Shown one piece after another: positions 1-64,000 of a stretch of DNA of 64,000 nt (positions are counted from its first letter, which is position 1; each line of letters opens with the position of its first letter). Below the pieces are notes generated by a model, which was given only the letters and a program-made list of their open reading frames with translations, did no database searches and was not told the origin of the DNA. This stretch comes from Selaginella moellendorffii (taxonomy: Eukaryota; Plantae; Lycopodiophyta), in the NCBI RefSeq assembly GCF_000143415.4, contig NW_003314305.1:805709-869708 (forward strand), read 5' to 3'. The position numbers and the translations under genes are program-made.

Positions 1-102
1 TGCAAACTTAGTTTGCGCTTGTGCAGCTTCTCGACTCGCCGTCCCAGTCTGTCCAGCAAGTGGATTTAAAAAACACGTGTACAACATGCACCTCAGCCAC
101 CC

Positions 103-378
103 ATGCCTCGATTTTCTTCTATGGTGTTACTGGATTTGTGTATTGGACATTATAGAAAAGCGATTGCTAAAGGAGTGTGGGACAAGGTGGATTATCTTCC
201 TGGCTGGTATAATCCCGATTATGGAGTTGGGATGAACAGCAACGCTTATTTTTTCCCACAACGAATCTATGTGGGGGAAGAAATGAGATGGTCTGTTGAG
301 TGGTGGGACAATCCGTCTATTGCATGTTGCTGGGCTCCTCAAAAACAAAAAGTCAACACGAGATCTCCATCCCGATAG
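103..378 (+). pseudogene. 3' end of an unknown gene whose RS-rich tail is interrupted by an LTR element
   Basis: ORF ends ...NTRSPSR at the element junction. Joining it to 1100-1125 restores RSPSRSRSRSPR*. No family recognised. Confidence 0.35.
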
Positions 379-1099
379 TTCTTCCTCCTCGTGTGCGCGT
401 CTCTCCGCTGCTAACATGGTATCGGAGCAATTGGCTCCTTGATCCTGAGAATGGCGCTTGCTGGCCAGGAGGCTAGTGATGAGGAGGAGGATGAGCCTCC
501 CGATTGCAATCCCTCTTGCAATGTTTGGGACGCTTGAGGCGTTGCACCAAGGCACCAGGCTGTGTACAGGTGCTGAGCAACAAGCAGCAGCAAGTAGAGA
601 ACAAAGCCAGTGGGAGATTGAGAGATTTCAACAACCCACATCAAGAATTGGGTCAAGATTCAAGAACATTGCATAGCAATTCTTTGCAGGAATTTCCAGC
701 AATTGGGAAGGATGCTTATGGAGATTCAAGTGCCTAGTCGCAGAGAAGTGGGAGCCTGGCAGTTCACGGCCAAGACCACATGCTAGAGGCAAGATTGAAG
801 CCATAGCAAGAAGCAAAGAGTGTGCAAGCAAGAACAAGACCAAGAACCAAGTTTTGGGTAGTTGATTGATGAGTTTTTCATATGCTTTTACCATCAGCTC
901 TCCATGCTCATCATCTCAGACTAGCTAGGCACGATTCAGGCTTAGATTCAGACTTGGATCAGTCGCCTGATCGTGAGTGGGAGTGTTAGAGGTAGAGATG
1001 ATGTGGCAGTAGTTGCTTTATGTATATGTACACAATCATATACAGATATATATATATACAGTTCTTCCTCCTCGTGTGCGCGTCTCTCCGCTGCTAACA
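377..1099 (+). mobile_element. Non-autonomous copia-derived TRIM-like LTR element with truncated 5' LTR
   Basis: 3' LTR 984-1099 (TGTTAG...CTAACA, 116 bp). Its last 40 bp recur exactly at 377-416, followed by a tRNA-iMet PBS TGGTATCGGAGC (417-428). PPT GAGTGGGAG at 975-983. Internal region only 567 bp. Confidence 0.9.
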
Positions 1100-2602
1100 G
1101 ATCTCGATCCCGATCTCCCAGGTAGCTGCGGCGTCGCGTGTTTACTCAACTCATGAATCTCACGACTGAAGAACAAGAGAAAAAAAGGAGAAGCAAGGGA
1201 AATAAGAGAACACTCTCCAAAACGAAGACGAGTAACTCTGGGCCCCCGGCCTGCTCCATCTTAGAAAGGCTGCTGGAATGTAAATAAGCTCTTCACACTT
1301 TTTTACAGGGCCTCGGGAAAAGCTGGCCGGCCAATTGGACTTTCGGGCAGACGACATGAACCATGCAGAGCAGGTTGGGTGCTCGTACTATATGTGATGG
1401 AAGAAGGTGATGCTTTGCTTCTTGCTCGGATTTATCCCTGGACATTTTTTTTGCTTTCTTTACGTCAGATCTTAGAGTCGTCTAGCAACAACAGAGATTC
1501 ATGCAACATCGAAAGCCGTTACCTCATGAAGATCCTGAGGAGTATCAACTCCAGGGATCTTCCCTTCCTATTGCCTCTTTCGTGTCATGTCGCCTCGATA
1601 GCACTTTTGCCAACACATTCCTTCTCAAAGCAGAAATCCTGCACGCCAAAGAAATGACTGTAAAAGAGCTGAAAAGATTGTGACTTACCATTCTCGAGCT
1701 AGAACTTTGCTTCCTACTGCTGCTTGGATCGTTACGTCGAACATTTGCCTGGTTTTGAGACCGTCAGTATGAATGATAGATCATCTTTAAGCTTTGGAAA
1801 ATGCTTCGGCCTTGGCAGCGGGTGGATGTGGCCAATCGGGCGGGAGATATTACGAGGAAGATCTCCTAGAGGTCGAGCCTAACACTGCGTTGGAAATAAT
1901 TTTTCCTTGTCTATTTTCTGACCTTTATGACGTTCCTAGCAGAAGATGTACAAGGCAAGTTTCAGTGTAAAATCCGAACCGATTCTCTAGTTTGTCGAAG
2001 ATCTAACATTCTTTATTTTTGCCTTTCTAGCAGCTGCTTAAGGCGGCGAGATACTAAATCAGCCGAGGACCATGATCGAAAGCCTTTGTCGCAAGTACGT
2101 GAGAGTCAGATTTCTCTTATTTGCTTTCTTTTAAAGAAAAGAACAAATTAATCAATCAAATACATATACATCATCCAATGAGAAATAAATATGGCAAAGC
2201 AGTAGTTTCTTAAACATCTTTCTCCTTGTATGTTTTCCTGGGCAAAAAGTTGCCATTCTTCTTTCTCTCAGCCTTAAGAAGAGGGACTTAAAGTCCACCA
2301 CCACTGCTGTCCACCTTTGCTCTCTACCTTTGCATTTGGTCGTTTCTCAGGTTCAGTTAGAGTGCTGCTCTATAGGTACTTTACTAACTTGAAGCAGTTT
2401 CTTATTTTTGTTTGGCAACAGAAAAACTAAAATGTGATTGACGACTGGTGATAAGAGGCTGAGATTTCCCTGCCGCAAACGCGTCCATTGCGATTCGTCA
2501 GAAAATTGGCTCGTTTTTAAGTTTAAACGTTCTTCACTTTCAAACTTTCATGCAAATCGTTGGATTGTGACGAGGATGAAAATGTATACATATTCAAGAG
2601 AT

Positions 2603-4753
2603 TCATATCTCCATCTCCCTTGACAAAATGTACAGCTCTATAAAACGTCTGTCCCTGCTTCTCAAGTGCCAAGGTACGGTCAGGAAGTCAAACCATGATC
2701 TTCTTAGCAAGTGCTTCATAACCACGCTGTTCTGCTCCAAGCAAACGGCAAAATACTTGGACTTGAGCCACAGCCGATCTTCCCTGTTGGAGTAGGGGAT
2801 GACATCCCACAAACCCAGTACAAACTCCCAAACAATGATGGCCACTAGAGTATTCCTGATGCTGCACACCATATGAACCGAGGTGGTACACTGGTGTACG
2901 GAGACGACGACAATTCTCGGAGCTGTAATGTTACCCACTGCCCATATATAAGTGTATTCATATGAAGTGTCTAACACTTGAATCAGTTTTTCCCATGTCT
3001 CCTGGGGAATCTTGGCGATGCATTTTCCGCCAGGGTCGGCCAGAAACCAGATTTCCATTGTGGGTCGCACGATTGCCGGTCGTCCATTCAGTTGAATGAG
3101 TGGAGATTTTACGTGAAACTGATAGCTGTATGCGCAGAAGTCATGGCAGTCACGGCATGAGGTTTGAACTTGCTCCTGAGAAACCCACTCATCACTTTCC
3201 CAGTTGTATTGAAAAACCGTCTGCCTCTGGGATGCTACCACCCTATTCAGCATGAAGTATGCATATGACCCAAGCAGGATGACATTCTCAGCGTCCCTAG
3301 CGCCACTTTCATCAGCTGGAGGCCATGGTAGGCTCCGCTCATTAAAGAAAGTCTCCACCGGTGTCAATGTAGCAATGCCCCTGCGAGAATTTCCAACTTG
3401 CCACTGTGGACGAGTTGAATTATTGAAGCTAACCACTGCAGGAGCTACCTCCTTTAACTCAGTGAAGAAAATGACCAGCAGCTTTTCTTGACTTATGCAT
3501 GCAACCCTGAGGATACGTCCCATTTCCGGACTCGGAGCCATTACTCGTTTTGTCGAGAAGATTTTCTTGAGAACGTTGGTAACATACAAGGTGCTCCCCT
3601 CCCACGAGATTAAGAGGGGACCGTGTGTGATTAAGGGAGCACGGTGGGCAAAGTTCTTGTCTCTGATCATCCTTGACCAGCCTTTATCGGACCTAAAGAA
3701 GCATAACTCGCTGTGTTTCTTGTTCCAGAAGACAAGGGCGGGCTCTTGATATCGCTTGTGGCCTGTCCTGCGCCAGTTGTGGCATACCATGCTCAGTGAT
3801 CTAATATCCCTGACAGTGCACAAGAGTTGCGCGACTTGCTGCAGAAGGTCAGTAGGCAGATTGGACCACTTCTGGCCATCAACATTCTCTCCATGATTAT
3901 AATCAAGTGACTTGACTGGCTTCAGTTTAAGCAAGTCCCTCAACCTTCGATAGCGATGAGCATACCAAATTCCAGCCTCAAAATCATGGATGTAAACAAT
4001 CTTCACGCATCCCTGGCAAGTAAAGAAGGCATAAAGAAAGACGCCATCCGAGCGCCGTGTAATGTTAGCCACACCCGCTTCCAGTGGCGGCTGAATATTA
4101 ACCAAGTCTTGAGGTAGGCCATCAGCGTTAATCCGCCATGTCTCTTCCGAGGAATGCACTCTCATGTTCTTGACCTGGCCTTGACTCCATTTGACCGTCC
4201 ACACTGGTTCCCTGCACCACTCATCCCTTTCCAAATCATATCTCACGCACGGTGTGTTCCACCAGGAAGAGGGCTCACAAAACATGACATGAAGAAAGCC
4301 ACCCGCCAGTGCACTGTATCCAGGCCACCGAGAGTCACCATACACGGTGGTCTCGCGACCAGTGAATCCAGGAGAATAACGAGACTTAACTCTCCACATC
4401 CCAGTTGTTGAATCGAAGATAGCAGAAGTGATGAGAAAGCTGTGCTGGGGGGCCAAAGGTGAATCGCTATAGACAACCAGGAGCTGGAACTTGTCAAGGC
4501 TGGATCCAAGTGCAGATGTGCTCAAGACCAAGGACGAGGAGGAGCTGGTCACAAGCTCTGGTGGAGATGGACAGATGCAAGCCATGCCAGTCGAGACATC
4601 CAAGACGATGAGCTGCCGGCGCATGCTCCACAGTGCCACGAGTGGTCCACCGTCACTGGCTCTGGTCTTCCAGTGGCAAGCGATGAGGATGCGGATGATC
4701 CTGCAGCTGTTCTTGTTCTTGTTCCATACCAGGAGCTGACCCTTTTGCTGCAC
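2603..4753 (-). CDS. F-box protein with two tandem F-box-associated modules
   Basis: 716-aa intronless ORF. Internal F-box WSNLPTDLLQQVAQLL...SLSMVCHNWRR near 3770-3870. The two halves share motifs (LLVWNK/LVFWNK, RYDLERDEW/QYNWESDEW). True start uncertain. Confidence 0.7.
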   Translation of the reverse strand: MQQKGQLLVWNKNKNSCRIIRILIACHWKTRASDGGPLVALWSMRRQLIVLDVSTGMACICPSPPELVTSSSSSLVLSTSALGSSLDKFQLLVVYSDSPLAPQHSFLITSAIFDSTTGMWRVKSRYSPGFTGRETTVYGDSRWPGYSALAGGFLHVMFCEPSSWWNTPCVRYDLERDEWCREPVWTVKWSQGQVKNMRVHSSEETWRINADGLPQDLVNIQPPLEAGVANITRRSDGVFLYAFFTCQGCVKIVYIHDFEAGIWYAHRYRRLRDLLKLKPVKSLDYNHGENVDGQKWSNLPTDLLQQVAQLLCTVRDIRSLSMVCHNWRRTGHKRYQEPALVFWNKKHSELCFFRSDKGWSRMIRDKNFAHRAPLITHGPLLISWEGSTLYVTNVLKKIFSTKRVMAPSPEMGRILRVACISQEKLLVIFFTELKEVAPAVVSFNNSTRPQWQVGNSRRGIATLTPVETFFNERSLPWPPADESGARDAENVILLGSYAYFMLNRVVASQRQTVFQYNWESDEWVSQEQVQTSCRDCHDFCAYSYQFHVKSPLIQLNGRPAIVRPTMEIWFLADPGGKCIAKIPQETWEKLIQVLDTSYEYTYIWAVGNITAPRIVVVSVHQCTTSVHMVCSIRNTLVAIIVWEFVLGLWDVIPYSNREDRLWLKSKYFAVCLEQNSVVMKHLLRRSWFDFLTVPWHLRSRDRRFIELYILSREMEI

Positions 4754-5169
4754 CAGAAAAGCACGTTGACGAGGGGTATATACCGCATGACATTCGCGAG
4801 CCGTGCCTAGAATAATTTTGGAATATTGTGATTAGCTTTTCTTGCTTAAGCTATTAAGTAGCTTGCTCATTTTCCTCCTCCACCTCCTTTTCCGTCCTTT
4901 CATATTCGTTCCTCACCCTCTCGAGGTAACTGAAGCCCTGTTTCCTGCGACCGTTGCTCTCCTGTCCTCCACCACTCTGGCTATGGCTGCCACTGGAACC
5001 ATCCTCGTTCTCTACCTTCTGCTCTTCAGGTTTCTGAAAGAAACTCTGTTTTCTAAAAGAAAGGTAGCTATGAAACTTACTTGAGGATCGAGCTCCTTCT
5101 TCAGCTTTTTGTGCTTTTGCACCTTCTTGGCGTTCTGATTCTCTGCGCGCTTGGAAACATACTCAGCCT

Positions 5170-5975
5170 CGGATCGTGTGCACCCTGCATCAACGAAGGA
5201 ACGTCATTTCGTTGCAAGTGTTTCTCGGGGTACGAAGGAAATGGTATCTTGACTGGTGGCTGCGCGATAAAGCGATACGTTATTCTCCTTCCCGGTAAGC
5301 TCGTGACTCAGAGAAGAGAGCTTGCTCTTTAAACGTGTCTTCCACGTTGATCATCAGCACCAGCTCTTCTCATTGTTGGATTTTTTTCTCTGGAAGTTCC
5401 GGCCGAAATTGTCCGCACTGCCAGGCACTAGAAACTTGAGACACCTTCAAGCCATTTTCAAAGAAAACTCAAGAATCTTTACCTGGGCAGAAGAGATGGG
5501 GAGAGCAACCAAGTGCTTCAGAAGCGATCTCAAGCTAGGCACTGGCAGCTTTGGCACAGTCTACAAGGGTAAACTGGACGACAGCACCACGGTGGAGCCA
5601 ACAACGGCGATGCCCCTCGCATTCAACAGTTTCTGAACGAGGTTTCGCATTCCACAGAGATCTTGTCGAGATGCTGGGATGTTGCATAGAAAGAGAAGTA
5701 CTCTGGGCACGAACTCGTAGACCACGAGAGGTGAGCATCTGCACAGACGAGGAGATACATTATCGTGGAAAAACCGTTTAAGAGATTGCAACGGAGACAG
5801 TAGTGGCTCTTACGTACCTTCATCTTTGCAGCTTCTCCACCGATATATCACCGGGACATGAAATCCTCGAACATCTTGTTGGACGAAAAGCTCACGGCCA
5901 ACGTAGCGGACTTTGGGATTTCCAAGCTGGTACCCATAGATTCCACTCGCATTTCTACAACTCTGCGGAAATCGC
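5170..5975 (+). pseudogene. Wall-associated kinase (WAK)-like receptor kinase pseudogene
   Basis: EGF-like CINEGTSFRCKCFSGYEGNG, kinase motifs LGTGSFGTVYKG, HRDLVEMLGCC and [12 protein letters not shown]...VADFGISKL, spread over several frames and truncated after DFG. Confidence 0.85.
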
Positions 5976-6011
5976 GCTCCATCAGCTACGTCGAATACAC
6001 CAGAAATACCT

Positions 6012-7340
6012 GCTAACGTAGTTCTGCGTGATGGCGATCGGGTCTTCCAGATGTATAACAATGTGCCACCAGCCGTTTGGTATGGAAACGACTTCGCCTG
6101 CTTTGCAAACGCACTCCACCGGTTTATGCTTGCCCCGCTTTGTCTCGTGATAGAAGTTCACAAACCATTCAGTGATGGACACTGGAGTTGCTACGTCCAC
6201 TCCATCCGGGCTGGGATGAACACCAGGAGGAACACCACCCGGAGGATACAGGATCCACTTCTTGGAACCTTTCTGCGTTCCAAGCCGAAGTGCTGTTAGG
6301 ATCAATATGAAACGAGGAGCTAGACCTTGCAGGCCCGAGTATAAGCCACCGATAGTCGGGCCTCTCCTTCCCCAGTATCGAGAAAAGGTCCTCCCTGAAG
6401 TAGACAGGAACTTCATAGTCGGCAGCCAGTTGCTGAACTTTCTCCCAGAACTTTGGATCAAACAGGTAGAGAGGCCGCTCTTCTTTCACGGACTTCGCAT
6501 AGACGAAATAGTTGCTAAGCGTCATGTCAACTGGACCAGCAGCAAAGTCTACGTCCCCACACAGCTCGAGTAAATAGTCCTGGTTCCAGCGTTCCAGTGC
6601 AGGCCTGTCGTTGATAGCATGGGTGATAAGAACTGGTTTGTTCGGCCTCTCGAAATCGCGTACAAAGTGGAAGGTGGCTTCTGCGCTCGATGTTGTCCCT
6701 GGAAATCCACTCGTCTTTGATCTCCACACTGGCACAGAGCCAGCTCTGGAACAAGTAGTCCGAATAGAAGTCTTCCACCTAGAAGAACATTACGAGAACC
6801 TTAGAACGATGTCAGAAAAGCAGTCATTTAAAGTAGTAGTACCTGACAGGGAGAGAAATCCTCTTTCTGGCAAAGAAAAGAAACACAAACTATTAAAACT
6901 TTCTTCCAAGAACAAAGTCTCAAAGAGCACGTTACCTTTGTACAAGCCCATCGAGAAGAGAAATCCTCTTTCTGAATGGAAAGAAGCAAAAACTATCAAA
7001 ACCTTCTTCCAAGAACAAAGTTTTTAAAGAACACCTTACCTTTGTCCAAGCTGATCTAGCTGAGATGTAAGTCTTTCTTCAACTTCCTTGCAACAAAAAT
7101 CCTCCTTTCAGCTCCGCGAGGAGGTGGCTGAAAACATTGAATGCCTTGCTCGAGATGCCCATATCCTTGGCATCCAGCAACGCCAGAATATCACTGACGA
7201 TCTCATCGCTAAGAGAGACTCCCAAGCCCTGGATTGCAGATATTTTGCTTGCCTGTGAAGAGGAGATTCCCCAACAGCTGGACGGCGAAGTGCCTGGATG
7301 CGAATGCAAGCCATGCCAGGAGTTTCCTCCGATTCATCGG
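6012..7340 (-). pseudogene. JMJ22: F-box/JmjC (JMJD6-type) demethylase pseudogene, JMJ22-like
   Basis: Degenerate F-box LSDEIVSDILALLDAKD, then DFERPNKPVLI, ERPLYLFDPKF, RPDYRWLILGP..SSFHIDPNSTSAWNA and [23 protein letters not shown]. Frameshifts near 6270 and 6670. Confidence 0.85.
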
Positions 7341-9092
7341 TAGCGCTATTGCTACATGAATATGCGATAAAGAATAGAACACAAGTGGAAGAGAATGGTT
7401 CATAGTCTTGGTTTTGGTGGGATTGCGACTCTATTGGCCATCTCAAACCCATTTTGACCGGCGTAATCTTTCTTGTTTCTTTAGTATTTGTTCTAAAGAT
7501 GTAAGGAGTTACGAAAAGGAAGAGGAACAAAGTGTTGAATGTTATAATTGTGTGTTATGCAATCTTTAGCACCCTTTTCTGTGCATTTACAAACCACTCA
7601 TTTGTTGTATTTACGGTGTGGGTGTGCACTGGAATAGTTTTCTTCATTATTACTGGAGCTTTTTTCTTGTTTTGGGTGCTCACAGATCCATTTTTTGGGT
7701 TTATCGAGGAACCAGCTTTGCTAATATTCATTAGGTTTAATGCTATGCTTAAAGGAATAGTGGCAATATCTGAAATTTTTAAATCAAAGGTGAGTTGTTT
7801 TGTTTTTCTTGCCACTATTATGCCCCGCGGCAAGAAAAACAAAACAACTCACCTCTTATTTAAAAATTTCAAATATTGCCACTATTTTTCTAAACATAGC
7901 ACCAAAACTAATGAACATTAACAAAGCTAGCACTTCGATAAATCTGAAAAATGGGTCCGTAAGTACCCAAAACAAGAAGAAAGCTTTAACAATGATGAAA
8001 AAAATTATTCTAGTGCACACTCACACCGTAAACACAGCAAAGGAGTGGACTGTAAATGCACAGAAAAAGGTGCTAAAAATTGCATAGCACACAATCATAA
8101 CACTCAACACTTTGTTTCTATTCCCTCTTATAACTCCCCAAATCGTTAGAGCAAATACCATAGAAACAAAAGAGATTGCGCCGGTCAAGATGGGCTTGAG
8201 ATGGCCAATAGAGTTGCGATCCCGCCAAGAACCAAGACTGTGAACCATTCTCGCCGTTGCATTCTCGCCGCTTCAACTTGCATAGCAAATAGCACACATA
8301 AACCCTAAACCTTGTTCTATTCTCTATCGCATATTCGTGTAGCAGCAGTGCTAGCAATGAATCGAGGAGAGTCCTGGCGTGGATCGCATTCGCATCCAGG
8401 CACTCCGCCGTCCAGCCACTGGGGAATCTCCTCTTCACGGGCAAGCAAAATATCTGCAATCCAGGGCTTGGGAGTCTCTCTCAGCGATGGCGCTGCTGGA
8501 TGCCAAGGATCTGGGCGTCTCGAGCAAGGCATTCAATGTTTTCAGCCACCTCCTCGCAGAGCTGAAAGGAGGATTTTTGTTGCAAGGAAGCTGGAGAAAG
8601 ACTTACGTCTGGACAAAGGTAAGGTGTTCTTTAAAAACTTTGTTCTTGGAAGAAGGTTTTGATAGTTTAGGATTTCTCTTCTCGATCGGCTTGTACAAAG
8701 GTAACGTGCTCTTTGAGACTTTGTTCTTGGAAGAAAGTTTTGATAGTTTGTGTTTCTTTTCTTTGCCAGAAAGAGGATTTCTCTCCTGTCAAGGTACTAC
8801 TACGTTAAATGACTGCTTTTCTGACATCGTTCTAAGGTTCTCGTAATGTTCTTCTAGGTGGAAGACTTCTATTCGGACTACTTGTTCCAGAGCTGGCTCT
8901 GTGCCAGTGTGGAGATCAAAGACGAGTGGATTTTCAGGGACAACATCGAGCGTAGAAGTCACCTTTCAGTCGATGACTTTGTACGCGATTTCGAGAGGCC
9001 GAACAAACCAGTTCTTATCACCCATGCTATCAACGACAGGCCTGCGCTGGAACGCTGGAACCAGGAGTATTTACTCGAGCTGTGTGGGGACG
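6552..9092. repeat. Long inverted repeat: ~1.26 kb arms (6552-7813, 7829-9092) with a 15 bp spacer
   Basis: Mirror-image ORFs on both strands. Centre reads ...TTTTTCTTGCC actattatgccccgc GGCAAGAAAAA... Confidence 0.95.
8355..9092 (+). pseudogene. Second, 3'-truncated JMJ22-like copy (right arm of the inverted repeat)
   Basis: Same F-box and EDFYSDYLFQSWLCAS...DFERPNKPVLITHAINDRPALERWN sequence, ending at CGD. Confidence 0.85.
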
Positions 9093-10785
9093 AGCTCACA
9101 TCCAAGGTCATAATGTGCTCGTACTGCATTTTTCTTTTACTTTTTTAAAGTTTCGGTCTGCATTTTCTCCACACTTGTAGAGCTCCTGACTCTCTTTATT
9201 CACAGGTTGTGCCGACTATTGTAAAACTTTTTGCGTCGACCGACCGTGCTATTCGAGCAAGTTTATTGCAAAACATTGATCAGTATGGAAATGCTAACTC
9301 TTGGATGAGCTCTGCACTCGCTCGAATCTAAAAACTAAAAATGCCTGCGCAGGTTTTTCCGCATTTGGCGACTGGTTTTTCGGACACTTGTGCCCTGCTA
9401 CGAGAACTAACGTTGAAGTCAATGCTCATTCTTGCACCAAAGGTACTGTTTTTTTGTTTTCCTTTTTCCATGTTAAAGACCATTGTAACCTTCATTCTGA
9501 AAGCAGTTGTCTCAAAGAGGATCTCTTATCGAAATTGCAGGTTTCTTTTTCTCTTCTTTTTTCCTTATAGTCTGACGCATTTCAAGTTGACGAAGAACCT
9601 GCGATACGAACGAACACTACAATTTTACTGGGAAACATTGCCGGCCTTCTTAACGACTCTGTAAGTTCTTTCTTTTGTTTCTTCCAATCAAGTTAGATTT
9701 TTCGTGCAGACAAGAAAAAGAGTCTTGATCAACGCGTTCACGGTGAGGGCTCCAAGGGATGGATTTGCTCCTGCCAAGGGGTGCTGGTATGCGTCCTTCT
9801 TTAATCAATGTGTTACTGATGTGTTCATTTGATAAGTTATTATGGCCCTCACAGCCACAAGCCAATACTACGATGTGGTAGAGATTGCTACTCCAGCCTT
9901 GTTGCTTTGACAATCGATGCTGACAGGTTTCAAAAAGTTTTCATCTTCTATTCTAGTTGCCTCACTATTTGTCAATAATGTCCAGTGACGTGAGAACTAA
10001 AGCCTTTGAAGCTACTGAAACATTCTTGCAGCTTGTCCGCATTGTGCACATTGAAAACTGATAAAAGAAAAAATCATCACTTACCAGCAGCTCGAGGACG
10101 GAGAGATAACGTTTTCTCCCTGTCGCAACATAGGGCTTCTCGGGTACGTCCTTGTAATGCTTATGACGTTTGAAAGCTGACTATCTCTTGTCGTCTATAG
10201 CTGGGCTGTGAGCTCTCTCAAGACCAAGTTCCCGACCTACCGAGCCAAACATCAGGCACTCTTTCAATCGTGTCCTCGGAACCTATCGCCGCCACTGCTG
10301 CCGCTGCTCCATCCGTGGAGCATCACCACGCCCCTTGAGCGAAGATTTCTTCGACAGCGTACGAGATGGATGGGACGACATGGAAGACTCGGCAGCTGCC
10401 ACAGCAACTCCATCACTGTCGAGAATACAAGCCGCGCAACAGCGTCCCATTGCATCGGCACCTCGTCCGTCCCATACGAATACAAACGGCCCCGAGCAAA
10501 CAACCACTGGTAAGAGAGTCTCCAACTCTTTCCTCCGCTGCGTTTCTCATTTCTCCTCTTTGCTTCGCAGGAGCAACGGTTTCTAGACAAGCAAGCAAGA
10601 CGCAAGTGAGCGATGATGAGGATCCGTGGGCCGAGATCGCTGCGCCACCTCCATCGACGAAACCACGGCCAGTTGTTTCAACTCAGTCGAGAGTAAGGCA
10701 GGGACAGCACGTATCTTTGGGGGCCATGGGCTTGGGCGGTGCTGGACGAGGCAGCAGCGCCCATGAAGCTTGGTGCTCAACGCGT
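9093..10785 (+). pseudogene. SCY1-like pseudokinase (SCYL1/CEX1) HEAT-repeat and C-terminal exons, degenerate
   Basis: Exons VVPTIVKLFASTDRAIRASLLQNIDQY, VFPHLATGFSDT.ALLRELTLKSMLILAPK, VDEEPAIRTNTTILLGNIA, RKRVLINAF, DDEDPWAEIAAPPP and KLGAQR. Introns are retained, frameshifts are present and the kinase N-terminus is missing. Confidence 0.85.
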
Positions 10786-12095
10786 GGCCGCTGCCAGGCG
10801 GGCCTTTGACGCCATGCTGGAGCGTGACGTGGTGGCATGGTGGTGGCGGCATATTCGCACACTGGAGATGAGAGCACATTTGTCTCGGCCGTCGATGCGT
10901 GTACGGCAGTCTTGGATCGGGCGGTGGGCTCTTATAGCGCACTGGTGACTATGTACGGCAAGGGTGGAGATCTCGTATGGCGAGGGTGATGTTTGATGGC
11001 TTGCGCGACACAAGAGATCAACCATGCAATGGAAATGCTCGCCATTGGGATCCAATCCACAGTCTTGCATTGCGAGAAACAATTCCCTCGACTCCTCGAA
11101 GAACCCACTCCGGTTACAACCCACCAGAGAGCTCGTTGGTCGGAGAAGCTCCACACTGGAGCATTTCTCTCAAGAGCTCCAAAGCATCGGGCATATGCAA
11201 ACTGGGCATATGCTCCGATCCACAGGATAGGATCTACCATGGACCGGGAAGCTCCGGGAGGCTCGGGATTTGATAGTTAGCATGCCATTCGAGCCGGATT
11301 TCCCTGCGTGGTCGGCTCTTGTAGGAAAACACCTCGGAACCAAAGAGATCACTTCATTCGCCACCTCTCTGCCAAGACATGGACGCTACAAGCACTGCTC
11401 CGCAGGGATGCAAGATGAGGTAGCGAGACTAGAGCAAAAGAGAATAGATCTTTTGCTCAAATCAAAGTAAGGCTTTAGTAGTGATTTAGAATCCTGTTCT
11501 AAAGAGTGCTCCAGAGAGAGCATTCATTTAGACTTCGCAACTGTGAGTCGCCACTTGGCAAAGGGTCGCTTGATACACAACCAGATCCTTTCAGATCGAA
11601 AGGAATGCAGAGAGAACGTTGTTCTGGCAAATCTGGTGCAAGTGATGCCAAGCGAGCGTTCGACACCATCGACGCCAAGAACGTTTTCTCGTGGTCTACA
11701 ATGGTGATGCATATGCCCAAAACGGGCATCTGGAAGGTGCCAAACTTATCTTTGATAAGATACTGGATCGAGCTAACTGTTGCATGCAATACAATGCTTG
11801 GTTATTATGCACAACACGCCACAAATATGCTAACCCGCTTCTTGTCGTAATTACGGCATATGCCGGAACTGGGTATATGTCCAGCGTAAAGCATATATTC
11901 GATTCGAAATGCAATCGCATGTATATCAATGCTTGCTGGATATGCAATTCTAGGAGGCATATTCTTCTCTCGAGGAGTTTTCCAAAAGATGCCCCAGCAT
12001 GACACTATATCAGCGACTGCAATGGTTTCGGCATTTGCCGCGAGGGGCAACCTGGTTTGAGAACATGCCAGAGAGGAATGTCTTCTCGTGGACGG
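10786..12095 (+). pseudogene. PLS-class pentatricopeptide repeat (PPR) pseudogene fragments
   Basis: ARRAFDAMLERDVVAW, HFHCMVDLLCRA (inverted), GKLREARDLIVSMPFEPD..AWSAL, AKRAFDTIDAKNVFSW, AYAQNGHLEGAKLIFD and FENMPERNVFSWT, with many frameshifts. Confidence 0.85.
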
Positions 12096-12370
12096 AAGTT
12101 CCCTGCGGGAAAACCTTTGCCTCCTTCAAAGACTTGGTATTCCCTATCGCTGTCAACAAGGGATTCCGGCATCTCAGCAAACAAGCCTCCGCTCTCAACG
12201 CTCACATTGAGTCGAAGATTCCATCTTGTCAAAGAAGCTTTTCCACTTGTCTAGAAGACCATCTCCCTCGTATCTTGTCCTCTGGCTCCACAGTCTTGCA
12301 CTGTGCTTGTTTGCATGCTGGTAAGTCCCATGCTCTTGGTCTGCTTCTCTCAATTCTGTTTTATTTTAAT

Positions 12371-12470
12371 NNNNNNNNNNNNNNNNNNNNNNNNNNNNNN
12401 NNNNNNNNNNNNNNNNNNNNNNNNNNNNNNNNNNNNNNNNNNNNNNNNNNNNNNNNNNNNNNNNNNNNNN
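12371..12470. other. Assembly gap (100 N)
   Basis: Run of 100 n. Confidence 1.
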
Positions 12471-13903
12471 TCACTTTCTAGGATAGTGGTGACCAAAAAA
12501 CACAACTCTCTGGATGATGGAGGACAAGTTCCAAGCTTCTTCCAGCATTTCTCACTCCTGAAATCCATACGTGAATTGTGAGATCAAGAAGATCATACAT
12601 GCCAAAGGAAACGGGAAGATCTGTTTGATCCCAACTCTTACATCAAATAAGCTTCTTTCAATTCTTTATGAGCATGCTAGGTTTTTGGATATTTTTGTTG
12701 GAACACCATCCGATCGAGCAAGACTGCTTGCAAGAGATGATGTACGGCTTTTTCTTTTGTTTTCTTTGTTTTTTATTGGAAATTTTTTTTTCTGCCTTGA
12801 GCTTGCAGCACTTTCGTTCTATAATTTCTTTCTATTTGGAGAGCTTACATGCCAGTGATTCTGATTCTATTTGTTCTTGCAAAGCTTGGTAGATTTGTTT
12901 TTTTTTTTTTCCATTTTTATGCTGATTTCCATTCGAATTGCAGGAACAACAAAGGTCTGCTGTTTATTCATGCATGCATCTGGTGGACTCTTACAAAACT
13001 TTCCCATGTCAGAGGAAATAGACAATGGGGCAACAAGCAAGAACAAGAAGAGGCGGGTGGATGCAGTCAATCAGGCGTGGAAGATCTTTGCAACAGATTA
13101 CGAGGAAGGTCCTGCGCTGGAAATAATATTTCCTTGCTTGTTTTCTGTTCTTTTTGACGTTGCTAGCAGAACATGTACAAGGATCTGGCCTCCAAGTTCC
13201 AGCAAACCTTGTGATAAAACTCCGGTGCGCAGGGAAGAGCGACAAAGATGAAATTGCCACAGAAGACGACCGCGATTGCGCTTGCCACCTTGCCGCATCT
13301 TCATCTCCAATCTTTTTCCCCTAGGGCTAAATGGTCGGCTTTTGCTTTGCTTTTTGGAGGAGAATCTTCTCATTCCAGCTCAAAAACGCTGTGAAAACCT
13401 CGAGCGGCACTGAAGCACATGTAACTGAAGTGGCTTGTTCATCTTAATCCCTAGTGATTTTTATGAGAATAAACTACAAATCGCTAGATGCAAGCAAGAG
13501 CCAAAAGTATGACTGCTGGCACGATGAAGTTTATAATCCTTTGTTTGTGCTCCTGAACATCCATTCCCAGGCATCAGCAAGAATATAAAACCATAAGTAC
13601 CTTGCATTGGCGACTCCATGCTGGAGCTCAATGTCGTCTCCTGTGATATCAGCTTATCCAAAGCTTTCGGACGCCAACGATAAATGGCCAGACCAAATAA
13701 AACATGTTACTAATTTGGAACGACCAAGAACATTAAAAATTTCTCTAGAGAAACGACCAAGCATAGGGAACTACTCCGGAAATTTTCTCGAGAATCGAAC
13801 TTGAGATCTTATTTGTCCTCGTGATTCAACTCGAGACCTTGTAAGTCCAACTTGAAAGGCCCTATTTGAGTGAGAAAGTTTTTTGCCTTGCATGTGACGA
13901 GCA

Positions 13904-16170
13904 ATGGACGAGGCGCTCCTTGGCGAGCGAGGAATCCAAGCTCGCGCGAGCCGATCTCTCATGGATTCCAAGCGACCGAGGATTTTCACTGTTCTTGGCG
14001 TGCTTGTCGCTGGTAAGAATGGAGAGATTCGTTGCTCCTGGTCGAAATTTCCATCGAAATATCTGTCTGGAATGTGGTCGCAGCTGTTTCTACCATCGCG
14101 ATCGTGGTTCTTGGTGTCAAGATCATCGATGCGAGGGACTCTCTGGCGCCATCGCCAATACGATCGCTAGCGAGCGCCGGCGGCGGCCAGATCTGCGAGG
14201 CGGACAATGGCGTCGTGGCGTCGGACGACGAGCGCTGCTCCATCGTCGGAAGGGATGCGCTTGCCCGGGGCGGCCATGCGGTCGACGCTGCCGTGGCCAC
14301 GGCCGTTTGCGAGGGCGTCGTCAATCCCATGTCCAGTGGCATTGGCGGCGGCGCGTTCTTGCTCCTGCGACTCGCCAATGGCTCCGCCATCGCCTATGAC
14401 ATGCGCGAGACCGCCCCAGCCGCGGCATCCAAGGTACTTGGAATTCTTTTTCTTTCTTTCATTGCATTCCATCCACGAAGAACTCCTCTCTCTTTTTTTC
14501 CAGGACATGTACGCAAAGAACCCATCCTCTAAAGTCGATGGTGCTTTGTCCGCGGGAGTTCCTGGCGAGCTCGCTGGACTCCACCTCGCGTGGCAGCACT
14601 TTGGAAGGCTGCCCTGGAAATCGCTCTTCGAGCCGGCCATCAAGCTAGCCCGGGATGGATTCGTGGTAACAGCTTACCTGGAATTTGAGATTGCTCAGAG
14701 TCTCAAGGGGATTCTAGCCCACAGAACGCTTCGACAGTTCCTCTCGCCGAATGGGAAGCTGGTGAAAGCTGGTGATGTTCTTCGCAACGAGGAGCTGGCC
14801 AGGACGCTGGAGCTGATTGCCAACGAAGGGCCGGGTGTTCTCTACGGTGGTGTTATCGGCGAGAAGCTAGCAGCGGACGTCCAAGCAGCTGGAGGAATTA
14901 TCACGATTGACGACTTGCGAGACTACGAAACTGCCGTTAGAGAAGCTGTGACAAGCGATGTTATGGGACTCACTGTTCTTGGAATGCCTCCTCCATCTTC
15001 GGGAGGGGCTACGCTAGCACTGGTATCTTTCCATTTTTTTATAGAATGTTTCTTTTGTCTCTTTGCTCACACTTGACGTGCAGGTGTTTAATATCCTCTC
15101 CAACTTTGACGATCTCGCTTCTGTGCCGGATGATTTATTCTACCACCGGCTCGTCGAGGCTTTCAAGCACGCCTACGCGGTGCGAATGAACCTTGGAGAT
15201 CCGGGCTTTGCCAACATCTCGCGTGTAATGCAAGACATGCTTTCTCCCGACTTTGCCGTGAAGCTTTACACGTCTATTCTGGATAACACAACCTTTGGGC
15301 CAGAGCACTATGGAAGCAAGTAAGCAGAAAGTTTCTCTCCGTTTCTTTTGCTGACCATTAGGTGCATTGATCAATATAGATGGAACCAACTGGTTGATCA
15401 CGGCACTTGCCATTTTGGAATCATCGACCAGGATCGGAATGCGTTGTCAATGACTACCACGGTGAACTGGCGATTTGGATCCATGCTGCTTTCGAAATCC
15501 ACGGGTATCTTGCTGAACAACGAAATGAACGATTTTGCTGTTCCGAAAGCCGTGGTGCGAGGCGAATTTCCTCCGGCCGAAGTGAACTTCGTCGCCCCCA
15601 ACAAGAGACCACTTTCATCCATGTCCCCCACTATAGTTTTGCAGGTAAATGCTCTCTCTTAGCCTTTGTATGCCCGAAACGCCATCTCTGACTTAAACAA
15701 TGCAGGATGGACAGCTGAGAGCCGTGCTAGGGGCAAGCGGCGGCATTAAAATCATCACTGGCGTTGCTCAAGTCTTTCTAAACTATTTCGTTCGTGGCAA
15801 GGACGCCTTGCATTCGGTCACGACTCCGCGCGTCCACCACCAGGTCGGGGAAGGAAAACGTTTCTCTTCCTCGCTGAAACTTTTCTCTTTGTTTGCCTTG
15901 CAGCTTGTCCCAAACGAGGTCGAATGCGAGGACTGGACGCTGGTAACAAACGAGCTCGTGGAAGTTCCAGAGGTGATCAGAGATGGATTGTCAGCGAGGC
16001 AGCACAAGGTTGTGGAGACGACAGGCTACTGCGTCACGCAGCTCGTCCTCCACGATCTTCACGTCCCGGCCATAAATCACAAGCCCTCTCTTAATAACAG
16101 CACTGTCTACTTTGGGAGGATCACTGGCGTCAGTGACTACAGGAAGCATGGGTCCCCCGCGGGTTTCTAG
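13904..16170 (+). CDS. GGT: Gamma-glutamyl transpeptidase (type II membrane anchored), about 7 exons
   Basis: GGHAVDAAVATAVCEGVVNPMSSGIGGG, DMRETAP, VPGELAGL, MPPPSSGG, DHGTCHF (Thr nucleophile), LLNNEMNDF, KRPLSSMSP, GASGG and SDYRKHG. Short GT-AG introns and an N-terminal TM segment. Confidence 0.95.
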
Positions 16171-16232
16171 AAAATTAAAAGTTATTTATTGTCTAGAAAT
16201 ATATTTTTTATTTTTAAAGTATCCTCAGACTA

Positions 16233-17332
16233 ATGGAGAAATATATTTGCCTTTACGCAATCTTTTTTGTTAGGGTAATCCTTTTATTAGGGTTTACACA
16301 ATCCTTTTTGTTAGAGTATTTTGCTAGTGATATAAACAATTTTTATACTGTTGAGGAAGAGTTTGGTTGTGGTGGCCAATCTATCATGTATAAGATTAAA
16401 TGCAAGGCAGACAGTAAGTTTTTCGCATGTAAGTCAATTTGAATTAGCAACTACTCAAGCAAGGATTTAATCATCGATGACACACTCTCGAATGAAGGCC
16501 TGCGAGAGGAAGCTGAGGTGGAGATCGAGGCACTGGTGCATCTCTCAACCATCATTGATCAAGTAACCATAAAACGAAGAGCAATAGTGGAGCCATGGTA
16601 CCTGAGCTTGTGGAGGTTTTCAAGGATGAGGATTACTACCACCTTGTCATGGAGTTGTGCCAGTGCTTGCTAAAGGATGTACTACTAAAAAAAAAGAGGC
16701 TTAACGAGCATGAAGCTGTAATTGTGATCAAGCATATGACCAAGGCAGTGCACAAGATGCATAGGAGGGGCATTGCTCACAGGGATATCAAGCCTGGAAA
16801 CATCCTTCTAGGGTTTGGGAAGAGCTTTGTTGGGAATGTAAAATTGGCAAACTTTGGAACATCATTAAGGTTTTCAAAGAAGGGGTCTCCACCAGGTATA
16901 ATCATGAGGGGGATGGTTAGGACATAGAGGTATAAGGCTCCTGAGATGTCATCTCCTGACTGTGTTTATGATGAGAGGGTTGACATGTGGAGTGTGGGGA
17001 TTGTCCTTTATGAAATGTTGTCTGGGAAGTGTGCATTTCCAAAGCTGGCATCACGGGAAATCGAGAAGAGATTGAGATGTTTGAAAAATTTGTCAACAAG
17101 CCCTTTTGACTGGATAAGTATGAGTGACCAAGCTAAGAAACTTATTTTGCATTTGCTCAACATGGACTCTGAGAAGAGGCTGTCTTTGCGGAAAGTGAAG
17201 AAACATCCTTGGGTAATGAGGAATTTATCAAGTTCACAACACGAATTGACAATGAAAAAGCTCCAGGATCAAGCAAAAGCAAGGAAGATGAGTTTAAAAT
17301 TGGTTTTCCAGCAGCCAAAACTTGGGAAATAA
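16233..17332 (+). pseudogene. Intronless CDPK/PPCK-like Ser/Thr kinase pseudogene
   Basis: FGCGGQS, FACKSI*, YHLVMELC, HRDIKPGN, KLANFG (DFG changed to NFG), YKAPE, DMWSVGIVLYEMLSG and HPW. In-frame stops at ~16440 and ~16925. Confidence 0.8.
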
Positions 17333-17792
17333 TATTAAACATTAGAATGATAGAGCCAAAAAAGATTAAATTGTGATGTGTGAATAAAGTATGGCAAACT
17401 ATTCATTCAGAGATCATTTACATGCAATTTTGTAACTAAACTGTAAAAACATACAATTTTGATATACAAAGCACCAAGAAATAGGGCTTTCGTAAAAACT
17501 GAAGTTTCTTTATGTTGTATAATCAGATGACGTGGCAGAATACATTGATATATCACCAATATCTTCTGTGACTGCTACTGTGACTGAGCAAATGTAGTTT
17601 TATTTATTTCATAGAATGGAATTAAAGTGAAATTATAATTACAAATCAGCATAAGTAAACAAAAAAGAGGGAAAAACGAAGGCTTTGAAACGGTTATTGT
17701 TCAGTGGCCAATCAACTGACATTTCAACTGAAGCTGCGGAAGCTGGTCGCGCAAAATGCCGGGAGTCGGATGAAAAGACAAAGTAAAAAAAG

Positions 17793-18470
17793 ATGTCGGA
17801 GCAGCAGCAGCAGCAGCGGCACGACCACCACCACCAAAATCTCCAAAGTCACCCCCAAAATCTCTCCTCCCACCACCAAAATCTCTCCCTCCACCTCCAA
17901 AATCACCACCAAACTCAAAATCACCACCACAGCCACCACTACCACCACCACCACCACCACCAGCAGTCGAGCGCCACCTCCGCCTGCGCAGCTTGCCGAA
18001 ACCTCCGGCGGCGCTGCACGCCCGAGTGCCTGTTCGCGCCATACTTCCCGCCGGACCAGCCCGAGCGCTTCGCCAACGTTCACAAGGTCTTCGGCGTCTC
18101 CAACGTGAGCAAGATGCTCAACGAGCTCCCCGTCTGCTTCCGCGAGGATTGCGTCAACACTTTGGCGTACGAGGCGGACATGCGAGTGAAAGATCCAATC
18201 TATGGCTGCGTCGGTGTCATCTCCGTGCTCCAGCAAAGGGTGGCGTGTCTCCAGGCCCAGCTCGCGCACATACACGAAGCTTTTGCTCTCGCCGCCGCCA
18301 CTAGCGCCGCTGCCGCTGCCGCCACCGCCGCCGCCAACTCCCACCACTCGGGCTTCTCCGTCGCCGCCGCTACTGCAGCTACCGCCGCTACCACCACCGC
18401 CACCACTGCCACCACCGTCGCCGCCGCCGCCGCTACCACAGCCTCTGACTCTACCTCACAGGGCAAGTGA
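17793..18470 (+). CDS. Class I LOB-domain (LBD/ASL) transcription factor
   Basis: CAACRNLRRRC zinc motif, FAPYFP, FANVHKVFGVSNV, LAYEADMRVKDPIYGCVG and a leucine zipper. His/Gln-rich N-terminus and Ala/Thr-rich C-terminus. Confidence 0.95.
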   Translation: MSEQQQQQRHDHHHQNLQSHPQNLSSHHQNLSLHLQNHHQTQNHHHSHHYHHHHHHQQSSATSACAACRNLRRRCTPECLFAPYFPPDQPERFANVHKVFGVSNVSKMLNELPVCFREDCVNTLAYEADMRVKDPIYGCVGVISVLQQRVACLQAQLAHIHEAFALAAATSAAAAAATAAANSHHSGFSVAAATAATAATTTATTATTVAAAAATTASDSTSQGK

Positions 18471-18645
18471 TAATTTACAGGCTCTCTCCTCTCTATCTCT
18501 ACACTCTCTTTTTCACAAAACTACACTCTTTTTTACAGCAAAAATCTTTTTTTTTCTCCATTTTTTTGCTCGGTCTTTCTTTACAACGTGATAGTATCTT
18601 ACAAAGGTTTCTCCTTTTTTTCTTCTTCCATTTCGTGGATCTCTT

Positions 18646-20564
18646 TTATTCTTCTAGCTCCTCGAGTGTTACGTAGTAGTCTTGTATGGAGCTCCCTCTC
18701 TTGACGCTCACCTGGAAGCGAAGTATAATTGGAGAGGAGTGAGGAGAATTTAGAGCTGCTTACCCTCACGACTTCTTCGATGCAGCGCTCGTCGATCAGT
18801 GCGAGAAGATCTTCCACGGTTTTCACGGCCTGCGAAGAAAGATAACTTTAAACAAGGAGAGAAAGAGACTTGTCACGAACCTCGCCATTGATAGCAACGA
18901 TGACGTCTCCAAGAACCAATCTTCCATTCTCATCTCTTGACGTAGCTGCCACGCAAAGAAACCGAAGTTTCTAAGATGGAAAAAACAAAAAAAAACCACC
19001 AAAGTTGTGTGTCTCACAAACCTTTCAAACCCGCTTGAGCAGCAGCACCGTTTGAAGATAATCCCAGCACCAAAACTCCAGTCACTCCCAGCTGCCTCGT
19101 CTGGCTCTCACTCGCACAAACAATCCCCAAGCCCGGCCTCACAACTTTCCCATCGCGAATAATCTGGTTTATCACCCTTCGCACGGTGTCCACCGGGATC
19201 GCAAAGCCAACACCGGCGCTGGCCCCGGTCGGCGAGTAAATCGCAGTGTTCACGCCTATCAGTCGTCCTTGTGAATCCAGCAAAGGCCCTCCAGAGTTTC
19301 CAGGATTTATCGAAGCATCGGTTTGGATCACACCACGAATGATCCTTCCACCGATGCTTCTGATATCTCTGCCGACACCGGAGATAATTCCACTCGTGAG
19401 TGTTCTGTCGAGTCCAAAAGGATTTCCAATCGCGAGTACGTGTTGGCCAACTTGGAGTCCCTGGATCAAGTAGAAACTGTCAAGAACTGGGAAGAAAAAC
19501 AAGAAAACAAGAAAGAAGTGAGGAGCACCTGTGAAGTACCAACGCTGATTGGTTTTAGCTTGGATGGCGGTGCCGAGATCTTGAGCACTGCGAGGTCCTT
19601 GTTCTTCGCATATCCAACCAGAGTTCCGTCCCAAGTGCTGGCATCTGAGAGTGTTACTCGAGCTCGTTCGCCGTTCATGGTGACGTGATAGTTCGTGACG
19701 ATATGACCATCTTTGTCCCACACGAATCCGCTGCCAGTTCCTCGAGGGATCTCAACGGGATTCATCGACATGTCTTTGCCGAGTCGAAGCGTTGTGATGT
19801 GAGCCACGGAGGGGCTGCAGTCTTGGAAGAGTTTTATGCTGTTCTTCTCGGCGTCCAGCCACCAATCTGTGAGAAAAAAGAGAATTTTTGAGTCCAAAGT
19901 CGTACTGCGAACAAGTCTAACCTCCAAACAGATAAACACGTCGAGCAAAGTCGTGCCTCACGCAAGCAAACAAAAGAAAAAACTATGGCTAAAGAAAAAG
20001 ACTTACCTTCTACAGGGGGTGAAGAGCCATGGAGGAGCTCGTAAGAGAGATGCGGCGGAGGCTCAGCGCCCTCGAGGTATTGTTGCAGCAGCCTCTTCGC
20101 AGCAGGAGGAATGAAGTTCTTGGTCTTCTCCAGCCTCTCGACGAGCTCCTTTCTCTCGAGGCAGTCACGGTAATCCACACCGCCTGCATCTAAAACTCTC
20201 TTGAGCTGACTCACTCGCAAAGCCGATAGATTACTGCTCTTGCCGGAAGAAGGCGCAGGAGAGCTCTTCGATCTTGCTCGATCGTCGGAAACCAAGAACG
20301 CCCTGATGACGCTGGGCCGAGGAGCCGACGTCTTTGGCTGTGCCTGTAAGTTTCCGATAAACTCTGTCACCATAGCCAGCAAGAACGCAAGAAGAAAAGG
20401 AACTTTGGTAGCTAGGAATGGAGGAGAGAAACAAATACCTGCGCAAAGGAGCTCCTCCTCAGCCAGATTCTCGTCCTGCCACTGAATTCCAGCATTCTTC
20501 TCGCGAGCTGCGACGACGAGGGCGAAGATCCGGACAAGTGAAAGCCGCAACTTAGAGCCGCCAT
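18646..20564 (-). CDS. Deg/HtrA serine protease (Deg1/Deg8-like) with predicted transit peptide, SAP/HeH-like insert and PDZ domain
   Basis: [46 protein letters not shown] and a PDZ tail ending ...VTLEELEE*. Ser/Arg-rich N-terminus [14 protein letters not shown]. Multi-exon. Confidence 0.9.
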
Positions 20565-20957
20565 TCTTCCTGCCTGGAAGAAAACCACCAAAAGAGGGAC
20601 TTTTATGCATGGATTCACCTCAAAACAACCGACTTTAAACTTGCCTGTGAGCTCTCGTCGCGGCGGATAAACAGTCCGGCCTCCATTGGAATTTATGCTG
20701 CGCTTTCCTCCAAGGCTCCGTACGAAGAGCTCGCGCCCCATTGGTGCCGTACAGAGGTCGCTGTTCCACGTAGGCAGCGTGATGTCGGTCCGGGGCTCGA
20801 AACTTAAGAGCGTCAAAACTATGGTTTTGTTCTAACAGATAGAAGCGAGAGTGAAAGTGGAGCTTCTCCTCTCTCCTATAGAAGCACAGCTTTACAAAAG
20901 AGATCCATGTTTAATCTTCTCGCGGGAGAAGATTGGATGGATCGAGCGATCGATCAA

Positions 20958-21933
20958 TCAGGCCTGGTCGTCATCGTGATTAGATTCATCAAAACTGGGA
21001 GTCTCGGGATGGTCTTCCTCCTGAGAGCCAAAGCAAGAAAAACTCGATGTAAGATCGGCTGGTTGTCACTGGAAAGAAAGAGAAAGCTATGGTTTAAGAC
21101 TGGTTTAAGACTGGCGAGCGAATGAAATGAATGAATCGAAATGCATTCTTTTCGAGCTTGGGTACCATTTTTTTTTTCTAATCTGTAGAAGTGCTTGCCT
21201 TGTCAGAAGACGATGCCCTCCCGCTGTAGCGCTGTGGATCAACCAAAACAACACGAAACGAGAAAAAAAATCAGACTTTTACTCCACGAGACGGAAGGAA
21301 AATAAAATGGTTTTTACCTGTTTACCGATGGAGAATGGAATGTATCTATGCTTCACCATGTGAAGTATTTGTCTCTTCATCGTGAGGAACAAAAGCACGA
21401 CCCAGTAGATCACCAGGATTGGCCAAAACACTGGAACGTCGAATATCGGGAAGAAGGTCATCACGAAAGCAATGCCGATAGCTCTCGTCAAACCATACCT
21501 GCAAGAAGATGGAGAAAAAATCAGACCTTGAGCAAGGAATCGAGCAAAGATGACACTCTTCGCACAAAAGAAGAAGAATTCCAGCTTACCAGCACTTGAA
21601 TTCCGGGAGCCTCCTCATAAACGGCCGGAATTCATCGCTCTCCTTGACAATGTGCGGCAAAACCGGGCCCTCGTACTCGGGATCCACTTGCGGCGAGAGA
21701 AATCCGATGAGGAGATTGAGAAGATAGATCCCCAGAGCGTACGTGATGACATAGAATCCCTCCAGGTAGTACACCCTGATGCCATAGATCGACGCCGCCA
21801 CCAGCGTCCCCAGCCAGCGCCACATCGGGAATGGCGTCCATCGATCCAACACCTGCTGGAGCTTGCGCGACACGGAGCTCCGCCATTGCGCAGCAGTGGA
21901 CACTGGATCTGCCTCCACGGCGCCTTCCATCAT
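20958..21933 (-). CDS. RER1: RER1 cis-Golgi retrieval receptor
   Basis: [45 protein letters not shown] and [17 protein letters not shown]. Ends at 21178 or, via a GC-AG intron, at 20958. Confidence 0.95.
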
Positions 21934-22082
21934 CTTCCTTTCCCCCTTCTCTGCCCAAACCCTAGCCTAGCCCTAAAATTCCAAGATCTAGAGCCCTTGG
22001 AAAAGTAAACATTTGAAATGCTCTGTTTTTAGGGCTCTTTAGGGTTTCGCGTTCTAGGGCGATCGGCGATCGGCGATCCGCG
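21934..22082. promoter_or_regulatory. Bidirectional promoter with telo-box-like motifs
   Basis: 149 bp between two divergent ATGs. AAACCCTAG near 21957 and TAGGGTTT near 22040. Confidence 0.65.
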
Positions 22083-23625
22083 ATGGTGGTCTGCGCGTGC
22101 CGCAAGGTGAGTCCTGTCCTCGTTCTGCGAGGATCTCTAACTCAATCCATCCAGGGGCGCGGCAGGCCACGCGAATCTACTGCTATTGCCACTCTCTCGC
22201 GCTCTGCGGTGAATGCGTGTGCGCGGATCAGCACAAGATTTGCGTGGTGAGTGAGTGAGTGAGTGAGCGCGCGAGCTCTGTAGATCGATTTTTCCTCTTC
22301 CAGCTAGCGATCTCTTCTCACAGCGGCTGTTGTGATGGGAATCTTTTAGGTGCGAACTTATCCCGAGTGGGTGATCGACCCTGACTACTCGTGGCCTCCA
22401 AAATGTAGCGTTTGCGATGAGGAGCTTCGTGAAGATCAAGCGGTGTCCAGACTGGGATGTCTACGTGAGTTCTTCTTCTTCTTCTTTTGTCTTTGCTTCG
22501 ACTTAACGCGAGCTTCTCTTCTACAGATGCTTTGCATTCTTCCTGCTTGGAGTCACACCTCAAGAGCTTCCCAGATCATACAGCTCCGGCTGGTTATGGA
22601 TGTCCAGAGTGTGGCTTGCCGGTAAGAATTTCTTTTTTTTTATTCCGGTCTCGTAAGCTATGGGTTTAAGCTGTGACTCGTTTGAATCAGCTTTGGCCTC
22701 CACCGCCAAAGAACTTTCGAAACTTCAACGTTGGTCTTCCTTTGAAACTCAGGGAAGCGATAGCACAGGTAACTCTTTGCAAATTCTCGAATTCTGTCTC
22801 TAACTGAGAATAAAAACTGTGACATTGCAGGCTGGCCTCGCAGGAACTTTGCTGGGAGGTGACTTGACGAATCCGGATGCCGCACCGGCAGCGTTTTCGT
22901 CCATGCCTCTCGTCTCTACCATCGGGATCCCGGAGAAGAGCGCGCTTGAAGGCCACCAACCTGTCTCGACAGTGAGCGAGATATCTGCTGTGGATGAGCC
23001 GTCATCTACTGCTCCAGTGGCCTCCACCTCTGCAAATACTTCGCCATCTCCCAATGTTTCGTCCCAAATGGTCAGGCTTTCCCTGTCTTTTGCTTTCCTG
23101 TTCACTGATTCTTTCTGCGTGTGTTCCAGGCAAATTCTCTAGCAAGGAAAAATTCCTACCGGCCGGAGAAGGTTGTCATAGGATCAATGCCTTACATCGA
23201 CGATGATGGTGACGATGAGGACGCAATCAGTAGAAAATATGCCCGTCGTGGTAAGCTGGATTTCTGCTCGAAGGAAATTCGTTTTTTGATTGATTGATTC
23301 CACCAGGGCCCTTCTACAAGCAACTTTTGACGCACATCCTACCGTTTTGGTCCCCCGCATTGCCAACTTTGCCAGTGACAAATCCCAACCTGCGGAAAGA
23401 TGGCGATGAAGACCGTGGCGAGCTTCACTCTCGTCGTCGCCATCACCGGCATTCAACCGTTGATCCGAGAAACATCCTCTTCGTTTTTGCGATCCTGTAA
23501 GTTATGACACAGGGCCTTCTTCTCCTTTTCCTCCTCTCACTCCATTTTCCAGGTCTTGCATTGCGACAATGTTGCTGCTGTACTACCGCTTGATCCAAAA
23601 CTCGTCCCTGGCAACAACGTCGTAA
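22083..23625 (+). CDS. ZFPL1: Zinc finger protein-like 1 homologue (B-box/RING-PHD-like, C-terminal TM)
   Basis: Exons MVVCACRK, ATRIYCYCHSLALCGECVC..HKICV, VRTYPEWVID.DYSWPPKC, LHSSCL...TAPAGYGCPEC and a hydrophobic tail LFVFAILSCIATMLLLYY. Confidence 0.85.
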
Positions 23626-24148
23626 GGAAAAACAAAGACAGCGTATTCCCTGTTTGCTGCTTTGTCACCTCAATCTCAGAAACGTTTCCACTCCTTTGCT
23701 TTCAGTGGCCAACTTGGTGTGTCCTTCGATTCAGCCAGGCAAAAAAAAAAGGAGAGAACGAGCGAATAAAGATTAAAGAATGGTACCATGTTGGTGTCTG
23801 AAGAACGCAGCAACCACATGGATTCCACTGGTGGCTGCCTTCGCGTCATTGATTCCAGTTTGAGGTCTGGCCTATTTCTTCCTTTTTTTCTATGTTTGGT
23901 TCTTCTTTTCCCCGAGATGATGAGACTCAAACTTCCAGGCTTGCTTTCGCCTGGCCTCTTTGAATTCCTCTTACTTACAGTGGGATTATTGTTTCCAAGT
24001 TTCTTTCTCTAGCCTAGACGGAACGAATCGAGCGGCGAACTGATCTTCGCTACCGAAAAATCTATCGATCAATCGTAAGAAGCTTCTCTCCTCGTTTTTT
24101 TGGCCTTTTTCTTTTCTCTCCCATTGGTCCTTGAACTGGATCTAGCTA

Positions 24149-26445
24149 TTATAGTTGCTCTTGTGAGAATGATGAGTGGGCATGGCTGTGGACCTTAATT
24201 TTATAGCCACCTTTTGGTCTGGGAGTTGGCCAGTATTGAATTCCCTTGTCAGCTCCAACTGCATGCCAGCTGAAAAACCAAAGAGGGAAAGAAAATGATC
24301 AGAACCAAGTTGGAGTCAAAGCTTTGACTGACCAAAAAGAAAGAAGTGCTCAAAATTCTTTATTTTCCTCACTTTTTCTCTTAAATAAAAGTTAAAACCA
24401 AATTATACCTGTAGTTTGTCACCAGCCTGTGAATGAAAATCAGTACTTCCAGCTTTACAAGCTCACTCCCTGGGCAAAGCCTTATTCCATTCCCAAATGG
24501 AGTGTACACCATTGGCTTTGGGGGCACCTACAACAAAGAGAGCAATGATAATTTAGTATACAAGAATTAGTATTCAACAGGTATTGAGTATGATGTTCTT
24601 CCTTACCTCAAATCTAGATGGATCAAACTTTAGAGGTTCCTTATAGTACTCTGGATTGAGATGGAAGTGGCGATAATACACTTGTACCCTCCAGCCTTTG
24701 GGAAACAAGATGCCTAAAGCAGCCAAAAAAGAGAAACAAATAAGTATACTAGTGTATTGCAGTGAAGGTTTTTGATACCATTATATTCCACGTCCTCGAG
24801 AATTTCCCGTGGAGAGAATGGTGCGACGTTTGCGAGGCGAAGGGTCTCTTGGACGACCTGCATTTGTTTTCTCACAAGATTTAGATACGATTCGGGCGAG
24901 GCATAAGTTCCAACAAACAAGAGTGATCCCTTTAAATACCTTGAGCGTGTACGGCATGTTTCGTACATTTGCCCACGTCAGCGGCTGCTTGTCATCGGCC
25001 ATGGACTGCCTGACGATCTCTTGCTCCTCCTGGAAAGAAAAATATTTTTAAAAATATACAAAAAAAAAGAATTAAAATGGATGGAAATTATTTACCTTGA
25101 CCAAATGGAGAACTTGAGGATTCTCTGTCAAGTACTTGACGATCCAAACGAGCAAGACCCCCGTCGTCTCGTGCCCCGCAAAGAGGAGAGTGATGAGAAC
25201 ATTCTTGACTTGGTCGGTGGTGAGTTTGATCCCGTTTTCATCGCTGGAGTTGAGGAGCGAGCTCAATATATCGTTGTGGACGCTTCTCTCCATCCTTCTC
25301 CGGGCGATGATATTGTCCAGTGCTTCGAGTATGACCTTGCTCTTCTGTCAAGGTTTAAGAATAATATATGTGAGAACGAATGAAATAATGTAATCGAATA
25401 TGGTTTTCACCTTGAGAGCCAAGTGGAATCCTGTTCCTGGGACGTTGAGCGGGAAGCAAATCGCTCCCTTCGCAACACATTCGTAGTCGTCGAGCATTTT
25501 CATAGATTCCGCGGATGGCTCCAAACTGCAAACCAAGTAGAGCGCGACATGGAACGAGAACTGCAGCCAAACATCAAAACTAAATCAATGCATTATTTTC
25601 TTGCATTCGTGAAACTCGATCAATCCTTCTACGAGGATGATGAATGGGAAAAGAACAATGCCAGCTAAAACCCACTTTTTTCTCTTTAAGTTCGTGCATC
25701 ATCGAAAGGAGAAAGAATTCGTGAGGGAACTTTGGGATATGGAATCGTGGAGCCGAGGATGGATTTTAGAAAGACTATACCTTTCGAGTCTCGGCATGTG
25801 TGATCACATGATCACCGTGAGACCATGTGTTTAGAGTCCAAGTTGCCAAGCTATCAAACTTTGAGATTTGGGATTTGAGCACCTCGGGCATCATGGGGGC
25901 TTGGACAATTTTGCGGACTCGGCAGTGGAAATCGCCCTCCCAAAAGGGGTGATTGAGCACCCGGTCGATTGAGGTCGGGTATTTGGCACGAAACAGCTTG
26001 TGGCGAGTTCCAAGTATGAATTTGGCCTCCTCTGGAGTTGATGTCACAATAGTCGTGCTCCCAAATATGTGTGACAGGAAGATACTCCCGTATCTGTGCC
26101 ACCACCAAAATTCCAACATGAGAATTCGAAAGAAACCATCCAGACAGAGAGAAGAACAAGAAGAAGAAGATCATCAGGAGAGAGAAGATTTTCTTGAGAA
26201 AAGGTTGGAACTTTGACAATGGACCTTGAGAATCTTGTCTTGTAGAAATCGTCAGGGCTCCTCCAGAAGAAGTCGAGGCTCTCTCCAAGCCAGGGAAGCC
26301 ACCAGTTGCCTCTTGGAAGCTTTGCATTCTTCTCGCGCCTCCAAGCTCTCGCGAGTGATATCAAAATGCCCCATTGAGACAAAGCATCCCACATTCCAGC
26401 CACCATCGCCACTAACGCAAAAACACTCGCCACAATTGCCACCAT
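24149..26445 (-). CDS. Cytochrome P450, CYP85 clan (CYP707-like), about 8 exons
   Basis: [24 protein letters not shown] (I-helix), ETLR (ExxR), FDPSRF and [11 protein letters not shown] (heme Cys). Confidence 0.92.
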
Positions 26446-29400
26446 GGCTTGCCTTTCCCAAAGCAAAAACAATATAAATCTTCTTCTTCTTCTTCTTCTT
26501 TCCTTCTCCTTCTTCCTCTTCTACTGCTGCTTACTACTATTCGAAAAACTAGCTTTACACACTCCGGCTGTATCTATGCGTGGAGAGAAGTGGAGTGGAG
26601 TTTTTTTTCTCTCTTCTTTCACTGAGACACACACTCAGGAAGGCCTTGCAGTGCTCGCAGAGTTTAAACCCTGGCCAGCAGCCAGCAACAACAACAAAGA
26701 AACAAAAGAGCTACGAGCAAATTTGTTGGATTGGACTGGCCACGCAATATATATACTTGTGGTTGGATCGATAGAGCGATTTTGCGAATCACGGGATGGA
26801 TCTATGCCGAATTAAACAAGGAAAGAGCAGGGGAAAGGGCCGCCGCTGCGACGCTCTATACTAGTCGAGAAAAAAACCACCGCAAGGCCGAGCAGAAAAT
26901 AGCCAAGAACACTTCTTTATATCGAGCAATGCAATAGTATAAGGGAGGGGACATATATATATTGGCTGGGAACAACTTAGACAAGAGAGAATGGAGATTT
27001 AAGTCTAGAAGCTATGATAGATCAAGCATTGCATGGCATGATCCAATGGTCCATTCAGTAAATTAACAATCCAAGAGCTTAGACGACCAACACTTGAGAT
27101 TATAATCAAAGTTACACGAATCCAAAGACTTCGCTTGTGATTATATGATACGTTTTCATTATATAAGATCTCTAAATAATAAAAATAAAATTGGGGAAAA
27201 AAGAAAAGAGCCTTTTTTGTCTTACGTATGACTCTTAATCATTGGGCACGCATATATGATCGCCACATTCTTGTAATGTTTACCGAGATTTGGACCACTG
27301 TGGCCCAAAAGCCCTACCGTATCTGATAGTGTTTGCATGAGCCACAGTGACCCGTCACATGGGCCACTGGCCACTTTCCCCGAAGATGGCTAAGCTAGAG
27401 ATCTGTATGCACTTGTCCAAAACTTAAATTATGGCCACCGCCACCTACTGGCAGCTACGCGTCCGGCCTACCGCTTCAAGATGCTTTAAAATTCCCTGTG
27501 ATATACGTAGACCCTCGTACAGGGATACGTACACGCGATCTCTTTCGATCGCAAAAACTGGAAGCTTCAATTCAATTCTTTCCAGTGGTGGAGAAAGTAG
27601 TAAGGATTTCCTTCCAGGACTGGACTGGACTGGACCCTTTCAGGAGCGCGTGTGTTTTTCATCGATTCCTCCTCACGCTTTAGATGGGTACGGTGGTGGC
27701 ACGCACACTTTTATTTAGTATGGAAAATAAGATCTCAAAATTTTATTTTGATGTCAATCTCTCTTCCCTCTCTTCAAATATTAAATAATATTTTTTGATA
27801 TATAAATCCGAGACTAGTCATTGTCCTCTTTTGATGCCTGTTTCTGGATCCACCACTTTCCTACTTAATATAACATATTAACCACCATTCACACCTTTAG
27901 TGTACTGCAAGTTTGAACATTCAAAAGAGCACTTTAGACAAACATAACAGAGAGAAAGAGAACAGAGAAGTTACTAATTGATTTACTGGGAATTTATATT
28001 CTATTTCTCAAATATAATTACATACGGGCTGTATATGTTTCTTCTTACTCCTAGAATGTAGCTTTCTTCCAGTCCCACTGTTGCTACTGCTGTTACTTTA
28101 GCAGTGCCTCCTTGCCTGCCTGCAATTGTTGACGAATATTATGTGTATTGACATTGAAATGGATGGAGCTTTTATGCTTTTATTTGCTATCAGGTGTGCT
28201 GTTGTGCATGTCATTTCTAGAGGGAGAGCATACCAAAAACATGCCCCCCAAACTCCTTTCATATGTTTTTTTGATCTTCTAGTCTATGAATTAGAGCCAA
28301 AGTCTAGTAGACAAGGACTCCTAGTAGTGAGAAAATTTTCTTGGAAAGAAAGAAACAAAAAGCAAAAGATTCAAACAACCACAACACAACACACACTAGA
28401 AATCTTTGCTGGATGGCTGGCTCTCCCTGTAGTGTTTTTTATTTGCTACAAGTTGTAAATCCCTGCACTGTGGTGAAAAGTCAAAGCCAGTGAATACTTC
28501 TGCTGTCTAAAGACAATGTCAACAGCTGGGTTGGGCACAAGTCAAGCTCTTTATATACTTTTGATCAGGAACTCCATAAATTCTACAAGGGGTGCTATAT
28601 ATATGATTGAGAGATGCAAAGTTACATGAATGTGGGCAAAGGAAATTGACTTTGCAGCAGCAGCCACCAATTATAAATTCCTACCACTTCCACTCCACAC
28701 AAAACACTTTCCAACCCATCCATGCACACAAGATCTATCCTCCACTTTAATTCCCTTTGGCTGGGTCACCTGCAGCATTAGAGTGCTCCAGTACAAATAG
28801 ATATGTGATCTCCAAGAGCGATCTCTTCTCTTTAAAGTTTTCACCCCAAAAATCTCATGGGCCTTTTTTGCTTGATCATTGACCGACTCAAAACAAATAA
28901 TAGATTAATATTTATAATAATAATTGTAATTATATAAAGTGTTTAAACTTTTTCTTAGGGATTTGAGTGTATCCGGATTGGTTTGCTTTGGAACTTTACA
29001 GAGCTTTGCTACGTCATTGGTAGGCAGCATGGAGTTGTATAGAGGCTGATCTTAGCGATTTATAAATTTATTGGCCCAAGATTGCATGCTTGGATGGAAA
29101 TGGATGGATACGAACTTATGAGGTGATGTGTGAAAGTGGAAGCCTTCCAACAGCAATATATCACATTGTATCTCGTGAGTGACACTAACCAACTAACCTT
29201 CCTGGAGAAAACAAAGAAAAGTATTTTAGCATATGGATGTTTACAAGCTCCCATTCGATCCAATCTCAACAGCATCCCCATAAAAAGTAAACAAACAAAA
29301 GGAAACAAATTGTTTTCCAAGAGGCTTGGAAGAACACCATACATACACGCATGCGATTCTCTTGACAAAAACACACACCCCTCCTTGCAAGGGAACAGTG

Positions 29401-30611
29401 TCAATCAAAACAATCATAGAAATGTTACAATCATTGGGAACACAAATGGAGACGAATCGTCCAAAGCGAAAGCTAGAACGACCAGGCCTAGTGAGTTGAG
29501 AAATCAAAAAAGCTTTCACTCCAAACAAAGAAAATCTGACCACCAGAAGAGAGAGGGCAAAAAATCGCTGCTCCATCTATGCAAGTAGCCATTGTTGGCA
29601 TTTACTTAGACTGTGCTCCACCAATAATGCCCTTTCCAAACATCACTTTAGACCACTGTTTTGGACTTTTCCAAACCTGTGAGCGTGCATGTGTGCATTG
29701 CGCAGTCATTCAAATCTCTGGAGCTCTCTAGCTCTCTCTCTCTCTCTCTCGGACATTACACGCACACACATACACACAACACACAACTCAACATCGCTCA
29801 CAAACAAAACAACAAAATGCCATCACATCACCAAACATCTCCAAACATCTCCTTGGTACCCGAGCTAATAACTACACTGCGCTAGCTACCACTTCACAAC
29901 ACCAACAAGACGACTACGATCTTCCTCTATTCGTAGGACGCACTCTCCAGGAAAGTAAGAAAGAATTGAAAAGTCGAAACGCGAGAAAGCGTACCTCCTT
30001 GACAGCGAGCGAGCGAGAGCGAGAGATCACGAGTCGTCCCCCAGCAGCAGCATTAACGCGATTCCCCAAACGGGAGCAGCGTTCGTTCATTCGTTCGTTC
30101 GTTCGTTCCCGTTCACCTGGAAGGAGACCAGTCGTCAAAATGGTTTAGTAGTCCAGCATTCAGAGGACCAAAGAAAGAAGGGAAAGAAAAGAAAAAACAA
30201 ACAGCTAGCTAGAGCATTGAAGGAGGCTTACCTTCCTACTGCTGCTCGCTGCTGCCTCTGTAGCTCGCTCAGGTTGGAAATTTTCCAGTAGCGTACAGGG
30301 AGTCCAACCCGGCCTCTCCACCTTTACTCGCACACAACAAAAACAGCAGGTCAGCCCATATGGACAAAGTCATAGATTGCATAGATATTTGAGGCCTGGA
30401 AAAAAATAAACTCTTAGAGCTCAAAGATCTTTCTTACCACCCCCACTTCCCTTTTAATCTGATAAAAGTAAAGCTGGATCCAGCCACGAATCTTTGACAC
30501 TCAAAGCCAGCTGACAAAGACAATGACAAGCTGCGCAAGTAGGCCAAAGACACTCCAACTGGAAGAAAAAAGTTTTGTATATATGTGTTAGCCACTGTTT
30601 ACCCGGACCTA

Positions 30612-32237
30612 TCACTTGCGAGCCGAGCGCGGCTTGAGGGAAGCAGGAACGAGCTGTAGGGATGTTTTCATCTTTGTGATGAGCTTGAATGTCTCTTCGG
30701 CCTCGACCTGTCGCCGAGGATCATTGTTCGCGGTGGCGGCGGCTCGATCGGGATGGAACCGTAAGATAGCCTTTTTGTATGCGGCATTCACCTACAAGTG
30801 ATTCGCAGCAATGTTAAACAAAGGGAAAAAAATGCGCCACCTTACGAGCAAATGACAAAAGACATGCCTGTTCTGGAGTACATTGAACCCCTCCCTCCAC
30901 AGCGATCCCAAGACGATGTAGAACCGTGGCCATGTCCAGGCAGCCAGCAACTTTTCGCTCCAGCTCGCTCTGAATTTGTCCGCGCATCAACTCCTTGATT
31001 CCATTGTTCTTCATTTCCTGCAAAACGCCGAGCCAACGTGAGCGACAAAGCCAAGACCAGAAAGAAAAGAACAAAAGAGAGCTTTACCTGTATTTGATTC
31101 TCGCGAATCTGTTCTACTCGTTGTTTTTGCCTGCTTTCCATTGCTAGCTGTCGCTCGGCCTCTGCTTTCTTTCTTTTCTTGAGCCTCTGGGCCTCTTGTG
31201 CCTAAACAAGACAAGATGCCGAGCGTTACATACAACCATAAACTGCAAAAGAAAAAGCCAACCTGTTTTTGAAGCTCTTCCTGCCGACGTTGCCACTCCT
31301 CCTCGTCAGCCTTCTTGAACTCGTCAGACTCCTTGACTTTCTCGCGATCGGCAATAAACTCCGACGCTCCACATTTGTCCGTCACGATATCACTTGAGGG
31401 TGTACAATTCTCGGCCAGGCTCTGTGTAGCTGTCTCGCTATTGGTTCCATGATCCTTCTTCAATGGCGGTGTTCTCCTCGTGTCTCCAAATCCATTGGAG
31501 AACGGGCTCTGGCACCTCCTTAATTCTTCCTTGAACTCCCTGCTGAATAAATTCTTATTGCCGCTACTTGGCTCTCCCTTCGCCTGGTACACCCCAGACG
31601 TTCCATTGGCAGCGCCTTGTTTCTTCGTATGTCTGTGCTCCTTAAACACAACTTCCGGTTCCACCTGATCGTGAAACATCGACTGGACGTGAACATCATC
31701 CGACTCATTGATGTTCCACCTTGAAGTTGATGCGCTCTCGTCCCCTGACGAGTGCTTTCTCTCGCTTGGAGCACCGCTAACGCCATCGCCAGCTTTCCCT
31801 GCCTTCGGGAAAGACTGATACCTCTTTCTCTTCTCGGCGGCTTCTTCCCACCGCTTGCGTATGTCACTGTGAGCACCGATTTCCACCTCACAGTCTGAGA
31901 GATCGACAGTAGTAGTAGTAGTGGTAGTAGCAGTGTGGTCACTTACAGCTGAGTTCCACTTCACAGGCCTCTTGGCGCCGACTCTCTTCGACTGGCGCCT
32001 CTTTGGAGGCAACCAACAGCCAGTGATTTTACAATCGTCGTCTTCCTCCTCATCCGAGCAAGCAAATTTCTCCCGTCCAGCATTCTTATCCTCGTCAAGC
32101 ACCACCACTCTTATGCCTCTCTTCCTGAGAGGACGAACAGGCCGCTGTGACGAAGAAGAATCCATCATTCTCCTGAGCCTGGAGCCGTCAGCTCCACGGA
32201 ATCCACCAAACAAAGCCTCCGGCCCATGCGTTGCCAT
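30612..32237 (-). CDS. Coiled-coil protein with C-terminal J (DnaJ-like) domain
   Basis: REKVKESDEFKKADEEEWQRRQEELQKQ coiled coil and last exon VNAAYKKAILRFHPDR...EAEETFKLI. The last intron needs a GC donor at 30867. Confidence 0.85.
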
Positions 32238-32703
32238 CGCTGCTGCGAGAAAATCTCAAGCGCCGCCCCAGCTATTGCCGAAGCGATCTCATCTATCGAT
32301 CCTACCCTGGCCTACCCTGAGCAGCGATCGTGCGCCGCAGTCACCGCCTGGCGCCTCCGAGAGTTCCCTCGCTTCCGCGCGCCTTTGGCATTGCCCTAAT
32401 ACGAGGGAAACCCTAGAAGTCATGCTTCTTCCAGAAAAAGAATATCCCATGCATATTATATATTTGTCAAAAATCGTCTTATCGAAATCTCAGCCGTTGA
32501 TTTTAGGGCAACTCTATCCGGAAAAACCAGCTAACGGTCCCTTCGATCATTTATAACATTGTTTAGAATTACATTATGAAATTCGTTAAGTAATTATTTT
32601 ATTTTTGGGAGTTAACCAAAAAAACTCTCTGATAAATCTACTTTGCAGTGTTTTTTTTTCATATTCGTGAAATATACTGGAGAACTATGGCGAAAATTCG
32701 GTT

Positions 32704-33901
32704 CTAGATGCTTGCGGTCTGTCCACAACACCTGAAAGTTGGGCCGTTTACAGCGAGAAGAACACAAAGAACAGCCATACCGCTTGTATTTCTTCCCAGA
32801 GCCGCAAGAGCACAGCTGGTTTCGACTGAGTATAGGGACGCTCTTGGGCGATTTCCATCGTCCACCCATAAGGGCCTCCACCTTGAAAGGCCAAAACATT
32901 TGTCAAGACAGTCACACAGTTCATCGCAAAGGAGAGAAACTCTTACTTCATCAAAACTCTTTGGGAGAGGCTTCCCTTCCTTTCTCAGCTTCTCCACCTT
33001 GCTGTGAGCTTCTTTGGTCCACTTGTACTTGGAGAGAATGTCCTCCACCTCCTCAGCTCGGGCTTTACATTTCACTGCTACTTCGGCCACCTGCGATGCT
33101 CCAATTTGCTGAATCCCCACCCAACACACCATTGTTTATATCTGTATACCTGGAAATCAGACTACATTGCTTCAAACAAAACCAGGCAAAAACTGGAAGA
33201 GGTAGAGCAAGAAACTTGATCAAGCAAGCCAGTGATTTGTCCCTTGCTTCAAACAAAACCAGGCAAAAGATGGAAGAGGTAGAGCAAGAAACTTGATCAC
33301 GCAAGCTTCACTGACTACTAGCTTGCAGCTTTAGAACACAGCAACGCAAGAAAGAAGAAAGCTTCATCGATCAGGAAAGAGAGTGGAGAGAGCTTACTTC
33401 TGTTTTGTAAGTGGCTAGAGCTCGGATCATCTTCTCTTGCTTCTCGAGAATAGCGGAGATTTGTTCTTTGGAAGCGCCCTTGACAAGAGAGCCAGCGTAC
33501 CGGGCCTTCTTGAGCTCGTCAGCAAAGGCTGGAAGAGAAGTAAAGAGAACGATGAACAAGCGAAGAAAAAAAAGAGAGAGCTTACCTTCCATAGAATAGA
33601 CGCTTGGAGCTACAGCCGATTTCACAGTGTTGACAATCTTAGAAGCGATACTCTCGGAAGGCTTGGACGCTTGCTCGATGGATGCTCGCAGCGGTGGCTT
33701 CGATTCTTCCATCGGCTTTGATTCCGCTGGCTTGTCACGGACGAAGAGGCCCTTGATCCTCTGGAACCACGAGCTCTTGAGCGACTCCTCCGCCGCCGCC
33801 GCATTCTCCTGATTGCTAGCTACGGCCATACCTCTGGCGATGACGAGCCCCGGCGGCATTGCGCTGGTTCGCCTGGCGAGCAACCGAGCCGCCATGCTCA
33901 T
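32704..33901 (-). CDS. SEC-C motif protein, probably mitochondrial
   Basis: Arg-rich presequence, FADELKKAR, LSKYKWTKEAHSK...GKPLPKSFDEV and C-terminal RNQLCSCGSGKKYKRCCG. Confidence 0.85.
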
Positions 33902-34999
33902 GACGAAGAGGAGCTAAAAAACCCTGGGGTTTTATTTAGGGTTCTTGGAGAGAGAGAGTTAGGGTTGGCTCAACCGGAGATTAAGCTGGCGACTGGATAC
34001 TTCCCTCCCAACGAGCGCTGATGGATCGACCAGGCGCCGAAGCGAAGCTCGAAATCTGGTCGATCTTTGTGGAAATTGATGCGGCTTCGCTAGATTCAGG
34101 TAGGATTTCACCTCCATTTCCATTCTTGCGTCTTGGTAGAAATATCGAGACTTTCTCCTTGTCCCGAGGTTTTTCTCGCTGGACGAATGCGATTTCTCTG
34201 CATTTTCGCGTCTTGGAACCTTTTGTTTCGTGTATGCTGAGGTTTTCTCGCTTGTCCTGAAGTTCTTCTCTCGCATTCTTGGCTGGAATCCGAGGGACAT
34301 GGTTGATACACGGGAATGCTGATCTGACTGCTGAGGATTCAGTTCTGCATGGCATTGGGCTACCATTGCAACAAATAAAAGATATGCTTAGATTATTAAT
34401 GCTCACTTGGAAAGAAACGTAGAGATATGGTGGCAATAGGTGTTTCAGTTCATTGAAGCCCATAGCATAATTGAGCCGGATTTTGTTTGGTGGAGTATAC
34501 TAAAGTGTATTCAGGCATATTGGCTTGCATTGCCATTAATAAGTTCTTATCAGACATTTTAAATATAGTCCAGGAATCATGAACATTGGAGTTCCAATGT
34601 TCAAGCTGTTGGCAAAAATATGCTATATGACTAGATCACACAACTAATGTCAAAGTGACCATGGGAATTGTTTATTGGAAACATAAAGTGTTAGTACTGA
34701 AGAAAACAACAATTTTAATTACAAACTGTAGTAAAAGCAATTTCAAAAGCATGTTGATCATTTATCATAAGATTAGTAACTATGGTAGTATATGCCAAAG
34801 GAAGAGTATGTTGAAAGTCCCCTGGTGAAAAGATCATTCCAGCAACTATCATTTGTTCCAAAAACTCTGAATATGCCTGTTTCCAATTTGCTTAGGGTTT
34901 CTATCTCACCGTAAGTTATATCCAAACAGCAATACAAAAGGGATGGAATGAAGTGTTAATAAAAGTACTATTCTGAAGAGTTCCAGCAGTAAAGTGAGC

Positions 35000-36950
35000 T
35001 CAAAAAATTTCCAGTGCTCAAAGTTAGCATATAAAATAAAACCAAAAATACAAATCAATCTAGATTTTAAGTGCCATAAAAAATGGGAAGTGCGCAATAA
35101 CCATGATGTAGGCTAAGATGCTATATATTGACTGAAAACCAAATCATTACCAATATTTATAATAGAAAAAGAATCAGAATATTCAGAGTATACATAATCA
35201 AAATATTTGGACAAGAAAATAACTAGTAAAATCTTTATGTTAAATGAAAATAATGTTTCAAAAATTAAAAAAAATACAGACAAATAAAATTGTAGCATAT
35301 CATTCACCACCTAATTCACATGTTTAATTTGCTCATCTGTTTGAAGATAATTTCCACTTGAGAGCTTCAAAGTCACTTATATAGTTTTTGCAAAGTTTTT
35401 CCAAAATCTATTGATGAACTTTGAGTCTCAATCATTGACAATATCCTTTAGCAAACCAAATTAAAAAAAAAACCTTTTTATAAAGTTTTAATGGATCAAT
35501 AATATAAAGTACTAGATGGAAGAAGTCCTTATATCACCAAGTTGTACTTCTCAACAAACTTTGTTAAAACAAAGTTATCATCCCTCCTATTATCCAATAA
35601 AATCTATATTGAACCTTCATGAAATACACCTTCAAACATTAATGTTGATGAATAAATATCCTTAAAATTCATTTTATTCCACACATAGTTTAGTTGATGA
35701 GCAATGATCAAAAGCCTTTTTCTCCGACCAAAATAATCTTCTTTGTCATTCTCACATTACAAATTTTACAACTTCTTAATATTCAACTTGCCATCATTAG
35801 AAAATTAGCCATTTTTTTTGCTTTATTACTTGTTCTTTAGCTATGGATAAGCAACCTTGTAGTGTCCAACCTTACTGCAATAATGACAACTTTGTTTATA
35901 ATTCTTTATAAAGAACTTCTACTTCTTCCACCCTTTTGTATTTGAGATAACCATCATACACTTCAGTTTATGATGTTTGTTTCCATCTTTGTATCCATAA
36001 TGATCATCATGACAATTCTCAACATAAAGACTTCTCAAATGCTTAGAAGACTTATATTTATTATTGTCAAGTCGAGCCATATCAAATAACTTCTGCAAAT
36101 TCTTTATAAGTTGAGAATGATGCAAATATTGCCATATGCTCTCACTATGAAAGATATTAATGAAGTAGAATTTGTTTTGATATGGATCCTTTGTTGGAAT
36201 ATAACTAATTAAGTGAATAAACTTCTCAATATAATCCTTAAGTATCATTTTCCTTTGCTAAAAATATTGAAGTTCCATGCGAGCATTCTCTACATTGTAA
36301 TAAAGGGCAAAACATAAACAAAAAACAACCTCAAACTCATCTATGTTAGACATTAGTGGTTTTTTATCCACAACATAAGACTCCTTAAACAATTCCACCA
36401 TTGAAAACCCATATCACGTAAAACCATTAAAATAATCATTAAAGTTTTTGAATATAGAGTTCCCTTAGCAATTAAAAACTTCTTCACATTGTCTAATTAA
36501 GTTAAACACTCGTCCACACCACTATCACTAGAAAAAATTGGAATTTTAAGTCGATCCATCAAGGAAATCTTACTTAGAGTGCCACCACATTTAACTTTAA
36601 GTGCCTCAACATGCCTATACATGATATCCATCATCTTGTCTTGCATCTTTTGCTGATTTTGATTAAAGGCTTACAACTCATGAATAACATTTTGAATAAT
36701 CTAAACCTTTACAACTCCATCAACACCATCATTAGCACCACTATTGATAATAAAATTCTAGCATTCATTTTGGTCAGCCATCACAATGACCTCTCTTTGA
36801 TACCAATGTTAAAAGACTTAGTCTTCCTAGATTATATTACACCTTCTCCTAATGTTTTTCACCACCCAATTACTCATGAGCTACCTTAAAATTTCCATTA
36901 TGCTACCACTCTTAGATAGGTTAACCTTTACCCTAAGTTTAGAGTTCTTT
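35000..36950 (-). mobile_element. Highly degraded Ty3/gypsy remnant (integrase and gag/protease traces)
   Basis: Minus strand TLKLSSGNYLQTDEQIKHVN* near 35310-35375 is a decayed version of integrase LKFSSAYHPQTDGQTERVN. AT-rich, boundaries unresolved. Confidence 0.6.
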
Positions 36951-39900
36951 TTGACCCATGTTGACAACAAAGTTAAAGTTAGCACTTAACAATGACAATT
37001 GAATTTTAGTGTTTCATTCATTTTTTCTTTTTAAAGTATCTGAAATTCAAGTCATAATAGAGTGGAATTGGAGTGACATTTGTGGCTCCACTTCAAATCC
37101 ACTCTAATAATATATTCATTCATATAATAATATAAAAGTAAAATATAATATAATATTCTCTTTATATATTGATTATATTGTGTGGAATATAGAATGGAAT
37201 ACAGAAATATGCATATTAATTAGCCCAAAAACCCTAATTTATATATAAAGTGAGTTCTAAATTAAAATCAACCTGACAGCTATTAAAATCTCACTATGCC
37301 AATATTGTATATAGCATCATATCCATACACTTTGACCTTACATCATTCTCTTCTCTTGGAATATGTAGGTGGTATCAGTTGTTAGGAAGCATTTTAGCCA
37401 TTGCACATATATAATTTTTAGAGAATTGATTTGTTGGATGTTATACCAAACCTTATAAACTTGCAGTTCAACTTGAGATAATACCTAATATGGTCCCTTC
37501 CATTGAATAAAGAGTTTGTTTAACAAACCATATAAGTAACACTAAATCATTTACTTTGTACTCCACATGTGAATGATGATAGGAGTTGTAGCACCATTGT
37601 TGTCTCACTTGTATATGGCCCAAGTGTTCAACAAACTCTACTCAGGCAAGTGAAAAAATACTTGTTAAATATTAATCCCAAGATTTAGCATCGATAGTTC
37701 ATGGTAATCATGAAGGAAAACTCAACTTTGTTAGCAATATTGAATCATGATCACATTTGAGTTTATATGGTTAAGTACCAACAAAACGTTATACCTCTAT
37801 GACATACCCATACTGAAGAAACGGCAAATAACCATCCCAATTTGAATGTTAAAAGTTCATGTATTTTATGATCATCCCTTTGAAGGTCTGAACAAACCAT
37901 TCCACCAAGCCATTTATCTAAGCACTCATGAAAGTGTGGTGTATCCCCAGTTAAAATGTTAAAATATAAAAAATATTAACCATAAATATAGAACCACCAT
38001 CCAAGAGAATCCACTCTAGATAGGAATGTTGGAATACCACTTAATTAAGGAGGAATTACCTAACAGTAGTCAATGTCACGCTAGCAAAAGCACCAACTTC
38101 CATGTAGCGAGTTAGTAGTTGGAAGCAATAATGACGTACAATGGAATATGGAAAAAGCCCTATCAAATAAAATGCCACAAACTTAAATAGATAGGAAATT
38201 ACATTTTAACCATCCTTTTGCAACATAAAGGGGAGTATTATAAACTTGGCACTAAACACAACTATGCACATATTAGATAATATCATGTTGCATTTTTAGT
38301 TAATAGAAAGACTTACATAACTTCTCAGTCACACATTGATGTCCTATATGCCCATCTAGAATAAAAGAGTCATAATAAAATATTGAAGTCACCATCAACT
38401 ATAAATGATCATTAAGATCATTCCCAATAAAATAAAGAAAGTATTTCTCAAGATTATATTAAGAATATAAATGCCAAAATAGCAACTCATTAGCAAGTGA
38501 TGCAACCCCTCACGAAGCCTTTAGATCCATAGTTTAATCTTTTAAACTTCATAAACCTTATCAATAGAAGGTAAACTTTGTGAACATTAAACATCACGTA
38601 CAACAATTGCCAATGTCACAAAATCCTCAAAAAAGTCCATTAGCTAAAATAACCAAATCATTAAGAATAGGAGATAAACTTGAGAAAGCTTTAGAGCCCA
38701 CCAAATAGTATAACCAACTAAATTCTTCCACTTGAATAACAAAATAATTGCAACATGATCATCTTCTAGTAATGTTTTAGAACTATGCAAATATGCATAA
38801 AGCTTTTTGAAACTCTAAACTACTATTAAACACTCCACCTTTGTTAATTATAATGTAGGGTTGATGTGTATAATGAGATGGTATTGACCAAGTACACTCA
38901 AGCTCCTTTACATTAACATATTTCCAAGACTGCATGGAAAAAGAAAAGTCGAGTGTAATTAGGGTAGTCCAAAACTAGAGGAGTCATTAACAACTCTTTA
39001 AGATGTATAAATTTCTACTCATAGTTCATAAACTAAATAAAAGATGATGTTGACAATTTCAACAATACTCACAATAGTGTAGTACAAAAAAAGATGATCA
39101 ATAAAACGATTAAAATATTGCATTTTGCCTAAGAAGTATTATACATCATTTACACACTTCGAGGTAAGGAACTTTTGAACAACCATAAGTTTGTTAGGAT
39201 CAATTTGCAAACCTTCATAAGAAATATAATACTCAAAATAAGTTATGTCTTTGGACCAAACACGCACTTTGATTATTTTAGGTTTAAACTAGTTTCCCAT
39301 AGTCGATCTAACATTTCAAGAACATCATAGATATGTCTTTTATGTTCTTTAAAGTGGATCAATACATCATTGATGAAGTTAGTAATCACCTCTGACATAT
39401 CTCAAAGAACTTCATTCATCATCCACTAAAAAGATGCTAGAGCATTTTTCAAATTGAACAACATCATCAATAACTTATATAAAGTAAATAGTGTATGCAA
39501 AATAGTCTTAGGAATATCATCTTTGGCCATTAACACTTGTTAGTACCCAAAACAATATATAACTTGGTGAACTTATGACAATTTAGAACAATTTAGAACA
39601 ATTTAGAAGATTAGCCATATGAGGAAAAAGGTACACATTCAGGATAGTCATCTTGTTTAATAAATGATAGTTAATATAAAAGCAAATACTCCTATCAAAC
39701 TTTGTCACAAGATAAAGTTTACACATCTAAAGACTCCAAAAGTTTTAAATAACACCCTTTTCTAACATCTCCTTGACGTTCCCATGTAAAATCTTGATCT
39801 CCTTGGGTGATTGACACTAAATAAAAACTTTGGCTGGATAAGCATTCCCATTTAGAATAAAATGATGTTATAAGCAACTAAAGGGAATAACTTGAGAAAT

Positions 39901-41529
39901 GGTATATAAGGGTTTAAATTGCCACGAATGTGATTATAGGTATCAAAAATTACCTATCGGCTAGTCCTTTTAGATATTCTTTCTTTATTGCCATAGCAGG
40001 GGGAGATTGGTTGGACCCTTCATCAATCCCTCTTATACTAGTGGAGTTAATTGGGCATTTCGAGTGTACTTAGGCTAGACGAGCATAAGGATGGAATTCC
40101 TAAGTGCTATTAGCTAAATATACTTAGCCCGGTAAGGAATTCTTATCTCATTGTGTCTTGCACTAGTTAATGACAAAAACCTCTATATATTAAGACTAGT
40201 CCCTCAATATCACTAAATGATAGTTTACTGTGTTTGCCAAATATCCTCGCTATTATGCCCTTTATATTGGTCTTGTTTAGTTCTATTAGTTATTTATGAA
40301 AAGCATCTAGATTTGCTAATTTGATATATCTATAAAATATAAAGATTATCCTAAACATAATGGTGTTAGTCTTGCATCGAAATTTGCAATCTAATACCAT
40401 TCTATATTTAATAAGTTTCAAACTTGTCATAGAAACTAACTCTTGATACGAAGGGTGGCTCAAGATGAAAGCTCAAAGTGTGCCTTCTTCAAGGGAAGGG
40501 GGGCTAGGGGGGGTTCTAAATGTATAGTAGGGTGTAAGTGACTAATTTTTCCATTCTACTTTAGTCACTTAACCACACCTCCGACCACTTGGAGGAGTCT
40601 AACTCACAACCTCCATAAGTCCTATTTCAGGCTTGGGCTTGCTAGCTCTGAAAACGGCATCCCCGCTACTTAACTTTTGCACTTGGTCCAAGTGCTCCAC
40701 GTGTCCGGTCCCATGACCAACACCCCAAGGTACCACCGACATATCAGCCCGTTACGCTAGGCTATACCCATTCACCTTGGTCACATCAGTGGTTCATCAC
40801 CACCTACATTGCAATCTCGTCTCTCCAAGACTGGGCCATCCATCCATGAGTGGTCATCCCAGATCCACTCTTTAGCATCCTTAGGATGCCCATAGACATG
40901 GGGAACAACCTTCCCTAGTATCTCCTTTCCGGTCCCCGCCAAGTCCCTCCCTGTCCATGGCCGTGTTCACCAACACAGCCACTAGGTCAAGGCCCACAGG
41001 CCTGACCACCAAGTCCAACTGTCCTCTGGGACTTCCTCACTATGTGACTGTGTCCTTTGTCACCACACCAGAGGGCTACTCCTCTTCCTTTCCACAGTCT
41101 GGGACTTTGGGGCAACATTTCGGAACACCATGGCCCTACACAGGTCTCGTGGGTACTCTCCTCGCCTTCTGCCTTTGGGTGCTCTAGCCATAGGCTTAGA
41201 GCGAGGTTCCGTTGAGCCACACCAGGTATCCAAGTAGGTAGTGCCACCCACACTTGGACTGGGAGCATCGGCCAATCGATCTCCCGAGGGAACTAGAGCC
41301 GGCTCTTGAACACTTCACCAAGCTACCCCGCTTGTCGGTCCGTATTCATTCTAGTCTTGGACTTCCCAGTGGTCAGTTCATCACCCAACACTGGGTCTGG
41401 CCTTCCTGGGCCAAATTGGCCTTTCCTGGCCAAACTGACTCCACTGCAGTCCTCCCCCTTACTATACTTTTGGAGCTCACCAAACCCCCCAGGGTCTGGG
41501 AGACGAACACTTTGGGCTTTCACCCTCTC

Positions 41530-42042
41530 AGACTCGAACTCGGACTCGGACTCAGACTCGGACTCAGACTCGGACTCGGACTTGGACTCGGACTTGGACT
41601 CGGGCTCGGCCTCGGGCTCAGCCTCGATCCCGGTCCCGGTCCTGGTCTCGGTCCCGGTCCCGGTCCCGGTCCCAATCTCGGTCCCGGTCTCAGTCCCAGT
41701 CTCGGTCTTGACCTCGGACTCCATCTCGGGTCCTTCTCGGACTCCATCTCAGGTCCATCTCGGACTCCATCTCGGACTCCGTCTCGGTCCATCTCGGACT
41801 CCATCTCGGGTCCATCTCGGACTCCATCTTGGGTCCATCTTGGACTCCATCTCGGGTCCATCTCGGACTCCATCTCGGGTCCATGTCGGACTCCATCTCG
41901 GACTCCATCTCGGGTCCATCTTGGACTCCATCTCGGGTCCATCTCGGACTCCATCTCGGGTCCATGTCGGACTCCATCTCGTACTCCATCTCGGTCCATC
42001 TTGGACTCCATCTCAGACTCCACCTCGGACTCCAACTCGGGT
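41530..42042. repeat. Compound tandem array in the D 3' LTR (6-mers GACTCG, GGTCCC; 11/12-mers GGACTCCATCTC, GGGTCCATCTC)
   Basis: Periodicity is directly visible. Confidence 0.95.
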
Positions 42043-45000
42043 TGTAATTGATTTTTTCTGGGATGGAATTCTTGTTAATTAAAGCATATTACTGTGGATT
42101 ACAATTAGTTACACAACACTACCAGTAAATCAATCTAGTAATATATGTTAGAAATTAACATAGAAAATAACATTATTCTATTCATAATGAGATTTAAAGT
42201 ATCCACCTCGGACTCCAACTCGGGTCCATCTCGAACACTTCCACGTGTCATGTGTTGGTCCTTTGGGGTCCCTTTTTGGAGCCTCACTTATCGCTTGCTT
42301 CATGCTCGTTCCTTGAGCACTCCATTGGGAGTTCCACTCCCGCTTTCAACCTTTCAAGTCGGAGCCCTTTAGTCCAAACATGTTATGCTCGTTTGGCTTT
42401 TGCTTCAGCCACTACCACGTGGCACCCTTTCCGGCTCCACTTTGGGGCCTAGGGATTTTGTGTCTCACAACTCCACCACCCATAGACGAAGTTCGATGTC
42501 CTCATCGAACGATAAACTATTTTATAAAGTAATACCAACTTGTATTACCATTTCCATCCTTGGCCCCTCGCCAATATTCGTCAATAGTTTGATATTGAAG
42601 GCTTGCCATGCTTTGCCCATCCTCTAAGGAGCATAGTCTCTCCAACATAGAGACTCATTCGGCCACCTGGGGTGGTTTGCTCCCTTTTTTTGATTCAGTT
42701 CTCGCTAAACTCGTTAGAGACACCTTCTCTAACTCAATTCCACTACTCATTCTCGAGTAATCCCAACTTCTATTGACATAACCAATTCACCTTGGAACTT
42801 TTAATTTTGACTTCTCAAAGTCAATTTCTTTGGTGTCTTTGACACCTTTCACTGCACATATTGTGCAACTTCACTTCCCAGCCTAGGAAGCTCCCCACTT
42901 GAGGGCGCCATCGTCCTCCTTTCTATTTTATGCCACTTTTGGCACTAAGTTCCAACTATCGTAAGTTGTGCTAGAGCTATCCACGGCCCTATCCTTTGGC
43001 TACTTCGCTGCTCCCTCCCTTGGAGCTTTCACATTTACCAACTTGGAGCATTTGGGAATCCATCCTTGGAAGCACACTTCCTTTCTCACAATCCGTTAGC
43101 ATCCAACACATTAGTGTTTTATGCCTAACTTTGCCATTTGGATTCCTTCCAATGAACTCCATGACCCACACTTGGCCACTAGTCTTTTGCTTTTATCCAT
43201 TGATTGTTGCACTGAGCAACATAGGATCACTACCTCCATTCTCGAGGTATCTTTTTGGTTCCATGGCAAGGGCTCTACTTTGCTAAGTCTAGCGGGTGCT
43301 CACCCTTAGTAGGTCTCTTTAGCAATTTTTGCTATGGGCTTCGTCCACGGCCTAACATTGCGACCCTTCCATGGGTCTCTCCCCGAGACTACTTTCTTGG
43401 ACTTATTGTACCATTGTATTGGCACAATTGATTTCCCTTTAGGTGTCCTTCTCACTTGGTCACCTCGACCAAGTCACACCATTATCAATAGTTCAAATCA
43501 ACACTTTGAACTGGGAATCATATTCCTTAACCCAAACAAAGACCTTGTCTTTGTTTAGCCACAAGATCACATGGTGATCTCATCTTGACCCCTTAACAGG
43601 TCTACCAATAAGAACTAAGTCTTCCAAACCCTTTTAAATTGTTGACTATGACCCCGGGGGCATCCCCCACACTTGGCGGTGTGCCTTCCGGCCAAGGATC
43701 CATAGCAACTGAGACTGGGTGTCCCCATCTCATTCACCACGTCCTTGGTGCCTTTTGCACCAAGGTGTTCAAGTTAGATATGCCGAGCTTTCACTCTAAG
43801 CAATCTAACCGTGCATCACGACTCCGAGGCATCCCTCGCTTGGCAGTGTGCCTAAACCAGTCTCCTCACTAAGAGCCCATGACCACCGAAATATGAGTGT
43901 CCTCATATTCCAAACCATCACCATGCCCTAGTGATTTGGGACTCGAACCCAAGCACTAGAGGGTCGGGACTCGAACCCAACCTTCATATATACATCTACG
44001 GATGGCATCACCCCGGATGCCTGGCGTGACTCCCCACGCCGGTGCACCAACTTATATTTAAAGCATGTTATAGATCATCACTTAGGAACCTAGTTCCTTT
44101 GCACTACCAAGGCTTCTCACTTGACAAGTCTGTGATCATGCATGGACTCCTCCATGCTTGGCCCCATGGGCCACCCTTTTGAAGTTAACTCCTTCAACTA
44201 GGGTATTTGTTCCCCTGACTTGCCAATCTCACTTAGCAAGTCATCCGACCACTGTAACATGGTTCATGCAAAAGCGTGAAAGTCCTTAACCATCGACTTT
44301 CGTTCAAAGCCCTCTCTTTGAACACTCAGGAACTACTTCCCTAACCTTGATAACCTCGCCTTTTGGCAAACTTCAAGACCACACTTCTATTGCACCACTC
44401 TAATTTCGTGCGCTCTATAAACTATTTACACTTGGATGTCTAAGTACTTATCTACCTAGGGGAACGTTCAAGGAACTTTGTTCCTTAGCTTGCTAAGGTC
44501 TCTCCATTCGCAAGCTTTCCAATTACCATATAGTCTAACTGGATAATCCCATGCTTTAGACCTTCCATGGCATCCCGATCGCTAGTAACAATATGCTTAA
44601 GCACCCACTTGATTCTCCACTCCCAACTTCCATAACCACCCTTGGTCATGCCTGTCAATTCCTATGGTTCGGTTCTATCCCTTTACTACTTGCCTTTTGG
44701 CCTCATACATTTCCTTCGGTTATCCTCCTTCAAACTAGGAAGATAGCTTTGCACTTTCTACCATGCCTTGGCAAGTATTCATAGGGATGAACCTACCTGA
44801 CAGCCTAGGGAGTGGTTCCTCAATCCGAGTTTGCTCACTTTGTAATCCAACACACTAGGATCACCGTTGCTACTTATGGGCCTTTATATGCCCATCACTA
44901 ACCTTGCCAAAATCCCTCCTTGGCTTTGTCTAATTTGGGTAGATGGACTTCTCCTGTCTCCACAACCTTGGACATTTAAATAGCACCTCTTATCCTTCAT

Positions 45001-47509
45001 TCACTAGGGACTTTGTCCCTTGGGCATTATCCATTGCCCTCATGACACCAAATACCCCCTTCTGGTGTTCTAGAGTGTTTGGGTGTCCTAATGATGGCCT
45101 CTCTGACAATGAGCATTCCCTTTTCGACATTGACTTACTATGTCGCAACATAAACAATTTATCCCTTATAAGGGTATATCGAACTTCCTTATCCCAATAA
45201 GAAGTCTTAGGTAGTTGCCTTTTACCAGTTTATGAATTATTTTGCACCTTTTGCTTAGTTGCCTTATAGTTGTCAAGTCCTACAACTTATTGCTAGTGCT
45301 TCCACACCTCCATCATTATCTGGGTCACCACACTCTAACCGCATGCCTTCCAGCTTAGGCTATGCTATTCCCATTTCCATTGGGATTCTTTTGGAAGGGG
45401 TTCTCATGAACCCACCAACTTGACCTCAAGGCAGCATGCCTTGGCACCTTCGGTGTCTCCACACCATCAGCTCCACAAGCTTACCTTTATGACACTTCTT
45501 ACTTATGTCCAGGTATTTTTGCCAAGACTAATATAGTTGTCTCTTATGCCAATTATCCATTAGCACTGCACCATAGAGTTCATGCACAACTTTGTGTCAA
45601 AGTTATTTTCTTCCGGGAAACTCTTTCCCACAACTTTAGCATGGCACCTTCTGCCATCAATGAGATACATACTGCTCTCATGCTTGGATCTCAAGATCCT
45701 CCCCATCCTTTGTGGGGCACCACACACCTCAGTCCAAATGCTTTCCTCAAGCCCTTAGGATTATTCTTTGACTCTATTGGAGTCATTCAACCTTTTGGAC
45801 TTTGTTAATTCGACGACCCATGAGGTCCTACTTTTGAGGTGTTAGCTCACTAGAATACAACTCCTTGTATTCATATCCTACTCACAAGGACCATCTTTTG
45901 CAAGTGTTACTCTGACACCTGATTTGTTCTCTAGGGGCAACTTTTTTGCCCCTTAGGACCACTTGTCCATATGATGAGAATACCAACTCATCCTCTGAAT
46001 ACACCCTCAATTCCTTGGGTTGTTCCAGCATTTATTAGAGGTAGCTCCGGCTACCATTTCAAGGACTTGTGTCCTTTTCTGTATTTGACCTCCCGCGGTC
46101 ATTACTTGTAGTCTCACATTCATGAGCACCAACTTCAACTATATGAGGATAATCTTGTGACTCCTTTATTGCTTTGGAGTCTCTATCTTTCTCGTGATCC
46201 TGACTATAGTTGTTTACCACAACTACATTAGCCAGTTGGCTACGTTAAACACTCATCTGGATCACATCCTTAACTCTCTGAGGAAACTCTTATACTGTTT
46301 CTAAGATCCCAAAGTCGTTCCCTTACTGGTCCTTTTCTATCCACCACATTGCGCCCAAGTTCACGCATGAACTTGGGTAGAGAGCCATGTCCTCATGACA
46401 TGCTACTCCTCAAGGATAGGCCCACTCCCAGGACCTTCTAATGCCAATATCAATGGTGATATACTTGAGCACCAATAAAAGTCGGACTAAGGAACAACTC
46501 CAATACCAAATTGTAAGCGACTAATTTTTCCATTCTACTTTAGTCATTTAACCACACCTCCGACCACTTGGAGGAGTCTAACTCACAACCTCCATAAGTC
46601 CTATTTCGGGCTTGGGCTTGCTGGCCCCGAGAACAGCATCCCTACCACTCAATTTTTGCACTTGGTCCAAGTGCTCCACGTGTCCGGTCCCATGACCAAC
46701 ACCCCAAGGTACCACCAACATATTAGCCCGTTACGCTAGGCCATGCCCATTCACCTTGGTCACATTGGTGGTTCATCACCACCTACATTGCAATCCCGTC
46801 TCTCCAAGACTGGGCCATCTGTCCATGAGTGGTCATCCTAGATCCACCCTTAGCATCCTTAGGATGCCCGCAGACATGGGGAACAGCCTTCCCCAATATC
46901 TCCTTTCCGGTCCCTGCCAAGTCCCTCCCTGTCCATGGCCGTGTTCACCAACACAGCCACTGGGTCAAGGCCCACAGGCCTGACCACCAAGTCCAACTGT
47001 CCTTTGGGACTTCCTCACTATGTGACTGTGTCCTTTGTCACCACACCAGAGGGTTACTCCTTTTCCTTTCCACAGTCTAGGACTTTGGGGCAACATTTCG
47101 GAACACCGTGGCCTTACACAGGCCTTGTGGGTACTCTCCTCGCCTTCTGCTTTTGGGTGCTCTAGCCATGGGCTTAGAGCGAGGTTCCGTTGAGCCACAC
47201 TAGGTATCCAAGTAAGTAGTGCCACCCACACTTGGACTGGGAGCATTGGCCAATCGATCTCCCGGGGGAACTAGAGCTGGCTCTTGAACACTTCCCCAAG
47301 CTACCCCGCTTGTCGGTCCGTATTCATTCTAGTCTTGGACTTCCCAGTGGTCAGTTCATCACCCAACATTGGGTTTGGCCCTCTTGGGCCAAATTGGCCT
47401 TTCTTGGCCAAACTGGCTCCACTGCAGTCCTCCCCCTTACTATACTTTTGGAGCTCACCAAACCCCCCAAGGTTTGGGAGATAAACGTTTTGGGCTTTCA
47501 CTCTCTCAA

Positions 47510-48036
47510 ACTCGAACTCGGATTCGGACTCGAACTCAGACTCGGACTCGGACTTGGACTCAGACTCGAACTCGAGCTCGGGCTCGGTCTCAGCCTCGGC
47601 CTCGGTCCCGGTCCCGGTCCCGGTCCCGGTCTTGTCTCGGTCTCGGTCTCAGTCCCGGTCTCAGTCTTGATCTCGGACTCCATCTCGGGTCCTTCTCGGA
47701 CTCCATCTCAGATTCCATCTCGGGTCCATCTCGAACTCCATCTCGAACTCCATCTCGGTCCATCTCGGACTCCATCTCAGACTCCATCTTAGGTCCATCT
47801 CGGACTCCATCTCGGGTTCATCTCGGACTCCATCTCGGGTCCATCTTGGACTCCATTTCGGGTCCATCTCGGACTCCATCTCGGACTCCATCTCGGTCCA
47901 TCTCGTACTCCATCTCAGGTCCATCTCGGACTCCATCTTGGACTCCACCTCAGACTCCAACTCGGGTCCATCTTGGACTCCATCTCGGACTCCATCTCGG
48001 ACTCCATCTTGGACTCCAACTCGGGTCCATCTCGGA
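47510..48036. repeat. Compound tandem array in the D 5' LTR
   Basis: Same units, different arrangement. Confidence 0.95.
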
Positions 48037-50597
48037 CACTTCCATGTGTCATGTGTTGGTCCTTTTGGGTCCCTTTTTGGAGCCTCACTTATTGCTCGCT
48101 TCATGCTCGTTCCTTGAGCACTCCGTTGGGAGTTCCACTCCCGCTCTCAACCTTTCAAGTCGGAGCCTTTTAGTCCAAACGTGTTACACTCGTTTGGCTT
48201 TCGCTTCGGCCACTACCACGTGGCACCCTTTCCGGCTCCACTTTGGGGCCTAGGGATTTTGTGTCTCACATAGGGATAATGGGTATGTTAGGCATGGTCG
48301 ACCAACCTAAAGCATAGTTTACCTCTCTTTTGTATACCTATCTTTGTTTTGCATTTGGCTTGAGTTTAAGCTTAAGTTTCATTCTATGCTAGCTAATTGA
48401 GTACCCATATCCTTGCATTAAGCCACGGGTATGTTGAAATAGTGCTAAACTTTGTTTAGCTCCATTTTGCGTACTAATTCTGACAATGGGATATTGAATG
48501 CTCTAAGATTGTTCTAATGTCACTCCATGCTCCTGTCCTTTTGCTTCTTAGCTACAAGTTTGGGAGTTTGGCTTTGTTCCTTTATTCAATAGCCCAATGC
48601 TCTAAAACTCGAGTTTCACTTTACTATCCTTGGACATGTGGCATATGATATATGGCATGTGGAGGGTTTAGGTTTTGTTTTATGGTTATCCTATAATAAA
48701 TCACCATAGAATACAAAGTGAAAACTATGTATGCTACATAAATATAAAGGGAAAGGGCCCATAAATAAAAATGCACCTTTTTTTCAATCAATTAATAGTC
48801 TTAAGATACTTGGGGTTAAGTGTCCTTGGGTTTGAATAATACTGGGCCAGATGACTTCCCAAAAAATCCAAACTCAATTCTTGGGTTAGATAACCTCCCA
48901 GAAAGTCTAAACTTAAGAGCTTACAGACACATTACAATCTTATAATGGAAGTAGAGGTAAAAGAAAAAAGATGAAGTAGAATAAAAAATAGAGTAATAGA
49001 TATAAGGAAGTATGAGATACAAAGGAGAAGCCTCAAAGTCACACTTCGCATGATTGCACTACAACTAATTTATATTAAGGATCAAATTTAAGATCTTCTA
49101 TATGCACAACTAGATTCACTTCATCCCATAATCTATTTCATCCTATGCACATGCATGTATATAGCTATAATTTATACCAAGGATCAAACTTAAGATTTCC
49201 CACACTCACAAATAGATCTGCTTCATCCCATACACATATATATGTATAGCCATTGCTATAAAAAATGAAGACTGACTCTACCACACAACAAAATTGTAGA
49301 TGGCAACATGTAGCAATAGGCTAAGCAATAAAAAATAAACTTGAGCCTGTATCACCTAATATATAGGGAATTAAAGACCTTTTGTTATAATAACAAGCTT
49401 TGAAAGTACACATTTGATGAATTAGTGCCAAATGAACCCCTTGATAGTACTCTCGAAAGAAAGATGAAAGTGTTAATGACTTATTTGTGCAAGAACCTTT
49501 TACTATTTATATAACTCTTATTTTTCAGGAAGAATCTTTGTATTCAAGACCTTCCACTATAATAGAACGAACAAGATATTGTTGACACCAAGGCCTTCAC
49601 CTAGGAAATGGAGGATGTCAATCTAAAAAATATCGACAACACTAATATGTGTAGTTAACTCATTACATGCCCAATAATAGATATCATGGCCACAACCACA
49701 TCTTTACCCTCGTCTTTGAACATGAACAATAGCAGCACTAACCTCTATTAAAACAAGACTATGTCCCATATGAAGTGGAGTTAAATGACATATAACAAAA
49801 AGTGGAAAAGGTAATATTTCATAATGTTGTATCAGTTGAAAAACATTATTAATGGTGGTTGGAGCAAGTGCATGCACAAGTCTTATAAAATCTACTCCTA
49901 TATATTAAACTTTTGACGAAGTAAGAGGCTTTAGAAGCAAATGCCAAATTGCATCACTATTTGATGAAGATAATGCAATTGTTGGAAGGTGTCATCACAA
50001 ATGTTAGTATATCCAAATATGTGCTTCAAGACGTCTGAAAGAATGCTCCAATCTACACGAGTGGCTGCACTCAAACCATTACACCATTATAATGCCATCC
50101 CTTGGAGAACGTGAAAAACTTATGCAAACACCAAGAATAATCCCAAGAATGATGGTAGCAATCACCATAAAATGATTAAACTAATAGTATATATCATCTC
50201 TAAGATTCCTACAAAAAAACTTTAGCCAAACACAAGGGTGCAATCTCATAAATTTGGACTTTCATCTATATTTGAACCTCTATAGATTGCCACGTGTCAC
50301 ATACCACATGCCACATGTCCAAAGGACAGCGGAGTGGAACCCGAGTTTCAAAGCCTTGTGTAAGCTCATAAGTTTGGACTTCCTAGGAAGTCACATAGCC
50401 CAATATTATTCAAACTCAAGGACGCTTAACCCTAGATATCCCAAGACCCTTAACCGATTGGAAAAGGGGGTGCATTTTTATTCATAAGCCCTTTCCTTCT
50501 ATATTTAAACCCCAATGGATCGTCTTTCGAGTTGTTCTCTTTAGTTGTTTATAATCTACCATACTTCCCTGCAAGTTTACGCCCTCGTGAACGGAAA

Positions 50598-52338
50598 TGT
50601 GAGACACAAAATCCCTAGGCCCCAAAGTGGAGCCGGAGGGGTGCCATGTGGTAGTGGCCGAAGCGAAAGCCAAACGAGCATAACACGTTTGGACTAAAAG
50701 CTCCGCTTTGAAAGGTCGAGAGCGGGAGTGGAACTCCCAACGAAGTGCTCGAGGAACAAGCACAAAGAGAGCAATAAGCGAGGCTCCAAAAAGGGACCCA
50801 ACAAGACCAACAGATGACACGTGGAAGTGTCCGAGATGGACCCGAGCTGGAGTCCGAAGTGGAGTCCGAGAAGGACCCCGAGATGGAGTCCGAGGTGGAG
50901 TCCAAGGTGGACCCGAGATGGACCCGAGATGGAGTCCGAGATGGAGTCCGAAATGGACCCGAGATGGAGTCCGAGATGGACCCGAGATGGAGTTCGAGAT
51001 GGAGTCCAAGATGGAGTCCGAGGTGGAGTCCGAGATGGAGTCCGAGGTGGAGTCCGAGATGGAGTCCGAGATGGACCCGAGATGGACCCGAGATGGAGTC
51101 CGAGATGGAGTCCGAGATGGACCCGAGATGGAGTCCGAAGTCGAGATCGGGACCAAGACCGAGATCGAGACCGAGACCGAGACCGAGATCGGGACCGAGA
51201 CCGAGATCGGGACCGAGACCGAGACTGAGGCCGAGGCCGAGTCCAAGTCCGAGTCCGAATCCGAGTCCGAGTCCGAGTCCGAGTCCGAGTCCGAGTCCGA
51301 GGCCGAGTCCGAGTTCGAGTCTGAGGGGGTGAAAACCCAAAGCGTTCGTCTCCCAGACCTTGGGGGGTTTGGTGAGCTCCAAAAGTATAGTAGGGGGAGG
51401 ACTGCAGTGGAGCCAGTTTGGCCAAGAAAGGCCAGTTTGGCCAGGAAAGGCCAGTTTGGCCCAGGAAGGCCAGACCCAGTGTTGGGTGATGAGCTGCCCA
51501 CTGGGAAGTCCAAGACTAGAGTGAACACAGACCGACAAGCGGGGTAGCTTGGTGAAGTGTTCAAGAGCTGGCTCTAGTTCCCCCGGGAGATCAATTGGCC
51601 GATGCTCCCAGTCCAAGTGTGGGTGGCACTACCTACTTGGATACCTGGTGTGGCTCAACGAAACCTCGCTCTAAGCCCATGGCTAGAGCACCCAAAGTTA
51701 GAAGGCAAGAAGAGTACCCACAAGGCCCGTGTAGGGCCACGGTGTTCCGAAATGTTGCCCCAAAGTCCCAGACTGTGGAAAGGAAGAGGAGTAGCCCTCT
51801 AGTGTGGTGACAAGGGACACAGTCACACAGTAAGGAAGTCTGAGAGGACAGTTTGACTTAGTGGTCGGGCCTGTGGGCCTTGATCTAGTGGCAGTGTTGG
51901 TGAACACGGCCATGGACAGAAAGGGACTTGGTGGGGACCAGAAAGGAGATATTGGGGAAGGCTATTTCCCATGTCTGCAGGCATCCTAATGATGCTAAGG
52001 AGTGGATCTGGGATGACCACTCATGGATGGATAGCCCAGTCTTGGAGAGACGGGATTGCAATGCAGGTGGTGTTGAACCACTGATGTGACCAAGGTGATT
52101 GGGCATGGCCTAGCATAATGAGCTAGTATGTTGGTGGTGCCTTGGGGTGTCGGTCAAGGGATCGGACATGTGGAGCACTTGGACCAGGTGCAAAAGTTGA
52201 GTGGCGTGGATGCCATTCGCGGGGCTAGCAAGCCCCAAGTTCTGAATGGGACTTATGGAGGTTGTGAATGAGACTCCTCCAAGTGGTCGGAGGTGCGGTT
52301 AAGTGACTAAAGTAGAATAGAAAAATTAGTCGCTTACA
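50598..52338 (+). mobile_element. Solo LTR of family D
   Basis: TGTGAG...CTTACA, 1741 bp, perfect TSD GGAAA (50593-50597 / 52339-52343). Confidence 0.95.
50830..51322. repeat. Compound tandem array in the D solo LTR
   Basis: GAGATGGAGTCC, GAGATGGACCC, GAGACC and GAGTCC units. Confidence 0.95.
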
Positions 52339-52521
52339 GGAAATTAAGAGTCGCAACTCTCCCGAGAGCCCCGCTCTCTTGATACCTTACCCCTCAGGTC
52401 AAGCCCAATGGGAGCAAATTGGACCAGCTAGATGTCAATCAACATATGGTGTGATTCTTTTAGCCAACTAACAGAGTCGGACCAAAGACCCCTATGATAC
52501 TAAATGTAAACTCCTAAGTTT

Positions 52522-52576
52522 GGACTTCTTGGGAAATCACCTGACCCAGTATTATTCAAACCCAAGAACGCTTAAC
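52522..52576 (-). promoter_or_regulatory. 5S rRNA-like Pol III internal control region (A box, IE, C box) in the TRIM LTR; further copies at 50376-50430 (-) and 48815-48869 (+)
   Basis: GTTAAGCGTTCTTGGGTTTGAATAATACTGGGTCAGGTGATTTCCCAAGAAGTCC aligns without gaps to plant 5S rRNA nt ~51-105. About 40/55 identical by hand count against a consensus recalled from memory; most mismatches are transitions. Confidence 0.8.
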
Positions 52577-55570
52577 CCTAGATATCCTAAAACTTAATTG
52601 ATCGGAAAAGGGGATGCACTTTTATTCATGGGCCTTTTCCCTCTATATTTGAACCCTAATGGATCGTCTCTCAAGTCGTTCTCTTTGGTTCCTTACACCT
52701 TGGGCCATTGAACAAAAGAACAAAGCTAAACTCCTAAGTATGGAGCTAAGGAGTGTTGGAACTGGATCACGGAGCAACTCTTGAGCATATAACCCAAAGA
52801 GTGAAGGGACAGGAGTATGGAGCGACTTAGAACAATCCTAGAGCATTTAATATCCCAATGCCAAAACTAACATACAAAACAGAGCCAAATGGAGTTTGGT
52901 GTTATTTCAGTATACCGATGGTCTAAGATGAGGATATGGCTACTCCACCAGCTAACATGGGGTGGAGTTTGGGCTTATATCCAAGCCAGATGCAAAACAA
53001 AGACAGACATGCAAGAGGGAGTTAAACTATGCCTCAGGTTGGTTGACCATGCCTAACTTACCCACTATCCCTACTATACATTTGGAACTCTCTATAGCCC
53101 CCTCTTGAAGAACACACGCTTTGGGCTTTCACCCCAAGCCTCCCTTAGTATCAGGAGTTAGTAAACTCAAAACTTATTAAATATAGAATGTCTTTAGATT
53201 GCGAATTTGGACATGAGACGAACACTCTCTACATTCCGTAGATATGCCAAATGAGCAAATCTAACACTTTCTATAAATAACATTTAGGACCAAAATGAAA
53301 CTAACACAAAGGGAGGATGTTTAGCAAACACAGTAAACTATCATTTAGTGAATATTAAGAGACCAAACTCAATATCATGGGGGTTTTTAATACTAGCAAG
53401 TGCAAGCTAATGACACAAATTTCTTAAACCATGCCGAATATGCTCAACAAAAAATACATAAGGTTTCTACCTTATATTTATCCAATTTAAATGCATGGTT
53501 ATTGACCAATTTCTTAACTAACTCAAGTGGGAACTAATAACGAATCCAACAAGACCAACCTCTTGCCATTGTAGTAGTAAGGAAAGAGTGTCCGTAAAGA
53601 CTGGCCAACAGATAACTTTCAATACCCAAGGTCACATTTGCAACAGCTTCTTAAGTCATTCTCTTTAATTACTTACAATCCACCATGCTTCCCTGCAAAT
53701 CAATCTTAACATATGGTGTGATTCTTCTCAGGTTCCTAGCTGCCAAACTGGATCACTAAATATTAATCTCAACATGTGGTATGATTCCCTTAACAAACTA
53801 GTAAAATCATACTTAAGATATCAATCTCAACATATAGTGATTCACCTAGCCAACCAATAGAGTCAAACTTAAGACCATTCTAATACCAAATGTAAGCTTC
53901 TAAATTTAAACTTCCCAAAAAATCATATAACCCAGTACTAAAAATGTTTAACCCTAAGTATCCCAAGACCCTTAACCAATTAGAAAAATATATACACTCT
54001 TGCTTATAAGCCCTTTCCTTCTATATCTAAATTTTTATAGATTATCTTTTGAATTATTCTTTTTAATTGCTTACAAAAGGTTAGCAATAAGAGTAAGAGG
54101 TGTTGTACCACACACTATAAATGCCACCATCAATTGCACTAACTATTGCTCTAAAGTCAAAGAAAAAAGAGGTTATTACTCTACTATGAAAATGAACAAA
54201 AAGAAAAAAAGCAAAAGAGAAGAATTTGAAAAAGTTACAAGGAAAGTGAGATTTAGACAATGCAAAAACTAAATCTAAACTTTAATCCCAAATCTAAGCA
54301 CTTCTAAAAAACAATCAAAGATATCTCCATCAATATGAGTGTATAGAATATAGAAATAGAATATAAAATATACATATTAATTAGCCTAAAAAATCTACTT
54401 TATATACAAGAGCAAGTGGTCTGAATTGAAACCAATTTAATAGCTATTAAAATCGCATTATGCAATTACTAGTATACAATATCATAACCATACAATTAGA
54501 CCTCACAATTTTTAATTTACTTTCTCTGCTAGGAGTAAAGCACTCCTAGCAGACCTTTATTATGGAGAAACAAACTGGATTTTTTTTATTAAATTTTTTT
54601 ATTCTAATAATGGTGGTGATTTTTTGTCATTAGTTCATCATATGTCTCAATAAAATAGGATTTCCAAATGTAAAACCAAACCATTCTTAACATGGTTCTT
54701 TCAATCCTTTTACAAGCATCTATGCCATTTTTGCTTTGGTCATAAGTTATAGCCATTGTCATTTACACTTTGACTCGTATTTCTACATTTTTCTTAGGAT
54801 CACATGATATGCCTTATGAGATTTGGATGGGTTATTTTTCTTCTCCTAGTCACTTTTGAGTTTTGGTTGTAAAGTAGTCCAAATCCAGGGTATTCATTGG
54901 GTATCATAAGCATATCAGAGGCTATAAGGTTTATAATTTTCACACTTGCACTTCTATTTCACACATGATTATGAGCCAGATAAGATTTTATAGAATATTC
55001 ATATGCATATTTCACCATCTACACAGATGAATCATACAAGAAGAAAAAAACACTTACAAATTCACCAATTGGAATAACAAAAAAAAATGAACAAAAGAAA
55101 ATTCCATTAACTTTGGGATGGTTATTATAAAGTAGACCTTTGAATGGAAGCAGATGAATGAATTAGCATTTTTGTTGATGTGGGGGGTGTTAGTCTATAC
55201 AAGGAAGAATCTGGTTCCCTTGGTGCTACTTGGAACTGATGAAGCCCAAGCCAGAGCAGTTACACTTGAGCTCGAGAGACGAGGACTACCTTTATGTATT
55301 CTCAAAGCATGGGATCACATCCAGCAACGGTAAGTTGTTTGTTATTGTCAATAACACATTGCCTCTTGTGACAGAATCCACGAGCTCAGGTTTAATCAAG
55401 AGCTGTGATCAAACAGTTGACGAAGCAAATCAGGTCAAATGTGAGATCAAATGTGGTCAAAAGCAACAGAGAAGGATGAAGGCGCAAGAGCGAACAAATT
55501 GACAAGACAACTTAGGTACTCTTTAATTGTTTCCCAACTATTAAGATCAAGCGAATGTCTTAGGGACTCA

Positions 55571-58500
55571 TTACTTCTTGGACAACTCCAAACCATCCAT
55601 CCACAGAGTACGAATCTTCCGGTAGCTCACACCAGAGTAAACCGGTTGTTTACTTGGCTCTAGCACCCACGTCAAGATCTTGCCGTCATTCTGGTCCTCA
55701 ATGTCAACATCCACGGCAGTTTCCTCCACTCTAACCTGCTGTTTCGGGGCTTTCAGACCACGGGCATCAGTATACCATGTGTAGGTCCAGGACAGAAGCG
55801 GGGAGAGCGCCTTGATAAACAGAAAAGTCATCAGCATGCACAGCAATTCCCCTGGCACCGATGTGGCTATCATAACAAAGTTGTAGTGGACCAAAGGTGG
55901 CAAGACTGAAAAGCCTGCACATGCAAAAGCCACAAGAACAAAGCAAATCGAGCCAACCAGCAGGCTTGCCGCGAGGAGCAGTGTCCACCTCAGCCTGTCA
56001 ATCACACCCAAGTCAAACACCTGGGGCAGTGGGAGGATGCCTGCAACTCCAGCCAGTGCGCTTGCCATCGCAAAGAAGAAGGAGAGGCTGTTGAAGATCC
56101 AGAATGCTTTCACTCCTGGATAGTTGATGGCCACATACTTGAGGTCATCCTCCTGCTGGCCGTGCTTCGTGAGCTTCAGGGAGTATTGCAGAGGTGGGCT
56201 CAAGGATCCAGCGTATGTCACACCTGCAATCAGAGCTGCCCCCACCAATATGGCATTGAGGGCATCTACAAACAGTTCCCGGTCCTTGTGCAAGTTGTCC
56301 AGGTACTGTTCCCACTTCAGGCTGTTGAGCAGGAAGCTGTTTTTCCAGGATTTTGGTGCATACCAATATGGTGCCTTTCCAAAGTTGTCAAATATGCCAA
56401 CTCTACAATTCCTTGTATGAAGGATAGAGAGGGTGGTAGAGGTCTCCTCAAAGATGGTGGACCAATGCAAGGCAGTCCTGCCTGTGTGAACCCCCTTGTC
56501 ATTTGGGTACTCCAGCATCCCTCCAATCTTCCTGCTTTCTAAAAGATCTTCAACTTTCTTTACAAGAGCTTTGCTCTTGTTCTCCTCTTGGTTCGATCTT
56601 CCACTGTCAGTACTTTCTGCTGTGCTTTTCTCTTTCAGCCTTGTAAACCAGTAAGCCAGAGGGATGTCCTCCACCAAGTTAGAGATGCTCATGTGGACCA
56701 AATGACTACTTCTGTGGACCCTGTTTAGATTCTCGTTTGATTCCTGGTCAGACCAACGAGCACTTGGCAGCAGGACTGACTTGATCAGATCGCCAAGCCC
56801 CCATCGACTGCTTGCTGTAGCTAGGCTCGTGGCAAACCCGGATTTCCACACATCTTCACTAAGGAAACCAATCTTGAAAGCATCCACCAAAAACTGGCTG
56901 CTAGAAGCATATCTATTTAGTTGCTCTTTGCCACGACGATCTAGTTGGCTTAAGATCTGCAAGGCCCTGAACATTGGCTCTACATCGCTCGCTCGTGTTC
57001 TTCCCCTTGTTGTGTTCTTGGCATAGAATGCGGCCCATTCCAATATTCGTGATTCCTTGACTATTTTTAAAATGTAATCCTTAGCCTGCTCGTCCGATGA
57101 GAATTTAATGAGAAGTGATGCAAGCTTTTCATTTGTGTCACTATCTCCCAAAGCGGCAATGCAAGCCAATAATCCAGGCTCAAGTTTCCTGTGCTGCGCC
57201 TGAATACGGTTTAATACTTTCCAACACACCAAATCCGGCTCATGTGAGCGATGGGCTTCAATTAAATGAAACACCTGTTGCCACCTTTCAAAGTCCACAT
57301 TCCCATTAAACAATCTTACACTTCTTTCCAAGTGAGAGTCGACAAGCCAAGTATACTTTTCAGATCCTCCAATAACAGCCCAATGCCATGGCATAAGTCC
57401 TTCAACGGAATCCTCAGCAGTCAAATCAGCATTCCTGTCTATCAACCATTTCCCTGCTTCCTCTTTATCATTCCAAGCTGCATAATGCAGCGGGGTCAAG
57501 CCAGTCTTTGTTGCCTTGCTGATTTCCAGCTTCTCCCCTAGCTTCTCCTCCAAGAGCTCAAGAACCTCAACCTTCCTACCTTTACCTCTACAAGCAAAGT
57601 GCAACATGCCAGTGCCCATGTTGTCAGTCTTGTTTATATCAGCTTTAAGCTCGAGCAAACGCTCAACCATTTTAGTGTTGCCTCCTGCAAATGCAATGTG
57701 CAAAGGTGTCTGCCCCATGTTGTTAGTGCAGTCTACGTCCCAAGGGTCCTCACCTTCCTGCAGTTTCTCCACCACCATGTTCAGAACCGCAACATCCTGT
57801 CCATAAGCTGCTACATGCAAAGAGGTCTCCCCTGTAAACCTGCTGTCCTTCTCAACCAGTAGCTGGGCAAGACGATTATGCTCGACGTCAAAGTGCCTAA
57901 ATAGAGGCTTCACCAGGTCCAGTTTCCCAATACAAAGGCAGCCATGCAAGACTAAAAGATGCCCAACCTCGGGAACTGTCAGCAATTGCATAAGCTCTTC
58001 AGAAATACCTGCTGGGTCGGTTGACAGTATTCTCTTGAGGACTTTCCTCATGATTCTCACCTGGAGAGGCTGACGCACCTTTGTCAACAGCATCAGTGGT
58101 GAAAAGCCAGCTTTGTTGAGTTTGTGAAGATTAGCACCCAGTTTTATCAACAAAAGACACATATTGCCACATCCTTCTGTCATAGCCACGTGAAGAGGCG
58201 TGTTGCCATCGTTGTTGACATACTGATCGGCGTCAAAGTTGGCTCCTAGCCGTTTAATCATATAGTTGAACGTGCCATCGTAGCACCAAAAGGCAGCTAC
58301 ATGAAGTGGTGTATTCCCATTGTTATCAGGCCTCACGATGTCATCAATGCTCGTCGGAAGTAAAGTTAGCAAACGGGCAACATTTGTTCCATCCACGAAT
58401 CTAGCTGCTATGTGCAAGGGTGTTTCTCCTTTGTTATTGCACAAGCCCACAGCTTTTAGCTTCTTCTTCTTGATTTGTTCAAGCAATACCCCAACAACCC

Positions 58501-59011
58501 CCGCAACGTTGCTAATAACAGCTGCATGAAGTGCAGTGTTGCCAAGCCCATCCTTTTTGAGGATGTCTCTGATGCTTCTGGGAAGTAAAGCCTTGACCAG
58601 TCTGAGATTCCCTCTCCTGCTTGCCAAATGGAGTGCAGTGGTGGCACCATGGTCATCAACGAGATTGTGGATATCCCAGCCATTTTCTATCATGTTCTTT
58701 ACTTTATCCTCGCAGCCGGGGTCACCCGGATTACCAAGGAGCGCTTCAAATGGTTCTGCACAAAATGAGGCACTTCAAAGCTAAGTATACACTTGTAAGA
58801 AGAGATCAAGAGCTCGAGAGACGAGATACCATCGAAATCTAGATCTTGCTTGGCTCCCTCCATTCTGGAAAGTGTGGATTGCAAGCTACTCATTATGTTT
58901 GTTAGTTTCTTGGATTGTTCTTCTGCACAACAAACGTTAAGCCATTTAATTCTTATGAGGCACATACATACCACCAGCAAATTCAGCGATATCCACATTC
59001 ATTGTTGTCAT
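55571..59011 (-). CDS. Ankyrin-repeat protein with C-terminal PGG-type transmembrane domain (ACD6/ITN1-like)
   Basis: Many GxT(A/P)LHxA repeats, then ALNAILVGAALIAGVTYAGSLSPP and AFWIFNSLSFFFAM with ~4 TM helices. Two short 5' exons join in frame (introns 58971-58923 and 58829-58756). Confidence 0.9.
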
Positions 59012-59485
59012 CTTAGCCGAGCTGACTTTGTATCGCTCCGCAGCCTCCACAAGAGCGACGCTAGGGTCGCCAACCGCCAGCACCAAATTCAGTAAGCACC
59101 AATCCTTCACAAGTTCCCACCACACTCGGAATGAGCGATGCCTAGCGTCGCCCACTGCTCCTCCCAATCTTCGGAGATTTAGGTCCAGCCACAATGCGAT
59201 TTTATACAAGCCCGAAAGGCAAGAAAGCTTCTACATCGAAGCATTCTGATGCACGCTAGCAAATTCACTTGGATTAACTCCTAGCGTAAATGGCAATGTT
59301 ACGCCGGTTAACTCGCTAGTCGCTCGTCTTCTTTAATTATGCGAGTCAACAGCGGTCAGCAGAGTTTGGGGCGGTTTCACCATGCTTATCAAAGAATATG
59401 CGAACTTTTACAAGTTGACATCGATCATGGGAAGAAAACAATGCTGACGTCTGGCTTTAATTATACCGGGTGGCCTTAGAATGAT

Positions 59486-62400
59486 CTAGATTTCTACACA
59501 GTTGCCTTGACGAGATGCTGAGCGTGAGCCTTGCGCCGATCGCGATGGGCTCCTTGGCTTCAATTAAATCGATGTCTAGCATAACATAGAGGGAAAAAAG
59601 AATCGAACCAAAAGCAAGGAGTCTAAACGTAAGGTAAGTTTACCGGCTGGACCACTGGGGAGCTCCTGAAGATTTTGTTGTAGTTCTCTTCTCGGTTTAG
59701 CATCTTGATTTGTTTCGACTCACCTGCGAGTAAGCCATCAGCCAATGCGTCTAAAGAAGTGACAAAGAAAAAAACTTACCGTGAAGTCTTTGGTACGCCA
59801 GATCTTTAGCTTCGCACGACTCTTGAAGCTTCACGTACAGCTGCTCTAAGTATGTAATTCTCTCCACATCTTCTGGTTTTGACTCTTGGTTATCAAATCG
59901 GCTCTGGAAAAGGCAAAGTAAAAATCTTGTCAACAGGACACAAAGAGACGTTACCTTCAGCTTCACAAACTGTTGCTGTAGCTCTGTCATTTCTGCTTGC
60001 TTTTGCCTCATCACAAGCTGGCGATTCCAAGATTGATACAGAAGAATGTAAAAGGGAAACAAGCTACCTTGCTACGGTTGAGATCTTGTTGGAGATTTTG
60101 GTATTGCTGTGCATGAATGTTGCAGGCGTCTAGCTCGGTCCGGTATTTCTTTTCCAGTTGCTTTGCCATAGCTTCCTTGTCCTTGGAAAACTTGCACCGC
60201 TGAAAGTTGAAGCTGGCAGTACAAAGAAAGGAATACGTGCGGCTTGACTATATTAAAGCTTACGCTTTCTCATGGCTGAGCCTCAACTCCTTCAAAGCAG
60301 ATTCGCTCTTTATTTCAATCTCACGGCTGTTATCGCTTAAATCTTTCAGTTTTTTCTCCTGTAAGAATCAAAAGTGAGAGACTAAATGCCCTTTCAACTG
60401 ATGGTGATGAGGCGAATCTTAAGAGTGATCATGTTTTCCAGCTCGGTGATATGGTGCATCAAGTGAGAGTTATGGGATTTAGTCTGCCTGGAGGAGTTAG
60501 AAAGAAGACAATATAAATAAGAGCAAGCCAACCTTCTCTGTTTCCTTTGCGTGGATCTCGTTCAGTTTTTGCGTCTCTGATCTATGGACTTCAGAAAGAC
60601 GTTCTAGCCGCTTCTTGTGGTCTTCATGCAAGGTCAGAGATTCCAAGACTACCTTTTCAGTGGACCGAGACACAGCAATAGCCATCTCCCTCGCATGAGT
60701 TTCTTTGAGTTGAGTCACTTCAACCTCTGCCTTTTTCATTTGAGCCTGTGTTTTTCCAATGCGTTACATACAAGGAAATTCTGAAAAGCAACAGGAAATA
60801 CCTCAAGAGCGTGCTGATGAGCCATTACTAAAGCATTTTGTTGCTGAACAACTAAAACTCGTGTTTCATCCTGTTCACGCCTGAACCTTCCCCGCTCCTC
60901 TTCAAACTCAGCCTCAGTCTTCTCTATTTGTTTCTGATATTTCTCAGCTGCCACTCGAATTTCTTGTGCCTGTCATGCAGATTAAGTGTTTCTCGAGTAT
61001 AAATTGAAAATGATTTACCTTAGTTTCCTCAAACGCGTTTTTAAGAGCGTCACGCTCCATCTGCAGAATTTGCACAATTACTAAACAAGCAAAGAAGAAA
61101 AAACACAGGACCAACCTGGTGGTTATGGAGAGCAACTTCTATAGCGATAGCATGCATCTCGGTCAACTTTTGAATCGCGCATTCAGCTCGTTCATGTTCG
61201 TCTTCCACGTTCTGATGGAATTCCTTCTCCTTCCTACAGTGATCACAACTACGATTATGAACGCGTCCTTGTCTTTCGTTTACTGTTCAAGCTTGGCCAA
61301 ATAGCTTTGCAAAGCCGCCGCTTCAGCATTCTTCTCCGCAAGTTTCGCATCCTCAAGTTCTCGGTTTAATGATTCGATGTCAGCAACCTTTTGCCTCTCT
61401 CTCGAACGAAGCTGAAAACTACCAGCTGATTCAGATCAAATAAACACGAGACAATCTTCTTACCTCTTGAGCCAGCAACTCCAGTGACTCTTCCAGCTGT
61501 GTACCCTTTCGTTGAGACTCTTGAAGTTTTCGTTCGAAATTCAAGCACACCTTCACATCAGAACATAAAGCTCTAATCGTCGACCAGTTTCAGTGTACCA
61601 GTTTAAAATTGTCTTCATGATCTGTTACTTGGGATTTTAGAGACTTAAGCTCATGCTCACCATGTACTTTCAGCGTCTCAATTTCAGCCTCGAGGTGATC
61701 AACCTTTCACATACGACACTACAATTGATATCAAAACATATGTTTCATTTGCTTACCCTTTTCTGATAAATATTTAAATGAGTCAGGTGTTTCAGTTGTT
61801 GCTCCTTCAGCTTAGACTGCAATCCCTTGACTTCTTTCCGGTGCTTCTCTCGCTGAAGTTCTCTCTGTAGAACACAAGAAGGAACAGTAATATAAATAAA
61901 CAAGAAAGAAGAAAAGTACTACCGTTCGCGAAAAGGCTTCCTCCATGTTTTTCAGTTTTAACTCATGTTCGGCCACGCGAATTTTAAGCTTGACCTCCAG
62001 CCGTTGAATATAGTCTTCTTTCTAAAACACAGGAAGCAAATAAGAAAGTTTGGACTTTTGATTATACTTCTGAAAGGCTTGAACGCAGCTGGGACACTTC
62101 TTCACCAATTCCTCTCTTCACAGAATCTAGCTCTTGAATCTCGTCGTCCTTAACTGCTATGTTATATCGTTCTTTCTCGAGCTGTTGAGACAAAGTCCAT
62201 AACAACTTAAACACTTTCAGAAAACATCTGCCAATGCAACGTCCAGCTCTCTCTGGGTCTTTGTTAAGGATGAATGCAGTTGTTCAATCTGAAAAAATCA
62301 ACGTTAGTTAAAAAATTTCTTCAACATAAAACCCATGCAATCCCCAACCTTGCAGTTATCATTACTGATATTGTCCTCTTTCTTCTTACTGCTGCTAGTC

Positions 62401-63800
62401 ATCTTATCTAACTCGTACTTTAATCTTTGGATCGTGCCAAAACAAAACAAGATTTATCGAAAATTAGAAAAACGAAGTACTACCAGTTCAGCCAAGCTTG
62501 TCGCAGATGCATTCTTCTCAACACTGTGGAAGGCCACTCGGAAGAAAGAAAAAAATTATACCGGACAAACAGAGCCAGGAGTTTACTCTGCATGCTCGGA
62601 CAACTTGTACATATCTGCGAGGGCACCTTTCAATTGCTCCTCCTGATATGGTGATCAACATGAAGCAATTGTAAATGTAAATAATTAGGAAGTCAAAACG
62701 AGTAGCACCAAATGCCTGTTGTCTTCCTTCAGGACTTGGATGTCGTCTTCCAAACTAGACCTCGTCTGCAATCCTTTACGTGGCAAGATCATACAAGAGC
62801 GTAAGAACGATAAAGTAGGAAACCAAAGCAAGAGAATAAGCAAACCACCTGGAGATGCTCCGCATGAGCGTTCTCAATCAAGGAATTGGCCTCTCTGAGG
62901 CTTCCTTTCAGCATGGCCGTCTCTTTTGCTAGAGCTTCCCTTTCCTTGTAAACAACAGTCAGCCTGTTCTGAATGGCTAGTTTCTGAAAAAAAAGAAAAG
63001 AAAAAAACCATTGATAGGTGAAACTGGACCAGATCATTAAAATCTTACGTCGGTAGTCAAGTCGTATTGCAATGCATCATATTTTTGTTGAAGTGTAGAC
63101 ACCTTCTCTTTGTTCTCTACCTGCAAAGTATAAAAGTTTACAAATCGAATCAACTGACTAGCTTACCTTCAGCCGACTGATCTCATCTTTGTAATAAGCT
63201 CGAAGTTGCTGAGAAAATAATCAAACCGAACATAATATGGACCAAAACACGTGATTAAGCTCTCACATCCATCAGGTCTTTGTGTGAAGCCTCTTGCTTC
63301 ATTTGCTCTTCCTCTTGACGTTCAACCCGGGCCTGAAGTTCAGCCTCGTGCTTTTGCAAAAGAGCCTATCTCGCTCTTTCTTTCAATCCGTTCCTTTTCA
63401 ATCTGGCCAGTGAAAATCAAACAAAGACCAGCATGAAGTTGTCATTCGCACTTAGCAACCTTACCTCTTTTTCGTGCAAATGCTTTGCTTCTTCAAGCTC
63501 CTGAAAGCAAGCATTTAGCCAAATGAGAGCAATAAAAGAATCTTACACACATCTGAAAGATGGCTGATTGTTTCTAGTGTTGTTTGGAGCTCAAGAGCCC
63601 CTTAGATAAACCACGTGGGAAAACAGACTAACACTAAGTCATCCACTTTGTACTTCACAGGTGGACAATGATGGGAGTTGTAGTGCTATTGTTGTTCCAC
63701 TTGTACACGGCCTAAGTGTTCGGTAGACTTTGCTCAGACAAATGGAAGAATGCTCGTCAAATACTGATCCCATGATTTAGCATCAGCAGCTCGTGGCAAT
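59486..63800 (-). CDS. Large multi-exon coiled-coil protein, FAM184-like
   Basis: More than 20 short E/K/Q/L-rich exons. C-terminus ESKPEDVERITYLE...MLNREENYNKIFRSSPVV resembles the conserved FAM184 tail. Both ends approximate. Confidence 0.65.
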
Positions 63801-64000
63801 CGCAAAGGTAAACCTAGCTTTATTGATAATATTGGATCATGACTATATAGGAGTATATATGGTGAAACATTAACAGAATTGTGCACCCCTGTGATATATG
63901 CATATTGAAAAGATGGTAAATAACCATCCTAATCCAAATCCGAATGTTGAGAGTTCACATACTTCATGATTATCCTTTTGAACGTTCGAACAAGCCATTC

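Follow-up and report, generated by a model that had tools for sequence, protein, structure and literature searches.

A 64,000-nt stretch of Selaginella moellendorffii DNA (the window) carries an old cluster of nested, non-coding LTR retroelements, in which two solo LTRs of an uncharacterised family, E, lie inside Cassandra-type TRIM LTRs at nearly the same coordinate. This co-location probably arose through preference for, or survival in, DNA that already consisted of elements. A sequence-only reading of the window had suggested that E is a plant retroelement that homes to Pol III promoters. We consider it improbable that family E, perhaps with other Selaginella LTR families, prefers the predicted TFIIIB-binding zone upstream of the 5S-type promoter in Cassandra LTRs, and two insertions inside a pile-up of elements cannot show such homing.

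Results

Self-comparison and profile scans find exactly two copies of family E in the window, E1 and E2, and nhmmer with a Cassandra LTR profile finds five Cassandra-type LTRs, a to e. The nest is made up of the following features, in order of position.

39866-39919, plus strand: Cassandra-type solo LTR a, 5' part (nhmmer Cassandra LTR profile; alignment to intact LTRs)
39920-40532, plus strand: E1 solo LTR, 5' part (E1/E2 alignment from the first base; E profile match)
40533-48270, minus strand: family F non-coding LTR element (LARD-like), nested in E1
48271-48738, plus strand: E1 solo LTR, 3' part (CA end; opens with the right-hand 5-nt copy of the F TSD)
48739-48926, plus strand: Cassandra LTR a, 3' part (nhmmer profile; alignment to intact LTRs)
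48927-50232, no strand: unclassified AT-rich spacer between two host LTRs
50233-50289, minus strand: Cassandra LTR d, 3' part, about nt 33-118 (nhmmer profile; alignment)
50353-50290, minus strand: E2 solo LTR, 3' part (alignment with E1)
50359-52697, minus strand: complete Cassandra TRIM-3, nested in E2 (TSD CAAGG)
53645-52698, minus strand: E2 solo LTR, 5' part (alignment with E1; E profile match)
53646-53677, minus strand: Cassandra LTR d, 5' part, nt 1-32 (alignment to intact LTRs)
53678-54075, minus strand: rest of TRIM-2 (profile match; alignment)

E1 has the TG start and CA end of a solo LTR, is AT-rich in its 5' part (36% GC) and is divided by the 7.7-kb family F element. A perfect 5-bp target-site duplication, TAAAT, stands on both flanks: its left copy forms the last 5 nt of the 5' part of LTR a, and its right copy opens the 3' part, which also contains a 5S-like box A/C segment and a terminal duplication of ~45 nt. 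Aligned to intact LTRs, the two halves of LTR a abut exactly around E1 (nt 1 in the numbering of the sequence-only reading is position 39869), and this solo LTR has no recognisable TSD of its own. E2, which is divided by the whole of TRIM-3, can be aligned with E1 from base 1 at 73% identity. Its TG start is present and its 3' end is truncated, without the final ~76 nt found in E1; the flanks, GAAGC and GTGGC, match at 3 of 5 positions and give no clean TSD. The extra 3' tail of E1 was considered as a captured piece of Cassandra and rejected, given that local alignments scored no better than shuffles. The window holds no coding copy of E, the open frame common to E1 and E2 has no match in the protein word index, and an exact 22-mer of the most conserved E block has no match in metagenome contigs.

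The host of E2, LTR d, is preceded by the family PPT and is therefore the 3' LTR of TRIM-2. The internal domain of this element (53890-53678) starts with a PBS-like sequence, and its strongly decayed 5' LTR, e (54075-53891), is 65% identical to LTR d. The ends of TRIM-2 match those of TRIM-3, which has the make-up of a miniature LTR element (TRIM): two short LTRs (b, 52697-52505, and c, 50553-50359; 193 and 195 nt, 84% identical, K 0.19), a PBS-like start, a purine tract and the TSD. Within the TRIM-3 internal domain lies a solo LTR of family F (50598-52338, TSD TTTCC). The host Cassandra copies are ancient and decayed. In the alignment of Cassandra-type LTRs, conservation is highest over box A, IE and box C, and the box A/C motifs can be read in these LTRs and are conserved. 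The likeness of these LTRs to 5S by Rfam is weak: the 5S_rRNA model scores only 15.8 bits on LTR b alone (E 0.84, cut-off 38), and no match in the window reaches the gathering cut-off.

The F element inside E1 has LTRs at 40533-42469 and 46512-48270 that are 94% identical, a TAGGG TSD, and PBS-like and PPT-like sequences that place its sense on the minus strand. Its entry point is the exact end of the TATA-like motif GTATAGTAGGG, which is common to E and F LTRs. An open frame in the F LTR has no protein match; Rfam matches to SCARNA18 and others within F LTRs were weak and were discounted as chance-level. Host LTRs a and d stand tail to tail across the AT-rich spacer, which has a 102-bp tandem duplication inside it. 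We compared ~70 kb of S. moellendorffii DNA at four loci (L001-L004, on scaffolds GL377971.1, GL377609.1 and GL377567.1) that were reached via the neighbouring ankyrin gene family. These loci are paralogous or allelic gene copies, 94-96% identical; the retroelement nest is absent downstream of them, and this DNA holds one additional F copy, no Cassandra and no further copy of E.

E1 sits after nt 51 of LTR a and E2 after nt 32 of LTR d, in the same relative orientation. Host nt 33-51 are on the 5' side of E1 and on the 3' side of E2, and the two copies therefore stem from separate insertion events. The same arrangement led us to reject E1 and E2, each with its flanks, as copies of one composite unit; E1 and E2 as the two LTRs of one element were also rejected, because they are mutually inverted, each has its own host on both sides, and they are only 73% identical. 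Self-comparison, profile scans and alignment thus agree with the sequence-only reading, which had placed both E LTRs, co-oriented, inside TRIM LTRs at these two sites and had called them independent. Its description of the sites as 19 bp apart is correct in homologous LTR coordinates but not for a single LTR, since two different copies are involved.

The motif GTTAAGCG begins at nt 122 of intact LTR b and matches 5S positions 51-58, which gives a nominal predicted Pol III start near nt 72. Relative to this start, E1 and E2 lie at about -23 and -42, which agrees with the geometry proposed earlier (A box at ~nt 122, start at ~nt 72, insertions ~20 and ~40 bp upstream). The second host LTR had also been said to have lost its 5S segment, and the homology of LTR d does end at about nt 118, immediately ahead of box A. 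A TATA-like run lies ~20-25 nt upstream of the predicted start, with the E1 duplication inside it. Judged from these motifs, both insertions fall within a plausible TFIIIB zone upstream of a putative type-1 Pol III promoter. The window contains no tRNA genes and, by Rfam, no 5S genes.

The locus is a single intergenic nest. Each of its five recognisable insertions interrupted an older element: both E copies entered Cassandra, a Cassandra entered E2, and family F entered E1 once and Cassandra once. Nesting runs in both directions, with TRIM-3 inside E2 and E inside Cassandra. The ~8 kb of non-element intergenic DNA at the locus (30-33% GC) contains no insertion. We took as the test event that both E copies fall in Cassandra LTRs in the same orientation, within 19 nt of each other. 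Its chance is 1.2e-5 with the whole window as target, 4.2e-4 with the intergenic gap only, and 0.048 with pre-existing Cassandra DNA only, for n = 2 in a single window and uncorrected for the thousands of windows scanned.

Discussion

Two members of family E each entered a different Cassandra-type TRIM LTR, in separate events, and were later reduced to solo LTRs; afterwards Cassandra entered E2 and F entered E1, and the Cassandra copy in E2 received the F solo LTR. The anatomy of the nest, the independence of the two E insertions and the nesting order are shown by the sequence, whereas the reason for their co-location is inferred. E most likely occurs in Cassandra twice because, at this locus, hardly any DNA other than that of resident elements takes up or retains insertions, and the resident elements would then have been mostly Cassandra. 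That the two sites agree to within 19 nt and in orientation would then be a modest coincidence. This explanation is supported by the five out of five insertions of element into element beside ~8 kb of non-element DNA that has none, by the chance of 0.048 when Cassandra is the only target, by the reciprocal nesting of TRIM-3 in E2, by the great age of the copies (E1/E2 identity, TRIM-3 K and TRIM-2 LTR identity) and by the Rfam 5S score of the host LTRs, which is far under the cut-off. It is also supported by published plant data in which LTR elements nest non-randomly, in particular regions of others (PMC6911290). The nests of Jedlicka et al. 2019 (PMC6911290) resemble the present one in having LTR elements within older LTR elements, 5-bp duplications, several layers and a non-random region, although their hosts are full-size elements and ours are miniature and non-coding. 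In that study nested insertions on the whole avoid LTRs, which are under-used as targets, whereas here both E copies sit in LTRs at a near-identical coordinate, and this speaks against the element-DNA explanation. So do the rarity of the coincidence under the wider targets (4e-4 for the gap and 1e-5 for the window) and the position of the E1 duplication in a TATA-like run, with both sites in the plausible TFIIIB zone.

Alternatively, the integrase of E might be tethered by TFIIIB/TFIIIC or Pol III on the 5S-type internal promoter of Cassandra LTRs and insert 20-45 nt upstream of the start, in the manner of Ty3 and DGLT-A at tRNA genes. These two, from Saccharomyces cerevisiae and Dictyostelium respectively, are Pol III-targeting Ty3/gypsy elements, with TFIIIB contact demonstrated for Ty3 (PMC5006619, PMC5911963). 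Like E by prediction, they insert a few tens of bases ahead of a Pol III unit and usually leave solo LTRs behind (PMC5006619, PMC5911963); the E distances are similar to the 13-33 bp upstream of tRNA genes reported for DGLT-A (PMC5006619). By this analogy the geometry of E would fit the product of a Ty3- or DGLT-A-like element, and two independent co-oriented sites at such distances from a start predicted from box A, the conservation of box A, IE and box C above the rest of the LTR, and the TATA-like run around E1 all point the same way. However, most copies of Ty3 and DGLT-A are at tRNA genes (PMC5006619, PMC5911963), whereas E is represented by two copies whose target is a 5S-like promoter inside another transposon. 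Neither E copy has a true Pol III gene nearby, as the window contains none; E is represented here by LTRs, with no integrase-coding region in the window; and its two sites, 19 nt apart, are more loosely spaced than those of Ty3. Pol III use of the Selaginella Cassandra is itself predicted from motifs, and with n = 2 the chance value is about 0.05 when elements are the only target space. The prior for Pol III targeting in plants is also low, given that a 2025 review of plant transposon localisation makes no mention of Pol III (PMC12477314). We therefore regard Pol III-directed integration of E as rather improbable.

A local hot zone that has nothing to do with Pol III could produce the same positions if the 5' third of the Cassandra LTR, or LTR promoter regions in general, were favoured by several LTR families through DNA shape, short palindromes, AT-rich TATA-like runs or nucleosome positioning. 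The sequence TTTAAA overlaps the target of E1, and CTTAAG adjoins that of E2; F entered E1 right at the end of a TATA-like motif, and a weak palindrome preference and a nucleosome-linked pattern have been published for plant LTR elements (PMC6911290). These motifs are short and were chosen post hoc, though, the palindromes are missing at the same positions of other LTR copies in the alignment, and the remaining three of the five nest insertions are not at such motifs, which leaves a hot zone unlikely in our judgement. It is very improbable that E cDNA was inserted into Cassandra cDNA inside a common virus-like particle before the composite entered the chromosome, so that co-packaging and not genomic targeting brought the two together. 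In favour of such a route, E, F and Cassandra are all non-coding and need borrowed proteins, but the solo LTR that hosts E1 has no recognisable TSD for its own insertion, E and Cassandra have no common termini or known common PBS, and the model does not predict a shared insertion position.

The hosts match Cassandra TRIMs, as described by Kalendar et al. 2008 and summarised in PMC10886601 and PMC10853983, in being miniature LTR elements with PBS and PPT and ~190-nt LTRs that carry a 5S-type box A, IE and box C. They differ in that their 5S likeness is limited to the promoter-bearing part (Rfam, 15.8 bits) and in that their genome is that of a lycophyte, whereas the known range of Cassandra in those papers is ferns and seed plants (PMC10886601, PMC10853983).

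We found no Pol III-targeting retrotransposon described for plants in the literature searched. In compact genomes such as those of yeasts and social amoebae, insertion at Pol III genes is a classic way for retrotransposons to reach a 'safe harbour'. The Selaginella genome is compact and gene-dense, so a similar selective pressure could apply. If E did home in this way, plants would have their first Pol III-directed LTR retrotransposon, one that lands safely in a compact genome by using the promoter that another transposon has borrowed; homing of one transposon to another's Pol III promoter would add a new twist. A single window cannot by itself carry that claim. With its exact junctions and a zone defined as nt 28-51 of the Cassandra LTR, it does make a genome-wide count straightforward, and it documents reciprocal nesting among three non-coding families.

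Nested elements in one intergenic gap

Self-comparison, junction sequences and profile scans show 39866-54075 to consist of several layers of non-coding LTR elements nested in one another, all within one intergenic gap between ordinary genes. Profile scans of the window recovered five LTRs (a to e) of one miniature Cassandra-type family and only two copies, E1 and E2, of LTR family E. In TRIM-2 and TRIM-3 alike, the 5' LTR is followed by a PBS-like sequence and the 3' LTR is preceded by the same purine tract.

Host elements and flanking genes (window positions)
14207-15076: gamma-glutamyltranspeptidase exon, flanking gene
39866-39919 and 48739-48926, plus strand: LTR a, solo
54075-53891: LTR e, 5' LTR of TRIM-2
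53677-53646 and 50289-50233: LTR d, 3' LTR of TRIM-2
52697-52505 and 50553-50359: LTRs b and c, of TRIM-3
55571-58693: ankyrin/PGG protein gene, flanking gene

LTR b has GTTAAGCG from nt 122 onwards and then a box C-like stretch, and on such motifs the Cassandra-type LTRs are predicted to bear a 5S-type internal promoter. We take GTTAAGCG to be positions 51-58 of plant 5S rRNA, which puts the nominal transcription start near LTR nt 72, in agreement with the sequence-only reading; a TATA-like run (LTR ~nt 47-55) precedes this start by 20-25 nt. The Rfam 5S model gave no match at the curated cut-off and, against LTR b alone, only 15.8 bits (E 0.84), with an alignment that covers the 3' two-thirds of 5S and is broken by a large gap within its 5' half. 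This weak, 3'-part match therefore argues for a Cassandra-like element in which the promoter portion of 5S is retained rather than the complete sequence. By structure and promoter motifs the host elements fit the Cassandra definition, their 5S likeness being weak by Rfam. LTR d stops at ~nt 118, just before box A, which bears out the earlier statement that the second host LTR had lost its 5S segment.

In the 48739-48926 part of LTR a, the segment from box C to the end is duplicated internally (~45 nt), so that profile positions 153-188 occur twice. Selaginella TRIMs are on record, and 5S sequences are reported from no TRIM family except Cassandra (PMC4717578), the known range of which is given as ferns and seed plants (PMC10886601). 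The stretch 50359-54075 adds a lycophyte with a TRIM bearing this predicted 5S promoter.

The layers of the nest and their divergences are as follows.

Insertions into E copies and TRIM-3, with target site duplications
Complete Cassandra TRIM-3: inside E2, CAAGG
7.7-kb non-coding element of family F: inside E1, exactly where the motif common to E and F ends, TAGGG
F solo LTR: internal domain of TRIM-3, TTTCC

Identity and K2P distance
F LTR pair: 94%, 0.06
TRIM-3 LTR pair: 84%, 0.19
E1 versus E2: 73%, 0.36
TRIM-2 LTR pair: about 65%, 0.53

These divergences give the order of the nest and its great age; TRIM-3 is younger than E2, and F is younger than E1. The targets of all five nest insertions were older element DNA; the ~8 kb of AT-rich non-element spacer received none. 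The anatomy is that of ordinary plant transposon nesting.

Between two host LTRs that face tail to tail lies an unclassified 1.3-kb AT-rich stretch (48927-50232) with a 102-bp tandem duplication at 49066-49232. It starts where LTR d breaks off, just short of box A, and could represent either one more insertion or the scar of a rearrangement.

Two separate insertions of family E

E1 (1076 nt) has TG...CA ends and a perfect TAAAT duplication on both sides, and the halves of LTR a abut exactly around it when aligned with intact LTRs. E2 (about 1012 nt) shares its first base with E1 and follows immediately on host nt 32; at its far end, homology to E1 stops ~76 nt before the end of E1, and host sequence continues from nt 32/33. 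No clean target site duplication is visible at E2 (GAAGC versus GTGGC), where the tail and the duplicate were probably lost together in one small deletion. Host nt 33-51 lie 5' of E1 and 3' of E2, and the two are therefore separate integrations; with small corrections, the claim of two independent, equally oriented insertions in Cassandra LTRs is upheld. The same placement rules out E1 and E2 as copies of one composite. In each copy the TG end faces the host LTR's 5' end. That this end is U3 is suggested by a 70-nt mid-LTR motif common with F, whose sense is fixed by its PBS and PPT; E would then be co-directional with the host 5S-type unit in both cases.

No further E copy was found in a DNA scan of metagenome contigs, protein searches with the E and F open frames gave no match, and ~70 kb of S. 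moellendorffii DNA around ankyrin paralogues held no E and no Cassandra, only one more F copy. The window itself has no tRNA gene, no 5S gene and no E coding sequence.

Coincidence or target choice

We consider it fairly probable that the co-location of E1 and E2, two independent old insertions, comes from element-into-element nesting plus coincidence. In simulations of two random insertions, both fell in a Cassandra LTR, in the same relative orientation and <=19 nt apart in LTR coordinates, with a probability of 1.2e-5 for the whole pre-insertion window, 4.2e-4 for the pre-insertion intergenic gap only and 0.048 for pre-existing Cassandra DNA only. The last target space is not far-fetched, because all five nest insertions hit older element DNA. 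The pair was, moreover, picked from thousands of windows, and the positional agreement, judged on this window alone, is suggestive at best.

Several observations point to more than coincidence. E hit LTRs twice, although nested plant insertions are reported on the whole to avoid them (PMC6911290), and E1 sits inside the TATA-like run. Relative to the predicted start the insertions are at about -23 and -42, close to the ~20 and ~40 bp upstream first proposed; TFIIIB would sit there, and the distances resemble those of DGLT-A, which precedes tRNA genes by 13-33 bp (PMC5006619). A local hot zone unrelated to Pol III might also bring two insertions together, and we regard it as rather unlikely. 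True Pol III-directed integration of E, established elsewhere for Ty1, Ty3, a Schizosaccharomyces japonicus element and several Dictyostelium families (PMC5911963, PMC4600332, PMC5006619), seems to us distinctly improbable; Pol III is absent from a 2025 review on where plant transposons are located (PMC12477314), so a plant case would be new. Integration before chromosomal entry is very improbable indeed.

Genomic setting and family F

The ankyrin protein of the window is 90-92% identical to S. moellendorffii proteins, and the flanking genes match the fetched S. moellendorffii scaffolds at 94-96%; on these identities the DNA is from a Selaginella, with S. moellendorffii as its nearest match. 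The ankyrin/PGG gene and its neighbour (55571-63593) form a tandemly repeated gene pair, found on GL377567.1 and GL377609.1 in the fetched paralogue loci L002, L003 and L004. Downstream of all these fetched copies, 94-96% identical to the window, the transposon nest is absent, so that the window is a further paralogue or stems from a different assembly.

The mid-LTR motif (~70 nt) common to E and F LTRs ends in TATA-like GTATAGTAGGG (nhmmer E 5e-9 to 1e-5); it may represent a promoter module shared by the two families or point to kinship between them.

Copies of the E/F motif
40471-40532: E1
53150-53080: E2
41457-41525, 47435-47501 and 51327-51395: F LTRs
17407-17476 and 23353-23422 of L002

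The large elements of family F (window 40533-48270; L002 16480-23448) are non-coding and LARD-like, with LTRs of 1.76-1.94 kb rich in 12- and 23-nt tandem repeats and an internal region of ~4 kb in which no open frame exceeds 96 aa. In its PBS-like sequence and its LTR ends (TGTGAG...CTTACA) the family is similar to Cassandra; the second copy is on scaffold GL377609.1, at a distance of 3 kb from an ankyrin paralogue.
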